A DNA stretch of 57,936 bases, from positions 1 to 57,936 of IMG/VR virus record IMGVR_UViG_3300025723_000043, one strand, 5' to 3'. The notes beneath the pieces are model-generated. The model had not been told where the DNA came from. It saw nothing but the letters and a program-made list of their open reading frames with translations, and did not search any database. The position numbers were made by a program, and so were the translations under genes. Source of the stretch: a virus (taxonomy: Duplodnaviria > Caudoviricetes). Shown piece by piece: positions 1-57,936 of this stretch; within the stretch, counting starts at the first letter, position 1, and every line of letters starts with the position of its first letter.

Positions 1-1069
1 TGCGATCAAAATAGCAATTAGGAAAGATTGTCCTTGCAGCGTTAATAGAGTCAACAATTGGCACTCTTTCCAATATTCTAGTCTTAAATCCTAAAGAACG
101 CACTATTTCTTCGATGCTCTTGCCATTTGATGCTAATGTCCTGTTTTGGGCATCGTGTGGCAACCACAATGTATCTATCATGTAGCCAAAGGTCTGCAAC
201 TTAGCCATGATCGCTGAAATTGTTTCTTGGCTTGTCTCATGGTATCTGATTAGCCTAGTCTCCATCCCAATGAACTGGACAAACCAAATGGCAGTTGCAT
301 CTGACCATCCAAGGTCAAAGACTGCATGAACTGGCTTAACAGGGTCATAGTTAACCTTGGCAATCCTGCCTTGCAACTCAGCCATTTGCAGCTCTTTGGC
401 AAAGATAGCACCATCTACAGTCTGTCTACAAACACCTTCCCAGACTGTTGCATAGGCTTCAGGATCACGAGCTTTAAGGGCATCCTTTTCTAGTCTTAAC
501 GTCTCAGGAAACCAAGGATTGTCTGACCAGTTAATCTTAACGACTTGGGCATCACTTGGGCTATGGATAATGAAACGCTGGTAAGTATTGTCTGATTCCA
601 ACTCTGGGTTAAAACTTACCCATATTTCAGACTGTTCTTTTCTAATGGTAGGAATCAATACATCCCATGACCTACCAGACACGCTTTGGCCTTCCTCAAC
701 CCAACAAATGTCTACACCCTCATAAGATTTAACATTTGCTACGTTGTTTTTTAGGCCAACAAAATTAAATTCTGAACCATTCTTACCCCTGATTGTTCTA
801 TCAGTAATTTCATAGAACTCAGTTAGTTCCATAGACGCAATCTGGTCACTCAGGAGCTTGTGTACTGAATCCTTGATCGAGGTTTGAAACTCACGAGCAC
901 AAAGAATGCGTAAAGGCTTAATAGCACCCTGAATCAACAAAGCTCTTGCAATCCCCCAAGACTTTGCACCACCTCGTCCACCCCAAAGCACTTTATACCT
1001 TGATGGCTTAAACAGGCATTCCAGCTTCTCAGGAAACTCTACCTTGTTAATGGCTTCTTGCAGATTCAA
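1..1069 (-). CDS. terL: Terminase large subunit, PBSX/XtmB type (3'-truncated by window edge)
   Basis: Not in ORF track. Manual translation from TTG at 1069 (GGAG upstream; alternative ATG at 1084): MNLQEAINKVEFPEKLECLFKPSRYKVLWGGRGGAKSWGIARALL...CAREFQTSIKDSV...CWVEEGQ; Walker A and B motifs of PBSX terminases. Confidence 0.93.
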   Translation of the reverse strand, partial: MNLQEAINKVEFPEKLECLFKPSRYKVLWGGRGGAKSWGIARALLIQGAIKPLRILCAREFQTSIKDSVHKLLSDQIASMELTEFYEITDRTIRGKNGSEFNFVGLKNNVANVKSYEGVDICWVEEGQSVSGRSWDVLIPTIRKEQSEIWVSFNPELESDNTYQRFIIHSPSDAQVVKINWSDNPWFPETLRLEKDALKARDPEAYATVWEGVCRQTVDGAIFAKELQMAELQGRIAKVNYDPVKPVHAVFDLGWSDATAIWFVQFIGMETRLIRYHETSQETISAIMAKLQTFGYMIDTLWLPHDAQNRTLASNGKSIEEIVRSLGFKTRILERVPIVDSINAARTIFPNCYFDR

Positions 1070-1152
1070 AGTTGGTGCTCCCATAAAGCAGGGTTGGACA
1101 GGACAACACTTCTATGAAACCCATCCAAGGGGCTAATCCTTTTCACCAACTT
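1069..1152 (-). ncRNA. Putative structured RNA element, copy 1 (spans terS stop and terL RBS)
   Basis: 9-bp closing stem AAGTTGGTG/CACCAACTT; hairpin AAGG-ATTAGCC-CCTT; AGTGTTG/CAACCCT stem; aligns with 10740-10824 with compensatory changes. Confidence 0.65.
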
Positions 1153-1552
1153 CGTTAGGCTTGACAAATGTCACCTGAATGCTTGGAATTAGTGGAGTTC
1201 CACCTTCACCAGTCAACTCAACCTTGCTATTGTCTCTGTACTTCTTGGGAAACCTTGCTGCCATGCTTCTAGACCAAATACTTGCATTTAACTTAGCAGC
1301 ATCTTTATGCTCAACCATGTACAACTGGCCTTGTTCTTCCCACCAATTCTGTTCAGCTATCTTAGCATCGTCCAAGGCATGCAGAAAGTCTGGATACTTG
1401 TCTTTCCAGTCGTAAATTACTCTTAACGAAACACCCAATTTGTAACTAATTTGTTCTATACTTTTGCCCAATGCGCCCAATTCCCTGACCTGATCGCAAT
1501 ATGCAGGGTCATAAAGAGTTGGTCTACCAAAGGGCTTTAAAGTATCAGACAT
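1133..1552 (-). CDS. terS: Terminase small subunit
   Basis: GRPTLYDP..C N-terminus, HTH, W...YPDF..A motif, C-terminal VELTGEGG; directly upstream of terL. Confidence 0.85.
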   Translation of the reverse strand: MSDTLKPFGRPTLYDPAYCDQVRELGALGKSIEQISYKLGVSLRVIYDWKDKYPDFLHALDDAKIAEQNWWEEQGQLYMVEHKDAAKLNASIWSRSMAARFPKKYRDNSKVELTGEGGTPLIPSIQVTFVKPNEVGEKD

Positions 1553-1725
1553 TATTGTTGTGCAGGTTGTTCAGCAGGTTGCTCTACTGGTTGTGCAGGT
1601 TTTGGTGCTTGGTCTTGAGCTTGGGCAATCATTTTGTTAAGCAGTTCAGTCATGTCTCTGATCTTGTGCTCTAAAGACTGGATGACCAAGTTAAGTTCTT
1701 GAGTTGAGTGTGTGAAGTTAAACAT
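1552..1725 (-). CDS. Hypothetical protein (57 aa, coiled coil plus Pro/Gln tail)
   Basis: Manual ORF MFNFTHSTQELNLVIQSLEHK...QPAQQ; fits tightly between its neighbours. Confidence 0.6.
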   Translation of the reverse strand: MFNFTHSTQELNLVIQSLEHKIRDMTELLNKMIAQAQDQAPKPAQPVEQPAEQPAQQ

Positions 1726-1881
1726 TTACTTTCCTTTTTTCATTGGTTTAGATTTCTTTCCAGCTTCACGCTTTTCTGAATACGCAATCGCCACAGCTTG
1801 CTTTACAGGCTTACCTGCTGCAACTTCTGTTTTGATGTTTTTTTTAAATGCTTCTGGTTTAGTTGATTTGATAAGTGGCAT
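1726..1881 (-). CDS. Small basic phage protein (KQAVAIAY motif, 51 aa)
   Basis: Manual ORF MPLIKSTKPEAFKKNIKTEVAAGKPVKQAVAIAYSEKREA; common small phage protein near packaging genes. Confidence 0.7.
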   Translation of the reverse strand: MPLIKSTKPEAFKKNIKTEVAAGKPVKQAVAIAYSEKREAGKKSKPMKKGK

Positions 1882-1883
1882 GA

Positions 1884-2156
1884 TTAACAGTTCCAGTTCT
1901 TTAGTGATGCTTTAGCCCTTTCTGCAGGGCCTTTAGCGTTTTTGACAACCCCTTCCATCCGAGCACAGAAACTCGCCTTCCTACCTTCATCCTTCTTTGT
2001 CTTTGGGTTAGGAGCTGGTGCTTTTAAATGGCTACCATTCTTTGCATTGTATTCAGCACGACCCTTTGCAGTCATACCAGCACCCTTTTCTGTAGGGTTA
2101 TAGGTCTTGCCTTTGCCAGTAGTCTTGTGTTCAATGGGTTTGTCGTGCTTTTTCAT
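1884..2156 (-). CDS. DUF6321-like basic protein
   Basis: GAGMTAKGRAEYN...LKAP...RKASFCARM...SLKNWNC; homologous to the C-terminus of 36891-37412. Confidence 0.7.
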   Translation of the reverse strand: MKKHDKPIEHKTTGKGKTYNPTEKGAGMTAKGRAEYNAKNGSHLKAPAPNPKTKKDEGRKASFCARMEGVVKNAKGPAERAKASLKNWNC

Positions 2157-2431
2157 TCGATTTCCTCTACAAAACAAACATCTTTCCAGCTCATTACCAA
2201 TAATCTTTGGTCATTGTCCTTGAATTCTTGGTATTTCAGGTATTCGTCTTTGTAATCCTTGGCTAATGTACCAAAGTAAACCTTGTCACCAATGTTAAGG
2301 CCTTCTTCTGCTGCCTCATCACCTACTGCGACAATAAATCCACAAGTGTCTGCTTCTGCACTTTGAATGTATAACGTGCTCTGAAATCTTGATTCAGGCC
2401 TGACAAATATCTTGTCTCTTAATGGTTTCAT
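2153..2431 (-). CDS. groES: Co-chaperonin GroES-like protein
   Basis: MKPLRDKIFVRP...GFIVAVGD...LNIGDKVYFG...LLVMSWKDV matches the Cpn10 pattern. Confidence 0.75.
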   Translation of the reverse strand: MKPLRDKIFVRPESRFQSTLYIQSAEADTCGFIVAVGDEAAEEGLNIGDKVYFGTLAKDYKDEYLKYQEFKDNDQRLLVMSWKDVCFVEEIE

Positions 2432-2673
2432 TTCTTGGGCCTCCCTCTACGTTTTGGAGGGTCTTCAAGAACTGGTAATTCTAAGAGCTGCCTTTCCATG
2501 TGCGAAAAAACACCTGACTCACCAGAATCAGGTAAAGGCTTGGCAACTGCTTTCTGTGCAAATTCTCCACAGACCTCATTTTCATGTCTCATTTGGTAAA
2601 CAGGATACCTCCTGCAAACTCCCAAATCTTTGCCATGAAAATGCTTGCATGACTTACAATCATTTCCAGCCAT
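2428..2673 (-). CDS. Hypothetical Cys-rich protein with C-terminal AT-hook-like KRRGRPKK
   Basis: CKSCKHF...CRRYP...CGEF; ATGA coupling to the next gene. Confidence 0.7.
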   Translation of the reverse strand: MAGNDCKSCKHFHGKDLGVCRRYPVYQMRHENEVCGEFAQKAVAKPLPDSGESGVFSHMERQLLELPVLEDPPKRRGRPKK

Positions 2674-2700
2674 TAAAGTACCCTCTTACTTTCTTGGTTA

Positions 2701-2737
2701 GAAGCCCATCTAGGTATGCTCACTTAGATGGGTTTCG
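2701..2737 (-). terminator. Long intergenic hairpin (terminator or processing site)
   Basis: GAAGCCCATCTAGGT-ATGCTC-ACTTAGATGGGTTTC just after the stop of the upstream gene; U-tract weak. Confidence 0.5.
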
Positions 2738-2739
2738 CT

Positions 2740-3078
2740 TTACATACCATCTTGGTCGTGGTCGTAACGCTTGTGCTCGTAAACAACGTGCTCTCTTGAG
2801 CCTGTGTTCATTTCACCCAAACGTCCATCGTGATGGCCCATGTGACCAGCGTCACGCTCGCCAATACCATCAGCCTTACCCATGCCAACACCACCCATGA
2901 TGGGTCTTTTTCTTTCACCAGATGTGTCTGAAGACAAAGCACCCTTTGGCACTCTCTCACCAGTCATACCTGTTTTAAACACTTCTTTGTCTTCCATAGG
3001 AACGCTTACCTTCTTCATGCCTGTGCGATCAGAAGATGTAACTCCCTTTGGCTCTTTCTCCATTTTTGGATAACCCAT
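2740..3078 (-). CDS. Hypothetical hydrophilic protein
   Basis: ATG at 3078 with AAAGGA RBS; internal repeat PKG..SSD.[TS]G. Confidence 0.65.
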   Translation of the reverse strand: MGYPKMEKEPKGVTSSDRTGMKKVSVPMEDKEVFKTGMTGERVPKGALSSDTSGERKRPIMGGVGMGKADGIGERDAGHMGHHDGRLGEMNTGSREHVVYEHKRYDHDQDGM

Positions 3079-3162
3079 GATAAATCCTTTGTTTCTTTGC
3101 AAAAAACACTACTTTTTGTAGCCATTCCACTATATCACAATTTAGATTTGTCAACTACTTTT

Positions 3163-3486
3163 TTAAGCAGCCCTCATCACATACTGAGGCTTACCAGCTC
3201 TACCATCCCTTTTTTCGTCAGTTGTATAGATTAACTTCTTGCGTTTTAAGGCAGCATAACGAGCTGTAACTGACCCATAAGGCAGGTTATGGAGTTGGGC
3301 AAGCACTTGGTCTGATATACACCCCTCAGGATGGCTTCTAATGACCTCATAAACGATTCTTTCAAGGGTTTGGGTATCTACCTTCTCTGCTGCCTCTTTG
3401 GACGTTTCTGGGGCTTCTTTTCTCACCAAAAACTTAGGCAAAGTGCCAAAACTAGGTAAGTTCATCATGTTAAATAAATCGCTCAT
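3163..3486 (-). CDS. Winged-helix DNA-binding protein (putative)
   Basis: PETSKEAAE...SVTARYAALKRKKLI...RDGRAGKPQYV pattern of small phage wHTH proteins. Confidence 0.6.
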   Translation of the reverse strand: MSDLFNMMNLPSFGTLPKFLVRKEAPETSKEAAEKVDTQTLERIVYEVIRSHPEGCISDQVLAQLHNLPYGSVTARYAALKRKKLIYTTDEKRDGRAGKPQYVMRAA

Positions 3487-3713
3487 GTGTTTTTCTCCTT
3501 CAGTTTGGCTTCAATTGCTCTGCCTACATCAAAAATGTTTACGCTTCCTCTAACCCCTCCTTTAGGGTCAACAACTTTAAGATTGCAACATTCCTCAAAA
3601 CATTCATGGATTTCATCTTCAGTCAGTCCTACCCATTCACGTTTTGGCAAGTCATATTTACGAGATTCGTAAACCATTTTGTCGGAATCTGTTGGATGTG
3701 GTTTAAGTGGCAT
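3483..3713 (-). CDS. Hypothetical protein, WVGLT.DE...LKEKN cassette family
   Basis: REWVGLTEDEI...IEAKLKEKNT. Confidence 0.7.
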   Translation of the reverse strand: MPLKPHPTDSDKMVYESRKYDLPKREWVGLTEDEIHECFEECCNLKVVDPKGGVRGSVNIFDVGRAIEAKLKEKNT

Positions 3714-4140
3714 TGTTTTTCTCCTTTAGTTTAGTTTCTGCCATTCGATACAAATCAAGCCAGCTTTTTCCAGTCATCGTTGTAAAACGTCCAAAAAGCT
3801 CAAAGACTTCAGCATCTGTCAGAACCACCCATATGCGTTGTGGTGTGGTGTAAAGTGGAATAATAGGTTCATCGCCTTTTTCTTTAATTTTTTTAGCAAG
3901 ATTTTCATCTTTAGTAATTAAATATTTATTTTCTGTCATCCATGCAACAGGCTCATCCTTCGTTTCTAGTTGTTCTTTATAAGTAGATTTAGATGCCATG
4001 CTTTGCGCATCAATAGCAAGACGTAGTGCAGTAATGGCTTTGTCGTAACGATTACATTGCGCTTCATCTTTCAATGGCAAATAAGGTATAAAACCTTCCA
4101 ACGCATCAAGCGCCAGTTTCAATGTTTCATCTTTAGTCAT
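3703..4140 (-). CDS. Hypothetical protein, WVGLT cassette family (homolog of 56775-57185)
   Basis: Start at MTKDETLK (4140), supported by the homologous copy; N-terminal ~65 aa near-identical to 56775-57185. Confidence 0.75.
   Translation of the reverse strand: MTKDETLKLALDALEGFIPYLPLKDEAQCNRYDKAITALRLAIDAQSMASKSTYKEQLETKDEPVAWMTENKYLITKDENLAKKIKEKGDEPIIPLYTTPQRIWVVLTDAEVFELFGRFTTMTGKSWLDLYRMAETKLKEKNNAT
3947..4140. repeat. Dispersed direct repeat of 56992-57185
   Basis: 194 nt, about 6 mismatches by manual alignment. Confidence 0.95.
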
Positions 4141-4141
4141 G

Positions 4142-4489
4142 TCAACCCCCTGGCATATTAGGCATGCAGTCAATAGGATGTCTTGGCATTGAGTCAAGAT
4201 TCGTGGAACCGTCGTACTGAGTCACCCATATACAGCGCTGGTTTGTCCATATGTAAGTTGCATTGCACTCAGGCGCCCCGTATCCCCCATCGAAAGACCA
4301 GCCGTCCATCAGTGGCTTGGCTTCTTCAATCGACATCAGCTTGCCTTGGTGCTCTTGCTGAACCTTGTGGTCTTCCTCTTCTCCATATCCACCCCAACCG
4401 TACTCACCAAAAACAATTCCCTCTACGACTTCACCATCCTCTAAGAAGTCCATCAGTTCCTTGTATGCGTTTAAAGGTTCATTATTCAT
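4142..4489 (-). CDS. Hypothetical protein (FDGGYG...Y.WT...V.QYDG family)
   Basis: ORF track; absent at the equivalent junction in phage B. Confidence 0.75.
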   Translation of the reverse strand: MNNEPLNAYKELMDFLEDGEVVEGIVFGEYGWGGYGEEEDHKVQQEHQGKLMSIEEAKPLMDGWSFDGGYGAPECNATYIWTNQRCIWVTQYDGSTNLDSMPRHPIDCMPNMPGG

Positions 4490-4652
4490 CTTTATCACCT
4501 TCTTTCATTGCTCCAAACATATGGTTTAAAGCGTAAATTTTTTTTATGTTTTCTACTTGTTGTTGATGTAAAAAAGTTGATGCTTCTCCTAACGCTTTGT
4601 TTGCACCATATAACTCAATAAGTTCATCTTGAATTTCTTCTTTGGTTTTCAT
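4482..4652 (-). CDS. Hypothetical coiled-coil protein (homolog of 57178-57348)
   Basis: MKTKEEIQDELIELYGANKALGEAST; same length as the second copy. Confidence 0.7.
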   Translation of the reverse strand: MKTKEEIQDELIELYGANKALGEASTFLHQQQVENIKKIYALNHMFGAMKEGDKDE

Positions 4653-4771
4653 TGTTGCACCCATTCTTCTTTGTCAATCCATGCATCTAACATAGCATGG
4701 AGATTAGCTCTGTTTCGTTCACCAACTGTTTGACCATTGCCTGTTTTTACTTTATCTGTAAACAATGATCC
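4649..4771. repeat. Direct repeat of window end 57814-57936
   Basis: 123 nt with one mismatch (4694 a / 57859 g); 4695-4771 identical to the final 77 nt. Confidence 0.97.
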
Positions 4772-4882
4772 AAACCCAGTTTCAGTTGAAAATTGAATTT
4801 GATCGTCTGATGTTTTAACAACAACAAAAGCAGTTTTTGCTATTGATCCAAAGCCATTCATTAAAACTATTTCTTTAGTCAT
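4649..4882 (-). CDS. Hypothetical protein shared by both phages (junction gene)
   Basis: ORF track; its 3' part is repeated at the window end. Confidence 0.7.
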   Translation of the reverse strand: MTKEIVLMNGFGSIAKTAFVVVKTSDDQIQFSTETGFGSLFTDKVKTGNGQTVGERNRANLHAMLDAWIDKEEWVQQ

Positions 4883-5121
4883 TCTTGCCCCCTTTTTCGT
4901 ATTTGTTCAGCAATAGTTTTTGATGGGTGAGGATAAGAAACCGACCATAAATCTGCAATCTGGGCGCATTCCCCACGCTCTGCTAGTACACCAGCGTCAT
5001 ACCCATATCCCCAACCCATCTCTATCAAGGCAAGTTCATCTTTTGAGTATGCTTTCTTGCGTGGCTCTCTTATTTCAAGAAATCGACCTTTGACCCATTG
5101 TTTAAATGTTGTATAAATCAT
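4879..5121 (-). CDS. Hypothetical protein, ER.ECA..AD...IR.RGQE cassette family
   Basis: AERGECAQIAD...IRKRGQE; ATGA coupling. Confidence 0.7.
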   Translation of the reverse strand: MIYTTFKQWVKGRFLEIREPRKKAYSKDELALIEMGWGYGYDAGVLAERGECAQIADLWSVSYPHPSKTIAEQIRKRGQE

Positions 5122-5378
5122 TCTTGTTTCCTTGCTCGGATTTTGTCCGCAATGATTTCAGAGTAATTACGCTCTAACCCATCTGCATATGAGTCAGCAA
5201 TCTTTGCACATTCCTCACGTTCTTTTAATATTGCTACTTCGATTTGTAGCTCAGCATTTTTTAACATCATTTGCCTACCGTTTTCCATCAAATAATTAGC
5301 CAAATACAAGACATCTTCTTTTTTGTATGGCGTAGTTAATATTTGATCTGCAACATTAAATAGTTCTTCTTTAGTCAT
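5118..5378 (-). CDS. Hypothetical protein, EREECA..AD...IRAR cassette family
   Basis: KEREECAKIAD...IRARKQE. Confidence 0.7.
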   Translation of the reverse strand: MTKEELFNVADQILTTPYKKEDVLYLANYLMENGRQMMLKNAELQIEVAILKEREECAKIADSYADGLERNYSEIIADKIRARKQE

Positions 5379-5472
5379 GATTTAGTACCGAGTAAATAAG
5401 CCAAATGATCAACAGCATCCCTACTGTTGAACATACAGCACATAAAAGTGCAATAAATACTAAGATAGTCAT
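5371..5472 (-). CDS. Small single-TM protein (33 aa)
   Basis: Manual ORF MTILVFIALLCAVCSTVGMLLIIWLIYSVLNHD, overlapping both neighbours. Confidence 0.45.
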   Translation of the reverse strand: MTILVFIALLCAVCSTVGMLLIIWLIYSVLNHD

Positions 5473-5669
5473 TAGTCTACAAACTCATCAGGAAGTAGGC
5501 CTAAACGGTCATCATTGGCCTCCAGTTCGTTTTTTTCGTTGTACTGGTACCCAAGGTAGGCTAGAAGCTCAGAAAGGTCTCTGCCAGTCCTCTTGGCAAA
5601 CCCATCGATTGCGTGAGCCATGAACATCTCGCCTGCATCAAATCCATCGTCATATTCTGTGCTAATCAT
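5472..5669 (-). CDS. Hypothetical protein
   Basis: ORF track; AGGGG RBS; downstream of the promoter at 5690-5719. Confidence 0.65.
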   Translation of the reverse strand: MISTEYDDGFDAGEMFMAHAIDGFAKRTGRDLSELLAYLGYQYNEKNELEANDDRLGLLPDEFVD

Positions 5670-5689
5670 TTTGTTTCCCCTTTTTCTGT

Positions 5690-5719
5690 ATCTTAACTTC
5701 TAGTTAATGGTATTGTCAA
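5690..5719 (-). promoter_or_regulatory. Sigma70-like promoter with overlapping TTAACT-N3-AGTTAA palindrome
   Basis: TTGACA-18 nt-TAAGAT on the - strand; palindrome at 5693-5707. Confidence 0.7.
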
Positions 5720-6584
5720 CGGTAGGGTCAATTAACTTCATCCCATAGTTATTTACCCCTTGCTCAATAACAACGCCCTCTTTTTTGATGAACTGGTTTT
5801 TCTTGAATCTTCTGTAGTCCACATAATGGTGCCATCTGTTGAACTTCCACACTACCTTGGCACAGTCAGGGTGTAAGTCAGCAATCATCTGGGACTTAGG
5901 CAAAGTTCCTTCCTTAGCATAGAACTCTTCAGTGTTTCCACCCTTCAGGGTCTGGGTTTGAGCTTTCTCTTGGATGAAGGCATTGAACTGGACAGTGCAG
6001 TGACCGTCTTTTAGGACGCACAGGGACAAATCTGTGTCCTCGTTGTACCTACCCCTCCACCTGTATGGAATATCGTTCTGGATGAGCAAACAAGAGTAAA
6101 TACGGGTATTTCTGATAAAGGGTGGGTGGAGTTCCTTTGACTGAACAAAAAAGTCATAGTTAAAGCCTGAGATGTAGATGTTCTTGTACCTGTCCACAAA
6201 GTCCTCAGCGCACCTAAAAATGGTTGGAGTTGATACCCTGACCATGAGGTTCCTGTTGAGCCTTTGGAAGCTAGCGATGTTGTCATCCATGACCCAGTGC
6301 CTTTCAGCTCCTAGACTGATGCTGTGGTCCCATGCGAAGTTGCGAGCTGGGCCGGGGCCCTTGGACTTCTCATCCCCCAACTCATCACAAGTGTCGTAGC
6401 TCTCCTGATAGGACGTTGGTAGAACAAGTATCTTGTGTTTTGCAATTACGCTTGCATAGTCCTCATACTCTTGGTTCTCCACAATGATGTAGTAGGGCTG
6501 GCCCATCGCTTCCAGTGCCTTTGACGTCAACCTCGAATCAGCCCTACCCTTAGACACAATGTAAATGGGGTACTTATTCTTCAT
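5700..6584 (-). CDS. TET-associated glycosyltransferase-like (TAGT/GREB1-related, GT-A fold)
   Basis: YPIYIVSKGR, V...EY..Y, GPGPARNF.W, HWVMDDNI (DxD-like), NEDTDLSL, KGGNT motifs. Confidence 0.75.
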   Translation of the reverse strand: MKNKYPIYIVSKGRADSRLTSKALEAMGQPYYIIVENQEYEDYASVIAKHKILVLPTSYQESYDTCDELGDEKSKGPGPARNFAWDHSISLGAERHWVMDDNIASFQRLNRNLMVRVSTPTIFRCAEDFVDRYKNIYISGFNYDFFVQSKELHPPFIRNTRIYSCLLIQNDIPYRWRGRYNEDTDLSLCVLKDGHCTVQFNAFIQEKAQTQTLKGGNTEEFYAKEGTLPKSQMIADLHPDCAKVVWKFNRWHHYVDYRRFKKNQFIKKEGVVIEQGVNNYGMKLIDPTVDNTIN

Positions 6585-6810
6585 CAACGTACCTCAAATG
6601 TGCCCTCAGCCTTGGCTCTGCATAGGGGAACCAAATGGTCTTTTGCTTCTCAGTTATCTTCTGGCCCATCAGCTCCTCGAACTTAGCTACGTCCTCATCG
6701 TTTCTGAACCTGACGTAGATCACCCTGTGAGGGCTGAGGTCCTCTTGGACGAACTCAGGCATCCCCTGCCATTCGTCCTCTTCCATGTCAAACAGTTGTG
6801 GTTGTTTCAT
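6574..6810 (-). CDS. Small protein typically adjacent to TAGT-like genes
   Basis: EWQGMPEFVQE...VRFRN.ED...F..L.GQKIT.K.K.IWFP; overlaps the glycosyltransferase start. Confidence 0.65.
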   Translation of the reverse strand: MKQPQLFDMEEDEWQGMPEFVQEDLSPHRVIYVRFRNDEDVAKFEELMGQKITEKQKTIWFPYAEPRLRAHLRYVDEE

Positions 6811-6992
6811 ACTACCTCTTGAGACAAAATCTTCTGCAGGCCCTGCAACAACTGCTCTGCCTCTTCACGAGTGAATGTTGTGTACATTGATGCAGTGTCA
6901 CCCTGAAGATTAAGCCAGAGTCCTCCATCAAAATCGTCAATTGATACTCTGACGTTTCTTTGGTTATAAATAATTGTTTGTAAGCCTTCCAT
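6807..6992 (-). CDS. Hypothetical protein
   Basis: ORF track; AGGAG RBS; ATGA coupling. Confidence 0.65.
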   Translation of the reverse strand: MEGLQTIIYNQRNVRVSIDDFDGGLWLNLQGDTASMYTTFTREEAEQLLQGLQKILSQEVV

Positions 6993-7002
6993 GTTGTTCT
7001 CC

Positions 7003-7326
7003 TTAATCTGCTCTTGAACTCATATGGCAGTCAATGCCATGGCTATTTAATACCTCAGCAAAGGCTCTAGCACCAGCTTCCTTGATATCCATGGACTGGG
7101 TGCCATTGTTTGCTGGGTTCCAAATCTGCCAACCCTTGTTCCAGTGCTTACTGCCAACGTTGTTCTTTTTGCACCAATTGACGAAGGGAGTGCGTGCACT
7201 TGGGAAGTCAATCCATGCAAAGCCACAGTACCATGGCTCGCCATACTTCTCAAAATATTCTTGTTCTGCTTTTTTTGCTGATGCGAGGGCTTGTTCGTAA
7301 ATTGCTTTGTAGTCTACTGTTTTCAT
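7003..7326 (-). CDS. Conserved hypothetical phage protein (CGFAW motif)
   Basis: CGFAWI...QSMDIKEAGARAFAEVL...SRAD; AAAGGA RBS. Confidence 0.75.
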   Translation of the reverse strand: MKTVDYKAIYEQALASAKKAEQEYFEKYGEPWYCGFAWIDFPSARTPFVNWCKKNNVGSKHWNKGWQIWNPANNGTQSMDIKEAGARAFAEVLNSHGIDCHMSSRAD

Positions 7327-7340
7327 GGTTTTTCCTTTAC

Positions 7341-7354
7341 GCCCCCGAAGGGGC
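7341..7354 (-). promoter_or_regulatory. UUCG-tetraloop hairpin just upstream of an RBS
   Basis: GCCCC-TTCG-GGGGC on the - strand, followed by GTAAAGGA rather than a U-tract. Confidence 0.55.
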
Positions 7355-7361
7355 TATCAAA

Positions 7362-7655
7362 TTAACGTGATGTAACTTTTACTGAGAACACTGCTGTGAC
7401 CTTGGTGTTGTCAATGATCACTTCATCAGGGATGTTGTAAATTTCTGCAATCGCTTTCCAGTCTGTAACTTTGCGATTGGCTTCGATGTATGTGGCCTTG
7501 AAGAAGTCACCTTCTACAACTTTAGGGCCACCAGCAGATGCTGTGTCTTTAATGCTGTCTTTGATTGCGTCAGCTCTTTTGGTCAACTCTGCAATCTGTG
7601 CGAGTAACTCGCCAAGTGTGTCAACTGCGCTAAGGGTAAGATCGTTTGCGTTCAT
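7362..7655 (-). CDS. Hypothetical early protein (N-terminal coiled coil)
   Basis: ORF track; AAAGGA RBS; follows the promoter/operator at 7700-7717. Confidence 0.75.
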   Translation of the reverse strand: MNANDLTLSAVDTLGELLAQIAELTKRADAIKDSIKDTASAGGPKVVEGDFFKATYIEANRKVTDWKAIAEIYNIPDEVIIDNTKVTAVFSVKVTSR

Positions 7656-7699
7656 GATTTAATTTCCTTTTCAAATAACACTGGACATCCAGTACCTCT

Positions 7700-7741
7700 A
7701 CTTTAACTGAAAGTTAATGATAAACACTAGGGCAAACCCTT
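7700..7741 (-). promoter_or_regulatory. Putative promoter/operator: TTAACT-GAA-AGTTAA overlapping a TAAAGT -10; AGGG-N5-CCCT palindrome upstream
   Basis: Same palindrome and same register relative to the -10 as at 5693-5707. Confidence 0.55.
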
Positions 7742-8011
7742 ATTTTGTGTAAAGTTTTTGTAAAGACGTTGTATTGTTACATCAAGTGCATCGATTTCTT
7801 CCATTTTTTTTATCTTCCACATACGCTTTTCCCCATGCCAGCCAAGCATAGGACCTTGGTGGCAGTCCCAGCATAGAGCTACTACTGTGTACTGGGAGCT
7901 TTGTTTGATGTGGTGTGCAGAGCTAGGTGGTGGAGCGTCACACACTGAGCAGGGCAAAAGCTTGACTTGCTCGATGTACGCCCGTTGAACGGTCGTTAAA
8001 CTGTTGTTCAT
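7727..8011 (-). CDS. HNH/Ref-like (DUF968/DUF1364-type) Zn nuclease
   Basis: LPCSVC...SAHH...LCWDCHQG..GWHG. Confidence 0.65.
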   Translation of the reverse strand: MNNSLTTVQRAYIEQVKLLPCSVCDAPPPSSAHHIKQSSQYTVVALCWDCHQGPMLGWHGEKRMWKIKKMEEIDALDVTIQRLYKNFTQNKGLP

Positions 8012-8352
8012 GAGACGATCCTATCCATGGCCCTGTTAGAAGCTTCCTGAGACCTCCATACCTCGACACGAGCCTGAGCTGATATCAACTGCCACCTAAG
8101 CTTCTCTTCAAGCTCCATGGCCTCTCTAATGGCCTTTAAATGGGTTTTGTAGGTAGGATGGCTGTATGCCTCCCTTTCTTGGGCATTCACTGCCTCAAAA
8201 CCTGACTGCAGGGCATCCTTCATCAGCTCTGCCTTGAGGGTCTTGCGATACTCCTCTAGGTAGAACCTGTTTGCCTTTGCCTGTGCGTAAACCACAGCTT
8301 GGCTGTACATAAAATCAACTGCATCATTTGGATCTATTGTCTTTTCACTCAT
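8008..8352 (-). CDS. Alpha-helical conserved phage protein (possibly UvsY-like)
   Basis: YAQAKA..YLEE.RK..KA.LM...AQEREAY...VEVWRSQEASNR; function inferred only. Confidence 0.5.
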   Translation of the reverse strand: MSEKTIDPNDAVDFMYSQAVVYAQAKANRFYLEEYRKTLKAELMKDALQSGFEAVNAQEREAYSHPTYKTHLKAIREAMELEEKLRWQLISAQARVEVWRSQEASNRAMDRIVS

Positions 8353-8355
8353 TTT

Positions 8356-8817
8356 TTAACTCCTTTTTAAACTTCCTCTGTACCACTCTGCTATCAATAG
8401 AGCTTCTGCCCTACCTCCATACTTAACCAACCTCAAGGGTGCTTGGCTGAACTTCACCCTTGCCAAATTCAAACTTGTAGACTTACTAGAATCGATTTTG
8501 AGCGATTTTTTCCATTCTTGGGGTGTAACTAGCACCAAGGTTGTTTTGAATCGTTTTGCAAGGCATAAAGCTGTTCCAAATGCCGTTCCAAACTTAAAGG
8601 TAGATGCAACTCCCTGCCTTGGCATAGAGTGCACCTTTTCCAGAACAACAACGAGGTCTTGACCATCCCTAGCTTGTCTCATCTCGTCCCAAATTCGTTC
8701 AGAGTCAAGGGTGCCATCAGGAGAGGTATGCATATCACCACAGGACCAGTAGTCACCATTGTGGTCAATCATGCCCCATGCTCCTGAAAAGCCAGCGTCA
8801 ATTCCGCAAATCAGCAT
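8356..8817 (-). CDS. RuvC-like Holliday junction resolvase
   Basis: ICGIDAGFSG, VVLEKVHSMP.QGV.S.FKFG, VTPQEWKK, GRAEALLIA. Confidence 0.85.
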   Translation of the reverse strand: MLICGIDAGFSGAWGMIDHNGDYWSCGDMHTSPDGTLDSERIWDEMRQARDGQDLVVVLEKVHSMPRQGVASTFKFGTAFGTALCLAKRFKTTLVLVTPQEWKKSLKIDSSKSTSLNLARVKFSQAPLRLVKYGGRAEALLIAEWYRGSLKRS

Positions 8818-9019
8818 CTTTCAGCTCCTTGATTCTCTTGGCTACTTCCTTGCCAAGTCCTACCCACAAACCAGTCTCGTCTTTCTCCAACTCCCTCACT
8901 CTGTGGCGAGCATGGTCTATCGAAGCTGAGTTCAAGGCCATCCTCGCATAGTGGTCCACAATAGTCTCCAGTGAGATACAGTGCCAAGTTGATGTCTCTG
9001 AGGGTTGCTGGTTGTCCAT
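8798..9019 (-). CDS. Hypothetical protein (overlaps 8811-9062 in another frame; true start probably internal)
   Basis: C-terminal part DHYARMA...HARHRVRELEK looks helical and protein-like; overlaps the resolvase start. Confidence 0.45.
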   Translation of the reverse strand: MDNQQPSETSTWHCISLETIVDHYARMALNSASIDHARHRVRELEKDETGLWVGLGKEVAKRIKELKDADLRN

Positions 9020-9062
9020 ACTTCACTGCTGTCAAAAGTTCTTGGGCTTGGTAGTAGTTCAA
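8811..9062 (-). CDS. Hypothetical protein
   Basis: TTG start coupled to the upstream stop; N-terminus MNYYQAQELL...INLALYLTGD looks protein-like. Confidence 0.5.
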   Translation of the reverse strand: MNYYQAQELLTAVKYGQPATLRDINLALYLTGDYCGPLCEDGLELSFDRPCSPQSEGVGERRDWFVGRTWQGSSQENQGAERC

Positions 9063-9286
9063 AATTCGTCCTTTGGCTCGTAGTAGTTGGCAATACCATG
9101 CTCGTCACCCAAGTGCTTTCTGCCAAGAATCCTTGCTGTGATGGCACTCCAGTGCTCAGAGTCAGCCCAAGCATGAGCAGAGCACAAAGGCTTACCCATG
9201 TTCACGGACCATCTGTTTGGACAGCCATGGGCTAAACACATTAACTTTGACTCGTCAAACTCTCTAGGCTCGTTTTTTGGCAACAT
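9059..9286 (-). CDS. Hypothetical Zn-binding protein
   Basis: C.AHGCPNRW...LCSAHAW. Confidence 0.65.
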   Translation of the reverse strand: MLPKNEPREFDESKLMCLAHGCPNRWSVNMGKPLCSAHAWADSEHWSAITARILGRKHLGDEHGIANYYEPKDEF

Positions 9287-9681
9287 TAAAATTTTCCTTT
9301 GTAAGTGTTTCTCAGCTCTCTTAACTTTTTTAGGCCCTCTTGCTTGACTCTCTCAAGCTCTTCAGGGTCAACAGGTGTTGGGTTGTGTTCAATCTGAACA
9401 ACTCCCCTTTGAGGGATAGAAGGTCCAGAGTTGCACAAGTCACGGAACTTGATCGCAGAAGGAGGGAAGTCAGGGTGTAAGTGCTCAAAGGCAAAATCCA
9501 TGGATGGCTTGTAGGTCAGGAAACCACCGATAATGTCCATCCACACTTTTCTCACCATGGCTGGTTCTGATGCTTCAAAGTGTCTATCAAAGGCTGAACC
9601 ATAGACTGCACTCATGTAGGCAAAAATGTAGTCCAAGCCTTCCTCTTTTGTACAAAAGTTCTCATCCGAGTAGTTTGACAT
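9286..9681 (-). CDS. Replication protein P-like / helicase loader (putative)
   Basis: IF..M...YG..F, W...., FPPSAIKFRDLC; directly downstream of the initiator. Confidence 0.6.
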   Translation of the reverse strand: MSNYSDENFCTKEEGLDYIFAYMSAVYGSAFDRHFEASEPAMVRKVWMDIIGGFLTYKPSMDFAFEHLHPDFPPSAIKFRDLCNSGPSIPQRGVVQIEHNPTPVDPEELERVKQEGLKKLRELRNTYKGKF

Positions 9682-10417
9682 TTGAGCCTCCAATCAATCC
9701 ACGAGTTAGACCAGATAGAACCTTTTGCTTGGCTTGAGCACTTTTGGTCAAACCAGCGTTCTGTTCCTGCATTTGCTTTTCGTACCAAGAACCTTTGAAA
9801 GAAGCCCAGTTGCTCAGGCAACAATACTTGACTCCCTCTTGGTCACTCAGGTTAGCCTTACGGAACTCGTTTTGGATTTGTCCCCAAGCAGTCTCTGTCA
9901 TAGGTAGTTTTTTGGCTTTCCTGATGACCAGCCAATCGTTCCAAACTTGTTGATCGACAGTGGGTGGGCAGGCAACGACAGTTGCCTTCTCTCTACTTGG
10001 TTTATGGTTATTGGTTATTGGTTTATGGTTATTGGTTAGTTGCTCATCTGTTAAACTGTTGTTTAACACCTGTTCAACACCTGTTGAGTTCTTGTTCAAC
10101 GCCCGTTTAATAGCTGATGCTTTGCCAGCTTTTGATTTGTCGTTAATGAATCCTTTGTAATTACTTATCTCTTCATCACATCTAGATTGGTGCCAATACC
10201 CATCTTTAAGTGTAAAGAACATTTTGAGAATTCCTGAAACAGCTTCTTCGTTGTCTCTAGCATTTAATTTCATGCTTAGAGTAAACAAATCGTCAGGTAA
10301 CGGACCCTCAGTATCGTAATAAATCCAAAGGAGTTTTAAATAGATGCCAACTTCTTCGTTTGTCAAAAAAGCTGTATCTTTGATGAAGTCACCAATATGG
10401 TGCTGATAGTAATGCAT
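9662..10417 (-). CDS. DUF1376 (YdaU-like) replication initiator
   Basis: MHYYQHHIGDF..DT..L...E.GIY..LL..YY..E.PL; C-terminal W.DW...RKAKK.P.T domain; internal iterons. Confidence 0.85.
   Translation of the reverse strand: MHYYQHHIGDFIKDTAFLTNEEVGIYLKLLWIYYDTEGPLPDDLFTLSMKLNARDNEEAVSGILKMFFTLKDGYWHQSRCDEEISNYKGFINDKSKAGKASAIKRALNKNSTGVEQVLNNSLTDEQLTNNHKPITNNHKPSREKATVVACPPTVDQQVWNDWLVIRKAKKLPMTETAWGQIQNEFRKANLSDQEGVKYCCLSNWASFKGSWYEKQMQEQNAGLTKSAQAKQKVLSGLTRGLIGGSNVKLLG
9997..10085. repeat. Iteron-like repeats inside the initiator gene (probable origin)
   Basis: Two perfect 21-mers TTGGTTTATGGTTATTGGTTA (9997-10038) and two AACACCTGTT (10065-10085). Confidence 0.65.
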
Positions 10418-10458
10418 ATGAACCTACTTTCATGGGTCGCTTTCACTTGATGAAACAG

Positions 10459-10504
10459 TGGCAGGACGGTGAAAGAGTCGTCTTTTCGGGAGCTACCCTA
10501 GCCA
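10459..10504 (-). promoter_or_regulatory. Structured leader upstream of the replication initiator
   Basis: TGGC-TA-GGG-TAGCT-CCC-GAAAA-GACG-N10-CGTC-CT-GCCA three-way junction. Confidence 0.45.
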
Positions 10505-10519
10505 TGTTCAAAAAAAATT

Positions 10520-10723
10520 TTACTCCAAAAAAAGATCTGGACGCAAGACTTTTCTACTGACTAACCCTGATGTGGCTCGTTCAATTTTCACAGATAGTTT
10601 TGCTGATGGCTTTCTATGACCATGAATGAGCAAGGATAACCATGTCGAGCTGATACCCAAGTATCCAGCCATCTCAACAATTGCACCCTTAGGTTCTTCT
10701 TTGAAATATTCGTCTAACGTCAT
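10520..10723 (-). CDS. Cro/YdaS-like HTH regulator
   Basis: MTLDEYF...MAGYLGISSTWLS..IHGHRKPS..L...IERATSGLVSR..LRPDLF. Confidence 0.85.
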   Translation of the reverse strand: MTLDEYFKEEPKGAIVEMAGYLGISSTWLSLLIHGHRKPSAKLSVKIERATSGLVSRKVLRPDLFLE

Positions 10724-10739
10724 TGTTCTTATCCTGTTG

Positions 10740-10824
10740 TTGTTGGCGTTCACATAAAGCAGTGTCGAGGTTGCACAACACTTCTAAGAATTGCCCTCAC
10801 GGAGCTAAACCGTTTCGCCAACAA
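10740..10824 (-). ncRNA. Putative structured RNA element, copy 2 (at the predicted leftward TSS)
   Basis: TTGTTGGCG/CGCCAACAA closing stem; ACGG-TTTAGCT-CCGT hairpin; AGTGTTG/CGACACT stem; homologous to 1069-1152. Confidence 0.7.
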
Positions 10825-10828
10825 ATGC

Positions 10829-10858
10829 ATCTTACCATAACTTGTTGTTAACGTGCAA
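10829..10858 (-). promoter_or_regulatory. Leftward promoter (cro/replication operon)
   Basis: TTGCAC-18 nt-TAAGAT with extended TG; near-match operator ATAACT-TGT-TGTTAA in the spacer. Confidence 0.6.
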
Positions 10859-10878
10859 CCACATTTGTGAATAAAATG

Positions 10879-10908
10879 TTGCTTTACTTTTAATTAACGT
10901 GCTACTAT
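10879..10908 (+). promoter_or_regulatory. Rightward promoter (recombination operon)
   Basis: TTGCTT-18 nt-TACTAT with extended TG; near-match operator TTTACT-TTT-AATTAA. Confidence 0.55.
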
Positions 10909-10945
10909 TCGTTTGCGTCAATAAGGCGTTTATTTGGAGATTAAA

Positions 10946-11176
10946 TTGGATAAAGTTTTTTACACCACCAGAACTGGAATCAAGATTGGTTCCCAGTACA
11001 CACCACCTCTTCGTCAACTCAACCATGATGAAGAGCGTGTCCAAACAGCTCTGCTAGAGCACGACCCACAATCTTTGAATTGGCTGAACCATAGTTTGGT
11101 TGAGGTAGTTTCACGCATTGTTTTTTTAATCGCAATGATTGTTGTTTTTTTTGATTTATTTTTTTGGAGACCATGA
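10946..11176 (+). CDS. Hypothetical membrane protein
   Basis: YTTRTGIKIG..Y.PP motif, C-terminal TM ending DLFFWRP; TTG start after GGAG. Confidence 0.65.
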   Translation: MDKVFYTTRTGIKIGSQYTPPLRQLNHDEERVQTALLEHDPQSLNWLNHSLVEVVSRIVFLIAMIVVFFDLFFWRP

Positions 11177-11568
11177 TGATTGATTTGCACAAAAGAGAGT
11201 TTGATAAAGCCATTCGTACTTTGTTGTCACTTAACTTGAAGTTTTTAGTAATTGATCCTGATGGCAATCATCATGGAGAATTGAAGATTGCAGTTGAAGA
11301 ACCAAAGATATATAAAACAAGAATCAGAAAATATCCTCATGGTAGTTTGACAAAGTATTTACTGCCTTACATTCATTCAATCAAAGAAAAAGAAAGTGTG
11401 TTGATTCCTGTTGACCAGTTTGATGGTTTAAGCTTACAGGGCTGTTTTGGTTCAATTGCAAATAAAGTTTGGGGTACAGGAAACTATTCCACATCAGTTC
11501 ACCCAGAAGGTTTAATGGTATTTAGAAAAATCAGTGAGGCTACTTATGAGCAACAGAAGATATTTTGA
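11173..11568 (+). CDS. Hypothetical protein
   Basis: ORF track; ATGA coupling. Confidence 0.7.
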   Translation: MMIDLHKREFDKAIRTLLSLNLKFLVIDPDGNHHGELKIAVEEPKIYKTRIRKYPHGSLTKYLLPYIHSIKEKESVLIPVDQFDGLSLQGCFGSIANKVWGTGNYSTSVHPEGLMVFRKISEATYEQQKIF

Positions 11569-11710
11569 AGAAGACGAGTACCAAGAGTGGAAAAAGGAGG
11601 TAGAAGAAACAGGGGAGTATGACCTCTGGGAGTTAGAGCAGTTAGCAAAGAAAGTTGAATTAAATTTAACTAGTCAGTTTAAACAAATTTTTGGAGAAAC
11701 AAATGGATGA
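11546..11710 (+). CDS. Hypothetical acidic protein (54 aa)
   Basis: Manual ORF MSNRRYFEEDEYQEWKKE...; GAGG RBS; bridges the gap to the next gene. Confidence 0.55.
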   Translation: MSNRRYFEEDEYQEWKKEVEETGEYDLWELEQLAKKVELNLTSQFKQIFGETNG

Positions 11711-12344
11711 TTTTATTGTTAGACGTAACAACACAGAGCGTAAATTTAAGCTAGTGCCTGCAGGTTCACACCTTGCACGATGCTATCGATTGGTAGACCT
11801 TGGAACCCAAAAAACAGATTACATGGGTACTCCAAAGATGCAACGCAAGCTCATGCTTGGCTGGGAGCTGTTTGGTGAGGATGACGAAGGCAATCCCTTG
11901 GTCACTGATGATGGCAAACCCATGGCTATATTCAAGAACTACACCATGTCATGGGCAGATGGTGCAACCCTGCGAAAAGACCTCCAGTCTTGGAGAAACA
12001 AAGCTTTCTCAGCAAAAGAGATGGATGAGTTTGACCTGAAGACAGTCATTGGTGTCTATTGCATGATCAACGTGGTCCATAAAGCCACAGAGAACAACAT
12101 CTATGCAAACGTAGGTAGCGTAGGTCCAGTTCCTACCTTGATCAGACAAGCAGGCCTTCCTGAGCCTGTGAATGAGAACCAAATATTCATGATTTCTAAC
12201 CCTAACATGAAGATCTTTGAGACTTTTGGTGAAGGCTTGAAAAACAAGATTGAATCCTCTCCTGAGTGGCAGATGAGGGGCAACAAAAAGATTGTCCAAA
12301 CCTCTAGTGTGTTTGATGACATGAATGATGACGTACCCTTTTGA
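11703..12344 (+). CDS. Putative single-stranded DNA-binding / replication protein
   Basis: VPAGSHLARCY.LVDLGTQ, LRKDLQSWR, CMINV.H, YANV; acidic SSB-type tail DDMNDDVPF; next to the exonuclease. Confidence 0.65.
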   Translation: MDDFIVRRNNTERKFKLVPAGSHLARCYRLVDLGTQKTDYMGTPKMQRKLMLGWELFGEDDEGNPLVTDDGKPMAIFKNYTMSWADGATLRKDLQSWRNKAFSAKEMDEFDLKTVIGVYCMINVVHKATENNIYANVGSVGPVPTLIRQAGLPEPVNENQIFMISNPNMKIFETFGEGLKNKIESSPEWQMRGNKKIVQTSSVFDDMNDDVPF

Positions 12345-12353
12345 AAGAACTAA

Positions 12354-13109
12354 ATGATCGTAAGAGCTTCTGAATCACAACACTGGTATGACAGGGAAGG
12401 AAAGCCTGCATACTCAGTCACTGCTAAAAATGGCCTGCAAAGGCCTACAACCTTGCGAGATGCACGCAAGCTGAACTTAGTACCTTCGGTTACCACCATC
12501 CTGAGCTGTGCTTCTAAGCCAGCTTTGGAAGCTTGGAAACTCAATCAAATGATGTTAGCTTGCCTGACCTTGCCACGAGTGGAGGGTGAGACAGAGGAAA
12601 ACTTCATTTCAAGGATTGTGAAGGACTCGAAGGAACAGGCAAAGGTAGCATCTGAGCGTGGTACAACCATCCATGGAGCCTTAGAAAGCTTCTACGAGGG
12701 CATTTACCTTGCAGACTTCATGGACTATCAGACAGGTGTAGATAAGGCCATGCAAGCCTCTTTTGGGGCTCCTGAGTGGTCTACAGAGAAGTCTTTCTGC
12801 CACGAGCTTGGGTTTGGTGGGAAAGTGGATCTGCACTCAAAGTCTGGGCAGGGTATTGTGGTGGACTTCAAGACGAAGGAGTTCAAGGACCCAAATACGG
12901 TGGAGGCGTATGACGAGCATTTGATGCAGTTGTGTGCGTATCGTGTGGGGTTGGGTATACCAAATGCGAGGTGTGCAAATGTGTTTGTGTCCGTGACGGA
13001 CCCCGGTCTCGTGAAGGTCATCGAATGGTCCGAAGACGAAATGCAACGTGGTTGGATCATGTTCCAATCCCTCCTCAACTACTGGCAAGCTAAAAACAAA
13101 CACAGGTGA
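12354..13109 (+). CDS. PD-(D/E)XK exonuclease (recombination)
   Basis: VPSVTTIL, RGT.IH, EKSF, GGKVDL, VVDFKTK, QLCAY. Confidence 0.85.
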   Translation: MIVRASESQHWYDREGKPAYSVTAKNGLQRPTTLRDARKLNLVPSVTTILSCASKPALEAWKLNQMMLACLTLPRVEGETEENFISRIVKDSKEQAKVASERGTTIHGALESFYEGIYLADFMDYQTGVDKAMQASFGAPEWSTEKSFCHELGFGGKVDLHSKSGQGIVVDFKTKEFKDPNTVEAYDEHLMQLCAYRVGLGIPNARCANVFVSVTDPGLVKVIEWSEDEMQRGWIMFQSLLNYWQAKNKHR

Positions 13110-13112
13110 TTT

Positions 13113-13262
13113 ATGTGGCAAATTGGTGGATTTCTTTGCTTCTGGGCATGGCTAACGCACATCTTCTTTTGCTTTGGTCATTCTGCATGGGGCTTCCTGC
13201 TTGCAGGAGCTATCTTCTTCCCCATAGGAATACTCCATGGGTTTTATCTTTGGTTTAACTAG
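13113..13262 (+). CDS. Small two-TM membrane protein (49 aa)
   Basis: Manual ORF MWQIGGFLCFWAWLTHIFFCF...FFPIGILHGFYLWFN; AGGTG RBS. Confidence 0.6.
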   Translation: MWQIGGFLCFWAWLTHIFFCFGHSAWGFLLAGAIFFPIGILHGFYLWFN

Positions 13263-13270
13263 GAAAATTT

Positions 13271-13507
13271 ATGTCTAGAATAAAAATTGATATTGCAACA
13301 GATGAATTTGAGTTTGTAAAAGAGGCAATTGCTTATAAATCCAAAGCTTTGATCGATTATCTTGATCGATGTAAAGCAGAATGTGAAATTAAAGATGTTG
13401 AAATCAATGGCTTTAATAATGCATTGAGAGAAATGATTGACAACCCTACCTTCAAAAAACTTGGTAGGCCTCGTAAAACTGTAAGGAGAACACGCAATGC
13501 AAAATAA
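13271..13507 (+). CDS. Hypothetical protein with basic GRPRK tail
   Basis: ORF track; AGGA RBS. Confidence 0.65.
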   Translation: MSRIKIDIATDEFEFVKEAIAYKSKALIDYLDRCKAECEIKDVEINGFNNALREMIDNPTFKKLGRPRKTVRRTRNAK

Positions 13508-13727
13508 ATATTTATCTGAAGACGATATCAAACGAGTCTTTTTTCAATCCAACATGGATAAAGAAGAAGGCTATGATTTTGATGAACTGCTAGACTTTGC
13601 TGACAAAGTTATCTTGACAGCATCATTTCCAATTGCTCGCACAGAACGAGAGTTCTGCATCGAGTTTGTTGAGTCTCTGAATGTTGAAGTAGCCAAGGCA
13701 CTCAGAGAAAAAAGAGGCAGTCTGTGA
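13497..13727 (+). CDS. Hypothetical protein
   Basis: ORF track; AGGAG RBS. Confidence 0.7.
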   Translation: MQNKYLSEDDIKRVFFQSNMDKEEGYDFDELLDFADKVILTASFPIARTEREFCIEFVESLNVEVAKALREKRGSL

Positions 13728-13957
13728 CATCTGACGATGTGATCACAGAACTTCTGGGAGAAGGGTGGGATAAAGATGTCCTACCCTACTTTCTAGATTT
13801 TCTAAAAAGATCCCTAAAAGATGCAGATAGGTACTGTTTCATCAGAGACTTTGCCAAAACATTAACTTTCAATCATAATCCTAGAGACAGGCTGGAAATG
13901 AAACACTTTGATGATGTTTTGGATGCAAAAAAGTATGATTTTGATGAAAATCACTGA
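13724..13957 (+). CDS. Hypothetical protein
   Basis: GTG start overlapping the upstream stop; KDADRY motif. Confidence 0.6.
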   Translation: MTSDDVITELLGEGWDKDVLPYFLDFLKRSLKDADRYCFIRDFAKTLTFNHNPRDRLEMKHFDDVLDAKKYDFDENH

Positions 13958-14156
13958 CGGAAAGCTGGAAGCTAACTGGGATGAAATCAAGTCCTTAGCT
14001 GATGCGTATGACCGTGGCTGTCGCTCTGAAGAATCATACAAAGCAAAGATGTTTGGCTTGATTTATGAGATGGGCTATACATCTGCTATGGATGATATGG
14101 AAGAGCAAGGCCTGCAAATGGGCTATCTCATGACCCACACCATGGGAAATGCCTAA
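13944..14156 (+). CDS. Hypothetical protein
   Basis: ORF track; last gene before the convergent terminator. Confidence 0.6.
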   Translation: MKITDGKLEANWDEIKSLADAYDRGCRSEESYKAKMFGLIYEMGYTSAMDDMEEQGLQMGYLMTHTMGNA

Positions 14157-14181
14157 AAAAAGGGGGGCTGTTAGGCCCCCC
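14155..14181 (-). terminator. Rho-independent terminator ending the structural operon
   Basis: GGGGGGC-loop-GCCCCCC followed by T7 on the - strand, between convergent genes. Confidence 0.8.
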
Positions 14182-14213
14182 AAACGCTTCTTTGCATTGG
14201 CAACTGCTAGAAG

Positions 14214-16127
14214 TTATTGGTTAGGTGAACCACCTACTGTTCCTAAGTCTATGGGTTGTTGCATAGGTACATCTGCATTTTGATCACCCATCATTCTTTG
14301 ACCAGCCTGAGCCAATGGTGCTCCTACTGCTGTAGACAAGCTAGGATTGACTGCAGGCGTTAGTTTGTTAACAACCTTAGCTACAGGCGATGTTATGGCA
14401 TTAGCCCATGCAGGACGATTAACTAGGGTCTTGACAAGAGCTTGTTGGACCAAGGGGTTGTAGACAGCATTGGTTCCTGCTGTGATACCAGCACCCAGTA
14501 AGCCAGCAGTCTCAGGTCCACCCAAGTATCCTGACAGGCCTAATCCAGCTCCTGCAATGGTTTTTTCAAGCATTCTTTGCTCCATGCTTGGAGTTTTCTG
14601 ACCCAATACTTTTACACCAGCCTGAGCTTCTTTTTGTAATTTTGCTTTACCTTTGGCTAGATTTTCAGTTGTATTTTCATTTTTTACTTGCGTCATGAGT
14701 TGTGAAGGCGTGAAAGAACTTTCATTCTTTAAAGCTTCAACAGAGCCACCTGCAGTTCGTTTTGGTAAAGACAGTGCACTGTGAGCTGAGTTAGCCTTCT
14801 TCAAAATACCTGTAGGATCTTTGGCTTCAGCCATGTCTCTTAGACTTTGCTGTAACAAAAGAAGAGCTTTAGCTTTTTCTCTTTGATCTACAGCATTATC
14901 TGCAGTGCTACTAAAAGCACTATTGATCTCAGAACCAAGTCTAGAATCTAAATCCTTAAAGTTTCTGGCATACATGAACTTACCAGCAGTTGGGTCTACA
15001 ACATATCTTTTGTTAACCATGTTAACCAATTGGTTATATTCCTTGAGAACTGCAGGATCATTGATGTTCTTTTGTGCGTACAAAAGGCTAGCTTGTGAAA
15101 GTCGATTAGCTTTATTGGTAGGCTCAATGGTTCCAATTTTGGGAAGAATGGTGTTATACATCTTACCAATTTGACCATCAACCAAATCTATAGTTTGTTG
15201 GGTGTTAAAGTGCTCAGGAACATCTAGGCCAAGATCAGTGGCAATGTTGCGTACCAAGCCCTTGCTGAACTCGTTGACGCCTTGTTGTTGGGCACGCTCG
15301 ACTGCGCCTCCGGGGACCACATCCCTCAGGAAATCTTCTGTTTTCTTATAGATACCACCCAAAGCTTGTCCAATCGACAGCTTGTTGATATCCACTCCTG
15401 CATCTTTTAGTTTCTGCAACTGATCAGAAAGCTTAGGCATCAAAGCACTTCCCAAAACCTTACCAAAGGTGTTGATCAAATGACTTCCTAGCACGCTGAT
15501 ACCAACTTGTCCTATCTTCTGATCAAGTACATTCTCAGTTGAATCATCAGCCTGTTGTGTAGCACCACCCAACAAACCTTGGGCAACACTCTGTCCCATC
15601 AAACCCAGTCCCTTGGTTGCAGAGCCTACAGCCATGCCACCACCAATATTTACTGGGCTTGCGATATTACCTATTAATCTAGCTGTATCAAAGGACGTAT
15701 CGCCTTGACGAGCTGTTGCATAAGCTTCTTTTGCATCTTTGTTAACTGTATGAGCTTCGTTCTCAAAATAGTCAGCAGTGTCTTTTAACCCAGCTTTTCT
15801 GAATGCACTAGCAAGCAAAGCAGGAGGTATTTGAGCCAAAGCATCAAATGGCTCACGCATACCAAAAAGAACAGATGCCGTTTTTGGATTGTCTTTCCAA
15901 ATCTTGTACTTGTCTTGTACTACTTGTGAAGGAATATTATTTTGTGGCCTAACATCTGGTGATTTACCAGCAAGCATTTTCAAATCTTCTGGTGAAAGCG
16001 ATTTTAAATACTCTTCTTTTTGCTGTTGTTCAGCAGGAGGTTGACTATTGTTGGCTAAAGCTTTTAGCTCATCCTGACTCAATGAGGAAAGATAAGCTTC
16101 TTTTTCAGGCGTTAAAGTCGTTGTCAT
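14214..16127 (-). CDS. Internal virion / DNA ejection protein
   Basis: Large Ala/Gly-rich helical protein with TM-like segments, last in the structural operon (position of podoviral ejection proteins). Confidence 0.6.
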   Translation of the reverse strand: MTTTLTPEKEAYLSSLSQDELKALANNSQPPAEQQQKEEYLKSLSPEDLKMLAGKSPDVRPQNNIPSQVVQDKYKIWKDNPKTASVLFGMREPFDALAQIPPALLASAFRKAGLKDTADYFENEAHTVNKDAKEAYATARQGDTSFDTARLIGNIASPVNIGGGMAVGSATKGLGLMGQSVAQGLLGGATQQADDSTENVLDQKIGQVGISVLGSHLINTFGKVLGSALMPKLSDQLQKLKDAGVDINKLSIGQALGGIYKKTEDFLRDVVPGGAVERAQQQGVNEFSKGLVRNIATDLGLDVPEHFNTQQTIDLVDGQIGKMYNTILPKIGTIEPTNKANRLSQASLLYAQKNINDPAVLKEYNQLVNMVNKRYVVDPTAGKFMYARNFKDLDSRLGSEINSAFSSTADNAVDQREKAKALLLLQQSLRDMAEAKDPTGILKKANSAHSALSLPKRTAGGSVEALKNESSFTPSQLMTQVKNENTTENLAKGKAKLQKEAQAGVKVLGQKTPSMEQRMLEKTIAGAGLGLSGYLGGPETAGLLGAGITAGTNAVYNPLVQQALVKTLVNRPAWANAITSPVAKVVNKLTPAVNPSLSTAVGAPLAQAGQRMMGDQNADVPMQQPIDLGTVGGSPNQ

Positions 16128-17674
16128 TGTGCACCTGCCTTCTGTTTATTCATAAAATCTTGTGCATCTTTTTGAGATATGTAAGGTCTTGGCATTGGCA
16201 CAAAATAATCTTGTTTTACTGATTCTGCAGTTGAAGAACCACCAGTTGGCATATGGCTAGCTTTTTCATTGTGATATTGGATAGCCATGCGAGCAAGTTT
16301 TTCGTTTGCATTCAACAATACCAAAATTTCAGCAGGCGTCATGGAGATGTCTCCATCTGCCGCTCTCTCCACCAAGGCCCTCTCATTTTCAGTAATACTT
16401 CCCTCGCCCTTCATTTCCATTCTTGCATAAGCTAAATTTGCCTTAGCTTGTGATTGCAACAATCTTCTGGTGTTTTCTAGTGTTTCTTGTGTATTTTTAC
16501 CAGCTACACCCAAAGTTGTTCCAACTTGTTGCAATACAGTTGCTAACTGAGCTTGTGGTCCCAAATTAATTTTTCCTGATTCAACAGCTCTTCTAGCAGT
16601 ATGAATATTGTCAATTAACTTAGTTGCCTCATCAGCTTTTGTTTTACTTGCATCAAGTCCTTTGACAAAAGCTCCAACTAATTTAGATTCATAATCTTCT
16701 TGAGTATGCGTGTTAACACTTAATTTAGTTGAACCAGCTTCTTTAATTCTTTTAATTTCAGCTAACAATTGATCGCTTTGCTCAGGTGTAAGCTTTTGAC
16801 CCAAGTTAAATCCTAGTGCATCAAACGCTGTTTTTGCATCAGGACTCAACTTGGTATTTTGCATATAGTTTTGCAATTTAATTGCATCTGCTGGGTCATA
16901 ATTCCCATTTGCATCAGGTTGAATGCCTAAGTATGCGTGTGCATTTTTCAATTCATCGGTTGTTTTTTTGCCACCAGTACCAACAATTTTGACTGTTCCA
17001 TCGTTGTTGAGTTGAGCCAAAGTTCCACCCTCAGGAATTTCTTTGTACTCAGGTTTTAATGCTTTCAAAAGACTGATATGCCCACTAGCAAGATCGCCAG
17101 CCATCTTAGGATCAATACCCATCATTTGATTGTAAACATCATTGTTTAATGTTGGATTGCCATTTTTATCAGTAGTAAATGCTTGAGGTGCAAGTTCTAA
17201 AAGTTTGTTTTGCTTTTTGGTAGCCAAGTCTTGTTGCAAGATAGCCATTCTTGCTTGCAAGTTAGGTAGCTCTTGTTTCTTTTGTTCAGCTTGGTATTGA
17301 GCCATAACATTAGAAGCATTACCTAGACTCTCTCCAAACGAACCAGTTCTGGTTGGAGACAACAAAGCACCAGCCAAAGCAAACCAAGGAATGTCTTTTG
17401 CTCCAGAACCTTTCTCTAACCTATCTTGTATCTGAGAAGAGATCAAATCCAACTTGTTTTGTTGTTCTTGAAAAGGGCTAACAGCAGGAGTAGGAGCAGG
17501 CTGTTGAGGTGTAGCAACAGGCAGTGGGCTTGCATTTGAAACAGATGCAGGCAAGCTTGTGTTTGAATTAAGAGAATATGCAGGATCAGAGCCCAAACTA
17601 AGATTGGCTTGGGATTGGTCCATCGTTGGCTGAACTTGAGCCAAAGCACCAACAGAATTTTGAGCGTCTTGCAT
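16124..17674 (-). CDS. Internal virion / DNA ejection protein
   Basis: ALAGALLSPTRTGSFGESLG motif, coiled coils, G.ITE.ER motif; position in the operon. Confidence 0.6.
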   Translation of the reverse strand: MQDAQNSVGALAQVQPTMDQSQANLSLGSDPAYSLNSNTSLPASVSNASPLPVATPQQPAPTPAVSPFQEQQNKLDLISSQIQDRLEKGSGAKDIPWFALAGALLSPTRTGSFGESLGNASNVMAQYQAEQKKQELPNLQARMAILQQDLATKKQNKLLELAPQAFTTDKNGNPTLNNDVYNQMMGIDPKMAGDLASGHISLLKALKPEYKEIPEGGTLAQLNNDGTVKIVGTGGKKTTDELKNAHAYLGIQPDANGNYDPADAIKLQNYMQNTKLSPDAKTAFDALGFNLGQKLTPEQSDQLLAEIKRIKEAGSTKLSVNTHTQEDYESKLVGAFVKGLDASKTKADEATKLIDNIHTARRAVESGKINLGPQAQLATVLQQVGTTLGVAGKNTQETLENTRRLLQSQAKANLAYARMEMKGEGSITENERALVERAADGDISMTPAEILVLLNANEKLARMAIQYHNEKASHMPTGGSSTAESVKQDYFVPMPRPYISQKDAQDFMNKQKAGAQ

Positions 17675-17687
17675 GATTTGATTATTT

Positions 17688-19985
17688 TTAAACGGTTGTT
17701 GAGTTGTAATCACTTAGCAACATCATTGGGAATCCAAGCTTGCTGTAATCAACTGTGTAAACTCCATCGTTGTCAGTGACTGCTGATTCGTGCTCTGTAC
17801 CCAACAGATCTTGAGCCATTACACCAACGTAGCAGTCATCGCTCCAGAGGTATTGGAAGCTATAAAGCTTGATTCCATTGTTTTCACCAATCAAGCTTAC
17901 GTTTCTCTTGAATCTTCTGTCACTCAAAGTGTTGTACAACTGGTTAGCACCATTAGCTGTTTGCAAACCACCATTGAGCAAAGATAAGGCGCCAGTTGCT
18001 GTTGCCAAGCCAGATGGCTGATAAATAGATGCAGGAGCCTGTGTAATCGCTGTAGTCGTTGTAGGCTTAGACAAAGATGCCAACAAGTTAGCATATGCCT
18101 GAGCTTGCTGTTGACCAAACAACTGTTGATTTTGGTTAATTGTCTGCTGTTGAGCACCAAGTGTAGACAAGGCATTCAAGTTGTTCAATCCAAGAGACTG
18201 AGCAGTTGTTCCCAAATTACCTTGGGTTTGTGCTTGTGCTATCAAGTTAGCCTGTTGAGAAGCAGTCAACTGACCTGCAGTCTGACCAGCAGTTAAGTTT
18301 GCTTGATTCTGTGCGTTTTGCAAAGAACCTTGTGTAGCACCAACTTGAGCCAATGTGTTTGCTTGTTGTGCAGTCAAGTTGCCAGCAATCTGACCTGATT
18401 GAATAGCATTCTGTGCACCAAGGTTTGTCAAGTTGCCTAGTGATGTTCCTGCAGTAATTGCATTTTGACCAGCTTGATTGGTTAAATTGCCTAAGCTTGT
18501 TCCTGCAGTCAATGCATTTTGAGCCTGTTGGTTAGTCAAATTGCCAAGAGCTGTACCACCTGCAATAGCATTCTGAGCTTGTTGGTTAGCAATACTGCCT
18601 GTAGTAGCACCAGCTTGTAAAGCATTTTGGGCTTGCTGATTGGCAAATTGACCAGTAAGTGAAGCACCTTGCAAGGCATTTTGAGCCTGTTGATTGGTTG
18701 CTGTTCCAGCCAACTGAGCCGCAGTCAATTGGTTTTGTGCTTGAGCATTGACCAAATTACCTGCTGTACTGCCCAAATTTGCCAAGTTAGCGGCCTGCGC
18801 TTGTTGGACTTGACCTGCAGTAGCACCTGCTGTGAGTTGATTTTGAAGCCCTTGTTGTGCGGCGCTCAGTGCCTGCCCATACCCAGTATTTAACTGGTTC
18901 GCAATCTGTGCATTCAGTGCTGTATTGGCATCAGCCACAGTCTGACCCAACACCTCCTCACCCCTCAAGGAGCCAAATTGACCTGAGGCAACAGCTCCAG
19001 CATTTGCAGAGGGCAAGAGGTTTTGGTTAATGTTTTGTTGGCCCTGAGTCTCAAGCTGATTGATCACGCTTTGTTGGTAGGGGCTCATGTATTGGCCTGC
19101 AAGCTGTGCGGCGTTTTGAGTGCCAGCTTGTAGGTATGGGTTAGCGGCAGAGAGGCCCGTTTGCTGTGTGGCCGCGCTCGCATACGGATTAAACGCACCT
19201 AGTTGATTGGCTGATGTAGCTGAACTTATGTATGGCTGTTCTGCACCAAGTACATTTGCATTCGCACCTTGATTGATTAATCCTTGAGCTTGTCCAAGAA
19301 TATTTGCATTAGCACCTTGGCTTAAATAGCCTTGTGCACTGCCTAGGGCGTTTTGGTTGATACCTTGGTTGATTGCTCCTGAGCCAGCACCAACTATGTT
19401 TGCGTTTGCTCCTTGGCCTAGGTAGCCTGCGCCAGCCGTTGCGCCATTCATCCCAGCACCTTGGTTAATTAAACCTGATCCTGCTGAGGATGGATTCATG
19501 GCAGAAGCTGTGCCAAGGTACCCAGATGCGGCCAACGCTGGGTTGGTATACATCGCTTGATTTAATGCAGAAGCACCAGCATTCAGAGGGCTGTTTGTGG
19601 TTGCGTTAGTGAGGTACGGGTTGGCCGCGTTCACCGAGTTCAGCCCATTAGCTGAAGAAAGTGCATTTGTTGCATTCGTCAAGTAAGGTTGATAAATGCC
19701 TGAGTTTGTTAAGTTATTAGCATTGTTGAAGGCTAGTGTTTGATTGGCTGTTGGACCTGCAAACTGTGCGTTCTGGGCCGCGTTCATGCCATACAGAGCC
19801 GTACCCTGCGAAAGTGCTGAATAGAAGGGATCGAGAGAGGTGGCAGAGGTTTGGGAGGTCTGCACGTTGGGGGCCGCGGCCCCTTGCGTGAGCGATGTAC
19901 TTCCAGAATTATTCAACGTTGGCAAATTTGATAAAGCCAACGCCCCACTTCCAGACCCAGAACCTGTTGTAGTTGATGTGGTCAT
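17688..19985 (-). CDS. DNA pilot/ejection protein with 18-aa Q/N/A/G repeats and C-terminal peptidase S74 chaperone domain
   Basis: GQFGSLR motif, NQQAQNAL..G...G repeats, SDRRFKRNV...Y.FQY...GVMAQD...VDYSKL. Confidence 0.7.
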   Translation of the reverse strand: MTTSTTTGSGSGSGALALSNLPTLNNSGSTSLTQGAAAPNVQTSQTSATSLDPFYSALSQGTALYGMNAAQNAQFAGPTANQTLAFNNANNLTNSGIYQPYLTNATNALSSANGLNSVNAANPYLTNATTNSPLNAGASALNQAMYTNPALAASGYLGTASAMNPSSAGSGLINQGAGMNGATAGAGYLGQGANANIVGAGSGAINQGINQNALGSAQGYLSQGANANILGQAQGLINQGANANVLGAEQPYISSATSANQLGAFNPYASAATQQTGLSAANPYLQAGTQNAAQLAGQYMSPYQQSVINQLETQGQQNINQNLLPSANAGAVASGQFGSLRGEEVLGQTVADANTALNAQIANQLNTGYGQALSAAQQGLQNQLTAGATAGQVQQAQAANLANLGSTAGNLVNAQAQNQLTAAQLAGTATNQQAQNALQGASLTGQFANQQAQNALQAGATTGSIANQQAQNAIAGGTALGNLTNQQAQNALTAGTSLGNLTNQAGQNAITAGTSLGNLTNLGAQNAIQSGQIAGNLTAQQANTLAQVGATQGSLQNAQNQANLTAGQTAGQLTASQQANLIAQAQTQGNLGTTAQSLGLNNLNALSTLGAQQQTINQNQQLFGQQQAQAYANLLASLSKPTTTTAITQAPASIYQPSGLATATGALSLLNGGLQTANGANQLYNTLSDRRFKRNVSLIGENNGIKLYSFQYLWSDDCYVGVMAQDLLGTEHESAVTDNDGVYTVDYSKLGFPMMLLSDYNSTTV

Positions 19986-21103
19986 TTCCTATTCCCCTCT
20001 TGTAAGTAAGCCAAAGGACTCTTTGCCTTAGGTGGTATTTTGTCATCAGGAGCAGATCTCTTGTGTGCTCTGATTGCTTCTCTCATCTTGTCCAACGCCT
20101 GAGCACCTGCTTTATTTGACCCATCTCCCAACGAGGCCACAGTGTCAGCATCAAAAACGTACTCTCCATCTGCCAATTTTGCATCAATATCATCACTTTG
20201 TCCTGTTCCTGCACCTTGTACATAGTGCGTACCACCCCTTGTACTAAAAACCGTTTCTAAGGGTGATTTGGGGTAATGTGGGTGCCCAAAATGATCATTG
20301 ATATGACCACCTTTTTTGGCATTTAAATTTTTAAACGAGGGAACAATACCTGATGTGCTTACGCTCTCAATAGGCATTTGATAAGCACCCATCAGTTTTA
20401 AGTTTTCATTATATGGAGATGTAGAACCTTGGCCTCCACCAGAGGTTGAACCTCCTGAAAGGCCTGATGGAGAAGCAAAACCTGAGCTAGAGCCTTGGGT
20501 TGGTGAAAGTGAGGTTTTTGCGTCTTTGAGTGCAGAGGCCGCATTTGCTAGCGCAGAAGCTGTAGACAGAGCATTACCAGCATAGGTGTAGCCAGTAGGC
20601 GTCATGATATCTGCCATGCTTTGAGCAACTGGTGTTGATGCACCACCCAAAGTGGAAACCCCAGAGGCGGCGTTGCCACTCAAGTCAGTGATACTAGGTG
20701 CTAACTGTGAACTCATGTCACCAGTCTGGAGAACATTACCTAAGGTATCAAAGGATGGGTTCAGACCAGCACTTGCGTTAGCAACTGGAGCTAGGGAGGT
20801 TGTACCACCTGCTATGCCTGTACCAGCAGTTAGGTCTCCTGCTCCTTCTGCTGTCATGAGACCGGGCGTGCTCGCCATAACAGGCGTAGAGCTTTGAGCC
20901 GCCAACGCAAGGTCAGCAGACTCAGCATCACCACCCACAGAAGCAATAAGCTCAGGTGCGTAGATGGCTCCAGCAACGAGTGCGGCATCCCTCAGGATGG
21001 GACTCTGCACCACCTGATTGACCACATTACCAACTGCGTTTCCCACATCAGAAACTGCATTTGATACACCATCTACAACTTTACCAAGTACACCACCACT
21101 CAT
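19982..21103 (-). CDS. Virion protein with C-terminal G.GTG.SDDI.A.L.DGEYV domain
   Basis: Amphipathic N-terminus, low-complexity middle, KKGG tag, C-terminal motif like tape-measure C-termini. Confidence 0.6.
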   Translation of the reverse strand: MSGGVLGKVVDGVSNAVSDVGNAVGNVVNQVVQSPILRDAALVAGAIYAPELIASVGGDAESADLALAAQSSTPVMASTPGLMTAEGAGDLTAGTGIAGGTTSLAPVANASAGLNPSFDTLGNVLQTGDMSSQLAPSITDLSGNAASGVSTLGGASTPVAQSMADIMTPTGYTYAGNALSTASALANAASALKDAKTSLSPTQGSSSGFASPSGLSGGSTSGGGQGSTSPYNENLKLMGAYQMPIESVSTSGIVPSFKNLNAKKGGHINDHFGHPHYPKSPLETVFSTRGGTHYVQGAGTGQSDDIDAKLADGEYVFDADTVASLGDGSNKAGAQALDKMREAIRAHKRSAPDDKIPPKAKSPLAYLQEGNRK

Positions 21104-21568
21104 TTATAGCTCCCCATGTAAAACATAAGGATCAATCTGGTTGATTCCTGAGTGTTTCATCGTAATGTTTTTTAACCCTGCAAGCTGTGCAAGTCTCAAA
21201 TCTGTACCCTCATTTTGAGCGTACATAAGAATGGATTTCATGCCTTTGTTCTTGAGAAACTTAGCCATTTTTCTCAAAGCATTGATATATTGTCTAGGTG
21301 GGTCACCATTGATAATGGCTAAGAGAACGTTTCTGTCTTTTTCTTTACAGAAGAAAATAACATTGTTAAATCTGATGGGCTTAAAACCTTGTCTAACCAA
21401 ATTACCCATGGTCACCATAAGATCGTCATGGTTGCCACTCATATCATTGGTTAAGCGATGAGCATGGGCGATTTCGTGCACATCCTTCAACATATGTGGA
21501 GGATTGTTGTTGACAGGCTCATTGGCTATGTTGTCTGCCAAAGCGTGAGCTAACAAGTGTTCTATCAT
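21104..21568 (-). CDS. Hypothetical protein (possibly degenerate GNAT fold)
   Basis: Alpha/beta pattern; lies before the ejection genes, where GNAT-like genes often occur in podoviruses. Confidence 0.5.
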   Translation of the reverse strand: MIEHLLAHALADNIANEPVNNNPPHMLKDVHEIAHAHRLTNDMSGNHDDLMVTMGNLVRQGFKPIRFNNVIFFCKEKDRNVLLAIINGDPPRQYINALRKMAKFLKNKGMKSILMYAQNEGTDLRLAQLAGLKNITMKHSGINQIDPYVLHGEL

Positions 21569-21807
21569 TTTTGTCCCTTTTGGAGTGACATTATTCCAAC
21601 TAAACTTTCAGCCCATGTTTGCCACGTTGGGAATCCTCTGTGATCAGGTACTCCTGATTGCACAAAATACCCAATGCCTTGCATACCAGATGCCCACTCT
21701 CTCCAATTTTCCTCAGGCAAAGTCCCAAGTTGGTTTGGAGCAAAAAGTTCTGCCATATGAGCACACCACGAGTCCCAAGTATGCCCACGAGGATCGTAAA
21801 CAACCAT
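21565..21807 (-). CDS. Trp-rich hypothetical virion-region protein
   Basis: ORF track; coupled on both sides. Confidence 0.65.
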   Translation of the reverse strand: MVVYDPRGHTWDSWCAHMAELFAPNQLGTLPEENWREWASGMQGIGYFVQSGVPDHRGFPTWQTWAESLVGIMSLQKGQK

Positions 21808-24056
21808 TATGGGTTACCTGTAGAGCGTTCATCGCCAATCTCACATGACAGCAAAACTTTACCCATTTGGTAGTTTCCACCATAGGTGTTGCTCTCAAAC
21901 CTGATTCTCATCTCACGCCTTTGCTCTCTCATGTCGATTTTAAGCGTTGTGGGGCTAAATGTATATGGTCCAGTGGTGACATCGCTATCGTCAGCGTAGC
22001 CTTTGCCAGTGATGTAAAGGTTCATATTGCCATTTTGAACAAAATCTGGTTCAACACGCTCGACTCGAATCCAACGGTTAGTGCCTGAGGGGTCCATGGC
22101 CCCCGGCCCCCCCGTCACCCAGCCAATATTGTTTGTCTCAATGTAACTCTGTACTGCATCCACATTGGTCAAATACACCTGATCTGACCCTGTTTCATGT
22201 TGCCAAAGCGTAAAAAACTGATTAAATGTCGCTGTAATCGTCAACCCTGTACCACTTGAGGGTGCTCTCGCAGTTGTAGTCAATGTGCCTGATAGGGATT
22301 GAGAATAAGATCCACCATTTGCAATGCTCAATCCAGTCACAACACCACTAGAAACGCTTGTAACAGTTAAAAGTGCATTTGCTCCTGATCCACCATTGAC
22401 AGCAATTACATCATTAACAGCATAACTAGATCCACCACTTACTATGGATAAAGCAGTAATTTGGTAACCTGTAGCTACATTAGATCCCCAAATTGGGTGC
22501 ACAAACACCTCAGAAAACGTTCCTGCTGACCGTTTGGCTCCTACAGCTTGTCCTGCATCGTACCAAGTCTGCTCTCTAACATTGTAGATAACAGCATCTG
22601 TACATTCAGTTGCAGAACCTCTAGGGTAGAACCACCATATTTCACCCCAGCGAGGCACCTTAGTAACCCAAACTTTTTGCCTTTGAGCATAGTTCAGGTT
22701 ATCAAAAAAGTAGTTTTGATTCAAAGTGTTGGGTACTTCCTGAACCACACCGTTATAAACCAAAAATCTATCTACTCCAGCCCAGTAATACAAACCATCG
22801 TATTCAATTACTGAGCTTGAAGACAAGATAGAGGTTTGACTAGAAATGATGTCATAAGTCCAGAAATAGCTATAACTACCTGATGTTGTAGGCGTAAAGC
22901 TAACCCTGATCAATGAATCCAAAGCCCAAAATAAACCAGAAGGTGAAGTTGTACCACCCCTGACAGGCAATCCCTTGACAATCTTTCCTGTGGCTACGTT
23001 GTTGATATTTGCATCAGAAGCAACCCAGTTGTTGAAGTCTCCTGCTGAACTATTCTGGATCAAGCCATCGTTGCCATAAACAAAAAGATAGGGATGGATA
23101 ACAACACAACCACCAGAAACAGCGATTTGATTGTCAAAAGTCACTGGGGTATACAAAGTAAAAGTTAAGCCTGCAGTTGTTCCTGCAGTAGTTGTGATGG
23201 CTGTTCCACCAAGGGTGCTTGACAGAGTGAACGTTGTCGATCCATTGGTTGCGATGATGTAATAAGTCTTAGGGCTTGCGTAATTGAGGATTGAACCAGT
23301 TCCTGTGAGCGTACCCGTGATGACCACTGCCTCGCCTGTAGCCAAAGTGGTTGAGGTGCAAGAAAATTGTCCTGCAGTACCTGTAATTGCTACACCAGTA
23401 AGGCTAGGGGTTGTTCCAGTGGCATTTTGAGACATCGTCACCGTATTGGTGACAACAGAAACAACTGTCGTTCCAGTAGGAATATAGGTTCCAGTGATCA
23501 ATTGACCAGCACCTACTTTGATGTCTGTGGAGCTTAAAGTAAGGGTGTTGGAGCCATTTGTGGTGGCACCAAAATCGTTGAAAATACCTACTTTGTTCAT
23601 CGTACCCCCGGGGAACGAGCCGTACAAAACAGGCGTGTTCACAGTGCTGTCGATGGCTGAGAGGTTCTGCCCCGGGTGCGCTACAAGCGTCTGCCCACCT
23701 CCACCAGCATCGTGTGCAATATCAAATTGCCACAAATTATTCGTTGAACTAGTGAAATAGTTCAGCGTGTACTGCACTGGACCATACCCAGTACCATTAA
23801 CGTTATTGGTTTGCCACTGCTCCAACCCTGCAGAATAGCCAGAAAGCACATAGTTAATGCCTCCAACAGAGGTCATTGTCATCCCACGAGAAATATTAGA
23901 GGCATTGTTAAAAATACCGTTGTACCCACCAATTTTACGAGGTCTCCCACGCTGAAAACGTACCCATACCCCATCTACATAAGATGGAGAATCAAACAAA
24001 GTACCATCCCTCTGGATGCCAGCCTTGATGTTTAGGGATATGACTTTTTCAGTCAT
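21807..24056 (-). CDS. Tail nozzle / DNA stabilisation protein (P22 gp10-like) with inserted beta domains
   Basis: GIQRDGT...VRFQRGRPRKIGG N-terminus; EIWWFYP...C...VIYN; VEPDF; R.MRIRFES C-terminus. Confidence 0.7.
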   Translation of the reverse strand: MTEKVISLNIKAGIQRDGTLFDSPSYVDGVWVRFQRGRPRKIGGYNGIFNNASNISRGMTMTSVGGINYVLSGYSAGLEQWQTNNVNGTGYGPVQYTLNYFTSSTNNLWQFDIAHDAGGGGQTLVAHPGQNLSAIDSTVNTPVLYGSFPGGTMNKVGIFNDFGATTNGSNTLTLSSTDIKVGAGQLITGTYIPTGTTVVSVVTNTVTMSQNATGTTPSLTGVAITGTAGQFSCTSTTLATGEAVVITGTLTGTGSILNYASPKTYYIIATNGSTTFTLSSTLGGTAITTTAGTTAGLTFTLYTPVTFDNQIAVSGGCVVIHPYLFVYGNDGLIQNSSAGDFNNWVASDANINNVATGKIVKGLPVRGGTTSPSGLFWALDSLIRVSFTPTTSGSYSYFWTYDIISSQTSILSSSSVIEYDGLYYWAGVDRFLVYNGVVQEVPNTLNQNYFFDNLNYAQRQKVWVTKVPRWGEIWWFYPRGSATECTDAVIYNVREQTWYDAGQAVGAKRSAGTFSEVFVHPIWGSNVATGYQITALSIVSGGSSYAVNDVIAVNGGSGANALLTVTSVSSGVVTGLSIANGGSYSQSLSGTLTTTARAPSSGTGLTITATFNQFFTLWQHETGSDQVYLTNVDAVQSYIETNNIGWVTGGPGAMDPSGTNRWIRVERVEPDFVQNGNMNLYITGKGYADDSDVTTGPYTFSPTTLKIDMREQRREMRIRFESNTYGGNYQMGKVLLSCEIGDERSTGNP

Positions 24057-25273
24057 TAGAACGTTCCCCCAGAAATGCCATTAGGAACGTACAAACCAAA
24101 AGAAGAAAACAACGCCCCTAAACTACCGTTGATTGCAACTCCAACTGTATTACTTGCAGGCAAATAAATACCAGTATTTGTATTAGAAGTAAAATTAATC
24201 GAAGGTGTAGAAAGCGATCCTGCTGACAAAGTCAAACTTGTAAAAGTGCTAGCTGAACCAGAATTAGCGTTGTATACATTGGTACCATCACAAATCACTA
24301 ATATGGTTTGCATCTGTGAAACACTTACTGTAGCTCCACCACCTACACCAGTGCTTATAGTAAAAGTATACGACCCAGATGTATTGTTTGTAATTGCATA
24401 CAACTGAACAGTTTGAGGAACTTTAACAATTTGGTTTGATGTTAATGTACCTGTATAAACTTGAATTGTATTTGATGCTTGAGCTGAACTTAATGTGTAT
24501 GTGCCACCAGTTACGCTAACAGCTAACTGTGTGTAAGCAAAAGCATTAGATCTGCCATAAGCAAAAGTGTTATATCCTGATCCATTACAAACTACAACAA
24601 CAGATTCGGTCAATTGAAGTTGTTGAGTTGGGTTCCCGTCAATAGTGTCTGATCCTTGAGGCGTAATGGTACAAATACCAGTTCCATCATTTTTTACCAT
24701 GACAAACCAATTGTTACCTGCTGTACTAGAAGCTGGTAATGTCAATGTCCCAACACCAGTTGACCAAACAAGTAATGAAGCTCTACTTGCCAGTGGTATT
24801 GTCGTACTTGAATATATGAAACTTACATTGTATGACTGATTTAAGGTTGTATTGATTGCTGTTAAACCATAACCAGCCAAAGATGAAGAATTAGCTGATG
24901 AAGTTCCTGCACCAAATTGAATTTCAGCCCAAGTTCCTTGTGTTGTTGAATTATCAATTAAGTATATGTACCAAGCTAAACCAGAGGCAATCGTGATCAA
25001 TGTATTGCCAAGAATATCTGTGACAGTAAAAGGATTTGATCCAGTATTTCTGATTAATGTAGATTGACCAGTAGATACTTGTAAAGCAGATGGCATTATC
25101 AAAGACAAGCCAGTTGTTGTGGCATTAACATCAATGATGTTTGCTACAACAGAACCAGTATTTCCATTGATAGGCCATTGAAGAAATGTATTTATTGAAA
25201 GAGTCAAAGACTCGTACCCAACTTGGGTAGGGCTTATCGTCTGGCCTGTGAACGGATCGGTATATGTGGTCAT
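24056..25273 (-). CDS. Tail/virion structural protein
   Basis: Thr/Ser/Gly-rich beta protein with TLTLP...VKNDG...ITP.GSDTIDG and GS...PSI.F..NTNTGIY motifs typical of tail fibre parts. Confidence 0.65.
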   Translation of the reverse strand: MTTYTDPFTGQTISPTQVGYESLTLSINTFLQWPINGNTGSVVANIIDVNATTTGLSLIMPSALQVSTGQSTLIRNTGSNPFTVTDILGNTLITIASGLAWYIYLIDNSTTQGTWAEIQFGAGTSSANSSSLAGYGLTAINTTLNQSYNVSFIYSSTTIPLASRASLLVWSTGVGTLTLPASSTAGNNWFVMVKNDGTGICTITPQGSDTIDGNPTQQLQLTESVVVVCNGSGYNTFAYGRSNAFAYTQLAVSVTGGTYTLSSAQASNTIQVYTGTLTSNQIVKVPQTVQLYAITNNTSGSYTFTISTGVGGGATVSVSQMQTILVICDGTNVYNANSGSASTFTSLTLSAGSLSTPSINFTSNTNTGIYLPASNTVGVAINGSLGALFSSFGLYVPNGISGGTF

Positions 25274-25275
25274 GA

Positions 25276-25920
25276 TTAGCTATCCAGTGCGATGGCTTGT
25301 CTGTCAGCCAAACGAGAAACGTCCTCGGTCTTGAGGGCGGCTATGGCGGCATCGTACTTCTGTTGAAATATCTGCCTCTGATCGTTTTTCAAGAAAATCA
25401 TCGCTTGCAACAACGTGCCAAAAATCATCGCATTTGGTGCATTTCTGGTCAGCCAGTTTGTTTGGTTGTCACTTGCAAGGGGTTGAATTCTTTCGTAAAA
25501 AAGAACCTCAAATGAGTATGCTTGATCAGGAGTAGGTGCAACTAACCAATGTTCATAGTCATAGTCACCATAATATTTGGGTGTACCAGTGGTTGACCCT
25601 GATGGAGCATACTGCTCAAGATATTCGTATTTACGCAAAAAAACAGGCTGTTTAGAGCCATTGTTTGTTATATTCATCGATACAGTTTTGCGCCATCTTG
25701 CTGGCTTTGGTATCACATTGTTACCTGCAGTCATCGTAGATTCAACTACTTGTAACTGACCTAAGGTTTTGATTTCTTGAGCTATTTCAAACTCACAAAG
25801 AGTTATGAAAGTAGGTATTTGATTAACAAGGGCTGTGTCATTACGCTCTAGGTACTGTTCTACAGTAGTGACTAAAGAGTTATACGTTAAAACGAATGAT
25901 GGAGTCGCTGTAGTGGTCAT
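25276..25920 (-). CDS. Head-tail adaptor protein
   Basis: TY..L...V..YL.R.D....IP.FI.L.E; GTPKYY; APTPD..Y..E..Y; TNWL...P. Confidence 0.75.
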   Translation of the reverse strand: MTTTATPSFVLTYNSLVTTVEQYLERNDTALVNQIPTFITLCEFEIAQEIKTLGQLQVVESTMTAGNNVIPKPARWRKTVSMNITNNGSKQPVFLRKYEYLEQYAPSGSTTGTPKYYGDYDYEHWLVAPTPDQAYSFEVLFYERIQPLASDNQTNWLTRNAPNAMIFGTLLQAMIFLKNDQRQIFQQKYDAAIAALKTEDVSRLADRQAIALDS

Positions 25921-25962
25921 GATTTAGCCATTCTTTTAGTCATTTTAACTACCTATATCCCT

Positions 25963-26559
25963 TCAGGCAAGGACTTGTAAAGCGTGTTCGGTTTGAGCTT
26001 TTCTGTCATCTAACCCAATCGTTCCACCGTTGATTCGTTTGGTCAAACCAAGATCATCACCAGCCTCTGCCAAAGCATTGCATCCATGGGTAGACCAGAA
26101 CCAGCCTGCACTGAGACAAGCTACCCTTGGCTGTCTGACCAGCTCAGGTTGCATAACCAAATCGATCCCCAAAGCTTGTCCACAGTGCCAGTAGTTGTCG
26201 TGTCCTGTAAGCTGAAAGAGACCACCCCCTCTGAACCTCCATCCATCCCCAAAAGCCTCATCTCGGTTTCCCATACGGTTGCTGTAGATGTGGTTAGCAA
26301 TCAACTGAGGCTGTCTGGCGTACTTGTTAGCTTCTTCAATAGTGGGAAAACGCTTAGACCAAAGTTTCATCAAAGACTCAGCCTTGTAGTTCAAGTTTTC
26401 CTCTAAAGCTCTGAAATGGTTGGATTCATGGGAGGCTTGGGCAATAAACCTAGCTTCTTGAGCCACAGAATTGATCTTAAAGCGTTCAAAAGTCTCTTTT
26501 AAGGGGTCTACCCACTCAGGACCTATCCCTAGAGCATGGAGCTTTTCTGCTGTAATCAT
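25963..26559 (-). CDS. Endolysin, glycoside hydrolase family 19
   Basis: FIAQ..HES, ENLNY, DGWRFRG.G..QLTG.DNY, TKRINGG. Confidence 0.92.
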   Translation of the reverse strand: MITAEKLHALGIGPEWVDPLKETFERFKINSVAQEARFIAQASHESNHFRALEENLNYKAESLMKLWSKRFPTIEEANKYARQPQLIANHIYSNRMGNRDEAFGDGWRFRGGGLFQLTGHDNYWHCGQALGIDLVMQPELVRQPRVACLSAGWFWSTHGCNALAEAGDDLGLTKRINGGTIGLDDRKAQTEHALQVLA

Positions 26560-27128
26560 TTGACACCCTCATTCACGGTTTCCATTACTTGGTTGTAACG
26601 GGCGATGCAGGAGTTGTAGCTGACGATGGCTGAGTCTCCATCTGAGGCGATTTGGACAATATCTTTAATAGCCTGTCTGTCAGATTCGGCTCCAGAGGCT
26701 CCATCCCCAGAGGAGGAACCTGCACTGGCTTGTACACCACAGGTGGAGGGGAGGCGCAACTCACCAGAGTCAATGCGAGCATTAATACTATTTTGCTTGG
26801 TTTTAATGTCATTTTTGGCCTGTTTTAGTTGGCTGGTGGCTCTTGCGAGCTTTTGTCCGAGTTCTGCTTCTTTTGCACGAGCTTCGCCATTAAGTCTTTC
26901 AATTTCAGCTTTATCTTCGTCAACTCGTCTTTGATAGCCTCTGTGATCAGCAACATAGTAACCTCCTGCGATGACTAACAACAAACCCACAACTTTCATG
27001 ATGAAAGCGTGGGGCTTTAACATAGGGATAAACCCTACCAGATAACTCAATACATAAGCAACTGCACCAACTGCCAAAGCAATAACTGCAAGCCAATAAA
27101 ACAAGTCATCAAAAAACCATGAGAGCAT
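26556..27128 (-). CDS. i-spanin (Rz-like)
   Basis: N-terminal TMs, periplasmic coiled coil, LRLP..C, C-terminal C; contains an embedded lipoprotein ORF. Confidence 0.8.
   Translation of the reverse strand: MLSWFFDDLFYWLAVIALAVGAVAYVLSYLVGFIPMLKPHAFIMKVVGLLLVIAGGYYVADHRGYQRRVDEDKAEIERLNGEARAKEAELGQKLARATSQLKQAKNDIKTKQNSINARIDSGELRLPSTCGVQASAGSSSGDGASGAESDRQAIKDIVQIASDGDSAIVSYNSCIARYNQVMETVNEGVK
26585..26812 (-). CDS. o-spanin (Rz1-like lipoprotein), embedded in Rz
   Basis: Signal with lipobox LVSC followed by a Pro-rich segment, in another frame inside the Rz gene. Confidence 0.75.
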   Translation of the reverse strand: MTLKPSKIVLMLALTLVSCASPPPVVYKPVQVPPLGMEPLEPNLTDRLLKILSKSPQMETQPSSATTPASPVTTK

Positions 27129-27129
27129 A

Positions 27130-27645
27130 CTAAGCATTTTTAGCCTCTGCTCTAGCCATAGCCATGTGTTCTCTTATTTCATCATCTTCTAAGGTTGGTG
27201 GACCTTTAGGTGGTGGTGGTGGCGTCCAAGACTCGTCAAACTGAGGATTCTTAAAGGTAGGCAAAGATCCAAAAGGTTGGGTTGAGGCAAAGTTTGACCC
27301 AAAGTTTTGCCCCATTTGCCCCATCATGGGCTGGCCTTGCATACCATAGCAATTCATGGGCATAGTTGGAGCTGTAGCTTGTTTTATAGCTCCTATGGTA
27401 CTTGCTACTCCACCAGCTACTTTTTTGCCTGCTACGCCTCCTATGGCACCTACAATCAAAAGAACGATGTCATTTAACATCTTTTGATCAGCTTGATCCA
27501 TCGGTGATATGGCTTTGAGGGGCTGAATTACAAAAGTAGTCCTGTAAATCAAGGAAATAACAATAAAAAATAGAACAGCAGTGATGGATATGACCACAAA
27601 GGCCCATACCCTCGTTTCTATCTCATCATTTGTTAGCTTGTTCAA
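27130..27645 (-). CDS. Two-TM membrane protein (holin candidate)
   Basis: Two hydrophobic segments, located in the lysis cluster. Confidence 0.55.
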   Translation of the reverse strand: MNKLTNDEIETRVWAFVVISITAVLFFIVISLIYRTTFVIQPLKAISPMDQADQKMLNDIVLLIVGAIGGVAGKKVAGGVASTIGAIKQATAPTMPMNCYGMQGQPMMGQMGQNFGSNFASTQPFGSLPTFKNPQFDESWTPPPPPKGPPTLEDDEIREHMAMARAEAKNA

Positions 27646-27844
27646 CTTTCTTCTCCAGAACTGGTGCTACTAGGTACTCAGGGCAAGTTTGACTGAACTC
27701 ACAGCGAGGATGTTGACATTCTTTGTCTTGAAAGTGGTCAAAGTCCTGACATATATATCTATATTTGTCTTCACATGAACACAAAAACGGGAAAAGTATA
27801 CATATCAATACTGACGTATATACAAAATTGAATTTTTTAATCAT
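27626..27844 (-). CDS. Cys-rich putative lipoprotein
   Basis: Hydrophobic signal ending LCSC, then EDKYRY.CQD...C..P.C....CP. Confidence 0.6.
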   Translation of the reverse strand: MIKKFNFVYTSVLICILFPFLCSCEDKYRYICQDFDHFQDKECQHPRCEFSQTCPEYLVAPVLEKKVEQANK

Positions 27845-28002
27845 TTCCCTTCAATCCTTGTCAAAGCTTTGTTGACCCTAAGTTCCATCTGCCTCACATC
27901 CACATACATCCAAGCAATCAGGGGAATCAACAATAACAAAACGACCAATAGAACAACAATCAGTAAGATGGCGAGTGTGTCATGCTTAGAATCATTAGCC
28001 AT
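27841..28002 (-). CDS. Single-TM protein
   Basis: Long hydrophobic run LAILLIVVLLVVLLLLIPLIAW; start placed at MANDSK. Confidence 0.55.
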   Translation of the reverse strand: MANDSKHDTLAILLIVVLLVVLLLLIPLIAWMYVDVRQMELRVNKALTRIEGK

Positions 28003-28676
28003 ATCCACATCAGCATCAGCACTGTAATTGCTGTAGCCACCATTCTTCCCTTGATTAGATCTGCCTTTTGCTGACGTTGCCATTTTGCCCTACGCTCCTT
28101 TAGCATTTCTTCTCTCCTTGCTAGAGCCTGCACGTTGGCAATGTGACCAATTTGCTGATTGACACGAGTGTACAAATCCTTCAACTCATGTGGAACGTGG
28201 TACACCATGTAGTCACTCAGCTCCGTATTCAACTTCTCCATCTGCAAATTGGCAATCGTTATCTTGATCGCCGCCTCCTGACCCTCGTCATTATTTGCAT
28301 GGAGAGCAAATTCTTCTTGTTCTTTAACGTAGTTCTTTAACCCGTTGTAAGCTTGGAAGAACTTGATGAGAGCGTCACTGACCTGTTGGTAAATGAGGTT
28401 TTCATCAAACTCTGGTGGAGGCTCTTTCTTTTTCTTAACTTTCTTAACAGGTTGTGCAACTTCTTGTTGCACTTCCTCTTTTTTACCAAAAACAGCACTC
28501 AGGAACCCAAGAAGACCCTTGGCTTTCTTCTGTACTGTCTTAACGTCTTTGATAACTCCATCAACTTCCTTGGCGATGTCAGTAACAATTTGACGCCCTT
28601 CCTTGTACATTTCACAAGCGTCTTTGCACATCTTGAAAGCACCTGAAGCAAGGGCAACGAGGGTGAATGGATCAAT
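27960..28676 (-). CDS. Coiled-coil protein with C-terminal TM; probable ATT start
   Basis: Frame is open upstream of the ATG at 28631 up to ATT at 28676, giving (M)DPFTLVALASGAFKMCK; GGGGTG upstream. Confidence 0.6.
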   Translation of the reverse strand: MDPFTLVALASGAFKMCKDACEMYKEGRQIVTDIAKEVDGVIKDVKTVQKKAKGLLGFLSAVFGKKEEVQQEVAQPVKKVKKKKEPPPEFDENLIYQQVSDALIKFFQAYNGLKNYVKEQEEFALHANNDEGQEAAIKITIANLQMEKLNTELSDYMVYHVPHELKDLYTRVNQQIGHIANVQALARREEMLKERRAKWQRQQKADLIKGRMVATAITVLMLMWIWLMILSMTHSPSY

Positions 28677-28679
28677 TTG

Positions 28680-28877
28680 TTACACCCCAAAAAAGTGTTT
28701 GAAGAACGTGCCAGCAACGCCGGGGCCCAACAGCACCAAAACCATCACCCCATAGAGCAAATACTCTATCTTCGTCATTCGCTTGTCCCCATCCTTCAGC
28801 ATCTGAAAGATATGGTTATACCTTTCAGTGCAGATAGCCTCATGGACAGCAAGGTCCTTCTCGACATCAGCAGACAT
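28680..28877 (-). CDS. Small holin/XhlA-like membrane protein
   Basis: L.VHEAIC.ERY coiled coil plus a single TM. Confidence 0.6.
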   Translation of the reverse strand: MSADVEKDLAVHEAICTERYNHIFQMLKDGDKRMTKIEYLLYGVMVLVLLGPGVAGTFFKHFFGV

Positions 28878-29050
28878 CAGTCAAACCCTCTTAAAGTTTT
28901 AGCCAAGTTTTTACGCTTTGCCATCTTGGGTGAATCAGTGGACTTAACAGCCAACTTCTTCATAGGTATTTTTTTGCCCTCAGGTACACCAAGAGCTTTA
29001 TGCAAAGCACCTTTATGTTTGATGGCTTTTTGTATCCACTGTTCACTCAT
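28877..29050 (-). CDS. Small basic phage protein (57 aa)
   Basis: Manual ORF MSEQWIQKAIKHKGALHKALGVPEGKKIP...LAKTLRGFD; AGGAG RBS. Confidence 0.75.
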   Translation of the reverse strand: MSEQWIQKAIKHKGALHKALGVPEGKKIPMKKLAVKSTDSPKMAKRKNLAKTLRGFD

Positions 29051-29053
29051 GAT

Positions 29054-29386
29054 TTACTCCTTAGATGGTGCTGGCTCGGGATCTGGCTGAGGTGCAAGAG
29101 TTGGGTCTACAACTGGTGTATCCACAACTGGAGCAGGATCAGCAGAAACAGGGGTATCACTATTAGTAACATTTTCAGTCTCCACAGGTTGTTCTACAGG
29201 TGCAGAAGCAGGAGCCACAAATGTAGGCTCAGGCGTTACCTCTCCAATTGGTGAAGGTGGTGCCACAACAGCATCTTTTACTTCAGGATACTTTGTGTGC
29301 AAATAATCAATAAATCTATGCAGTTCATCTGAAACTTCTGTTTCAAAATCCTGTAGATGTGCTCTAATCTCTTTTAAAAATTGCAT
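29054..29386 (-). CDS. Hypothetical protein with acidic Pro-rich tail
   Basis: ORF track; GGAG RBS. Confidence 0.65.
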   Translation of the reverse strand: MQFLKEIRAHLQDFETEVSDELHRFIDYLHTKYPEVKDAVVAPPSPIGEVTPEPTFVAPASAPVEQPVETENVTNSDTPVSADPAPVVDTPVVDPTLAPQPDPEPAPSKE

Positions 29387-29433
29387 GATTAATCTCCATT
29401 CGTTAAGTTTAAAGTTTACTTACACATAAATTT

Positions 29434-30288
29434 TTAGTTTATTCCATAAACAGTAATTGAACCACTGAAATAGTCAGTACCACTGCCACCATTTAAAAAG
29501 TTAACAGCAGTAATTGCATTTGTGTTTAACACTCGACCGTTAAATGTGGCACTAATAACATAGTTTGAACCCAAAGTATAAATAGAATTGCCAAAGATAG
29601 TTGCATATGGACCATTTACATTGTTTACATAAATCATTGCAGATAGTCCACCATAGGAAGAATAATTACCTACATTTCCTATATAAAAATAAGATAAATT
29701 ATTTGTATTTTGAGTTGAAATATTTGAACCTTGATTAGATTCAACATGAGAGCCTGCGGCCTGATATCCACTAGTAATAATGGTTGGTGTGCCACCATAA
29801 CCAAGTTGCATTTCAAATTGTTGAAGTGTTGGCGTAATCCAATTATCAAGAATCAAAAGATATCTATTAAATCCACCAGTTAATGATAGAAGATATGTTG
29901 TTGAGCTTCCAGATAATGTGTATGTACCAATTTTAGTCATGGCACCATATGGAGAAGCCCAAGTTGGTGCCCCTGACCCTGAACTTGTTAAAACCTGACC
30001 CGTTGTACCAACTGATGTATAGGCAATAGCTGTACCTGTACCATAAGCTATGGTTCCTGCAGTTGGAGTGGCTGTTGTGTTCGTGCCACCAGATGAAATA
30101 GGAATTGGTATGGTTCCAGCTACAGATGCATTTGCTAATACTGCAATAGATGTACCATTGTTATAGAACAACTTTCCATCTGTGTAATTGATAGCTAATT
30201 CACCAACTTGTAAATTTGATGTAGTAGGTTGATTTCCAGTTGTGCCACTGTTAAAAAGAACGATTGGGGTAGAGCCTGAAGCCGCCAT
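29434..30288 (-). CDS. Tail fibre / receptor-binding protein
   Basis: N-terminal PT..NL..GELAINYTDGKLFY anchoring motif, GGT...GQVLTS.G...PTW shaft, beta-rich tip ending G.ITVYG. Confidence 0.75.
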   Translation of the reverse strand: MAASGSTPIVLFNSGTTGNQPTTSNLQVGELAINYTDGKLFYNNGTSIAVLANASVAGTIPIPISSGGTNTTATPTAGTIAYGTGTAIAYTSVGTTGQVLTSSGSGAPTWASPYGAMTKIGTYTLSGSSTTYLLSLTGGFNRYLLILDNWITPTLQQFEMQLGYGGTPTIITSGYQAAGSHVESNQGSNISTQNTNNLSYFYIGNVGNYSSYGGLSAMIYVNNVNGPYATIFGNSIYTLGSNYVISATFNGRVLNTNAITAVNFLNGGSGTDYFSGSITVYGIN

Positions 30289-30377
30289 GATTTATCCTTT
30301 GCAAAGTAAAAGCGCCATTGAGTATCCCAAGATAAATGCCACCACGGGATGACAAATAAACTTAGTTATCTTCTCCA

Positions 30378-30701
30378 TTAAGCCACCCAAGGTAGTTTGG
30401 GCGATACAACTGGAGGATTAACTTGATTGGCGATCATGGTATCCAAAGATGCCTGATTTTCTGTTTCGTTAACACCAGAGGCCCAAATCCATCCCAAAAC
30501 CTGATCTTGCGTCAATTGAGAAAAAGGTGTGAAAGGTGAGCCTGCAGTATAAGTGACTGGGCAAGTGTTATAGATAGAGGCAGTGTGAGTGCCATCTGTA
30601 CCATTACAGCGCCAGTGGACATTAAAAGCCACATCGGTTTGACCTTCTGAGGATGGATAGCAATCGATTGCCTCAACGTTCCATGTGTAAGTGTTTGCCA
30701 T
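30378..30701 (-). CDS. Tail-fibre-associated small protein
   Basis: TW.V..D...DV...VHWR...FTPF..LT.DQV.GW...LPW. Confidence 0.7.
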   Translation of the reverse strand: MANTYTWNVEAIDCYPSSEGQTDVAFNVHWRCNGTDGTHTASIYNTCPVTYTAGSPFTPFSQLTQDQVLGWIWASGVNETENQASLDTMIANQVNPPVVSPKLPWVA

Positions 30702-30711
30702 GATTTAATCC

Positions 30712-31095
30712 TTATGCGAATGATGTATCTAAAACCCAAGTCTTGGTTGGTTCATCCCACTTGTAAAACTTACCATCCGTTGGAAAAGGTGTTGGTGGCG
30801 TCCAAACCCATGTTGGTGCACCAATTGTCCAGCTTGGAAATGGTTGTTCAGGCCAATAAAACACATCATTTGTTGCATCATAGTAATAACCTATTCCTGC
30901 ATAATTTGCTCTAAAGGCTACGCCACCATCGGGTTGGTTGTCTGGCCCATAATGAATACCACCTCTTGTATTATAAGAAGTCCTCTTATAAACATCACCT
31001 GTTCTAGCAGTTAATTCATTTTCATCGTCTTCGTCTCTGCCAACTGTGACAAAAGTCACTATGTTGTTTGAATCTAGTTTTGCAAAGTGTGCCAT
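30712..31095 (-). CDS. Tail-fibre-associated protein (MAHFA family)
   Basis: MAHFAKLD.NN.V, TSYN, FR.NYAGIG..YD, PFPSW, WDE. Confidence 0.75.
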   Translation of the reverse strand: MAHFAKLDSNNIVTFVTVGRDEDDENELTARTGDVYKRTSYNTRGGIHYGPDNQPDGGVAFRANYAGIGYYYDATNDVFYWPEQPFPSWTIGAPTWVWTPPTPFPTDGKFYKWDEPTKTWVLDTSFA

Positions 31096-31103
31096 TTTAT
31101 TCC

Positions 31104-32081
31104 TTAACTAAATGTCACAGTTTCGGACGTTGTTGATGTAGCAGTAACTTTATAAACCTTATTAGAACCAACAGTAGTTGGTCCTGTGAAAGTTACTCCA
31201 CCAGAGAATGTTGCAGAGTTTGCACTTGGAATAGAAAGAATCACAACACCTGATCCACCCGATCCACCCGAAACCGTGTTGTTTCCTTCAGCTCCACCAC
31301 CACCTCCAGTGTTTGCACTTCCGTTTCCTCCTCCAGTGCCACCACCGTTACCACCTCCTCCAGATCCACCAGAACCACCACCGTTTGCACCATTACCACC
31401 TCCACCACCTCCTGCATACGTTACAGAAGATCCAGTAATAGATGAGGCAGATCCACTTCCACCAGCTCCTCCCTGAGTTCCACCTACACTACCTGCTGAT
31501 CCTGCACCACCTCCACCACCTCCAGAGTTATCACCACCACTATCTCCTCCAGCATTACCTTGACCAGATGTGCCTGATGCTCCTAATCCACCATTATTCC
31601 ATCCACCACCACCAGAGCCGCCAGTTTTAGCGTTTCCATTACCTGAACTGTAAAATGTTCCACCTGCTCCACCACCAGTTGCAGTTACAGAATTAAATAC
31701 AGAATTATTTCCATTATTTTGCGTTGAACTTGGATAAGATACGCCTGCACCACCAGCTCCAACAGTAACTGTGTAAGCAGTTCCTGTGGCTAAAGATGAT
31801 GCTGTACCAGTTAAAAATCCTCCAGCACCACCTCCACCACCGTAGTAATTACCACCTGCACCACCACCAGCAACAACTAAATAGTTGACTGAAACGGTGT
31901 TGGATTTACCATAAAAATTGGTGGGCATTGTTATTGCACCACTTGGCACACCAGCTAATGTTCTTACATTCGTGTCATTCAAGCTAATTTGACTTGTTCC
32001 AGTACCACCAAGTTCTTTCTCAATAGAAACACCAGCAGTGGTTCCACCAAGACTTATCGGGCCTGATGAATTCATCGTCAT
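31104..32081 (-). CDS. Glycine-rich tail fibre/tip protein
   Basis: YLVVAGGGAGG...GGGGAGG, YAGGGGG, NTGGGGG, GSGVVI. Confidence 0.8.
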   Translation of the reverse strand: MTMNSSGPISLGGTTAGVSIEKELGGTGTSQISLNDTNVRTLAGVPSGAITMPTNFYGKSNTVSVNYLVVAGGGAGGNYYGGGGGAGGFLTGTASSLATGTAYTVTVGAGGAGVSYPSSTQNNGNNSVFNSVTATGGGAGGTFYSSGNGNAKTGGSGGGGWNNGGLGASGTSGQGNAGGDSGGDNSGGGGGGAGSAGSVGGTQGGAGGSGSASSITGSSVTYAGGGGGGNGANGGGSGGSGGGGNGGGTGGGNGSANTGGGGGAEGNNTVSGGSGGSGVVILSIPSANSATFSGGVTFTGPTTVGSNKVYKVTATSTTSETVTFS

Positions 32082-35000
32082 TATCTTGACTCCAGCGCTT
32101 CAATTCTTTTTAGCAATTGACCAATCGCGCCGAAAGACAGAATGGCGAGCTTTTCATAATCCACTGCCAATGATCCATCTGTTCTTGTACGAACTGCTTG
32201 TGGGAAAACCTTTTGAACGTCTTGGGCGATCACACCAAACGATTGCTTGGGTTGGAAATACTCATCCTCACCACCGTGATCTGCAAGGTACTCATCTGTC
32301 CAATCAAATGTCTTAGAACCAATTGCAGTCACAATGCCAAGTGGGTCTTGGATGTCTTGTACGTTTGTTTTGAACTTGATGTCGGATGAGTAGTACGCTG
32401 TGATGTTGCCTGTAGCGTAGATTGCACCAGCACCTGAGTCTGCTGTTGTGCCTACGGAAAGGCCACCTGCGGCAGATAGTGTCATTGCTTGGGTAAAAGT
32501 AGCGTTAGTTCCTGCTGTTCCTGATGGCGCTATGCTCCAAGTAAATGCACCACCACCAGTTTGCGAAAAATAAGAAGCATAATTGGTTGTTATGTACTTA
32601 TTATTTGTGCCATCATAATAAAAATTAGATGACATATAAATATCATTACCAGAAGCTCCAGCCCAAAATGCACCAGCACGACCGATTTGAATTGCTTTGT
32701 AGCTTGTTGTCCAAGCACTAGGAGTAACTCCTAATCCTAAGTTACCAGAAGTATCCAAACGCATTTGTTGGCTACCGTTTGTGTAGAACGATAAAGGCAA
32801 GTAAGTGCCTGTACCATTGATGCCTGATACCAACTGAACATCTGTAGATCCATTTGTGGCAATTAAAATCTTAGATGCGTTTGTAGGGTCTGAATTGTTT
32901 GTTGCCTGCCAAGAGGCTGCAGTTGAAGTCCCATTTGGCAACGCATAAATACCAGTTGTGCCATTTGACGTTCCAGTCTGAAATGCTGTTCTGCTAGAAA
33001 ACGTGGCATTTGAGAAGTCTCCTTGAAATCTAGCACTTACACCTGCATTACCAAGAGTAAGTGTTGTTCCATTGAATGTCAGATTAGCACTTGATTGATA
33101 TGCACTAGTACCATTTCCATAAGGCACATAGTTAGCAGTCAAGGAAGTCAATCCTGTACCACCATTTGATACATTCAGAGTACCAGATAGAGTAATGGCA
33201 CCTGTTGTTGTTGTACTTGGTGTAAATCCAGTAGTTCCTGCACTAAAACTAGTTACGCCAGAATTGTTGATCGTGATGGCAGAAGAACCGTTATAAGTTG
33301 TGCCTGAGCTATAAGATATACCAGTTCCAGCAGTCAAAGAATTAGTTACTGATCCTGCTGTTCCTGCTGTTGCCGCATTCAAGTTTGCTACCTGCGTAGT
33401 GCTTGACACAACAAAAGGAGCCGTTCCTGTTGATACAGTTGAAGTAATCTGTCCTGATGCAGAAACTGTAGTGAATGCTCCAGTTGTTGGAGTTGTTGCA
33501 CCAACAGTACCATTGATATTGATCGATGCAGTTCCAGTTAAATTTGTAACAGTACCACTTGATGGTGTTCCAAGTGCTCCACCGTTGACTACAAAAGCAC
33601 CTGCTGACCCTGTGTTGACTGCTAAAGCGGTCGCAACTCCAGTGCCTAGACCACTTACGCCAGTGGAAATTGGCAATCCTGTAGCGTTTGTAAGCGTTCC
33701 AGAGCTTGGTGTGCCCAAAGCTCCACCATTTACAACAAAAGAACCTGAAGAACCTGTATTAACAGCTAATGCCGTAGCTACACCAGTTCCTAAACCACTA
33801 ACTCCAGTAGAAATAGGTAAACCAGTAGCATTGGTCAAAGTACCAGATGATGGAGTTCCTAATGCACCACCATTGACTACAAAAGCTCCAGCAGATCCAG
33901 TATTTACACCTAAAGCCGTAACTACGCCTGTACCAGTTGTTATTGTGCTAGGTGCATTTCCTGCACCACCACCAATCATCAAGGCATTTGCAGACAATAC
34001 AGCACTTGATGCCCATGTGCTTGCCGAACTAAAGTAAACAATACCGCCAGAAGTTCCCGCAACAGTCAAAGCAGGCGTTGTGGTTGCAGTTGCAACTGAG
34101 ATCAATCCACCAGTAAATGAAACCGATGTCACTGTGCCACTACCACTGGTGGCTGATAGAGTACCAGTGCTAAAAGAAAGCCCAGAACCTATTGTGACAT
34201 TGCTAAAACCACCACTACCATTACCATAAAGAATTGATGTTCCACTTGTAGCTGGGGCGTAATCGGTGCCAGAGACTGCGGCCGATATCGCAGTGCCATT
34301 ACCCTTCAAAACCCCAGTAACCGTTGTAGAAAGCGTTATGGCAGGTGAAACATTTGGATTTGCAACCGTTCCTGCAAAACCATTTGCACTAACAACAGAT
34401 ACTGTCGTAACGGTTCCAGCTCCACTTACTGTAGTCCAGATTGGAGGAGATGAACCTTGGCTTGTCAATAATTGACCAGTAACACCAACTGAAGAAACGC
34501 CATAAGCAGTGCCAGTTCCATAAATAACAGAACCTGCAGTTGGAGAACTAGATGAGTTTGTACCACCATAGGCTGTACTTAAAGTACCACTACTTATTGC
34601 ACTTGCAGAAATAGATACTGAGTTATTGGTAACGCTTGTTATTTGACCATATGCGTTAGTTGTAATTTGTGGAATGGTTGAAGCAGAACCATAAGTACCA
34701 GCAGTACCAACTGTAGCCAAAGACAACGTACCTGTTGTAGTAATTGGACCACCAGTCAAACCAGCACCAGAATTAATATTGGTTACAGTACCTGTATTAA
34801 GTGTATTACTTGAAGCTGAAGTAATACGACCATAGGCATCGACAGTTATGGTTGGAGCTGTATAAGTTCCTGCAGTTACAGCAGTTGTAACCAATGAAAA
34901 TGTAGGCGTTCCACTTACGCCATTTGCATTAGCAATAGCAATTTGTCCTGAAGTGCCTTGCAATGTTTGTGTTGCAAAGGTAGAACCATTGAGAATTACT

Positions 35001-35449
35001 AACCCTGTGCCACTTAGGGCGGCAATCGTTGCTAAAGTTCCTGTTACAGAAATAGTAGGGTTTCCACTTATTCCATTACCATTGGTAATTTGTAATCCAG
35101 TTCCAGAAACAGAAATAGTTCTATTAACAACTGTTCCAGAACTTGTTTTAGAAATCATTCCAAAACCTGCAGACTCAAGAGATCCAGATGTTCCGTTTAA
35201 TGAAATTTGATAGCTGTTTCCTGCACCATTGTCAGTCAAACCAAGACCTGTTCCTGTAGCCAAGTAGCGACTAGAACCCAACGCAGGAGTTGCATTTACA
35301 GTTACAAAACTGTATGTGCTAAGGTTTGATGTGGCTTGAATTTGACCAGTCGTGGTTTGAACTGTATTCCCATTTTGAACAACAGGAACCAATTCAGTGC
35401 CTGTCAAGGCACCAGCTACGGGTAATTGTGCAATGGTTACATTTGCCAT
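32081..35449 (-). CDS. Long tail fibre with C-terminal peptidase S74 chaperone
   Basis: MANVTI.QLP N-terminus, GTVT.V repeats, MRLDTSGNLGLG, SDIKFKTNV...FGVIAQDV..VFP.AV...VDYEKL. Confidence 0.88.
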   Translation of the reverse strand: MANVTIAQLPVAGALTGTELVPVVQNGNTVQTTTGQIQATSNLSTYSFVTVNATPALGSSRYLATGTGLGLTDNGAGNSYQISLNGTSGSLESAGFGMISKTSSGTVVNRTISVSGTGLQITNGNGISGNPTISVTGTLATIAALSGTGLVILNGSTFATQTLQGTSGQIAIANANGVSGTPTFSLVTTAVTAGTYTAPTITVDAYGRITSASSNTLNTGTVTNINSGAGLTGGPITTTGTLSLATVGTAGTYGSASTIPQITTNAYGQITSVTNNSVSISASAISSGTLSTAYGGTNSSSSPTAGSVIYGTGTAYGVSSVGVTGQLLTSQGSSPPIWTTVSGAGTVTTVSVVSANGFAGTVANPNVSPAITLSTTVTGVLKGNGTAISAAVSGTDYAPATSGTSILYGNGSGGFSNVTIGSGLSFSTGTLSATSGSGTVTSVSFTGGLISVATATTTPALTVAGTSGGIVYFSSASTWASSAVLSANALMIGGGAGNAPSTITTGTGVVTALGVNTGSAGAFVVNGGALGTPSSGTLTNATGLPISTGVSGLGTGVATALAVNTGSSGSFVVNGGALGTPSSGTLTNATGLPISTGVSGLGTGVATALAVNTGSAGAFVVNGGALGTPSSGTVTNLTGTASININGTVGATTPTTGAFTTVSASGQITSTVSTGTAPFVVSSTTQVANLNAATAGTAGSVTNSLTAGTGISYSSGTTYNGSSAITINNSGVTSFSAGTTGFTPSTTTTGAITLSGTLNVSNGGTGLTSLTANYVPYGNGTSAYQSSANLTFNGTTLTLGNAGVSARFQGDFSNATFSSRTAFQTGTSNGTTGIYALPNGTSTAASWQATNNSDPTNASKILIATNGSTDVQLVSGINGTGTYLPLSFYTNGSQQMRLDTSGNLGLGVTPSAWTTSYKAIQIGRAGAFWAGASGNDIYMSSNFYYDGTNNKYITTNYASYFSQTGGGAFTWSIAPSGTAGTNATFTQAMTLSAAGGLSVGTTADSGAGAIYATGNITAYYSSDIKFKTNVQDIQDPLGIVTAIGSKTFDWTDEYLADHGGEDEYFQPKQSFGVIAQDVQKVFPQAVRTRTDGSLAVDYEKLAILSFGAIGQLLKRIEALESR
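33540..33935 (-). repeat. About 2.7 copies of a 48-aa (144-nt) repeat in the tail fibre
   Basis: GTGVATALAVNTGSAGAFVVNGGALGTPSSGTLTNATGLPISTGVSGL, 144-nt period. Confidence 0.85.
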
Positions 35450-35451
35450 GA

Positions 35452-35805
35452 TTATGGGTTCTCAGGTGGACTTGGACTCAAGGTGTCAAGGTTGCCATTG
35501 TCAGAAGGGGTCTGTGTGTTTGGCGTTGGTGACAGATCCAATTGTACAGAACCTGTGGTCTGTATTGCATCTGGTATTACGTCAATATTTTCGTCTGGCC
35601 TTGGGAATCTGATGTTGATGCGTTCGGTCTTACGGGCGGCGAGCCTGTAGGGGTCCTTCTCATCTTTACAGCCTTGGGCACAGACACGCAACCCGGGGAA
35701 GTTAAAGTCCATGCTCATCTCAGCATGAGGCCTCTTCATCTTGCACCTATCGCATATCGCAATCGATATGGTAGACATCCCACGAGTATCAAGGAATAAG
35801 GGCAT
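35452..35805 (-). CDS. Conserved Zn-finger virion-region protein
   Basis: ICDRC...GLRVC..C.D..DP...RPD. Confidence 0.7.
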   Translation of the reverse strand: MPLFLDTRGMSTISIAICDRCKMKRPHAEMSMDFNFPGLRVCAQGCKDEKDPYRLAARKTERINIRFPRPDENIDVIPDAIQTTGSVQLDLSPTPNTQTPSDNGNLDTLSPSPPENP

Positions 35806-35807
35806 TA

Positions 35808-36881
35808 TTACCTCGTGTAAACGCTAATGTTTGGGCTGAAGTATTCAGGTGACTTGTCTCTTTCCTCTTGCTCAACGTCATAGAGGAACTTGTCAGCCAT
35901 TTTTTCAAGATAAGCTATGCGAGTTGGGTCTACTTGAGGCAACTCCAAGCTCATTCTGTGAGCTAACATGAAAATAGTAGCTTCATACCACCTTTGTGGA
36001 ATGGCTAACTGCTGTTGAAGCGTTCCAACATCCTCAATCTGAGCTGAATACCAGACAGTCATCTGCACAAAAGACGTATTTGGCACAGGCCAAAGCGTCA
36101 TGGTAGGCTGATTGATGGTTCTTTGGAAATAATATTGAAAAGGCTGGTTAGCAGTGAAGTTTTTGTTAGGCAAATTGGTGTAATCGTCCCTGTTTAGACG
36201 AGACATCTCGATTTCACGAGAGTTATTGCCCAAATACCACTCTCTAAGAGCCAAAGTGGTGTTATTGAAGGCTTGGATGCGATAGAACTCCACGTTGAAC
36301 CCGGGGTCCACATCTTGCCAAATCCACTGCCCATCACTCACAGTCACATTTGTAGCTGTGTATATGGTTGACCAGTTCGTGTTGTCGCTCGAAGCCTGCA
36401 AATAGTAGCTCCAAGTCTGCGTTCCACCATTCGCAACATAGGGCATGATACCTATCGAACCTATGTACTGAGGGTTTGTAGACCCATAATCCACCTCAAA
36501 ATAGCCATTTGCGCTAGTTTGTTGTGCATAAGTGTTTACATTGTTATCGTATAGATAGGAAACGTTTCCACCAGCACTAGAGGAATAGTTACCACTAGGT
36601 TGTGCCATTTGGCGATACAAGACGTTCAGAGCATCATTGGCACCCAAGGGTAGCTGATACTCGTATTGGTTGGCGTTAAGGCCTATAACAACCTTTTGGA
36701 CAGCAAAATACTGTATGCCACGGTTGATCATGTTGGAGAGGAGAAAGTACAGGTTCTCAAGGGCCGCCTGTTGCTGTTCGCTCGTTGTCTCTTCAGCCAA
36801 CTTCCCACACCTACGCACAGCGTGGTCAATGACCGTCTGCGTGTTAATAACTGTTGTGCTTACGGTTCCTGAGAAAGCCAT
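35808..36881 (-). CDS. Head-tail adaptor with inserted discoidin/F5-8-like domain
   Basis: A.RRCG N-terminus; LQAS.DN.NW...YR discoidin motif; R.DY.NLPNK....P.QYY, LWPVP, PQRWY. Confidence 0.7.
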   Translation of the reverse strand: MAFSGTVSTTVINTQTVIDHAVRRCGKLAEETTSEQQQAALENLYFLLSNMINRGIQYFAVQKVVIGLNANQYEYQLPLGANDALNVLYRQMAQPSGNYSSSAGGNVSYLYDNNVNTYAQQTSANGYFEVDYGSTNPQYIGSIGIMPYVANGGTQTWSYYLQASSDNTNWSTIYTATNVTVSDGQWIWQDVDPGFNVEFYRIQAFNNTTLALREWYLGNNSREIEMSRLNRDDYTNLPNKNFTANQPFQYYFQRTINQPTMTLWPVPNTSFVQMTVWYSAQIEDVGTLQQQLAIPQRWYEATIFMLAHRMSLELPQVDPTRIAYLEKMADKFLYDVEQEERDKSPEYFSPNISVYTR

Positions 36882-36890
36882 GTTTTTTCC

Positions 36891-37412
36891 TTACCAACCG
36901 GGGCAATTCCAGCGCTTTAAAGATGCTTTTGCTCTTGGCGCATCTCCACTTGAATGCTTAACAACACCGCTCATGCGGGCACAAAATGAATCTTTTCTTG
37001 AGCCACCTTGAGGCTGTGGAGCCTTCAAATGGCTACCAGTCTCACGGTTGTACTTAGCTCTACCTTTAGCAGTCAGTCCAGCTCCCTTGTCTGTCGATAG
37101 TTTTTCACCACGACTGACAGCCAAGTTGACCCCACCACCTTCTTTTTTCTTTGCAGTTTTAGCTGACTCAATAAAGGCTTCCTTGGTTGGGGCACCCTTA
37201 GATCCGACATGACGCATTTTTTCGCCTGATCCATGGGCTATCCTATCTTGTTTAGCATGGATATTGGCATACAAACCACCTTTTGCCATTTTCTTCCCCT
37301 CGTCAGCTTTGACAAACTCTTTGCCAACCTTTTGAGGAACGCCACCAAACCCACCCTTTGTGTGGGCTGCGGCCTCCATCAGTCGATGTTGAGCTGGTGA
37401 CTTGCTAGGCAT
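36891..37412 (-). CDS. Three-module basic protein ending in a DUF6321-like domain
   Basis: MPSKSPAQH.LM.A.AH module; GLYANIHAK...APT..AF..SAKT module; GAGLTAKGR...SFCARM module; modules separated by MAKGG and KKEGG. Confidence 0.7.
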   Translation of the reverse strand: MPSKSPAQHRLMEAAAHTKGGFGGVPQKVGKEFVKADEGKKMAKGGLYANIHAKQDRIAHGSGEKMRHVGSKGAPTKEAFIESAKTAKKKEGGGVNLAVSRGEKLSTDKGAGLTAKGRAKYNRETGSHLKAPQPQGGSRKDSFCARMSGVVKHSSGDAPRAKASLKRWNCPGW

Positions 37413-38182
37413 TATGTACCTACGCCAGTGACGCTGTTGTTAGCTTGAATCAATTTTCCATTAACAACCAAACCTGCACCAATAGTTCCTGTACTTGCCT
37501 TCAATTGGAATTGAAGATCAGTTTTTTGGGTGTATTTAAAAGGATTTGGTCTTGTAATTGTGAAAATTGAAACAAAAGGTTGTTGCAACACACTCAAAGT
37601 TACACCAGTCACATTATTTGTGGCTTGCACGTTGTAAGTTACGATAACACTACTTGTATAACTATTGCTTGTATTTATCTCAACTTGATCTAAATAAAAT
37701 TCATAATTTGCAGGTACGCTGTACCAAGCATTTTGAGATTTACCAATACCTACATTGATTTGACCGTAAGTTGTTGTGCTTACTTTGATTGTAATTTGAC
37801 CAACATTTGTTGTTTGACCAGATGCTGGGGTTGCCAAAAACAAATTGTTGATCCTCAAATAACTATTCACTGTGGTTGTGCCACCTGTTGCAATAGTTAC
37901 TGTTTCTGAAATTTGGTTCCAGTTTGCATCTAATCCAACTACAAGCACTGTAGCTCCATTATCAGTAGAAGAATTACTTGCCACTGTCATGGTTGATGCT
38001 GATGCTGGGAAAGCATATGCTGAAGCATTTTCCCAAACTGCAATTGATGTGGTACCAATCGAAGGCTGATACCCAAAAATACTGACTGTGCTGTGGCCTG
38101 CAATTTGACCACGAGCTACTTGAAGATCAAATGGCTCATACGCACCTGCTCTAGTGATTGACGCAGTAATTCCATTACTCAT
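37412..38182 (-). CDS. Virion structural protein (beta-rich)
   Basis: F.LQVARG.I.GH, ....GLDANW...E.V, YLRIN, Y.VPA, KTD.Q. Confidence 0.6.
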   Translation of the reverse strand: MSNGITASITRAGAYEPFDLQVARGQIAGHSTVSIFGYQPSIGTTSIAVWENASAYAFPASASTMTVASNSSTDNGATVLVVGLDANWNQISETVTIATGGTTTVNSYLRINNLFLATPASGQTTNVGQITIKVSTTTYGQINVGIGKSQNAWYSVPANYEFYLDQVEINTSNSYTSSVIVTYNVQATNNVTGVTLSVLQQPFVSIFTITRPNPFKYTQKTDLQFQLKASTGTIGAGLVVNGKLIQANNSVTGVGT

Positions 38183-38195
38183 GATGTTTCCTTAA

Positions 38196-38221
38196 AGAGT
38201 GGGAGCCTAAGCCCCCACCTT
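38196..38221 (-). terminator. Putative terminator hairpin
   Basis: GTGGGGGC-TTAG-GCTCCCAC followed by TCTTT on the - strand. Confidence 0.5.
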
Positions 38222-38223
38222 AT

Positions 38224-39744
38224 TTAACGCTTGATACTGCCACCACGTTTTTTCTGTGTAGGTGTAACAGAAATCTGTTTAACAGTCTTTGTTACGCTTC
38301 CAGCAGGTGGTGTAGGACTGCCCATACCAATAGCTGATTTGACCATGCTATAGCCCTTTCTCAAGGGATCTAGAATCATGTTTCTCATAGCTAAGTTATC
38401 AGCAGTGTCCTGCTTTGCTACAGAGTCATAGCCACCACGAGACAGATCGTTTTCATCTGTCCCGTCAGCAAACTTTTTTACTCTGCCACCTTTCTTAAAA
38501 GTGCCAGACAGCTCATTGATGTGAACTGGTCTGGAAGCAGGCTTGTGAGCTTGGGGCATTACCACGGCAGAACCCTGTTTGTTAACAGTGCCCCCCGTGG
38601 CGAAGTGCTTTTTTACGGCATGACCTCCACGCTTGTATCCACCAGCATTGGCTTCTTTCACTTCACCAGTCTTGGTGTGTGTTTTGCCTTTTGGTGTGCC
38701 TTCTACGTTGTCAACAGCATAGTGCATTTCATTGCCCTCGATGGTGCCACCTTTGGCATAGTGATGTTTACCACCATGCTTGTGATGAGCCTTACCACCG
38801 TGTTTGAAGCCACCAGCATTAGCCATTGCAACGCCACCAGTACCATGTGCTGAATCGTGATGCTCACCATCTTCCATCATGGTGTTTTCATAACGATCTG
38901 CAACATTGTCTGATACGGTTCCACCAATAGCGTACTTACCACCCTTGCACATGGCTTTGTGGTGCTCCATCATCTTTTTGTGATGAGCAGAACCACCTTC
39001 TTTGTGCATTTTGGCATGGTGTTTCATCATGGCTTTATGGTGTTCCATCGAACCCTCAGGGTGACCTGATTTGTGATGTACTTTTCCACCATGAGCGTGG
39101 TGAACCTTGCCACCATGCTTGTAACCACCTGCATTGCCTTCTTTGACAGCACCAGTACCATGTACTTTGTCACGCTTGGCTTCATGCATTTCGGTTTGAA
39201 CATAAGGCTTCTCATCGTTTTCGATGGTAGTTTTGGTTTCAAACTTGTCTAAAGCTTTAGCCATACCATCGCCAACTTTTCCACCTTTAGCAAACTTGTG
39301 GTGAGCTTTACCACCATGCTTGAGTGTCAAGTGTGTGCCTTTACCACCTTTGTGCTCTTGAGCATCATGCTCCTTAAAAGCCTTTTTGATCATGGCCTTA
39401 TCTTGAGCAATGTCTCCACCCTCAGCGTGGTGCTTGGCTTTTCCACCCTTCTTCATCATAGGTGTAGCCATGCCAGCCATAGCTTTTCTACGCATAGCCA
39501 TTGAAGGCTTCATAGGTGCTCTACCAGCCAAAGCAGGAGGCAAGCCACGAGCAACAGGAGCTACTGACATACCTGCCATGCCACCATCAAGATGGTGTTC
39601 CATGGTCTTGTGACCATGTTCTTCCTTCTTGTGCTTCATGGAGACATGACCACCTTTTTTAAACTTCAGAATAACTGAAGGCTCATCCGTCATCATTTTA
39701 GGCATTTGGCTGAAGCCACCTGCACTTTTCATTGATTTAGCCAT
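38224..39744 (-). CDS. His/Lys-rich low-complexity protein with about 20 xxGG motifs
   Basis: FKKGG, MKKGG, HAEGG, FAKGG, YKHGG, YAIGG, FATGG and others; three GTG.V..[AG]NAGG[YF]K[HR]GG-like repeats. Confidence 0.75.
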   Translation of the reverse strand: MAKSMKSAGGFSQMPKMMTDEPSVILKFKKGGHVSMKHKKEEHGHKTMEHHLDGGMAGMSVAPVARGLPPALAGRAPMKPSMAMRRKAMAGMATPMMKKGGKAKHHAEGGDIAQDKAMIKKAFKEHDAQEHKGGKGTHLTLKHGGKAHHKFAKGGKVGDGMAKALDKFETKTTIENDEKPYVQTEMHEAKRDKVHGTGAVKEGNAGGYKHGGKVHHAHGGKVHHKSGHPEGSMEHHKAMMKHHAKMHKEGGSAHHKKMMEHHKAMCKGGKYAIGGTVSDNVADRYENTMMEDGEHHDSAHGTGGVAMANAGGFKHGGKAHHKHGGKHHYAKGGTIEGNEMHYAVDNVEGTPKGKTHTKTGEVKEANAGGYKRGGHAVKKHFATGGTVNKQGSAVVMPQAHKPASRPVHINELSGTFKKGGRVKKFADGTDENDLSRGGYDSVAKQDTADNLAMRNMILDPLRKGYSMVKSAIGMGSPTPPAGSVTKTVKQISVTPTQKKRGGSIKR

Positions 39745-39757
39745 GGTTTATTTCTCC

Positions 39758-40999
39758 TTAGGCTTGTGTAACACCTAATGCACCTGTACGGGTAGCATTG
39801 GGACCAACAGCGATGCCGGGCAGGGCAATAGTCATCACTAAACGCTTTACGCCATCTGATGATGATGTAGGTACGAATGTTCCACGAACATCCCCTGTTG
39901 TTGAGGTTGCAGGATTTGTCATATCTGCTGGAACAAATGTACCTGCGTTTTGCAACAGTGTATTGTTCCAACCAACCTTGACAATATACCCAGCATCAAA
40001 ACAACGTACTGGCAAACCCAATATATCTGTTGTACCTATGGTGATTGTTGTGCCTGTAGCACCTGCGATTGTTGCTGAAGTGATTTGATAAAAGGCTTTT
40101 TTACCATTTACAGCAGTGCTGACAGAAGAGCTACTTGTAATAGACTCTGACATGGCTTGACCATAGTAGTCAAAACCACTGATAAGCACAGCACGAGGGG
40201 CGGCGCCCAGCGTGTATGTCAAACCAGTTGGCGTACCTGCTGTAGTCACCACTGCACCACCTGCAGTCGTAGTCAACGTAGCAGTTGTCGTAGTTACAGC
40301 AGACAAAATGTAAGTTGTAGGATTGGTATAACCAGTGATTGATCCAGTACCACCCAAAGCACCACTAATAGTCAAATATTGACCTGTGTATACGTTTGCA
40401 TTAGAGGTAAAAGATATTTGTCCACCAGTACCAGTGATTGCAACTCCAGCCAAAGTTGTACTAGTTGCAGTACCAGTCACAACTTGCAAAGCACGAGGTG
40501 TGTTCAACTGAATTACTGATGTACCATCTGGACGAACAATTGACTTGGCTGAAGTGCCAGCAGTCAATGTTAAAGCACCAGATGCTGTTGGCGTTTGGGA
40601 TGTGGCAATGTTGGCGGCCTGCAACGTCTGGGGCACGCAATCCCAAATATATACACGACCAAGAGGACCAACACCCAAATCCATGGGAGAAGGGTCACCC
40701 AAATATGCATCACCTGAAGAGGTAATTGTGATTGAACCAGTTGCACTTGAGGATGCACTGAGCGTGTAAGTACCAGCACCACCAGAACCTGACACAAAAG
40801 CAGTAATGTAAGAACCAGTAGTGATACCTGTTCCACTTACATATTGTCCCAAAGTCAATGGCTCACCACTCTGAAGAGCAGTAATGGTCATTGTTGTGCC
40901 AGTAACAGAACCAGTATAAATACCTTCTGTCTGGCTGAGATCCAGACCCATGTACGTCTGGGCTGGGCCTAAAAATAAATCGTCTGAAAATTGAGGCAT
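39758..40999 (-). CDS. Capsid-associated structural protein with inserted beta domains
   Basis: Follows the MCP; G.DYYGQ.M.E, GKKAF, GTTD.LGLP, AT.TTGDVRGT motifs. Confidence 0.65.
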   Translation of the reverse strand: MPQFSDDLFLGPAQTYMGLDLSQTEGIYTGSVTGTTMTITALQSGEPLTLGQYVSGTGITTGSYITAFVSGSGGAGTYTLSASSSATGSITITSSGDAYLGDPSPMDLGVGPLGRVYIWDCVPQTLQAANIATSQTPTASGALTLTAGTSAKSIVRPDGTSVIQLNTPRALQVVTGTATSTTLAGVAITGTGGQISFTSNANVYTGQYLTISGALGGTGSITGYTNPTTYILSAVTTTTATLTTTAGGAVVTTAGTPTGLTYTLGAAPRAVLISGFDYYGQAMSESITSSSSVSTAVNGKKAFYQITSATIAGATGTTITIGTTDILGLPVRCFDAGYIVKVGWNNTLLQNAGTFVPADMTNPATSTTGDVRGTFVPTSSSDGVKRLVMTIALPGIAVGPNATRTGALGVTQA

Positions 41000-41033
41000 T
41001 TTGATCTTCTCCTTGAAAAGCTTGATCAGATTT

Positions 41034-41063
41034 AAAAAAGGGGAGAGGTTTTAGCCCCTCCCC
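41034..41063 (-). terminator. Rho-independent terminator after the major capsid gene
   Basis: GGGGAG[GA]GG stem-loop followed by T6 on the - strand. Confidence 0.75.
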
Positions 41064-41074
41064 ATGCAGGCGTT

Positions 41075-41989
41075 TTAGACCCCGGGCGTTCCGTACAGAG
41101 CACGAGGATCAGTCCAGTTAGGAATGTATCGCTCAGTCGCTTTGTAGCGCATAGAGTCAGTCTCGAAGTCACCTTCCATGGTTTTCTCCAAACGTCTACG
41201 CATCATGAGTTTCATACCCTCAGGAGCGTCAGTTTGAACCCACCATGCAGTAGCTGATGTCAAACGTGACAGGACTGCGGCACCCTCGTCCAACAAACCA
41301 ATTGACTTAACAGGGTTCAAGTCATTGTTTGCTGTACCAGTACGCAATACTGATTTCAACAATACTTCAGCTTGGAAGATGTTGCCGGGGGCCACCACCA
41401 ATTGGCGAGGCACCAAACGAATCTTCTTACCATTGTTGTCCACAGCTTGACGGATTTGAATCAACATCTGTTCGAGAGATGTCTGAGACAAGTTAGCCGC
41501 TGTTGCCAACTGGTTGCTGAATGTACCATTCACGATTGGGTGAGCAGTGTTGATCAACGACACGCCATCACCACCCAAATAAGAACTATTGAAAGCTCTG
41601 TTCAAAATGTTTGCACAGAGGGTTTCTTTAGTCTCAATGAGTGATTGAGCGAGGTGACGAGCATACACTTGACCAATACGGATATGGTCACCGTCTTCAA
41701 CCAACACTTTAGTCAACGCAAAGGCAAGGCCATAGACGTTGTAGATATAGCGCTGGAGGAAGAGTACACCACCTTGTTGGTAGCTGACAGGAGTACCGTC
41801 AGGCAACTGGGGCGCGGCTCCAAATCCATAAAGGACTGGCTCTTCGTGGTAGTTACGGGGAATGCCCTCTTGTTCACGGAAAACACGAGACCATTCATCT
41901 TCACGGAGGTCATAAACTCCATCAAAACATTCATTAAGAATAGGTTCAACGATGGATCTAAAGTCCGTACTTCGCATTGGTGCGGCCAT
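41075..41989 (-). CDS. Major capsid protein (HK97 fold, Mu gpT-like)
   Basis: E....GFG.A, GDGV.L....HP, P..LVV.P, DF.T...RYKA.ERY...W.DPR; position after the scaffold. Confidence 0.88.
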   Translation of the reverse strand: MAAPMRSTDFRSIVEPILNECFDGVYDLREDEWSRVFREQEGIPRNYHEEPVLYGFGAAPQLPDGTPVSYQQGGVLFLQRYIYNVYGLAFALTKVLVEDGDHIRIGQVYARHLAQSLIETKETLCANILNRAFNSSYLGGDGVSLINTAHPIVNGTFSNQLATAANLSQTSLEQMLIQIRQAVDNNGKKIRLVPRQLVVAPGNIFQAEVLLKSVLRTGTANNDLNPVKSIGLLDEGAAVLSRLTSATAWWVQTDAPEGMKLMMRRRLEKTMEGDFETDSMRYKATERYIPNWTDPRALYGTPGV

Positions 41990-42002
41990 GGTTTATGCCT
42001 CC

Positions 42003-42599
42003 TTATGCAATAGCAGTTACAGAACCGAAGAACTGTGACTGTGAGTTAACTACACGCACTACCGTGTAAGAATCACCCCATGCATTGTCTGCATAGGGGG
42101 CCAAATCAACAACACGCATCTGACCTTGGCCTGTGTTACCTTGGGCTGTCGATGCACCCAATGTGCACTGTGACAAACCTGTGGTAGTAGAACCAGCAGT
42201 CAAGTTAGTGAAGTTGTACTCATTACCAATAGTGGTTTGAGCCATAGAACCGTCAGCTTGGATTTCATAAACAATGTTGTTGTCGTTGTAGAAGTAAGCC
42301 ACGATTTGTGTACCAGTGGTACTGGCAGGCCAATTGTTAGACACTCTGCGTCTACCAGTTGTGTCTGTCCACTCAACACCATCAAAAGCACCAGACCATG
42401 AATCAGAGGTAGCTGAAACGGGAACAATAGTTCCTTGGCTACCAGATAAAACAGCGGCTGTGCTGTACTTGACAGGTTGTCCCTTTAGGATAGCTGTTGC
42501 GTATCCTGATGCAATTCCACCAGCAAGAGCCTGTGCACGATCCAAACCAGAAGGGTGGAACGCAGGTCTCAAGCCAAATGGAGCACTAGTTGCTGACAT
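42003..42599 (-). CDS. Capsid decoration / minor capsid protein
   Basis: PFGLRP N-terminus, G.F.G.E.TD..G, D.NI.YEIQ; directly upstream of the MCP. Confidence 0.7.
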   Translation of the reverse strand: MSATSAPFGLRPAFHPSGLDRAQALAGGIASGYATAILKGQPVKYSTAAVLSGSQGTIVPVSATSDSWSGAFDGVEWTDTTGRRRVSNNWPASTTGTQIVAYFYNDNNIVYEIQADGSMAQTTIGNEYNFTNLTAGSTTTGLSQCTLGASTAQGNTGQGQMRVVDLAPYADNAWGDSYTVVRVVNSQSQFFGSVTAIA

Positions 42600-42623
42600 A
42601 GTAATCTCCTTGTTAAATAAACC

Positions 42624-43178
42624 TTACCCGTGAAATACAGGATCAGGAACATTCTTTCGACTTAATTGCCTTAAACCATCACCTTCAATATCCGTTAGGT
42701 TTCTGCCAGAACTGTCTTGTGCACCTTGTAGTTGCTCAACTTGGACTTTGATTTTCTCAGCTTCCTCGTTAGGTAACTCATGATGCATATGCAACATAAC
42801 GTCTTGATAAACATCCATAGGGATCTTATAAAGAACCATTTCGTTGCACGTTACAAATCCAGTAATTTCAGCACTCTTGACTTTGTGTTGCTCGTAGAAC
42901 GTAGGTACCTCATCTCGTGGAACAGGTACATAGCCTAAGCGCATACGCTTATCAATTGTGTCGTAACTATTGGTTGTTGACAGCCAACAGAGATGCCACC
43001 CGGGTATCTCAGGCACTTTGGGTAAAGCACTCTGTGTCCACTCCTCGCTCCACATCTTCCTAGTGGGACGTTCCTGCGAATTCATGAACTTCTCCTCAGG
43101 AGGTTGTCTAGTGATATCTTGGCTAGCACGACTGTCACGACCACCTGCATTCAGAGATTTTTTTAAACGTGATTCCAT
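42624..43178 (-). CDS. Conserved head-region hypothetical protein
   Basis: LP.VP..PGW..CWL, R.GY.PV, MVL.KIP. Confidence 0.7.
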   Translation of the reverse strand: MESRLKKSLNAGGRDSRASQDITRQPPEEKFMNSQERPTRKMWSEEWTQSALPKVPEIPGWHLCWLSTTNSYDTIDKRMRLGYVPVPRDEVPTFYEQHKVKSAEITGFVTCNEMVLYKIPMDVYQDVMLHMHHELPNEEAEKIKVQVEQLQGAQDSSGRNLTDIEGDGLRQLSRKNVPDPVFHG

Positions 43179-43190
43179 TTTCTTTGTTCC

Positions 43191-44135
43191 TTAGTATTGG
43201 TTGTTACGGGCATATTGGGCATAAGTCTTAATCATCTTGGCACGCTTTATGGGATCATCCCACATACCTGCATCCTTCATCGCTCTGACCTGTTCTGGCC
43301 TTAACGTAAAGGTGCTACGGTTGCTACTGCCATTAACGCTCTCACGCCCTGAGCTTGTTACAACACTCCTTGGTCCTTTAGAAGACGGTCTTACGTCTGT
43401 GTGATCATTGTAACTACTATCTATATGCTTTGACAAGCGTCTATCAAGTTCGTCCCAATAATCCCGTTGCTTGGGGTCCCAACCCTCTGTAACCAGCTCT
43501 TCATCGATTGCTTTTGCAATGCGACTTTCTGTGTTTGAAAGCTTGGGATCGTACCAATCGTTTCTAGCCATCCAGTCGTTGGCGTGCTTCTGTAGCCTAG
43601 GATCTGGAGGTGGTGGTGCTACCTGTGGAGGTGCACTTGAGGCTTGGTAGGTGCCTTTGATTTGCTCGACCTTTTCTTTTGAGGCGTGCCACAAAGCTTG
43701 AGCCTTCTTGAAAGTCTCGCCATCCCCTGCAGAGATAGCTTCCTCCATTTTGGTCTCATAGTAGTTAAGGCGAACGGTTTCGTCCTCAAAAGCCTTTTCC
43801 AGTCGAGCAATCTCGTTATTCTGTGCTTTTCTTTCAAGAGTAGCCAAGCGTTCAGCTAACAATTCGTTTTCACGCTTGATCATTTCATATTTCAGCTCTT
43901 TTTCAGCAGAAACAGCTTTGGCTAAGTCACGCTTTTGTTTGCGTCTGTTCTTTTGTGACCTTGTGTCAGTTGAGTCATCAGGATGAAAGTCATCTTCTGA
44001 GCCAACTTTAACTTCAGGTTCACGATTGTCACCCTCAGGTACTAAATCTTCAGGTAGGTCTACTGTTGCAGATCCATCCAGTTCCTCATTGACGTTGATG
44101 TCAATCGGTTCTTCGACTTTTTTATCCGTTGTCAT
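43191..44135 (-). CDS. Capsid scaffolding protein (putative)
   Basis: Acidic N-terminus, long coiled coil, PDP...W...N.WY, YW.ELD.RL, L...QV....G; position. Confidence 0.7.
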   Translation of the reverse strand: MTTDKKVEEPIDINVNEELDGSATVDLPEDLVPEGDNREPEVKVGSEDDFHPDDSTDTRSQKNRRKQKRDLAKAVSAEKELKYEMIKRENELLAERLATLERKAQNNEIARLEKAFEDETVRLNYYETKMEEAISAGDGETFKKAQALWHASKEKVEQIKGTYQASSAPPQVAPPPPDPRLQKHANDWMARNDWYDPKLSNTESRIAKAIDEELVTEGWDPKQRDYWDELDRRLSKHIDSSYNDHTDVRPSSKGPRSVVTSSGRESVNGSSNRSTFTLRPEQVRAMKDAGMWDDPIKRAKMIKTYAQYARNNQY

Positions 44136-44554
44136 ATGTAAGCTTTCATTGTTAAGGGATCTCCAGTTACCGTAGCGATAACTTCGTGATCGTTAAGAAT
44201 CATGAAAAGAGCTTGCTCTTCGTTAGGGTCTTCATTTGGCACAGGTACTTCCCACCTATCGCCACCCCATTTGGGAACTCGCACATAGTCCCCAACTTGA
44301 CACCAAGAACCTTCAGGCCACGGTTGCATAGTGTCTCTATTCTTGAACGCTAGGGGTCCAATCATGAGAACTTTGGCTACCATGTTCTGCCATTTCTCTG
44401 TTTCTTTGGTTTCAGCAACCATAAAAATACCACTCGCTGTTGTCTTCTTTGTGCGTTTCAATTGCACTAGAATCCTTGCGCCAAGTGGTTTGGCTTGTGG
44501 ATCTACCTCAGGGAATGCCCAAGCTAGATCTGAGCCATTTGTGCTATCTGTCAT
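44132..44554 (-). CDS. groES: Co-chaperonin GroES-like protein
   Basis: KPLGARILV...TASGIF...AKVL.IGPLAF...CQVGDYV...ILNDHEVIA.V. Confidence 0.85.
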   Translation of the reverse strand: MTDSTNGSDLAWAFPEVDPQAKPLGARILVQLKRTKKTTASGIFMVAETKETEKWQNMVAKVLMIGPLAFKNRDTMQPWPEGSWCQVGDYVRVPKWGGDRWEVPVPNEDPNEEQALFMILNDHEVIATVTGDPLTMKAYI

Positions 44555-44738
44555 TGTCTTTTTCCTCTTCGTCTTCTAAAAGTTTGTTAATGATGTCTAA
44601 GACCTCTTGATGGCCTGTATAGACACCTACCATGCGTTGATAAGACTCCCAAGTCGATGCATTGCCTGCTCCTAAAGAGTACGCAATGTCTGCCTGTCTT
44701 TTCTTAATAACGCTGATAACCTGTGAAATTGAGACCAT
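44544..44738 (-). CDS. Conserved small protein upstream of GroES
   Basis: L..G.A..WE.Y..MVG...G. Confidence 0.7.
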   Translation of the reverse strand: MVSISQVISVIKKRQADIAYSLGAGNASTWESYQRMVGVYTGHQEVLDIINKLLEDEEEKDNDR

Positions 44739-44894
44739 TTATTTGTTTTTTGCTTGTGCTAACGCTCCTTGGGGTTTAGATGGGGTTTGTGATCCACCTT
44801 TGGGTTGATAAGATGTACCGTCAAGTTTTTCTCCTTGGGCAATACGCTTGTGCTGTGGTACTTCCACAGACTTTTGCTCGTTATCACTGGACAT
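44739..44894 (-). CDS. Hypothetical protein (51 aa)
   Basis: Manual ORF MSSDNEQKSVEVPQHKRIAQGE...; AGGAGG RBS. Confidence 0.6.
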   Translation of the reverse strand: MSSDNEQKSVEVPQHKRIAQGEKLDGTSYQPKGGSQTPSKPQGALAQAKNK

Positions 44895-44904
44895 TTGGTC
44901 CTCC

Positions 44905-47439
44905 TTAGTAGGTTTGTGGTTTAAACGCTAGGTCTAATGCAGTTTTTGCCTGCTCGTGTTGCAAAACAGCCTTATCGTGGGCTATTTTTGCAGATTCAAT
45001 TGTCTGTTTAGTCTGGTTGTCAGTCCTATTAAGCAAAATGTCCATCTGGTTCTTGCTCTGATCTTCCTGTTGCTTCTGTGCAAGCTTGGCAGATTCGAGC
45101 TGTTGATCCATTTGGAGGCGTTGTTGTGCGATGGCAGTGTCTGCCTTGTCACGGGCGGCCCGTCGTTGGGTCTCAGCCATCGATGTTTGCAACAAAATCT
45201 GTGCATCAGGGTCTTGAGGCTGTGCTTGCTGTTTCAATTGATCCAACTGCTGTTGCATTTGTGCAATCAAAGGCATAACTTTGGCAAAAATCTGCTGTGA
45301 CTCCAAGAAAACCTGCTGAGAAGCCATGGCATAAGCCTGATCTACCTTCTTTGTGTTCTTAGGATCGTCATAATCCATGTCACTGTAGCTAACACTCTGG
45401 TCCACAATGTCATCCATGCTTTCCTCGTACCACATTCCAACGTGCTGTTGGAGGTGATCAATCATTGGTCCCAACACTTTTGGCATAAACAAAGGGTTAG
45501 AGCCCAACATTGGGTTGCGATAGAAGTCTAAATGGCTCTGGATGTGTGCCAAATGGTCCTGCTCTTCATATGCTTTGGCTGGCTGGCCCTTCAACATATT
45601 GAAATTCTCTTTTGCAGAGCCAATCATGTCATCGTCAGGCTCTTGAACCAACAACTCGTTGATCTGAGGAACCTTCATCTGCTTCAAGAAACGCTCAATG
45701 ACAGCCTTTCTGTCAAACAAATCAGGGTTGTTACCCATAATTGCCATCACAGCTTGGGTCTGAGCCATCCTTTGGGTCTCAGAGAAAATGTGTGGGTCAG
45801 AAACAGGGATCACATCTGTATTGCGCTTGAAGTCATCTTGGTGGACATCAAGGTCAGCAACCAACTCACCCTTGCGTTGTTCATCCAAGTACCAACGATT
45901 GAGCCTGCCAAGGACCTTTAGAACCCTTGCTTGGCTGTCGTGAAGCCTTGCGTGGATGGCTGAGAAGACAACAGCACCTTGCTCGATTAGAGCTTGTGTG
46001 GTGCCAACTGGCATATTGGCGTTAACGTCAGCGATTTTCTCCTCAGAGGTGGTAATGACCCCTTTGGCGGCATCCGTGAGCCAGCCCAACAACTCCATCA
46101 GCACAGCAGAAGGTGGATTAAATGGCATGGGCATGGCGATCTTGCGAACATCATCCACACCGGGTGCCCCCTCAATCTCAGCAATCTGCGTCACCTCCAC
46201 CTGCTGTGTCTGCCCAGACATCCTCGCACCCTTTAGCTTCAGCATCGTGGAGGCGTTGTTGATGTGGGCTGAGTCTAGTAGCGCACGAAGCGAGCCTGTG
46301 AGTGCGGCACTAAGTCCACCAATGAGATGAGGGAGACCAATCGCATACGCTCCCCTCCAAGGTATGAACTTAAACTCAATGAGCCAATCCAACTTCGTAA
46401 GCGTTTCATCACCTTCCTCCCAGTTTCTATAGAGACCAACCACCTTTTGGTCCAGCTCATCCACCATCAGGATGTAAGGTGCTGACTCTCCCTTGGTACG
46501 CTTGTCTTCCTCAAGCTCAAGCCAAGTGTAGATGTGATAGACGTTTCTCACTCCATCATCGTTGTCCTCGTAACGCTTACCCTCAATCTTTGCATTTGCC
46601 TTCTCAGCGAAGCTCTGTTCTGGTTCAGCAGAGGCTCTGATCAGGTTGATATCCCTGTATAAACCAGATCTAACCCTGTTTTGAAACTCCCATGAGCTGA
46701 TGGTATTGACCTCAGTCACACGCTGTGCTGTGTAGAAGTTTCCAGCCTCAAAGGGCAAGTAGATCTTGTCAATAGGCACAAACTCAGTGCAGGGACGCTT
46801 CTTGTGATCGTCATACCACATTTTGAGGTACTGGGAACCACCCAAGGGCAACTGAGTCAACAACTGCTCTTGCTCGTCCCTGAACTCTTCGATTTGCTCA
46901 GTCAACTGCCAGTTCATGTAGTCACGCTTGCGTTCAGCAATGGCTACCTTGTCTTTGGTGACATCACCGAGAATCTTGGTACGGGTTGGGCCATCAGGTG
47001 GGAACATCTCTTTGATGGCTCTTGAGGCAAAGTCTACGCAGGCTTCTGCCATGACAGGGTGGACAACTTTGCTGGCACCCATGAAGTTTGCACCCCCGGG
47101 GGCATCATTCCCCAGCCCAGTCCTCTTCAGCCCCTCTTCATACTTCTTGTCTCTCTCTTCCCTGCTCGTCTTATCATTCTTGATCAAGTCCAAGTAACGC
47201 ATCGCCACAGCATTCAAGTCATATGGGTCAAACTCCTCAGCCAAGTTCTGGTAGAAGTCTGCATCCTCCATAGGACCTTCAAAGTCATTCATCACCACAA
47301 TGGCTGAACCATCTGGCTGTTCAATCACATCTGAATCGTCATCAGGCAAATCAACCTCGATGTTGCCATCCTCATCAGGCTCTGACATTCCATCGATATA
47401 ACGGTTGTAGTCTTGCTCAATAGGCATTTGTGTTGCCAT
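44905..47439 (-). CDS. Portal protein
   Basis: F..NLAE, GAS.VVHP.MAEA.VDF, E.FP..GP, MN.QLT, LRAL.D, PVGTT.ALIEQG, PVSDP..FS; C-terminal Gln-rich barrel. Confidence 0.9.
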   Translation of the reverse strand: MATQMPIEQDYNRYIDGMSEPDEDGNIEVDLPDDDSDVIEQPDGSAIVVMNDFEGPMEDADFYQNLAEEFDPYDLNAVAMRYLDLIKNDKTSREERDKKYEEGLKRTGLGNDAPGGANFMGASKVVHPVMAEACVDFASRAIKEMFPPDGPTRTKILGDVTKDKVAIAERKRDYMNWQLTEQIEEFRDEQEQLLTQLPLGGSQYLKMWYDDHKKRPCTEFVPIDKIYLPFEAGNFYTAQRVTEVNTISSWEFQNRVRSGLYRDINLIRASAEPEQSFAEKANAKIEGKRYEDNDDGVRNVYHIYTWLELEEDKRTKGESAPYILMVDELDQKVVGLYRNWEEGDETLTKLDWLIEFKFIPWRGAYAIGLPHLIGGLSAALTGSLRALLDSAHINNASTMLKLKGARMSGQTQQVEVTQIAEIEGAPGVDDVRKIAMPMPFNPPSAVLMELLGWLTDAAKGVITTSEEKIADVNANMPVGTTQALIEQGAVVFSAIHARLHDSQARVLKVLGRLNRWYLDEQRKGELVADLDVHQDDFKRNTDVIPVSDPHIFSETQRMAQTQAVMAIMGNNPDLFDRKAVIERFLKQMKVPQINELLVQEPDDDMIGSAKENFNMLKGQPAKAYEEQDHLAHIQSHLDFYRNPMLGSNPLFMPKVLGPMIDHLQQHVGMWYEESMDDIVDQSVSYSDMDYDDPKNTKKVDQAYAMASQQVFLESQQIFAKVMPLIAQMQQQLDQLKQQAQPQDPDAQILLQTSMAETQRRAARDKADTAIAQQRLQMDQQLESAKLAQKQQEDQSKNQMDILLNRTDNQTKQTIESAKIAHDKAVLQHEQAKTALDLAFKPQTY

Positions 47440-47441
47440 GA

Positions 47442-49583
47442 TTATTTCCTTTTAAACTCTAGTTCAGCCCATTGCGTATCAGGGTTATCACTAATATAGA
47501 CTTTGCCACCCTTTTTGAATGGGAGCGTGTAATTGACATTGACTTGGTTTTGTTTGTTCTGCAAATTTCTGTTTACATTTGCATTCAGCCTACCTCTGCC
47601 TACTGGCATATTGTAGTTAAGGTTAGCATTGGAAAGCTCGTTCATGTAGGGTGTCTTAGTGTTCATAACGCCCAAGCCTAACTGTCCAGAACCAACAGGC
47701 ACGTTAGCCATCAGATTTGTATTGGTCACGTTGGGAGCTGGTTCCATCATTCTGCCTGACAGTCTAACGCCACCAACGTTAGTTCCTGCTTGGAGATATG
47801 GTGTGTGGTATTGGCTGACGTTACCAGATTGGATGTTCTGCGATGGAGGAGCCATGGAGCTTATGCCTGCACCAAGGTCAACATCACGCATAGGCACATT
47901 CAAAGACATATCTGCCATAGAGTTATCACCCATCTTTTGGACAAACATTCTAGGATCAATTCTTAGATCTGTGTCTGGTAGCTCGTTGTAGCCACCCTCA
48001 TTAAACTTAACCTTCCCACCTTTTTTGTACATGGGGAAGCCTTCAGTTTGTACCTGCTGTTTCATTTCAGGTGTTATGTCAAAAGTATGAAGATTTGCAG
48101 TTTCTGGCTGACCAGAACTAATCATCCCCAACCCTGCATTGTCAGGTACCATAACTTGTTTTCCTGTTTCAACAGGCATGGCATTCATTTCGGTCTGTGC
48201 ACCAAACGGTTTGCCAAGCTTATTGAGAATGTTAGGGATGCGCTGGTCATAAGCGGCTTTCATGCCTTCACCACCAGTTTGCAAATCGAGGCCAGATAGC
48301 TTGTGTCTGCCTTGGTTTAATTCTGTTTGCAAAAGATTATTTGCAACTTCTTTTCCAACATAATCGGACAATTCGTTTGGCTCTACTATTTTATTTATTG
48401 CCTCGCCATTTTTACCTTGGGCAGTTAAATGTTTAATTTTTGGATCATATTGAACATCATTGATATATTTTGCTAGGCTAAAGCGGTCAGCTTGTACAGC
48501 GCCGGGCGTTACAGCAATCTTGTCATACCCATTTTCCACTGCATGGTTCACAAGGTGCTTCAGTGCAAGCTCCTCCCAGTTCTTTTTAAATGGGGCGTCA
48601 GGTACTCCTTTAGTATTTTTAACTTCTTCTTTATCAAATGCTTGTTTTAATTTTTGTTGATTATTTCCAATTTCTTTTTGTTGAGCCAATAATAATGCTT
48701 TTTCTTCATCACTTTTAGCATTAAAAATTTTTAATGTTAAATCTTGAAATTCTTTTGATCCATTTTCTATTTGTTTTTTTATTTCTGAAATAGTTGCAGA
48801 ATTATCACCTTCTTTATACCCATGCTCACGCCCTTGTTGATGCCAATCAGACTGCAATTCTTCAAGGTGCAATACCTTCTCACCATTGGGACCTAAACGG
48901 TCCTTTAAACGCATACTTGCAATGATGTTAGGCTCACCACCAAAGTGTGCTGATACGCCCCCAAACCCACCGTTAGGTAAAGTCAACAGCATCTCACGAT
49001 AGTTTTCACCATTCGGTATGGTCAAGCCTTCGTGGTAGGGAGACACAATCTTCATGTTATCAAGATGTTCAATCCTATTGTCTAGGTGGTCAACATCTTG
49101 TTTGAGCATTTTTACCTTGCTCATGTTTCCAGCATCTCTAGCTTTATTTATCTGCTTATAAATCTTAGATTGCTCGTCACTCAAAGTATCAAAAGTGCTT
49201 TTGTCCCTGATGTTCTGCAACTCCATTAACTCTGCATAATCATGTGGGTCTATATTATCTATTCCAACACGATCAAAATGATCTTCAAGAGAAGATAGAT
49301 AAGAGTGCTCTTGCTTATCTAAGTCCCTGTAATCAGGTGCACCCAAGGTCTTTTGCTTGATCTGAGGTGCTGGCTTACTCTGAACAATCTTCTTGAGGGT
49401 TGGTTTGTCTACCTGAGGCATAGCCTTCAAGGTAGTATCTATTCCACGGTCAGCAAGCTCTGCAGGCTTTACAGCAGGGTTTTTGAGCAAGTCATTGATG
49501 AATGCTTGCCCTGTCCCTTTATTTCTATTTAATGACTCTACAGCCTGTTCAAGAGCTGAGAATAATGGTTTAACTTTAGGCAT
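47442..49583 (-). CDS. Polyvalent-type multi-domain protein: EExQSDW nuclease-like domain plus C-terminal beta-strand domain
   Basis: GENYRE.LL, HF, EELQSDWHQ.GR..GY, PDAPFK..W..LA; then YKKGG/FNEGG, an amphipathic beta region, FKKGG. Confidence 0.65.
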   Translation of the reverse strand: MPKVKPLFSALEQAVESLNRNKGTGQAFINDLLKNPAVKPAELADRGIDTTLKAMPQVDKPTLKKIVQSKPAPQIKQKTLGAPDYRDLDKQEHSYLSSLEDHFDRVGIDNIDPHDYAELMELQNIRDKSTFDTLSDEQSKIYKQINKARDAGNMSKVKMLKQDVDHLDNRIEHLDNMKIVSPYHEGLTIPNGENYREMLLTLPNGGFGGVSAHFGGEPNIIASMRLKDRLGPNGEKVLHLEELQSDWHQQGREHGYKEGDNSATISEIKKQIENGSKEFQDLTLKIFNAKSDEEKALLLAQQKEIGNNQQKLKQAFDKEEVKNTKGVPDAPFKKNWEELALKHLVNHAVENGYDKIAVTPGAVQADRFSLAKYINDVQYDPKIKHLTAQGKNGEAINKIVEPNELSDYVGKEVANNLLQTELNQGRHKLSGLDLQTGGEGMKAAYDQRIPNILNKLGKPFGAQTEMNAMPVETGKQVMVPDNAGLGMISSGQPETANLHTFDITPEMKQQVQTEGFPMYKKGGKVKFNEGGYNELPDTDLRIDPRMFVQKMGDNSMADMSLNVPMRDVDLGAGISSMAPPSQNIQSGNVSQYHTPYLQAGTNVGGVRLSGRMMEPAPNVTNTNLMANVPVGSGQLGLGVMNTKTPYMNELSNANLNYNMPVGRGRLNANVNRNLQNKQNQVNVNYTLPFKKGGKVYISDNPDTQWAELEFKRK

Positions 49584-52552
49584 TACAACATCCTCTCGTG
49601 AACGTGGACTTCATGACCATCAATGATGTGTTTAGTCACTTTTCCACCTTTTTTCTTGCTGAGTTTTACACCCTGAACGTCAGAACCTTTGGGTGCAACT
49701 AATAGCTTTTCATATACATCGTGCACTGGACCATTCCTGTTGATCTGCATTTGACCAACAACGTCACCAATACCAAATACGTCACCAACGCTTCTGGGAC
49801 GCAAAGTAGGGTTAGAACCTGTTCCAAGGTTGTTCAATAGAACAGGTGAGGCGTAATCAGTTCCTAAACCATACGCATGGCCCATACCTGCCTTGTCAAC
49901 TGTTGCGATGAATCCAAGGTCATTGAGGATTGAGTCACCACCAACTGGCTTGTACTTTCCTTGCTTGAGCAAGTTAGAGTTGGTAAACGATCCCTGACCC
50001 TTAGGCAAAGACTCCATGCCAGTGACTCCACCAGTTGTCATGATGGGTCTATTGGTGAGTGGATCAATGGCAACACCCACATCTTTGTGGATTTGATTGT
50101 CTAGTATGAGTCCAGTCTTAGGATCTATGAAGGCACCAGAGTGAAAGTCCTCACGCTTCATGTTATTAGCATTCAAGACTTTTTCAACCAAAGTCTGTAC
50201 TTGTGGGTTTTCCTCAGGATTGGTGAACCAACGATTAGGCATAGGTATCACTGGCTGACGATCAGATGTTTTGATCTTTTCAATCAAGTCATTGAGATCT
50301 GGAGCTTCTTTGGTAAACAATCCACGAATGGTATGGGCTAACTCAGGAGCTTCTGCCAGCATAGACTTGATTGCACCAAACTCGCCTCCACCTGCCATGT
50401 GTACAGGGCCACCACGCTTCTTAGTGATGTCAGGGTTGGTTACATCGTATGTGCCTTGGTTACCAATAGCTGATTTAATTTGTGTGGGATCAAACACACC
50501 CAAATTTTTAACCAATTCATTTTGATCATTGTGTTCGGTCAGATACATTGAATCGTGTCCAAGACTCTTGATTAAGTTCATTACTTCTGGATTTTCCAAT
50601 TCATACCAATGACCTTCAGATATTTGTTGTTTTGTTTTTTCTGGTAACGGTTTTCCTTTAACTTGTGCATATTCATCATACAAGTTAGATAGATGTAATG
50701 GATTTTCGTAATCAAATGGATTTTGTACATTTACATGGACTGGCATAATATGTGGCTTGTTTGCTTCATCGCTCTTATACATTCCAATATAATGATTAAC
50801 AAAATCAGTTTTAGGTGAAACAAAAATTGCTCCCCTTTGACTTGGTTTAAATTGATTAAAATCAGAAAAAGTTCCGTGATACATTACGTTTTTTTCTTTG
50901 CTTGGCTCAAGGAATTTGGCTTTGTTAGCCTCAGCCTCAGCCTTAGAGACTTCCTTGGTGCCTAGACCTTCCATAATGTTTTTAATGAGGCTTACAGCGT
51001 CTTCTGCTAGTCCTACCTTGCCTCCACCTGCAAAAGCTGTCTCAGCCCACTGAGTGTCTAGATTGTCAGACATATGGACAGACCCACCTTTTTTCTTTCC
51101 ATGGCGTTGTAGCCAAGTAAGATACTTTTCAGTAATGTCTTGACTAGGCAAGCCTTCACCTTTGATGCCAAGGGCAAGATCATAGTAGCCTGCAGGTGCA
51201 GTTCTAATCTTTTTACCTTCTGCTTCATTGATTTTATTTTGAGCCTGAACGTGCTCTTTAAATCGTTGGTGCCAATCAGGTAAAGCAATTTCAGTCTCAA
51301 CAGGGACAAAGTTTTGGTTCAAGTCTTCGCCATGGAGCAGTGTTGGAAAGCCGGGGTGCAGGTCAGGCCTATAGCTCGTGTCCCCACTTAACCTAAACAT
51401 CCTTGGCCCAATGGCATATGTGGGTATCTCACCACCATGCTCTGGATGCAACAAGTTTGGCTCAGACTCTGCTCTAAGAATATCTGAAGGCTTGAAGATA
51501 ACACCCTTGCCACTCTTCTCCCCACCCATGGAAATGCCACCCTTTTTGGGTTCAAACGGACTTTTACCCATTATCAGGTCAGCCACCAAGCCTCGCTTTT
51601 CAAATGTATCGATAAGCTTCCAAATATGTGGGTCTTTGATGTTTGCATCAGGTCCTAAGAACAATTGAAGGTTTTTATTAAATTTGTCCTCAAGCTCAGG
51701 ACTCATTTTTCCTGCCTTCAGGTTTTTTAAGAATTCTCTTTTTAATTGATCAAAAACAACTGGATTTGATTTATGTTGGTCAGCAGAACCAAGCATTGTT
51801 GTGTAGATTGCGTTCTCATCATTTAGGTTTAATAAACGACTAGCTGTACCCTCATCCATTACACCCCACACTTTTCCAGAATACTCAGGGTCAACTTGGC
51901 TTATGGCTGGAAAAGAAGCTCCACCAATGTTGCCACCACCAACCTTTGTTCTGTCTGACTGTGTAGTAATTAGTCTACCTTTTCCCTCAACATTGAGGTT
52001 GCCAAGGGCTTCTGACAGTTTTGTCTGTGGGCTACTGGCTATATAGTGGCTTGCTTGCTCTCCAGCTTGCCTTCTATATGGGGCATTAATTCCCAATGGT
52101 TGAGGTACCATGGCTTTAAGCCAGTCAGGGCCTTGGCCCATCATAGCCTCGCTCAAGCCCTGTCCAGCTATTGAAGCACCTTTACCAATGGCTTTAGGCA
52201 CAGCTTCCATCAAGGGGTTGAATGGCGAGTATTCACCTAATGTGCTTGCAAACCTGCCTTCAGGTGAGGTTGCCTTCAGGGGAAGCTTCTGCTCCCACCA
52301 ATCTGAAGTCAATGGAATTTCTGGTGCTTTTTTGCCAGTGACCAACTCATCTAGTCTTGGTGAGCGTGCAGATGTGTATATGTCTGAGGCCATCTGAACT
52401 AGGTCAGCAGGCAAACCCAATCCAGTCTTTACAGCTCCACGAACCATCTGGACTGGCATATCTTTAGAAGCCTCAGGATCTTGAAACGATCTTGTTGGCT
52501 TCATCTGTGGGAAGACACCAAACGATGCTCCCGTACTGTTGTCATCAGGCAT
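49583..52552 (-). CDS. Polyvalent-type multi-domain protein containing an ADP-ribosyltransferase (ART-PolyVal-like) domain
   Basis: VMYHGT...F..F, IFVS, ..PV.V...NP, G.DS, VF.PTQIKSAIGN.G.YD..NPDI; modules separated by KKGG/FAGGG/MAGGG. Confidence 0.72.
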   Translation of the reverse strand: MPDDNSTGASFGVFPQMKPTRSFQDPEASKDMPVQMVRGAVKTGLGLPADLVQMASDIYTSARSPRLDELVTGKKAPEIPLTSDWWEQKLPLKATSPEGRFASTLGEYSPFNPLMEAVPKAIGKGASIAGQGLSEAMMGQGPDWLKAMVPQPLGINAPYRRQAGEQASHYIASSPQTKLSEALGNLNVEGKGRLITTQSDRTKVGGGNIGGASFPAISQVDPEYSGKVWGVMDEGTASRLLNLNDENAIYTTMLGSADQHKSNPVVFDQLKREFLKNLKAGKMSPELEDKFNKNLQLFLGPDANIKDPHIWKLIDTFEKRGLVADLIMGKSPFEPKKGGISMGGEKSGKGVIFKPSDILRAESEPNLLHPEHGGEIPTYAIGPRMFRLSGDTSYRPDLHPGFPTLLHGEDLNQNFVPVETEIALPDWHQRFKEHVQAQNKINEAEGKKIRTAPAGYYDLALGIKGEGLPSQDITEKYLTWLQRHGKKKGGSVHMSDNLDTQWAETAFAGGGKVGLAEDAVSLIKNIMEGLGTKEVSKAEAEANKAKFLEPSKEKNVMYHGTFSDFNQFKPSQRGAIFVSPKTDFVNHYIGMYKSDEANKPHIMPVHVNVQNPFDYENPLHLSNLYDEYAQVKGKPLPEKTKQQISEGHWYELENPEVMNLIKSLGHDSMYLTEHNDQNELVKNLGVFDPTQIKSAIGNQGTYDVTNPDITKKRGGPVHMAGGGEFGAIKSMLAEAPELAHTIRGLFTKEAPDLNDLIEKIKTSDRQPVIPMPNRWFTNPEENPQVQTLVEKVLNANNMKREDFHSGAFIDPKTGLILDNQIHKDVGVAIDPLTNRPIMTTGGVTGMESLPKGQGSFTNSNLLKQGKYKPVGGDSILNDLGFIATVDKAGMGHAYGLGTDYASPVLLNNLGTGSNPTLRPRSVGDVFGIGDVVGQMQINRNGPVHDVYEKLLVAPKGSDVQGVKLSKKKGGKVTKHIIDGHEVHVHERML

Positions 52553-52604
52553 GATTATCCCCCACTGCGATGTCTGCCATTATGCCAACCTTTTGGCTGT
52601 GGGT

Positions 52605-54026
52605 CTACTGAGCATAAGGGTTGCCTTTGTTTCTTGGCATACCTGAGTCCACATAGTCATCCATGTCCCATGCCTCTGGAGCTGGTCCATCAATGTCTAA
52701 CCAGCCTGAATCCCTCAGATATCTCAGAGCTTGAGTCATGGCATCCACAAAGTCATCATGAGCTGACTCAGGAAAGCTACAGACTTGGCTGACCATGCCC
52801 TCTGCCCAGTCTTTGACGAAGCCCTTGGTCTTACTGCTCTCAGGTATCCAGACTCTGCCCATGGCGATGATGTTGGAGACGATGTTGAGCCTTTGGGTCT
52901 TGTCTGCACGCCCCGGGTTGTACGCCCGTACAGGCAAATGTGCTCGTTGAAGGTCTTGTATCAGGGAAATCCCTGCTGACTTGTCCTCAATCAGAATCAA
53001 GTCCACCCTCTTCTTCTCCCTGCCATCCCCAAACACAACCTCAAACTCCTCTTTAACTTTGGGACGCAAGTCAGGATACTGTAAGCGATCTTGCCAGCAG
53101 TCGATCACCATCACGCTCATTGGACCATCTGTAGGGCGAAAGCAACCAAAGGTTATCGAGGCTGTTGGATCGTTTATCGTCTTATCTGTATAGGCACAGT
53201 CATAAGACTGGACAATGAACTCGAACTTAGGGAACTCCTTGCTGTTAGGCCATAGCCTGAACATAGAACGCTTGATGATGCCAGTGTCCTCGGGGTCCAG
53301 AATCTCAGCGTAGATTTCCTGTTTCCCAAGCTTTGTCCCCTCGTACTGCAGAATCTGCTTTTGGAACGATGGGCTCAAGTTTTTGATGTTGTCGTAGGTA
53401 GAGGCTGTGGTGACCTTCACATCGTCACCATCCCTGCCTACAAGCTCCACGATGAGGTCTTTGGGCCTTGGGGTAGTGGTAGCTATGATCCTAGTGCGTT
53501 CACCTAAACGGACTGAGAACATGACTTGGTCGTAGGCTTCTTGGAGGTAGTCCCATGCGGCCAACTCATCCAACCACGCCCCATGATACTGCCCTCCACG
53601 AAAACGCTCAGGCTCTGACGCTGGCACTCCCTTGATCAGCGATCCATTGATCAGCTTGATCTCGCTGTACGCCCTGTTGTAGTCAGAAATGATTTGCTCA
53701 GGAATGCAGGCAATGAGTCCGCTCTCGCCTTCAAACATAGTTCCCCGAACGTCCGCAGAAGTTGGTCCAGCACACAGCCAGCGTGAGTTCGGTTCTTGCC
53801 ATGCCCACCACCAGATCTGCTCTGCCGCAGTCCTCGTCTTCCCGGCACCTCTACCTGCCAAAAGGAGCCAAAAGTTCCACCAATCCCCTTGTGGCAACTT
53901 CTGATGCCTGTGCTGTTTCTGTATCCACTGGAGCCTTCTCGCATAAGCTATCTGGTCAGTTGGATCTAAGACATCAAAGGCTTCCTTCACCTTTGGGTCC
54001 TTCAGCAATGCGAACGCATCACTCAT
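52605..54026 (-). CDS. terL: Terminase large subunit
   Basis: AGRGAGKT Walker A, WLDE Walker B, TTTP, QSYD.A...D, IEDK..G, HDD.VDA.TQ nuclease motifs. Confidence 0.95.
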   Translation of the reverse strand: MSDAFALLKDPKVKEAFDVLDPTDQIAYARRLQWIQKQHRHQKLPQGDWWNFWLLLAGRGAGKTRTAAEQIWWWAWQEPNSRWLCAGPTSADVRGTMFEGESGLIACIPEQIISDYNRAYSEIKLINGSLIKGVPASEPERFRGGQYHGAWLDELAAWDYLQEAYDQVMFSVRLGERTRIIATTTPRPKDLIVELVGRDGDDVKVTTASTYDNIKNLSPSFQKQILQYEGTKLGKQEIYAEILDPEDTGIIKRSMFRLWPNSKEFPKFEFIVQSYDCAYTDKTINDPTASITFGCFRPTDGPMSVMVIDCWQDRLQYPDLRPKVKEEFEVVFGDGREKKRVDLILIEDKSAGISLIQDLQRAHLPVRAYNPGRADKTQRLNIVSNIIAMGRVWIPESSKTKGFVKDWAEGMVSQVCSFPESAHDDFVDAMTQALRYLRDSGWLDIDGPAPEAWDMDDYVDSGMPRNKGNPYAQ

Positions 54027-54027
54027 A

Positions 54028-54540
54028 TTAAGACTTTAGTTCAATGTTCTGCAAAACTTGGTCCATCAGCTCTTTGGCTTGGACCTTGATGTTGATCTGT
54101 ATGTCTTCACCATTCTCGCCAGTCACAATGGCTCTATCACCATACTTACGAGGCTTCAGCTTGCTTGCAATCCACTTCCTAGCATCTACCCTCAACCTGT
54201 TCCTTTGAATGCCACTAGGATCGATTGAACGCTCCTCTTCCCTCTTATCACCTTCACCCCTCAAGATGATCTTTTCAGGTATTTCATCAGCAATATCCAT
54301 GATCTCATCTGCTAATGTATCTGCCTGATCTTCCTTCGCTTTCTCGTACATATGTAAAAAATCTGGATACTTTATCATCCAGTTATACACTGTTTTGATT
54401 GTAGGTAAGTCTTCTTTCTTACAAATGCTATTGAGTGAGTTGCCTTCTGCTATTTGGGTGCAGATGTCTACAGCAATCTCTAGGTTGTATTTAGTAGGTC
54501 TACCAACTGGGTTTGGCGTTACTTGTTTTGTATCAGGCAT
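54028..54540 (-). CDS. terS: Terminase small subunit
   Basis: GRPTKY....IC..IA.G.SL..IC, W....P.F...Y..A, LADEI..IAD, RLRVDARKW.ASKL.P.KYGD. Confidence 0.9.
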   Translation of the reverse strand: MPDTKQVTPNPVGRPTKYNLEIAVDICTQIAEGNSLNSICKKEDLPTIKTVYNWMIKYPDFLHMYEKAKEDQADTLADEIMDIADEIPEKIILRGEGDKREEERSIDPSGIQRNRLRVDARKWIASKLKPRKYGDRAIVTGENGEDIQINIKVQAKELMDQVLQNIELKS

Positions 54541-54590
54541 TCCCTATCCTTTGAAAGTCTTATGCTGATCAGGAGTTTAACCTAAAAGTA

Positions 54591-54899
54591 TCAGCCCTGC
54601 ATGACTCTTCTGTTGAGCCTGTCGATATTTGCTTTTTGGGCTTTGATAGTTTCGTCAGCTATCGCTAGTTTGTTCTCTAGGTATTTGAGTCTTGCTTGTG
54701 CGTACTCTACCCAGTTCATCCACTCTAAGTCGTTGACCTCTTCTTGTGTTGGTGTCTTTGGCTTTACGTTCAATGGCTGAGCTTTGTTTGCCTTGATGGT
54801 AGTTTGTCTTGGATTCAGAACAGACTTAATCTCTTTTTTTTCTTTGGGTGCCTTGGTCGCAGGAGTCTTTGCCTTGGCAGTCGTGAGCTTTTGTGTCAT
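54591..54899 (-). CDS. Hypothetical protein (basic N-terminus, C-terminal coiled coil)
   Basis: Start at MTQKL after GGAG. Confidence 0.65.
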   Translation of the reverse strand: MTQKLTTAKAKTPATKAPKEKKEIKSVLNPRQTTIKANKAQPLNVKPKTPTQEEVNDLEWMNWVEYAQARLKYLENKLAIADETIKAQKANIDRLNRRVMQG

Positions 54900-55023
54900 C
54901 TTTAGTTCTCCATATTGTACCACAATCGGTACATTTGTAAATAAAATCAATTACAACTTCGAGTTTCCGATTGCGTACTTGTCCCCTCATCTTGGCGTTG
55001 TACGTCTTGATTTGTTCGATCAT
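54826..55023 (-). CDS. Small Zn-finger protein
   Basis: YKCTDCG.IW....A..H.C. Confidence 0.55.
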   Translation of the reverse strand: MIEQIKTYNAKMRGQVRNRKLEVVIDFIYKCTDCGTIWRTKDDTKAHDCQGKDSCDQGTQRKKRD

Positions 55024-55049
55024 TTACTTGTTGTTAACTTAATCTTTTG

Positions 55050-55202
55050 TTAATCATTATACCAATAGTTTTCTACCCAGTGTTCATACCATCCCCACAT
55101 GAAGAGCCAATTCCAATATTTCTCTCCAAATATGTCTTGGCTCTCAAATGTGTTTTTTGCTACGGACAAACAAAATTCTCTTGATGGTGGATTTTTGATC
55201 AT
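55050..55202 (-). CDS. Trp-rich hypothetical protein (50 aa)
   Basis: Manual ORF MIKNPPSREFCL...WNWLFMWGWYEHW; ATGA coupling. Confidence 0.5.
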   Translation of the reverse strand: MIKNPPSREFCLSVAKNTFESQDIFGEKYWNWLFMWGWYEHWVENYWYND

Positions 55203-55441
55203 TTCTTCATGCCTCGAATGTAAACAGTGAACGATGCAATGGTGTCTTCACCAAAACCTTTGAATTTCTCGATTTCTTGGGCCACCTCGTCTAATACTTC
55301 GTTACGCTTGTAGTTCTCATATGCGACATCAAAGGCTTTGCTGGCCAGCTTCAGCTCATCCCGCAACGCCTGTTGTGTTTCTATGATTCTCTTTTGATCA
55401 CGCTCGATGCGCTCGAACTCTTCGTCTTCAGGTGTTTTCAT
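55199..55441 (-). CDS. Hypothetical protein
   Basis: EDEEFERIE...RNEVLDEVA.E..K...FG.DT.ASF..YIR.MK. Confidence 0.7.
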   Translation of the reverse strand: MKTPEDEEFERIERDQKRIIETQQALRDELKLASKAFDVAYENYKRNEVLDEVAQEIEKFKGFGEDTIASFTVYIRGMKK

Positions 55442-55571
55442 CTTTCTCTCCCATAACCCTTAATCCCAAAAATAAAAAAAATGCAAACCAGTAGTGATCA
55501 TTCATAATCAAATAAATGATGGCAGCAATCAACACTAGATTTGTAATCAGTTGAAACCAATATTCGTTCAT
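55428..55571 (-). CDS. Small two-TM protein (47 aa)
   Basis: Manual ORF MNEYWFQLITNLVLIAAIIYLIM...; ATGA coupling. Confidence 0.5.
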   Translation of the reverse strand: MNEYWFQLITNLVLIAAIIYLIMNDHYWFAFFLFLGLRVMGEKDENT

Positions 55572-55951
55572 GTATTGCGCTCCTTCAGCTTGTCTTCCAA
55601 AGCCCTTCCCATTTTTTGAAAATTCATAGTATCCATGTAAATTTTTTCTATTTCTTCATCAGTCAACCCAACCCATTTTTTCGTTTCTAACTCCTCAACG
55701 CGTTTTGCCAACCTTTGAATTTCCTCAACCATATCTTTAAATCCATCCCAGTCTGGATTGAATTCGTTTGGTGATTTGTATTGACATCCTTTTTTCTTGG
55801 TGTGTCCGCAGTCACCTCCACAACTAGGACATGGCCTCATGGTTTCTTCTCCTTTTGGTATGTAATGTGGATATGGTTTATTGACCAACTCCACGCCTTG
55901 GCCAGTCTCATAGGCTTTGACAGACTTACTGTCCCACATCGGTTGTTTCAT
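55568..55951 (-). CDS. Hypothetical protein, WVGLT cassette family with Cys module
   Basis: CPSCGGDC...C; EFNPDWD; KWVGLTDEEI...LEDKLKERNT. Confidence 0.7.
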   Translation of the reverse strand: MKQPMWDSKSVKAYETGQGVELVNKPYPHYIPKGEETMRPCPSCGGDCGHTKKKGCQYKSPNEFNPDWDGFKDMVEEIQRLAKRVEELETKKWVGLTDEEIEKIYMDTMNFQKMGRALEDKLKERNT

Positions 55952-56184
55952 GTGTTCTTCACCTTAATAGTTGAGTCAGCCATCAACACAGCCCACTCAA
56001 TTGATTGTGCGTTAGCTACAATTGTTTTAACTTCATCAGCAGTCAATGCTTTCCAATTTTTGCTTGTATCTTGAGTTATGTGTGGGGTTGTCAACACCAA
56101 CAAAATTTCATGGTTTTGTTTAACAATCTGTTCGTTCACCGCAAAAATTCGTTGCAACAATTCCGTGGCTTCTTTTGTGTTCAT
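55948..56184 (-). CDS. Hypothetical protein, WVGLT-like cassette family
   Basis: WKALTADEV...IKVKNT. Confidence 0.65.
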   Translation of the reverse strand: MNTKEATELLQRIFAVNEQIVKQNHEILLVLTTPHITQDTSKNWKALTADEVKTIVANAQSIEWAVLMADSTIKVKNT

Positions 56185-56492
56185 CTGTTATCCTCCGTTG
56201 TAATGTCTTCTGTTCTATGCCTGATGCAAGCTTTACCGCAATACTCATCCCAGTTCTTCTGTGTTGTCACCTTCTCACCGCACCGAGTCACATAGTGGTA
56301 ATCACCATCGTAAAACCTGTAGACTTTGCACCCATCCACCTCTTGAATGACTTGCATGGCGTGGCTTCTTTCAAGCTCATCTTCACTTGGGCCAAAACCT
56401 AACCACAACCCATATGCCATAGCCAATGCTAGAAAACACATGACGATGACAACAAGTATTGAGTAAATTATTTCTTCGATTCTTAATCTCAT
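56181..56492 (-). CDS. Membrane-anchored protein (EVDGCKVYRF.D motif)
   Basis: N-terminal TM, DGC.VYRF.D...Y..RC. Confidence 0.65.
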   Translation of the reverse strand: MRLRIEEIIYSILVVIVMCFLALAMAYGLWLGFGPSEDELERSHAMQVIQEVDGCKVYRFYDGDYHYVTRCGEKVTTQKNWDEYCGKACIRHRTEDITTEDNR

Positions 56493-56782
56493 GTGTTCTT
56501 ATCCTTCAGCTTGGCTTCTACTTTTTCAATTAACAATGCGTAGCAAGATTCTGGAACATATTTATCGTAAAGTTCATTAAATTCATCATCCGTCAGTCCT
56601 ACCCATGTGCGTTGTGGTGCAACATAATTTGGCCCCGCCATGTGTTCGTGGAATTGCTCCCACGGCACAGGCTTAACTTGCTTTTGTTTTGGTTGTTGTA
56701 GTTCTTCATTAGGGCATTTGCAAGTTCTTGGATTGCCTACATACCAACATTCGCCACAATCTTCGCAACAAAACTTAAACAT
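56489..56782 (-). CDS. Hypothetical protein, WVGLT cassette family with N-terminal Cys cluster
   Basis: CCEDCGEC...C.C; PQRTWVGLTDDE...VEAKLKDKNT. Confidence 0.7.
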   Translation of the reverse strand: MFKFCCEDCGECWYVGNPRTCKCPNEELQQPKQKQVKPVPWEQFHEHMAGPNYVAPQRTWVGLTDDEFNELYDKYVPESCYALLIEKVEAKLKDKNT

Positions 56783-57185
56783 GATTTTTCTCCTTGAGAT
56801 ATTTTTCGTAGTCGTTCATTAAAGATACTGCCGTTTTTCTATCCCAGTTTGATGGGTAATACGCAACAACAAATTGCGCCTTTTCCTCATCCGTAAGTCC
56901 TACCCATGTGCGTTGTGGTGTGGTGTAAAGAGGTCTGCAAGATTCATCTGTCTTTACACAAATCATGTAGCCTTTACTATCTATCCATCCCACAGGCTCA
57001 TCTTTTGTTTCTAGTTGTTCTTTATAAGTAGATTTAGATGCCATGTTTTGCACATCAATAACAAGACGTAGTGCAGTAATGGCTTTGTCGTAACGATTAC
57101 ATTGCGCTTCATCTTTCAATGGCAAATAAGGTATAAAACCCTCCAACGCATCAAGCGCCAGTTTCAATGTTTCATCTTTAGTCAT
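56775..57185 (-). CDS. Hypothetical protein, WVGLT cassette family (homolog of 3703-4140)
   Basis: MTKDETLKLALDALE...EPV.W...PLYTTPQRTWVGLTDEE...LKEKN. Confidence 0.75.
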   Translation of the reverse strand: MTKDETLKLALDALEGFIPYLPLKDEAQCNRYDKAITALRLVIDVQNMASKSTYKEQLETKDEPVGWIDSKGYMICVKTDESCRPLYTTPQRTWVGLTDEEKAQFVVAYYPSNWDRKTAVSLMNDYEKYLKEKNHV

Positions 57186-57348
57186 CTTTGTCTTCTTCTT
57201 TCATTGCTCCCAACATATGGTTTAAAGCGTATAGTCTCTTTGTGATTTCTATCTGTTGTTGATGCAAACGAGTTGATGCTTCTCCTAACGCTTTGTTTGC
57301 ACCATATAACTCAATAAGTTCATCTTGAATTTCTTCTTTGGTTTTCAT
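57178..57348 (-). CDS. Hypothetical coiled-coil protein (homolog of 4482-4652)
   Basis: Manual ORF of 56 aa, MKTKEEIQDELIELYGANKALGEASTRLHQQQ... Confidence 0.7.
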   Translation of the reverse strand: MKTKEEIQDELIELYGANKALGEASTRLHQQQIEITKRLYALNHMLGAMKEEDKDD

Positions 57349-57551
57349 TCTTGTCCCCTTGCTTTTATCATTGCGTCTGCATACTGGTAAGCCTTACCAC
57401 CCACAAACTCAAGAGTTGTTGTAAATCTGTTGTCTTCTCTACCAATAATTGCTTGCATAGCCTTTGCCGCAAAGTAATCACGCAATGTCATACCTGTACA
57501 AGTAATGTCTTTATGCGTCCAAGGAAATGCAGTTGGTAGTTCATTAATCAT
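57345..57551 (-). CDS. Conserved small phage protein (GMTLRDYFAAKAM family)
   Basis: AFP...GMTLRDYFAAKAMQ...AY..ADAM..AR. Confidence 0.8.
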   Translation of the reverse strand: MINELPTAFPWTHKDITCTGMTLRDYFAAKAMQAIIGREDNRFTTTLEFVGGKAYQYADAMIKARGQE

Positions 57552-57817
57552 TCTTTCCCCCTTCCATCAGGATGTTCATTAAATTCTGTTACGGCTTGGT
57601 GATGCAACATTGGCGCATTGCGTTTCAAATAACGCATCGCTGATCTTTTCCAATGAGCCAAATTGATGCAACTTTTAAAAATGATATGGTTTGCTTCTTC
57701 AACTTCTTTTTCTGCTACTAATTCTCCAAATGCCCACAAAGCCTCATATCCACTTTCACCATGAGCATATTGCCATCCCGCTTGTTTAGCCAACTCAATC
57801 ATTTCATCTTTAGTCAT
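57548..57817 (-). CDS. Hypothetical cassette protein
   Basis: MTKDEMIELAKQAG...F..LVAEKE; ATGA overlap with the junction gene stop. Confidence 0.7.
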   Translation of the reverse strand: MTKDEMIELAKQAGWQYAHGESGYEALWAFGELVAEKEVEEANHIIFKSCINLAHWKRSAMRYLKRNAPMLHHQAVTEFNEHPDGRGKE

Positions 57818-57936
57818 TGTTGCACCCATTCTTCTTTGTCAATCCATGCATCTAACATGGCATGGAGATTAGCTCTGTTTCGTTCACCAACTGTTTGACC
57901 ATTGCCTGTTTTTACTTTATCTGTAAACAATGATCC
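57814..57936. repeat. Window-end copy of 4649-4771
   Basis: 123 nt, one mismatch. Confidence 0.97.

Follow-up and report, generated by a model that had tools for sequence, protein, structure and literature searches.

What is the element that occurs twice on the minus strand of this phage DNA, and what could it do there? The window, i.e. the whole stretch of 57,936 nt that was analyzed, contains two similar segments of about 85 nt, at positions 1069–1152 (copy A) and 10740–10824 (copy B). A first-pass annotation made from the letters alone had reported this pair as a portable functional RNA that it could not assign to a family. Both copies are indeed present at these positions, and in a pairwise alignment copy B, with its 85 positions, agrees with copy A at 59 of them. 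We confirmed that both are real members of a folded RNA family, strongly supported by covariation. The covariation, the many gene contexts in which relatives occur and the lack of a match in Rfam 15 together support the description as a functional, portable, structured RNA outside the described families.

Fold of the element

The element consists of a closing stem of variable sequence (P1) around three hairpins (P2, P3 and P4). P2 comprises 3 to 9 base pairs with two near-invariant G-C pairs below an N-UUAGC-N loop (L2), which mostly reads GUUAGCG. P3 is variable and usually a hairpin, and its loop is subfamily-specific, with UAGAAGUGUUGU in the subfamily of the window and UGUGCAAAUAC in another one. 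P4 is a stem of 3 bp that closes the invariant loop UGCUUUAU (L4) and is followed by AG or AA and then by the 3' strand of P1. As a working definition of the family we used, in this order, P1, P2 with the N-UUAGC-N loop, and a 3-bp P4 with a UGCUU(U/C/A)AU loop. Both window copies fall within this definition and score 72.3 bits (copy A) and 71.2 bits (copy B) with covariance model R2. A scan of the window with a covariance model built from relatives (filters off) returned the copies at 107 bits (A) and 86 bits (B). The next-best match (40097–40176, 15 bits) contains neither conserved loop and was rejected as a third copy. Coordinates are listed in Table 1.

Table 1. Positions of the two copies, their helices and adjoining features in the window.
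Feature	Position	Strand	Details
Copy B, whole element	10740–10824	−	P1 5' strand 10824–10816, P1 3' strand 10748–10740; covariance models R1, R2
Copy B, P2 hairpin	10799–10813	−	ACGG 10813–10810, loop UUUAGCU 10809–10803, CCGU 10802–10799
Copy B, P3	10767–10798	−	GAGG 10798–10795, 24-nt loop with UAGAAGUGUUGU 10794–10771, CCUC 10770–10767; weaker support
Copy B, P4 mini-hairpin	10751–10764	−	CAC 10764–10762, loop UGCUUUAU 10761–10754, GUG 10753–10751
Promoter-like site before copy B	10829–10858	−	TTGCAC 10858–10853, TG-extended −10 TAAGAT 10834–10829; consensus match only
cro-like gene (YdaS/Cro family)	10520–10723	−	ATG 16 nt past copy B, AGGA before ATG
Copy A, whole element	1069–1152	−	P1 5' strand 1152–1144, P1 3' strand 1077–1069; covariance models R1, R2
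Copy A, P2 hairpin	1127–1141	−	AAGG, loop AUUAGCC 1137–1131, CCUU
Copy A, P3	1096–1126	−	GGAUGGG 1126–1120, loop 1119–1103, CCUGUCC 1102–1096
Copy A, P4	1080–1093	−	CCC, loop UGCUUUAU 1090–1083, GGG
Small terminase-like gene (terS)	1133–1552	−	weak Sf6_terminase match, under the Pfam cut-off
Large terminase gene (terL; Terminase_3)	2–1084	−	truncated by the record end

The compensatory changes that had been read from the two copies were borne out for the outer stem, UUGUUGGCG/CGCCAACAA versus AAGUUGGUG/CACCAACUU, and for the first hairpin, ACGG/CCGU versus AAGG/CCUU. Across the family, covariation was evaluated in an alignment of 59 covariance model matches, one of which is the false row from 40097–40176. 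In this alignment 96.3% of the cells of P1, P2 and P4 are paired, compared to 64.6% after shuffling and 30–46% with the pairing partners slid. The covariation score of these three helices is 0.738 versus 0.153, and none of 500 shuffles matched the observed values. Fourteen of the 16 pairs of P1, P2 and P4 have changed on both sides, and in P1 this holds for each of the nine pairs. P4 was absent from the model from which the alignment was built; its middle pair is AU in 30 rows, CG in 15, GC in 9 and UA in 4, and is unpaired in none. RNAalifold predicted P2 and P4 independently from a structure-blind MAFFT alignment. Seven or more contiguous P1 pairs were found in 52 of 67 candidates, compared to 9.9% of mismatched flank pairs. 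The two copies fold somewhat better than shuffled sequences on the minus strand (z-scores of −2.42 and −2.31) and score more weakly on the opposite strand (−2.16 and −0.52).

Among the 570 P1 pairs 47 are G-U, and the folded strand is therefore the element's own strand. This bears on a reading in which the element works as DNA, as a recombination linker, packaging site or attachment site. Its location at mosaic module boundaries (the window itself is mosaic at 3.8–4.8 kb) would suit such a role, but compensatory changes that preserve pairing contradict it, the G-U pairs would turn into A-C mismatches if the opposite strand were the folded one, and the orientation of the element is always that of the flanking genes. 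We regard a DNA-level function as highly improbable.

P3 is less well supported than the other helices, with 78% of its cells paired and three of seven pairs changed on both sides in an alignment of ten sequences. The third stem proposed in the first-pass annotation, AGTGTTG/CGACACT, is not the conserved structure, because it occupies the 5' strand of the better-supported P4. A third helix does exist; it pairs GAGG with CCUC in copy B and GGAUGGG with CCUGUCC in copy A, and the copy A version has counterparts in contigs L021 (GAAUGGG/CCUGUUC) and L010 (GAUGGG/CCUAUC). An H-type pseudoknot between the originally proposed stem and P3 was rejected on geometric grounds, as there would be no linker to span the 7-bp helix. 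Kissing of L2 and L4 would be limited to AGC:GCU (3 bp) with a P2 of varying length, and we did not count it as structure.

The sequence conservation is concentrated in the loops. In alignment A3 thirteen loop positions show no variation across the 56 rows, and one further position deviates in a single row; the UUAGC core, the conservation of which had been recognized from the two copies, is the same in 56 of 56. The "ATG" within CTGCTTTATG is loop sequence and is kept across the whole family. For TAGAAG, which had also been taken as conserved, this applies to one subfamily (TAGAAG(TGTTGT)) and not to the family as a whole.

A multi-helix junction closed by P1 is also what one would expect for a riboswitch-like element that senses a small molecule and thereby regulates the genes behind it, and in some members (L263, L290 and copy A) a ribosome-binding site or a terminator adjoins the 3' strand of P1. 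However, the invariant nucleotides are found in terminal loops while the junction shows little conservation and the length of P2 ranges between 3 and 9 bp, no common metabolic theme links the downstream genes, and no consistent expression platform was seen in the members. We regard a sensor function as improbable.

Relatives, hosts and the composition of the record

We collected 57 distinct sequences, a lower bound for the family; their sources are IMG/VR phage contigs, ten genome loci and the Acidovorax phage ACF1. An exact pattern derived from copy A matched 27 IMG/VR contigs with 11 distinct sequences, some of which have an entirely different outer stem, e.g. UGGGGGCUG/CAGUCCCCA. Two looser patterns each returned at least 117 stretches, mostly chance matches, which were sifted by nhmmer and a check of the stems. 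A scan of 185,579 species genomes gave 58 stretches, roughly half of them expected by chance (a rough estimate is about 34), and all three helices were present at only 10 loci. Matches in Legionella, Enterobacter, Bacteroidota, Firmicutes and others lack the helices and were discarded as chance. The sifted patterns and the genome scan together yielded 56 distinct elements.

Nine of the ten genome loci belong to Burkholderiales-type bacteria and one to a Beijerinckiaceae MAG. The former are a Burkholderiaceae MAG, Castellaniella, Curvibacter, Achromobacter dolens, Rhodoferax, Undibacterium and three Burkholderiales or betaproteobacterial MAGs. Achromobacter dolens carries two adjacent copies. 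Phage ACF1 (50 bits, E = 5.6e-12) is a cultured carrier. It was the only real match when two relatives were used as blastn queries, whereas both window copies gave no blastn match (word size 11) among 50,697 GenBank phage records. A 30-nt match in an Escherichia coli phage fragment was due to chance; model R2 finds nothing there. When 151 Burkholderiales genomes were sampled (30 candidates scored per genome, strict filters), the two that matched were already known carriers and none of the 149 further genomes did. The element is thus rare in cellular genomes, patchy in its distribution and phage-borne; its carriers are phages and prophages of nearly exclusively Burkholderiales hosts.

The two copies had been ascribed to two different phages, which is partly right. 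Although the window corresponds to one IMG/VR record, its length exceeds that of a single genome and it runs into a mosaic relative. A second large terminase gene, unrelated to the one in Table 1, is located at 52605–54026, with portal and tail genes down to about 14 kb. The right end (56888–57936) repeats positions 3813–4771 at 85–96% identity. Contigs L008 and L018 are 99% identical to positions 1–3480 and extend past the left end of the window with sequence that is absent there. Because of the two unrelated terL genes, the repeat and the overlap with these contigs, the most plausible reading of the left 3.8 kb with copy A is that they represent the packaging module of another, mosaic relative. 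This module could have been joined by the assembly or could be arranged in tandem. Copy B, in turn, is part of the early region of the complete phage.

The family is so far unnamed and is absent from Rfam 15. Nothing relevant was found for the copies, neither at the gathering score nor at E ≤ 10, where copy B had no match and copy A three irrelevant ones of 11–13 bits. For the whole window, the only match at gathering scores is a true int-alpA RNA at 10440–10508 (39.9 bits, cut-off 35.8) in the early transcript of copy B. This RNA sits downstream of the cro-like gene. In twelve related loci the only match at the gathering score was Betaproteobacteria-1, elsewhere in L229. A tRNA or tmRNA reading was rejected, since ARAGORN predicted no gene in the window and none in 12 related loci; only the topology is cloverleaf-like. 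A full-text literature search for the motif strings returned unrelated primers only.

The lack of an Rfam counterpart includes the self-cleaving RNAs. Hammerhead and twister ribozymes occur at intergenic positions in phage operons, and those of the element are similar, so that a small ribozyme cutting polycistronic phage transcripts at module boundaries comes to mind. The compact, multi-helix fold with about 15 invariant unpaired nucleotides would fit, and the related contig L184 contains a sub-threshold match to hammerhead HH9 (7633–7714, 28.4 bits, cut-off 52). For the element itself, however, no ribozyme model of Rfam 15 matches even at E ≤ 10. Moreover, its conserved nucleotides are in terminal loops and not in the junction, and no circular permutations were seen, P1 being the open helix in all members. 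We consider self-cleavage unlikely.

Unnamed phage RNA motifs are now catalogued by the thousand. A set of 8495 unnamed candidate structured RNAs with an average length of 67 nt, termed "DNAVirus_N", was published in 2023 from intergenic regions of IMG/VR (PMC10690425), i.e. the same kind of object from the same source collection. The motif may already be among these candidates; the main-text passages to which our comparison refers name no such motif (PMC10690425).

Position in phage operons and possible functions

Judged from promoter-like sequences and gene order, the element is usually placed at the start of gene blocks, often a few bases from a predicted transcription start. A promoter-like site ends 4–10 nt before P1 in 14 of 57 elements, compared to 2.7% of 1866 control positions. 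In seven of 56 elements an ATG with a Shine-Dalgarno-like site follows 14–18 nt past P1, and in 16 of 56 there is no open reading frame of at least 45 amino acids within 120 nt. The next genes are mutually unrelated: they encode Cro-like proteins (window and L243), DUF927, DUF5856, the large terminase and unnamed families. This variety of gene contexts bears out the proposed portability. No protein family was found within 4 kb in more than 10 of the 56 loci, and no partner protein was identified. L2 and L4 are constant while P1, P3, the neighboring genes and the phage lineages vary.

In the window, copy B starts 4 nt past a TG-extended −10-like hexamer (TGgTAAGAT). The leftward transcription start that had been predicted at this point is thus plausible, although the site is a match to the consensus only and was not picked up by a stricter promoter scan. 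The divergent early operon on the plus strand contains no copy of the element, as judged by the covariance model scan. No recognizable repressor gene was found beside cro. Copy A had been placed between terS and terL and in fact spans the junction of the two genes. The UAG in its L2 loop (1135–1133) is the stop codon of terS. A GGGAG at 1082–1078, built up from the 3' strand of P4 and the linker, is a possible ribosome-binding site 8 nt before a UUG (1069–1067), which is located just past P1 and in frame with the loop AUG (1084–1082). Relatives have GUG or UUG at this position; L010 has an AUG 9 nt past GGGGG. A late promoter paired with a terminator is convincing at just one site of the window, 2478–2534, about 1.4 kb before copy A.

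These arrangements would be compatible with a leader that controls translation or message stability, acting as a 5' clamp against decay or on ribosome access and, in copy A, coupling terS to terL. The spacing to the start codon is tight where it was found (the seven elements mentioned above), the 14 elements with a promoter-like site begin at a predicted transcript 5' end, and copy A encloses the terS stop codon in L2 as well as GGGAG and the UUG/GUG start of terL in P4 and P1. A stabilizing hairpin, however, needs no invariant loops, yet 13 positions are identical throughout the family. The 16 elements without a nearby reading frame and the members in non-coding arrays (see below) do not fit either, and as a general explanation we find the leader doubtful.

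An early-operon leader with a closing stem and hairpins also resembles the antisense immunity RNAs, c4 of phage P1 and CI of phage P4, which occupy the same position. The element would then be processed from the early leader, and its variable loop would pair within the same operon and shut it off. P3 differs between subfamilies on a constant scaffold, and the lack of a recognizable repressor gene beside cro would be in line with this idea. Antisense action had been one of the functions suggested at the outset, but neither P3 pairing nor searches for complements of the conserved loops or of the P3 loop revealed a target. Pairing of P3 with its own downstream 120 nt is no better than with those of other loci (mean z-score −0.06, p = 0.64, 52 elements), the 2 kb around the element show no enrichment of complements to L2 or L4, and complements of the P3 loop occur in the window at chance level (9 matches with at most two mismatches, 8.05 expected). 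The Rfam C4 model does not match. The antisense reading is weakened by these pairing and complement tests, and there is little to recommend it.

Some members are found outside leaders. In L164, L027, L182 and L232 the element is one of several hairpin "slots" of a non-coding array, in which stems of the types GUGUUGG.../...CCAACA and UGGGG.../...CCCCA alternate and are joined by GCC and AC-N-A-ACACGCA. No junction of this type is present in the window. In ACF1 the element is located near the end of a non-coding stretch of about 700 nt after terL, at the head of which are a promoter-like site and a tRNA-like sequence of 92 nt; a strong same-strand terminator follows 64 nt past the element, and then the adaptor and portal genes. 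In L015 terminators lie 23 nt upstream and 103 nt downstream of the element, in L290 a same-strand terminator lies 17 nt past it and before the next genes, and in L165 and L294 a run of U directly follows P1. For the family as a whole, same-strand intrinsic terminators within 200 nt are not enriched (7 of 57 downstream, 10 of 57 upstream).

Such units would suit a stable RNA acting in trans, either processed or as a transcript of its own, the loops of which would capture a conserved protein of the host and thereby sequester or redirect it, e.g. one involved in defense, RNA decay or RNA chaperoning. The terminator-bounded non-coding units of L015 and ACF1, the conserved and possibly processed junctions of the four arrays, the U runs in L165 and L294, and invariant loops without a travelling partner protein all point in this direction. 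On the other hand, both window copies are embedded in messenger RNA without a terminator of their own, and a terminator in the 200 nt downstream is present for only seven of the 57 elements. We keep a trans-acting RNA as a possible, tentative explanation.

Proposed role and comparison with known systems

The loops are invariant, there is no partner protein and no nearby complement, and orientation and position follow those of operons. We therefore favor a cis-acting module at operon starts, the two invariant loops of which dock on a conserved component of the host, and give this reading a probability of roughly one in three. Since the put RNAs of phage HK022 are the only well-studied precedent with such a logic, we chose a put-like function, in logic and not in fold, as the likeliest mechanism.

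Based on the fold, the genomic positions and the analogy to put we propose the following sequence of events. The element would be transcribed on the minus strand as part of the phage messenger RNA and act in cis. It would fold on leaving the RNA polymerase, whereupon L2 and L4 could engage a conserved machine of the host, for which we consider the transcription elongation complex, as in the case of put, the likeliest candidate. The same polymerase would then continue through the pause and stop signals of a long operon. For copy A a local, secondary effect is conceivable. The fold encloses the terS stop codon (in L2) and, in P4 and the 3' strand of P1, also the putative ribosome-binding site and start codon of terL, and translational coupling is therefore predicted: ribosomes that finish terS may open the fold and thereby allow translation of terL.

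In ACF1 and L290, same-strand terminators separate the element from the genes that follow, which speaks for the put-like mechanism. Against it stand the lack of terminator enrichment downstream, a fold that differs from that of put, the location of copy A between packaging genes, which is an odd place to load an antiterminator, and the divergent plus-strand early operon that has no copy. The non-coding arrays and terminator-ended units (L015, L164, L182 and ACF1) suit a trans-acting RNA at least as well.

To our knowledge, only a handful of RNAs act on host transcription unaided by a protein, and put has until now been a curiosity confined to HK022-like coliphages. If the put-like mechanism is correct, RNA-only action on transcription becomes testable in a second, independent system from a different bacterial class. 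One might speculate further that the family is a new class of RNA-only modifiers of transcription elongation in phages of Betaproteobacteria, used as a plug-in unit in leaders and in hairpin arrays; in that case phages would seem to possess a modular RNA toolkit that has so far escaped description. Even with another mechanism the family is a clean target: its fold is clear, 57 distinct sequences are available, ACF1 is a carrier in culture, and the mutants to make are obvious. The element can also serve as an annotation marker for early operon starts and the terS–terL junction in phages of freshwater Burkholderiales.

Among known phage RNAs, int-alpA (RF02996) is likewise a phage-associated junction RNA with a closing stem and internal hairpins. 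The copies do not match its model at E ≤ 10, however, and the conserved nucleotides are different. The nut sites of lambda-type phages (boxA and boxB) are RNA signals as well; they, too, are located close to where early operons begin, and they act through host factors. L4 (UGCUUUAU) is not a boxA, though; boxA-like sites in three host genomes read ...GCTCTTTAACAA. The boxB hairpin has a GNRA-like pentaloop whereas L2 is a loop of 7 nt, the order of the elements is different as well, and the divergent operon of the window has no copy.

The c4 and CI RNAs (Rfam C4, RF01695) share with the element the small size, the early-operon leader position, the closing stem around hairpins and a constant scaffold with a variable part. 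RNase P releases them from the leader as a stable RNA of about 70 nt, and the c4 loops set the immunity specificity. In contrast, the element has loops that are invariant between phages, no complementary target sites were found for it (120 nt downstream, 2 kb around, or in the window), and it has no match to the C4 model.

The put RNAs cause terminator read-through by binding to the zinc-binding domain of the β' subunit of RNA polymerase. In the account of HK022 on which we draw, they occur as two copies of about 70 nt per genome with a common sequence (putL and putR), one of them just past an early promoter, act through RNA polymerase alone without a phage protein, and fold into a V-shaped pair of stem-loops that no helix closes (PMC9378689). 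Compared with this description, the element has a closing P1, four helices, unrelated conserved loops and hosts among the Betaproteobacteria. It agrees with put in its length (about 70–85 nt for both), in the presence of two related copies per genome and, as suggested by its context, in cis action without a dedicated phage protein (PMC9378689). Copy B is placed like put, directly past a promoter-like site, and the second copy of the window is found between terS and terL instead.

Make-up of the window and its early region

The window contains two large terminase genes, which are mutually unrelated, and the sequence at its right end repeats, in diverged form, another segment of the same record (85-96% identity). 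From these two features together we conclude either that the record exceeds one genome length and continues into a mosaic variant, or that the assembly is chimeric or tandem.

At the boundary between early genes and packaging genes lies an intrinsic terminator (10 pairs, then TTTTTT), the only convincing one on the gene strand within the first 12.5 kb of the window, together with a promoter-like site, TTCGCA-17-TAGAAT, directly after it. An int-alpA RNA is flanked by the cro-like gene and a DUF1376 replication-type gene; it and copy B, the element located before the cro-like gene, belong to a common early transcript.

Features in the window and in other element-bearing loci
Feature	Location	Strand	Score (cut-off), bits
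Large terminase gene	window 2-1084
Large terminase gene	window 52605-54026
Diverged repeat	window 56888-57936 and 3813-4771
Intrinsic terminator	window 2478-2534	-
int-alpA RNA (RF02996)	window 10440-10508	-	39.9 (35.8)
Conserved non-coding stretch	L108 about 860-1400	-
Conserved non-coding stretch	L182 about 1810-2150	+
Hairpin array	L164 3940-4310	-
Hairpin array	L027 5000-5590	-
Hairpin array	L182 1450-1790	+
Hairpin array	L232 5090-5530	+
'tRNA-Ala(cgc)', 92 nt	L312 2448-2539 (ACF1 record 55511-55602)
Betaproteobacteria-1 RNA (RF02932)	L229 1481-1598	-	101
Hammerhead HH9, sub-threshold	L184 7633-7714	-	28.4 (52)

Non-coding stretches and hairpin arrays

The long conserved non-coding stretches of two loci, L108 and L182, lie 3' of a second promoter-like site, which is itself downstream of the element. 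Blocks common to both include ...CUAUCGGGUUUU... and ...GCGCAAAGAAG...; the L108 stretch had no Rfam match at E<=0.1.

Each of the four non-coding arrays comprises 4-5 hairpins, in which basal stems of GUGUUGG/CCAACA alternate with UGGGG/CCCCA. The junctions are conserved and of two types, GCC and AC-N-A-ACACGCA, each nearly the reverse complement of the other; some units contain T-arm-like GGUUCGAAUCC motifs. Neither an Rfam match nor a tRNA call was obtained for these arrays.

Known and candidate RNAs in element-bearing loci

The element-containing non-coding unit of Acidovorax phage ACF1 (~700 nt) is headed by an annotated 'tRNA-Ala(cgc)', called by ARAGORN and without a match to the Rfam tRNA model at E<=1. 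At L229, a Betaproteobacteria-1 RNA is located about 600 nt downstream of the element, in the same non-coding stretch. Another element-bearing contig, L184, contains a sub-threshold hammerhead HH9 match that retains the intact CUGAUGA...GAAAC core.

Follow-up and report, generated by a model that had tools for sequence, protein, structure and literature searches.

Polyvalent proteins, as presented in the main text of Iyer 2017 (PMC5512222), are large phage proteins that string unrelated effector domains together and are proposed to be packaged and injected. They are thought to act as injected anti-defence and takeover effectors, which raises the problem of how such large, ever-changing proteins enter the head and whether they work intact or as fragments. 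Capsid targeting, according to the P1 DarB study (PMC9024508), uses a short peptide common to unrelated proteins, which directs them into the head and can carry foreign cargo. The lineage described below offers a handle on the problem, a seven-residue motif (the tag) that marks every exchangeable unit of its polyvalent proteins. The capsid targeting sequence of T4 internal proteins is single and N-terminal and is removed by the prohead protease. Encapsulin cargo-loading peptides and the repeat motifs of the carboxysome protein CsoS2 are short, contain glycine, lie in disordered regions and bind a protein shell from within (in encapsulins one of HK97 fold), and CsoS2 itself is a basic, disordered, multivalent repeat protein. 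In adenovirus and ASFV, cysteine proteases mature core polyproteins at GG-X sites. We found no description of our motif in the literature covered, which took in the main text of PMC5512222, where 'linker' and 'glycine' have 0 occurrences; the domain tables in the supplement to that paper might bear on it.

The window, by which we mean the whole 57,936-nt stretch analysed here, is a complete 58-kb podovirus-like record; the phage collection contains no near-identical phage, and its closest records are metagenomic. Two open reading frames, ORF989 and ORF713, lie between the genes for the large terminase (TerL) and the portal protein (Table 1) and would together encode one multi-effector polyvalent protein, split in two translationally coupled genes. 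The overlap of the ORF989 stop with the ORF713 start, and the mere 2 nt between the ORF713 stop and the portal ATG, point to joint expression with the head assembly genes. ORF989 carries a predicted ADP-ribosyltransferase-type domain, ART-PolyVal (Pfam E 2.3e-14, 54.8 bits versus a cutoff of 31.2, profile positions 8-139 of 140), alongside three other conserved modules, that is, two or more disparate domains in one polypeptide, and homologs join the same core to ParB_N, GDSL lipase, PcfJ and LPD23. Taken whole, the split protein would comprise ART-PolyVal and at least five further modules linked by disordered junctions. TerL and portal flank the polyvalent gene in the window, as they do in 23 of 23 related loci of at least 12 kb (L013 and L038 each stop short of one flank), and this region is the most variable part of otherwise syntenic genomes; the pair would occupy a hypervariable slot of a podovirus lineage. 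ART-PolyVal, the other conserved modules and the flanking genes bear out the earlier note's claim of modular polyvalent reading frames between terminase and portal, but its mention of a nuclease-like domain was not confirmed, profile searches finding no such domain in ORF989 or ORF713.

The other modules gave little to searches of known families and folds. Pfam, searched at E <= 5, returned no match above cutoff for the five unexplained modules, and a PDB sequence search with ORF713 returned a single chance-level match (E 0.12). Module B, modelled with AF2 at a mean pLDDT of 70.5, had no PDB sequence matches and no Foldseek match at E <= 0.001. Its top VIA match, at Z 5.9 across 92 residues, was a phiKZ capsid chain; as regards a PUA-like (YTH/EVE/ASCH) fold, VIA-align against YTH/PH1033 barrels gave Z 5.2-5.7 (121-132 residues, rmsd 3.5-3.8), where the tool's noise level is about 8, and an Atlas search reached scores of 0.80 only. 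With no PDB or Foldseek match and weak folds only (Z <= 5.9), we found module B unsupported as a processing protease.

Table 1. Features of the window discussed in the text (aa, residues of the named protein).
Feature	Coordinates	Strand	Remarks
Large terminase (TerL)	52605..54026	-	upstream border of putative cargo slot
ORF989, putative first half of split polyvalent protein	49583..52552	-	stop overlaps ORF713 start (TAATG)
ORF989 modules			A aa 1-154; B 155-495; C = ART 505-720; D 725-972; then C-terminal tail
Module B, conserved family core	51068..52090	-	in 106 of 120 homologs listed
Tag KKKGGSV	51077..51097	-	ORF989 aa 486-492; B/C module junction
Mini-helix peptide SDNLDTQWAE	51041..51070	-	flanked by tag on each side
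Tag FAGGGKV	51014..51034	-	ORF989 aa 507-513
Predicted ART-PolyVal domain (PF18760)	50450..50887	-	ORF989 aa 556-701
Tandem tags KKRGGPV-H-MAGGGEF	50378..50422	-	ORF989 aa 711-725; C/D module junction
Tag KKKGGKV	49637..49657	-	ORF989 aa 966-972; then C-terminal tail TKHIIDGHEVHVHERML
ORF713, putative second half of split polyvalent protein	47442..49583	-	stop 2 nt before portal ATG
ORF713 modules			M1 aa 1-518; M2 535-688; then C-terminal tag and mini-helix
Tags YKKGGKV-K-FNEGGYN	47985..48029	-	ORF713 aa 519-533; M1/M2 junction
Tag FKKGGKV + YISDNPDTQWAE	47463..47519	-	ORF713 aa 689-707; mobile C-terminal element
Portal protein	44905..47439	-	downstream border of putative cargo slot
P0001, 'tag-array' protein, 506 aa, basic, His/Lys/Gly-rich	38224..39744	-	12 strict tags; conserved; predicted disordered
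P0002, three small basic modules fused, tag-like joints	36891..37412	-	C-terminal module = DUF6321
P0003, Gly/Ala/Ser-rich N-terminal half, one tag, conserved C-terminal domain	19982..21103	-	tag AKKGGHI

The tag follows the consensus [FYMK]-[AK]-x-G-G-x-[VAIL] and is often paired with a short helix peptide, S-D-N-x-D-T-Q-W-A-E and variants. Every string that the earlier note had quoted from the two reading frames is present at the residues given in Table 1 (MAGGG begins at aa 719 of ORF989, FNEGG at aa 527 of ORF713), and the linker SDN[LP]DTQWAE that it placed in both was found at 51041-51070 and 47463-47492. Counted with the regular expression [FYMKLIWV][KRAHN]xGGx[VIAL] and compared with 1000 shuffles, ORF989 has 4 tags versus 0.26 expected (1/1000 shuffles reach 4), ORF713 has 2 versus 0.12 (8/1000 reach that) and P0001 has 12 versus 0.34 (0/1000). 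Tags are thus far above the expectation from composition, and they are concentrated in these three proteins, which hold 18 in 2208 aa; the other 87 window ORFs, which like the gene lists of the related loci are crude, uncurated longest-ORF calls, hold 2 in 16346 aa. Across 49 related loci, from whose counts the window itself (L001) and two annotated records (L002 and L003) are left out, we counted 3.85 tags per 1000 aa in the polyvalent family (241 in 62587 aa), 25.7 per 1000 aa in P0001-like proteins and 0 in the TerL, portal and MCP families. When a logo is built without the regex from the contexts of all GG dipeptides, the motif emerges in the polyvalent family alone, where 29% of 1347 GG contexts fit the tag versus 3.5% of 403 elsewhere.

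Two DNA- or RNA-level explanations of the tag were tried. Ribosome-binding sites or internal starts were rejected, since the first Gly codon is GGA, which creates GGAGG, in 9 of 255 tags versus 88 of 1086 other GG pairs. DNA-level recombination repeats found no support, since Gly codons vary and the linkers repeated within a gene share 61-85% of their nucleotides across stretches of 20-72 nt. The codon variation, the scarcity of GGAGG and the low identity of the repeats show that the tag acts at the level of protein; the heptad is a short linear motif specific to this lineage. Its x positions range across lineages from basic (KKKGGKV) to acidic (YAEGGEV), which makes a simple charge-based contact unlikely.

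The tag is common to other proteins of the virion-gene cluster, as the earlier note had proposed, namely P0001, P0002 and P0003. For P0001 the repetition stands and the figure of about 20 copies does not, since we count 12 strict tags, 15 [KRH]GG and 25 GG dipeptides. Its AF2 model has a mean pLDDT of 43.8, with 389 of 506 residues under 50, and the tag glycines are invariant in its alignment. This companion protein, whose gene lies amid those for the head, represents a large unannotated family of 498 clusters at 50% identity, whose members array the tag 8-12 times and in which each of the 145 representatives newly listed carries 3 tags or more; an Atlas search returned viral 'hypothetical protein' clusters only (best score 0.89). 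The tag had also been said to separate the three modules of P0002, and KKMAKGG at aa 40 and KKKEGGGV at aa 88 indeed match the PHROG/Pfam limits (1-42, 42-90 and 108-168). These joints are weak tags, and standalone relatives have MAKKG and MPAKRG instead of GG. Likewise, AKKGGHI at aa 262 of P0003 precedes a C-terminal domain, as claimed, of which aa 289-370 are conserved with Caulobacter phage RW.

Tags fall where polyvalent proteins gain and lose parts. In the set of 121 family proteins and 49 related loci, there is a tag no more than 5 aa away from 28% of the 34065 internal BLAST breakpoints, versus 4.4% for random positions, a count to be read with the possible tendency of BLAST alignments to end at conserved short motifs. 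Homologs that are at least 50% identical differ by 72 large indels; a tag marks both ends of 32 of these, a single end of 29 and neither end of 11 (61/72 with at least one), versus 0, 12 and 60 (12/72) under random placement; because the homologs are related, neither the breakpoints nor the indels are phylogenetically independent. One homolog (in L006) is without module M2 of ORF713, deleted exactly from tag to tag. In ORF989 and 4 of 6 scanned homologs (P0007, P0042, P0043 and P0048), a tag precedes the ART domain by 44-49 aa and/or follows it by 10 aa, and in the 6 homologs no tag lies inside any Pfam stretch listed. Domain gains and losses in homologs thus map to the tags, as had been anticipated, with Pfam domains between them, and the heptad delimits the units that are gained, lost and shuffled.

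The tag also seems to be more than a linker, as suggested by its C-terminal position in many family proteins and its retention by standalone ART proteins. In 62 of 121 family proteins only 4-22 aa separate the last tag from the C-terminus, and the standalone ART proteins P0244 and P0245 retain a C-terminal tag and tail. C-terminal tag-plus-helix elements exist, and that of ORF713 recurs at 79% identity at the C-termini of P0051, P0056, P0058 and P0116, after different modules.

A tagged polyvalent protein and a P0001-like protein occur together in each of the 6 loci of sufficient extent (L016, L033, L034, L035, L038 and L080), and MW202545.1 also encodes both. Caulobacter phage RW and phage CRP-902 encode neither, yet the MCP of RW is 79% identical to that of the window, so the MCP does not co-vary with the tags. 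In MW202675.1, from a distant lineage with a portal 27.6% identical, tagged polyvalent proteins stand next to an unrelated basic tag-array protein. The tag is not a general trait of polyvalent proteins: the 2387-aa and 1185-aa ORFs of Dfl-JY45 have 0 tags, the 4012-aa ORF of Mel-JY33 has 2 (0.73 expected) and the 1649-aa ORF of F116 has 1.

What, then, might the tag do? The earlier note had proposed a capsid-loading and/or cleavage signal. We tentatively favor the first, and see an appreciable chance that the tag is a multivalent recognition or docking motif that loads cargo into the head or holds it there. The heptad would be read by one common partner, acting as an 'address' that brings tagged proteins into the procapsid or holds them inside, such that any tag-flanked module becomes cargo, and P0001 may use, or compete for, the same partner site. 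Tandem copies are spaced 7-8 and 23-25 aa apart, which would suit avidity, and tandem tags 7-8 residues apart, together with tags 4 residues from C-termini, are easier to reconcile with a motif that is bound than with one that is only cut. Points against docking are that the MCP does not co-vary with the tags and that tags stand at every module junction, which is equally expected of cleavage sites or hinges. Complex prediction with the MCP (alignment A3) and aa 660-713 of ORF713 scored 0.00 in two runs, a result that counts neither way on binding. A fuller version is more doubtful: a plug-and-play cargo address with multivalent recruitment organized by P0001, resembling CsoS2 and encapsulin loading, in an HK97-fold capsid. 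If true, it would explain the free exchange of effectors in the TerL-portal slot.

The strongest competitor, which we nevertheless judge unlikely, is that tags are cleavage sites. The polyvalent proteins and P0001 would then be polyproteins that a host or unrecognized phage protease cuts at G-G or beside it, releasing the effectors individually and breaking P0001 down into many small basic peptides. Tags do stand at the junctions of ORF989 and predominate at indel ends, and they lie in regions predicted to be disordered, where they would be accessible to a protease. Moreover, standalone or first modules begin where the post-tag sequence begins in fused forms; ORF989, for example, starts ...GASFGVFPQMK, and fused homologs read ...MADGG-AAFGVFPHMK. 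Processing of polyvalent proteins is itself predicted by Iyer et al. 2017 (PMC5512222). However, Pfam and/or PHROGs scans covering 52 of the 90 window ORFs (the remaining 38 are mostly under 100 aa) gave no processing peptidase, whether a prohead protease, a clan-CE-type enzyme or another; the only peptidase-type matches there are an endolysin and the fibre chaperone Peptidase_S74. The 120 homologs listed are likewise without any peptidase Pfam domain. Cutting at tandem and C-terminal tags would yield useless peptides of 4-8 residues, and conservation around GG is symmetric (positions -3, -2 and +2), with no weighting to the P side. Should tags be cleaved after all, they would point to an unknown GG-specific protease acting on phage polyproteins. 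The double-glycine bacteriocin leader and the adenain consensus were rejected as matches, their hydrophobic positions being misaligned with the tag in a comparison by eye.

Somewhat less probable still, in our view, is that tags are passive flexible hinges and recombination joints read by nothing, in which a Gly-Gly turn with small flanks lets modules fold independently and the joints are simply where in-frame exchange survives selection. That BLAST breakpoints and indel ends fall on tags, that L006 has a deletion running from tag to tag and that the TerL-portal region is so variable would all be expected of such joints, as would the 10-14-nt identical seeds that repeated linkers within one gene share, although those repeats are otherwise just 61-85% identical. 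Several features ask for more than a hinge: the hydrophobic -3 and +2 positions are conserved over proteins without common modules, for which a passive linker has no need; the tag is retained at the end of single-domain proteins; and another protein family, conserved, disordered and comprising 498 clusters, strings together 8-12 copies of it. Other polyvalent giants that share module M1 manage with tag-free linkers (0 and 2 tags versus 0.56 and 0.73 expected).

We give little credence to the idea that tags are homotypic 'stickers' through which P0001 and the polyvalent proteins co-condense, mutually or with DNA, into an internal body by way of kinked segments of Gly and aromatic or aliphatic residues, with no folded receptor to dock on, although P0001 is disordered, multivalent and basic, tags combine an aromatic or aliphatic residue with GG, and no receptor gene sets tag-bearing phages apart from RW. 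Weaker yet is a variant in which tags mimic the GroES mobile loop (K-x-G-G-I-V-L) and recruit host GroEL: a GroES-like protein stands beside the head genes in every related phage, but equally in tag-free RW and CRP-902, and the mobile-loop hydrophobic triplet occurs in only a minority of tags.

If the docking reading is true, the loading signal would provide a transferable peptide with which foreign proteins could be packaged in phage heads. Caulobacter phage RW, which infects Caulobacter vibrioides CB15 and is closely related in its MCP and free of tags, is a possible test bed.

Compared with the polyvalent proteins described in the main text of Iyer et al. (PMC5512222), those of this locus are alike in joining unrelated effector domains in one chain, in carrying ART-PolyVal and in being encoded beside head-morphogenesis genes, and differ in that no MuF or zincin-like peptidase domain was found and in having heptad-tagged junctions along with a tag-array protein encoded separately. 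They share domains with F116 and with the polyvalent giants of cyanophages, from which the tag is absent. Unlike T4 capsid targeting sequences, the tags are internal or C-terminal and repeated. They resemble adenovirus and ASFV sites in having a Gly-Gly core after a hydrophobic residue, but in the tag that residue is one place more distant from GG than the adenain consensus has it. Like encapsulin cargo peptides the tags are short, contain glycine and lie in regions predicted to be disordered, with no sequence relation, and P0001 resembles CsoS2, again without sequence relation, in being basic, disordered and multivalent. Polyvalent proteins themselves were already known; what appears new here is the conserved junction tag and the tag-array protein that accompanies it.

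The motif strings quoted by the earlier note were all found where it had placed them, and the heptad tag [FYMK]-[AK]-x-G-G-x-[VAIL] is present far above chance. Using the regular expression [FYMKLIWV][KRAHN]xGGx[VIAL], we found 4 tags in ORF989 (composition predicts 0.26; 1 of 1,000 shuffles reaches the observed count), 2 in ORF713 (0.12; 8 of 1,000) and 12 in P0001, a 506-aa tag-array protein (0.34; 0 of 1,000). The enrichment that the note had suggested checking thus amounts to 18 tags in 2,208 aa for these three ORFs versus 2 in 16,346 aa for all remaining crude ORFs, and 121 family proteins hold 592 strict tags. A logo centred on every GG dipeptide, made without the regular expression, recovered M/K/Y/F at -3, A/K at -2 and V/A two residues past GG in the polyvalent family only, where 29% of 1,347 GG contexts fit the tag versus 3.5% of 403 elsewhere. 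Tag glycine codons match general usage, and a translation signal was rejected because Shine-Dalgarno-like GGAGG is rarer in tags (9/255) than in other GG pairs (88/1,086). A DNA-level signal is not supported, as intragenic repeated linkers share only 61–85% DNA identity across 20–72 nt. The constraint acts on the protein.

ORF989 and ORF713 belong to the class of polyvalent proteins described by Iyer et al. 2017. At least 374 relatives of ORF989 occur among 8,000 candidates scored; the 120 listed range from 560 to 1,723 aa, and 106 of them contain module B (ORF989 aa 155–495), the family core, whose partners include ART-PolyVal, ParB_N, GDSL lipase, PcfJ, LPD23 and PF26151. In those of 49 related viral loci long enough to show context, the order is TerS, TerL, polyvalent gene(s), portal, the same placement between terminase and portal that had been noted for the two large ORFs. 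This slot is the most variable part of the compared loci, with one ORF of ~1,000–2,400 aa or two or three ORFs (two in the window, L004, L006 and L008), and because other family members, P0053 and P0078 among them, fuse ORF713 modules with modules of the ORF989 type, we read the window's two ORFs as one polyvalent protein, split.

The ART-PolyVal assignment in ORF989 is secure; no nuclease-like domain was found in ORF989 or ORF713. Modules A, B and D of ORF989 and M1 and M2 of ORF713 matched no Pfam family and, by sequence, no solved structure; M1 aligns with a portion of a long PHROG profile annotated as endolysin and with cyanophage ORFs called 'lysin' or hypothetical. The module B model (pLDDT 70.5) gave no Foldseek match at E ≤ 0.001 and VIA Z scores of only 5.2–5.9 (YTH/ASCH-type barrels, phiKZ capsid chain), below the tool's noise level, and a PUA-like (YTH/ASCH) or phiKZ capsid-like fold is a lead only. 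Worth reading beside the weak PUA-like lead is a TET-associated glycosyltransferase (TAGT) gene, which suggests that the phage may hypermodify its own DNA.

That tags delimit interchangeable modules, as the earlier note proposed, is supported by four measures that agree in direction. Internal BLAST breakpoints, which like indels are not independent events and may partly reflect alignments stopping at short conserved motifs, fall no more than 5 aa from a tag in 28% of 34,065 cases versus 4.4% of random positions. The module limits of ORF989 (~150/155, 495, 711–725 and 972) match its tags at 486, 507, 711–723 and 966, except that the A/B limit has none. In ORF989 and four of six scanned homologs (P0007, P0042, P0043 and P0048), the ART domain has a tag 44–49 aa upstream and/or 10 aa downstream, and the Pfam stretches listed in these six homologs contain none. 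Module gains and losses in homologs, which the note had proposed to compare with the tags, follow them in 61 of 72 large indels (≥60 aa; homologs ≥50% identical; tag ≤12 aa from an end; events likewise not independent): 32 are tagged at both ends, 29 at one and 11 at neither, versus 0, 12 and 60 under random placement. In the cleanest case, the L006 homolog of ORF713, ...YKRGGKV runs directly into HMSTNPDTQWAELQFKRK, and M2 is missing exactly from tag to tag.

Other features set the tags apart from simple linkers. In 62 of 121 family proteins the last tag stops 4–22 residues short of the C-terminus, and tandem copies are frequent at spacings of 7–8 or 23–25 residues, the longer enclosing a short helix peptide (SDNLDTQWAE, DIQASDRRLAQAIEKR, NQDAMNMAV and similar). 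ORF713 ends in a tag plus YISDNPDTQWAELEFKRK; this C-terminal element, at 79% identity, also closes four proteins whose preceding modules differ. A search with the tagless ART core for proteins of 106–340 aa recovered only two standalone ARTs (P0244 and P0245); both retain an N-terminal mini-helix and a C-terminal tag, and the tail behind this tag, ...H.H.LEIEERPL, resembles the ORF989 end ...HEVHVHERML. The P0244 locus reads TerL, ART, 956-aa polyvalent, portal. This conserved tail after the last tag (ORF989 ...DGHEVHVHERML, 49583-49636, minus strand; P0244 and P0245 ...THAHHLEIEERPL) invariably lies just ahead of the next gene's overlapping start.

P0001 has at least 2,721 relatives at 90% clustering among 8,000 candidates scored (498 clusters at 50% identity; 201 at E ≤ 1e-30), none of which has a Pfam domain or an informative name. 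Each of the 145 newly listed representatives carries at least three strict tags (median 8); in the family alignment the tags occupy common columns and their glycines do not vary, and the conserved ends are ...TDEPSVILKLKKGG at the N-terminus and ...KKRGGSIKR at the C-terminus. The AF2 model (37 sequences) averages a pLDDT of 43.8, and 389 of its 506 residues score below 50. Since the tags are conserved yet pLDDT is low, P0001 is predicted to be disordered although conserved, the tags being its conserved elements. P0001-like proteins and tagged polyvalents are both present in the six loci reaching far enough and in metagenomic phage MW202545.1, and both are absent from Caulobacter phage RW and Roseobacter phage CRP-902.

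Features of the window, with P0002-like ORFs of two other phages
Feature	Position	Strand	Annotation or placement
170-aa ORF			First in minus-strand order; small terminase by position only
Large terminase (TerL)	52605-54026	-	Terminase_6N/6C
ORF989	49583-52552	-	Polyvalent; between large terminase and ORF713
ORF713	47442-49583	-	Polyvalent; between ORF989 and portal
Portal	44905-47439	-	phrog_1216
GroES-like gene	44132-44554	-	Cpn10; between portal and 314-aa scaffold-like gene
314-aa scaffold-like protein, then two small conserved proteins			Between GroES-like gene and MCP
MCP	41075-41989	-	Phage_capsid_4
413-aa protein			Between MCP and P0001 in minus-strand order
P0001, 506 aa	38224-39744	-	
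P0002	36891-37412	-	After P0001 in minus-strand order
SU10-type adaptor, fibres, lysis genes, large virion proteins			Beyond P0002 in minus-strand order
Glycine-rich 325-aa ORF	31104-32081	-	phrog_2295, function not assigned; tail-fibre region
TAGT	5700-6587	-	E 8.5e-46
Sf6-like small terminase subunit	1133-1552	-	E 0.0013, below cutoff
Terminase_3-type large subunit	2-1084	-	E 1e-36; runs off contig end
P0002-like ORFs in phages Eistla and S-TIP37	L057 1394-1899; L058 1474-1844		

The window is an entire IMG/VR virus record (57,936 bp, rated complete) with almost all genes on the minus strand; the stop codon of ORF989 and the start codon of ORF713 overlap (TAATG), and the portal ATG lies 2 nt past the ORF713 stop. 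No near-identical phage was found in the phage collection searched. By portal identity the nearest record is MW202545.1 (62.6%), followed by Caulobacter phages RW, KcrB, RLK and GB2A (45.3%) and Roseobacter phages CRP-901 and CRP-902 (~33%). The MCP is unusually conserved (79–96% across loci and RW; portals of the same genomes, 45–62%), and it does not co-vary with the tags, given that the MCP of tagless RW is 79% identical. A GroES/Cpn10-like gene is also annotated in MW202545.1, RW, CRP-902 and MW202675.1, tag-bearing or not. Besides its Terminase_6-type TerL, the record has a second terminase pair at its left end, which may represent an additional packaging system, a satellite-like insertion or a join introduced by assembly. 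The 325-aa ORF has 51 GG dipeptides and zero tags. P0002 fuses tiny, strongly basic proteins that have separate ORFs, between the scaffold and capsid genes, in Pelagibacter phage Eistla (T7-like) and Synechococcus phage S-TIP37; by tblastn, 526 phage records contain relatives, and most of these are from cyanophages and pelagiphages.

The same tag pattern recurs in a distant lineage, MW202675.1 (portal 27.6% identical), where four consecutive large ORFs past the portal (L054 5032-13694) have 1–3 tags apiece. Adjoining them is a basic 382-aa protein (annotated yenB) with 3 strict tags and, read by eye, further x-K-x-G-G-like copies; BLAST gave no significant match between it and P0001 (best E 0.023). 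Just upstream of the small terminase in MW202675.1 (L061 32571-33209) lies a protein bearing the annotation 'sprT-like family'; SprT is a zincin-type metallopeptidase, and no SprT-type peptidase was found among the 52 of 90 window ORFs scanned. The tag is not a general trait of polyvalent proteins: in cyanophage giants that share the M1 domain, the counts are 0 and 2 versus 0.56 and 0.73 expected, and an F116 protein sharing the ART region has 1. We therefore take the tag to be an invention of particular podovirus lineages. In CRP-902, gp65, gp66, gp68 and gp72 (L056 37155-42406, between portal and GroES-like gene) have a common N-terminal peptide, MANP[VI]KG/D..., which may be another kind of address peptide, shared by cargo proteins that are not fused; that block has zero strict tags.

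The tag is therefore a conserved protein-level motif in predicted-disordered junctions that bounds exchangeable units, is retained by single modules and is arrayed in a companion protein, and we infer that some partner reads it. We tentatively favor a multivalent docking or address motif that would load cargo into the procapsid or hold it there, because tags occur in terminal and tandem copies, conservation is symmetric on either side of GG, the head genes include one for a dedicated array protein, and no protease was found among the 52 of 90 ORFs scanned. GG-directed proteolysis would explain why tags sit at junctions and natural N-termini coincide with post-tag positions, and Iyer et al. 2017 (PMC5512222) predict processing of polyvalent proteins; we nevertheless consider it rather unlikely, as neither the 52 of 90 ORFs scanned nor the Pfam content of listed homologs included a processing peptidase, and cuts at tandem or terminal tags would yield scraps of 4–8 residues. 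A passive hinge or recombination joint would account for the indels but leave flanking conservation, terminal copies and P0001 unexplained, and we judge it quite improbable. A homotypic sticker or condensate, or a mimic of the GroES loop, is very improbable.

The docking reading has functional analogues in encapsulin cargo-loading peptides and CsoS2, and GG-X maturation in adenovirus and ASFV is a further analogue of the tag. T4 capsid targeting sequences are single and N-terminal. The P1 sequence is likewise (PMC9024508), and the T4 and P1 sequences, although functionally analogous, are in this respect unlike the repeated tags here. The tag belongs to none of these systems. The words 'linker' and 'glycine' have 0 occurrences in the main text of Iyer et al. 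2017 (PMC5512222), and the main texts of the papers found by literature search describe neither the junction tag nor the array protein. The polyvalent class was already known (Iyer et al. 2017); what appears new here is the junction tag together with its array protein.
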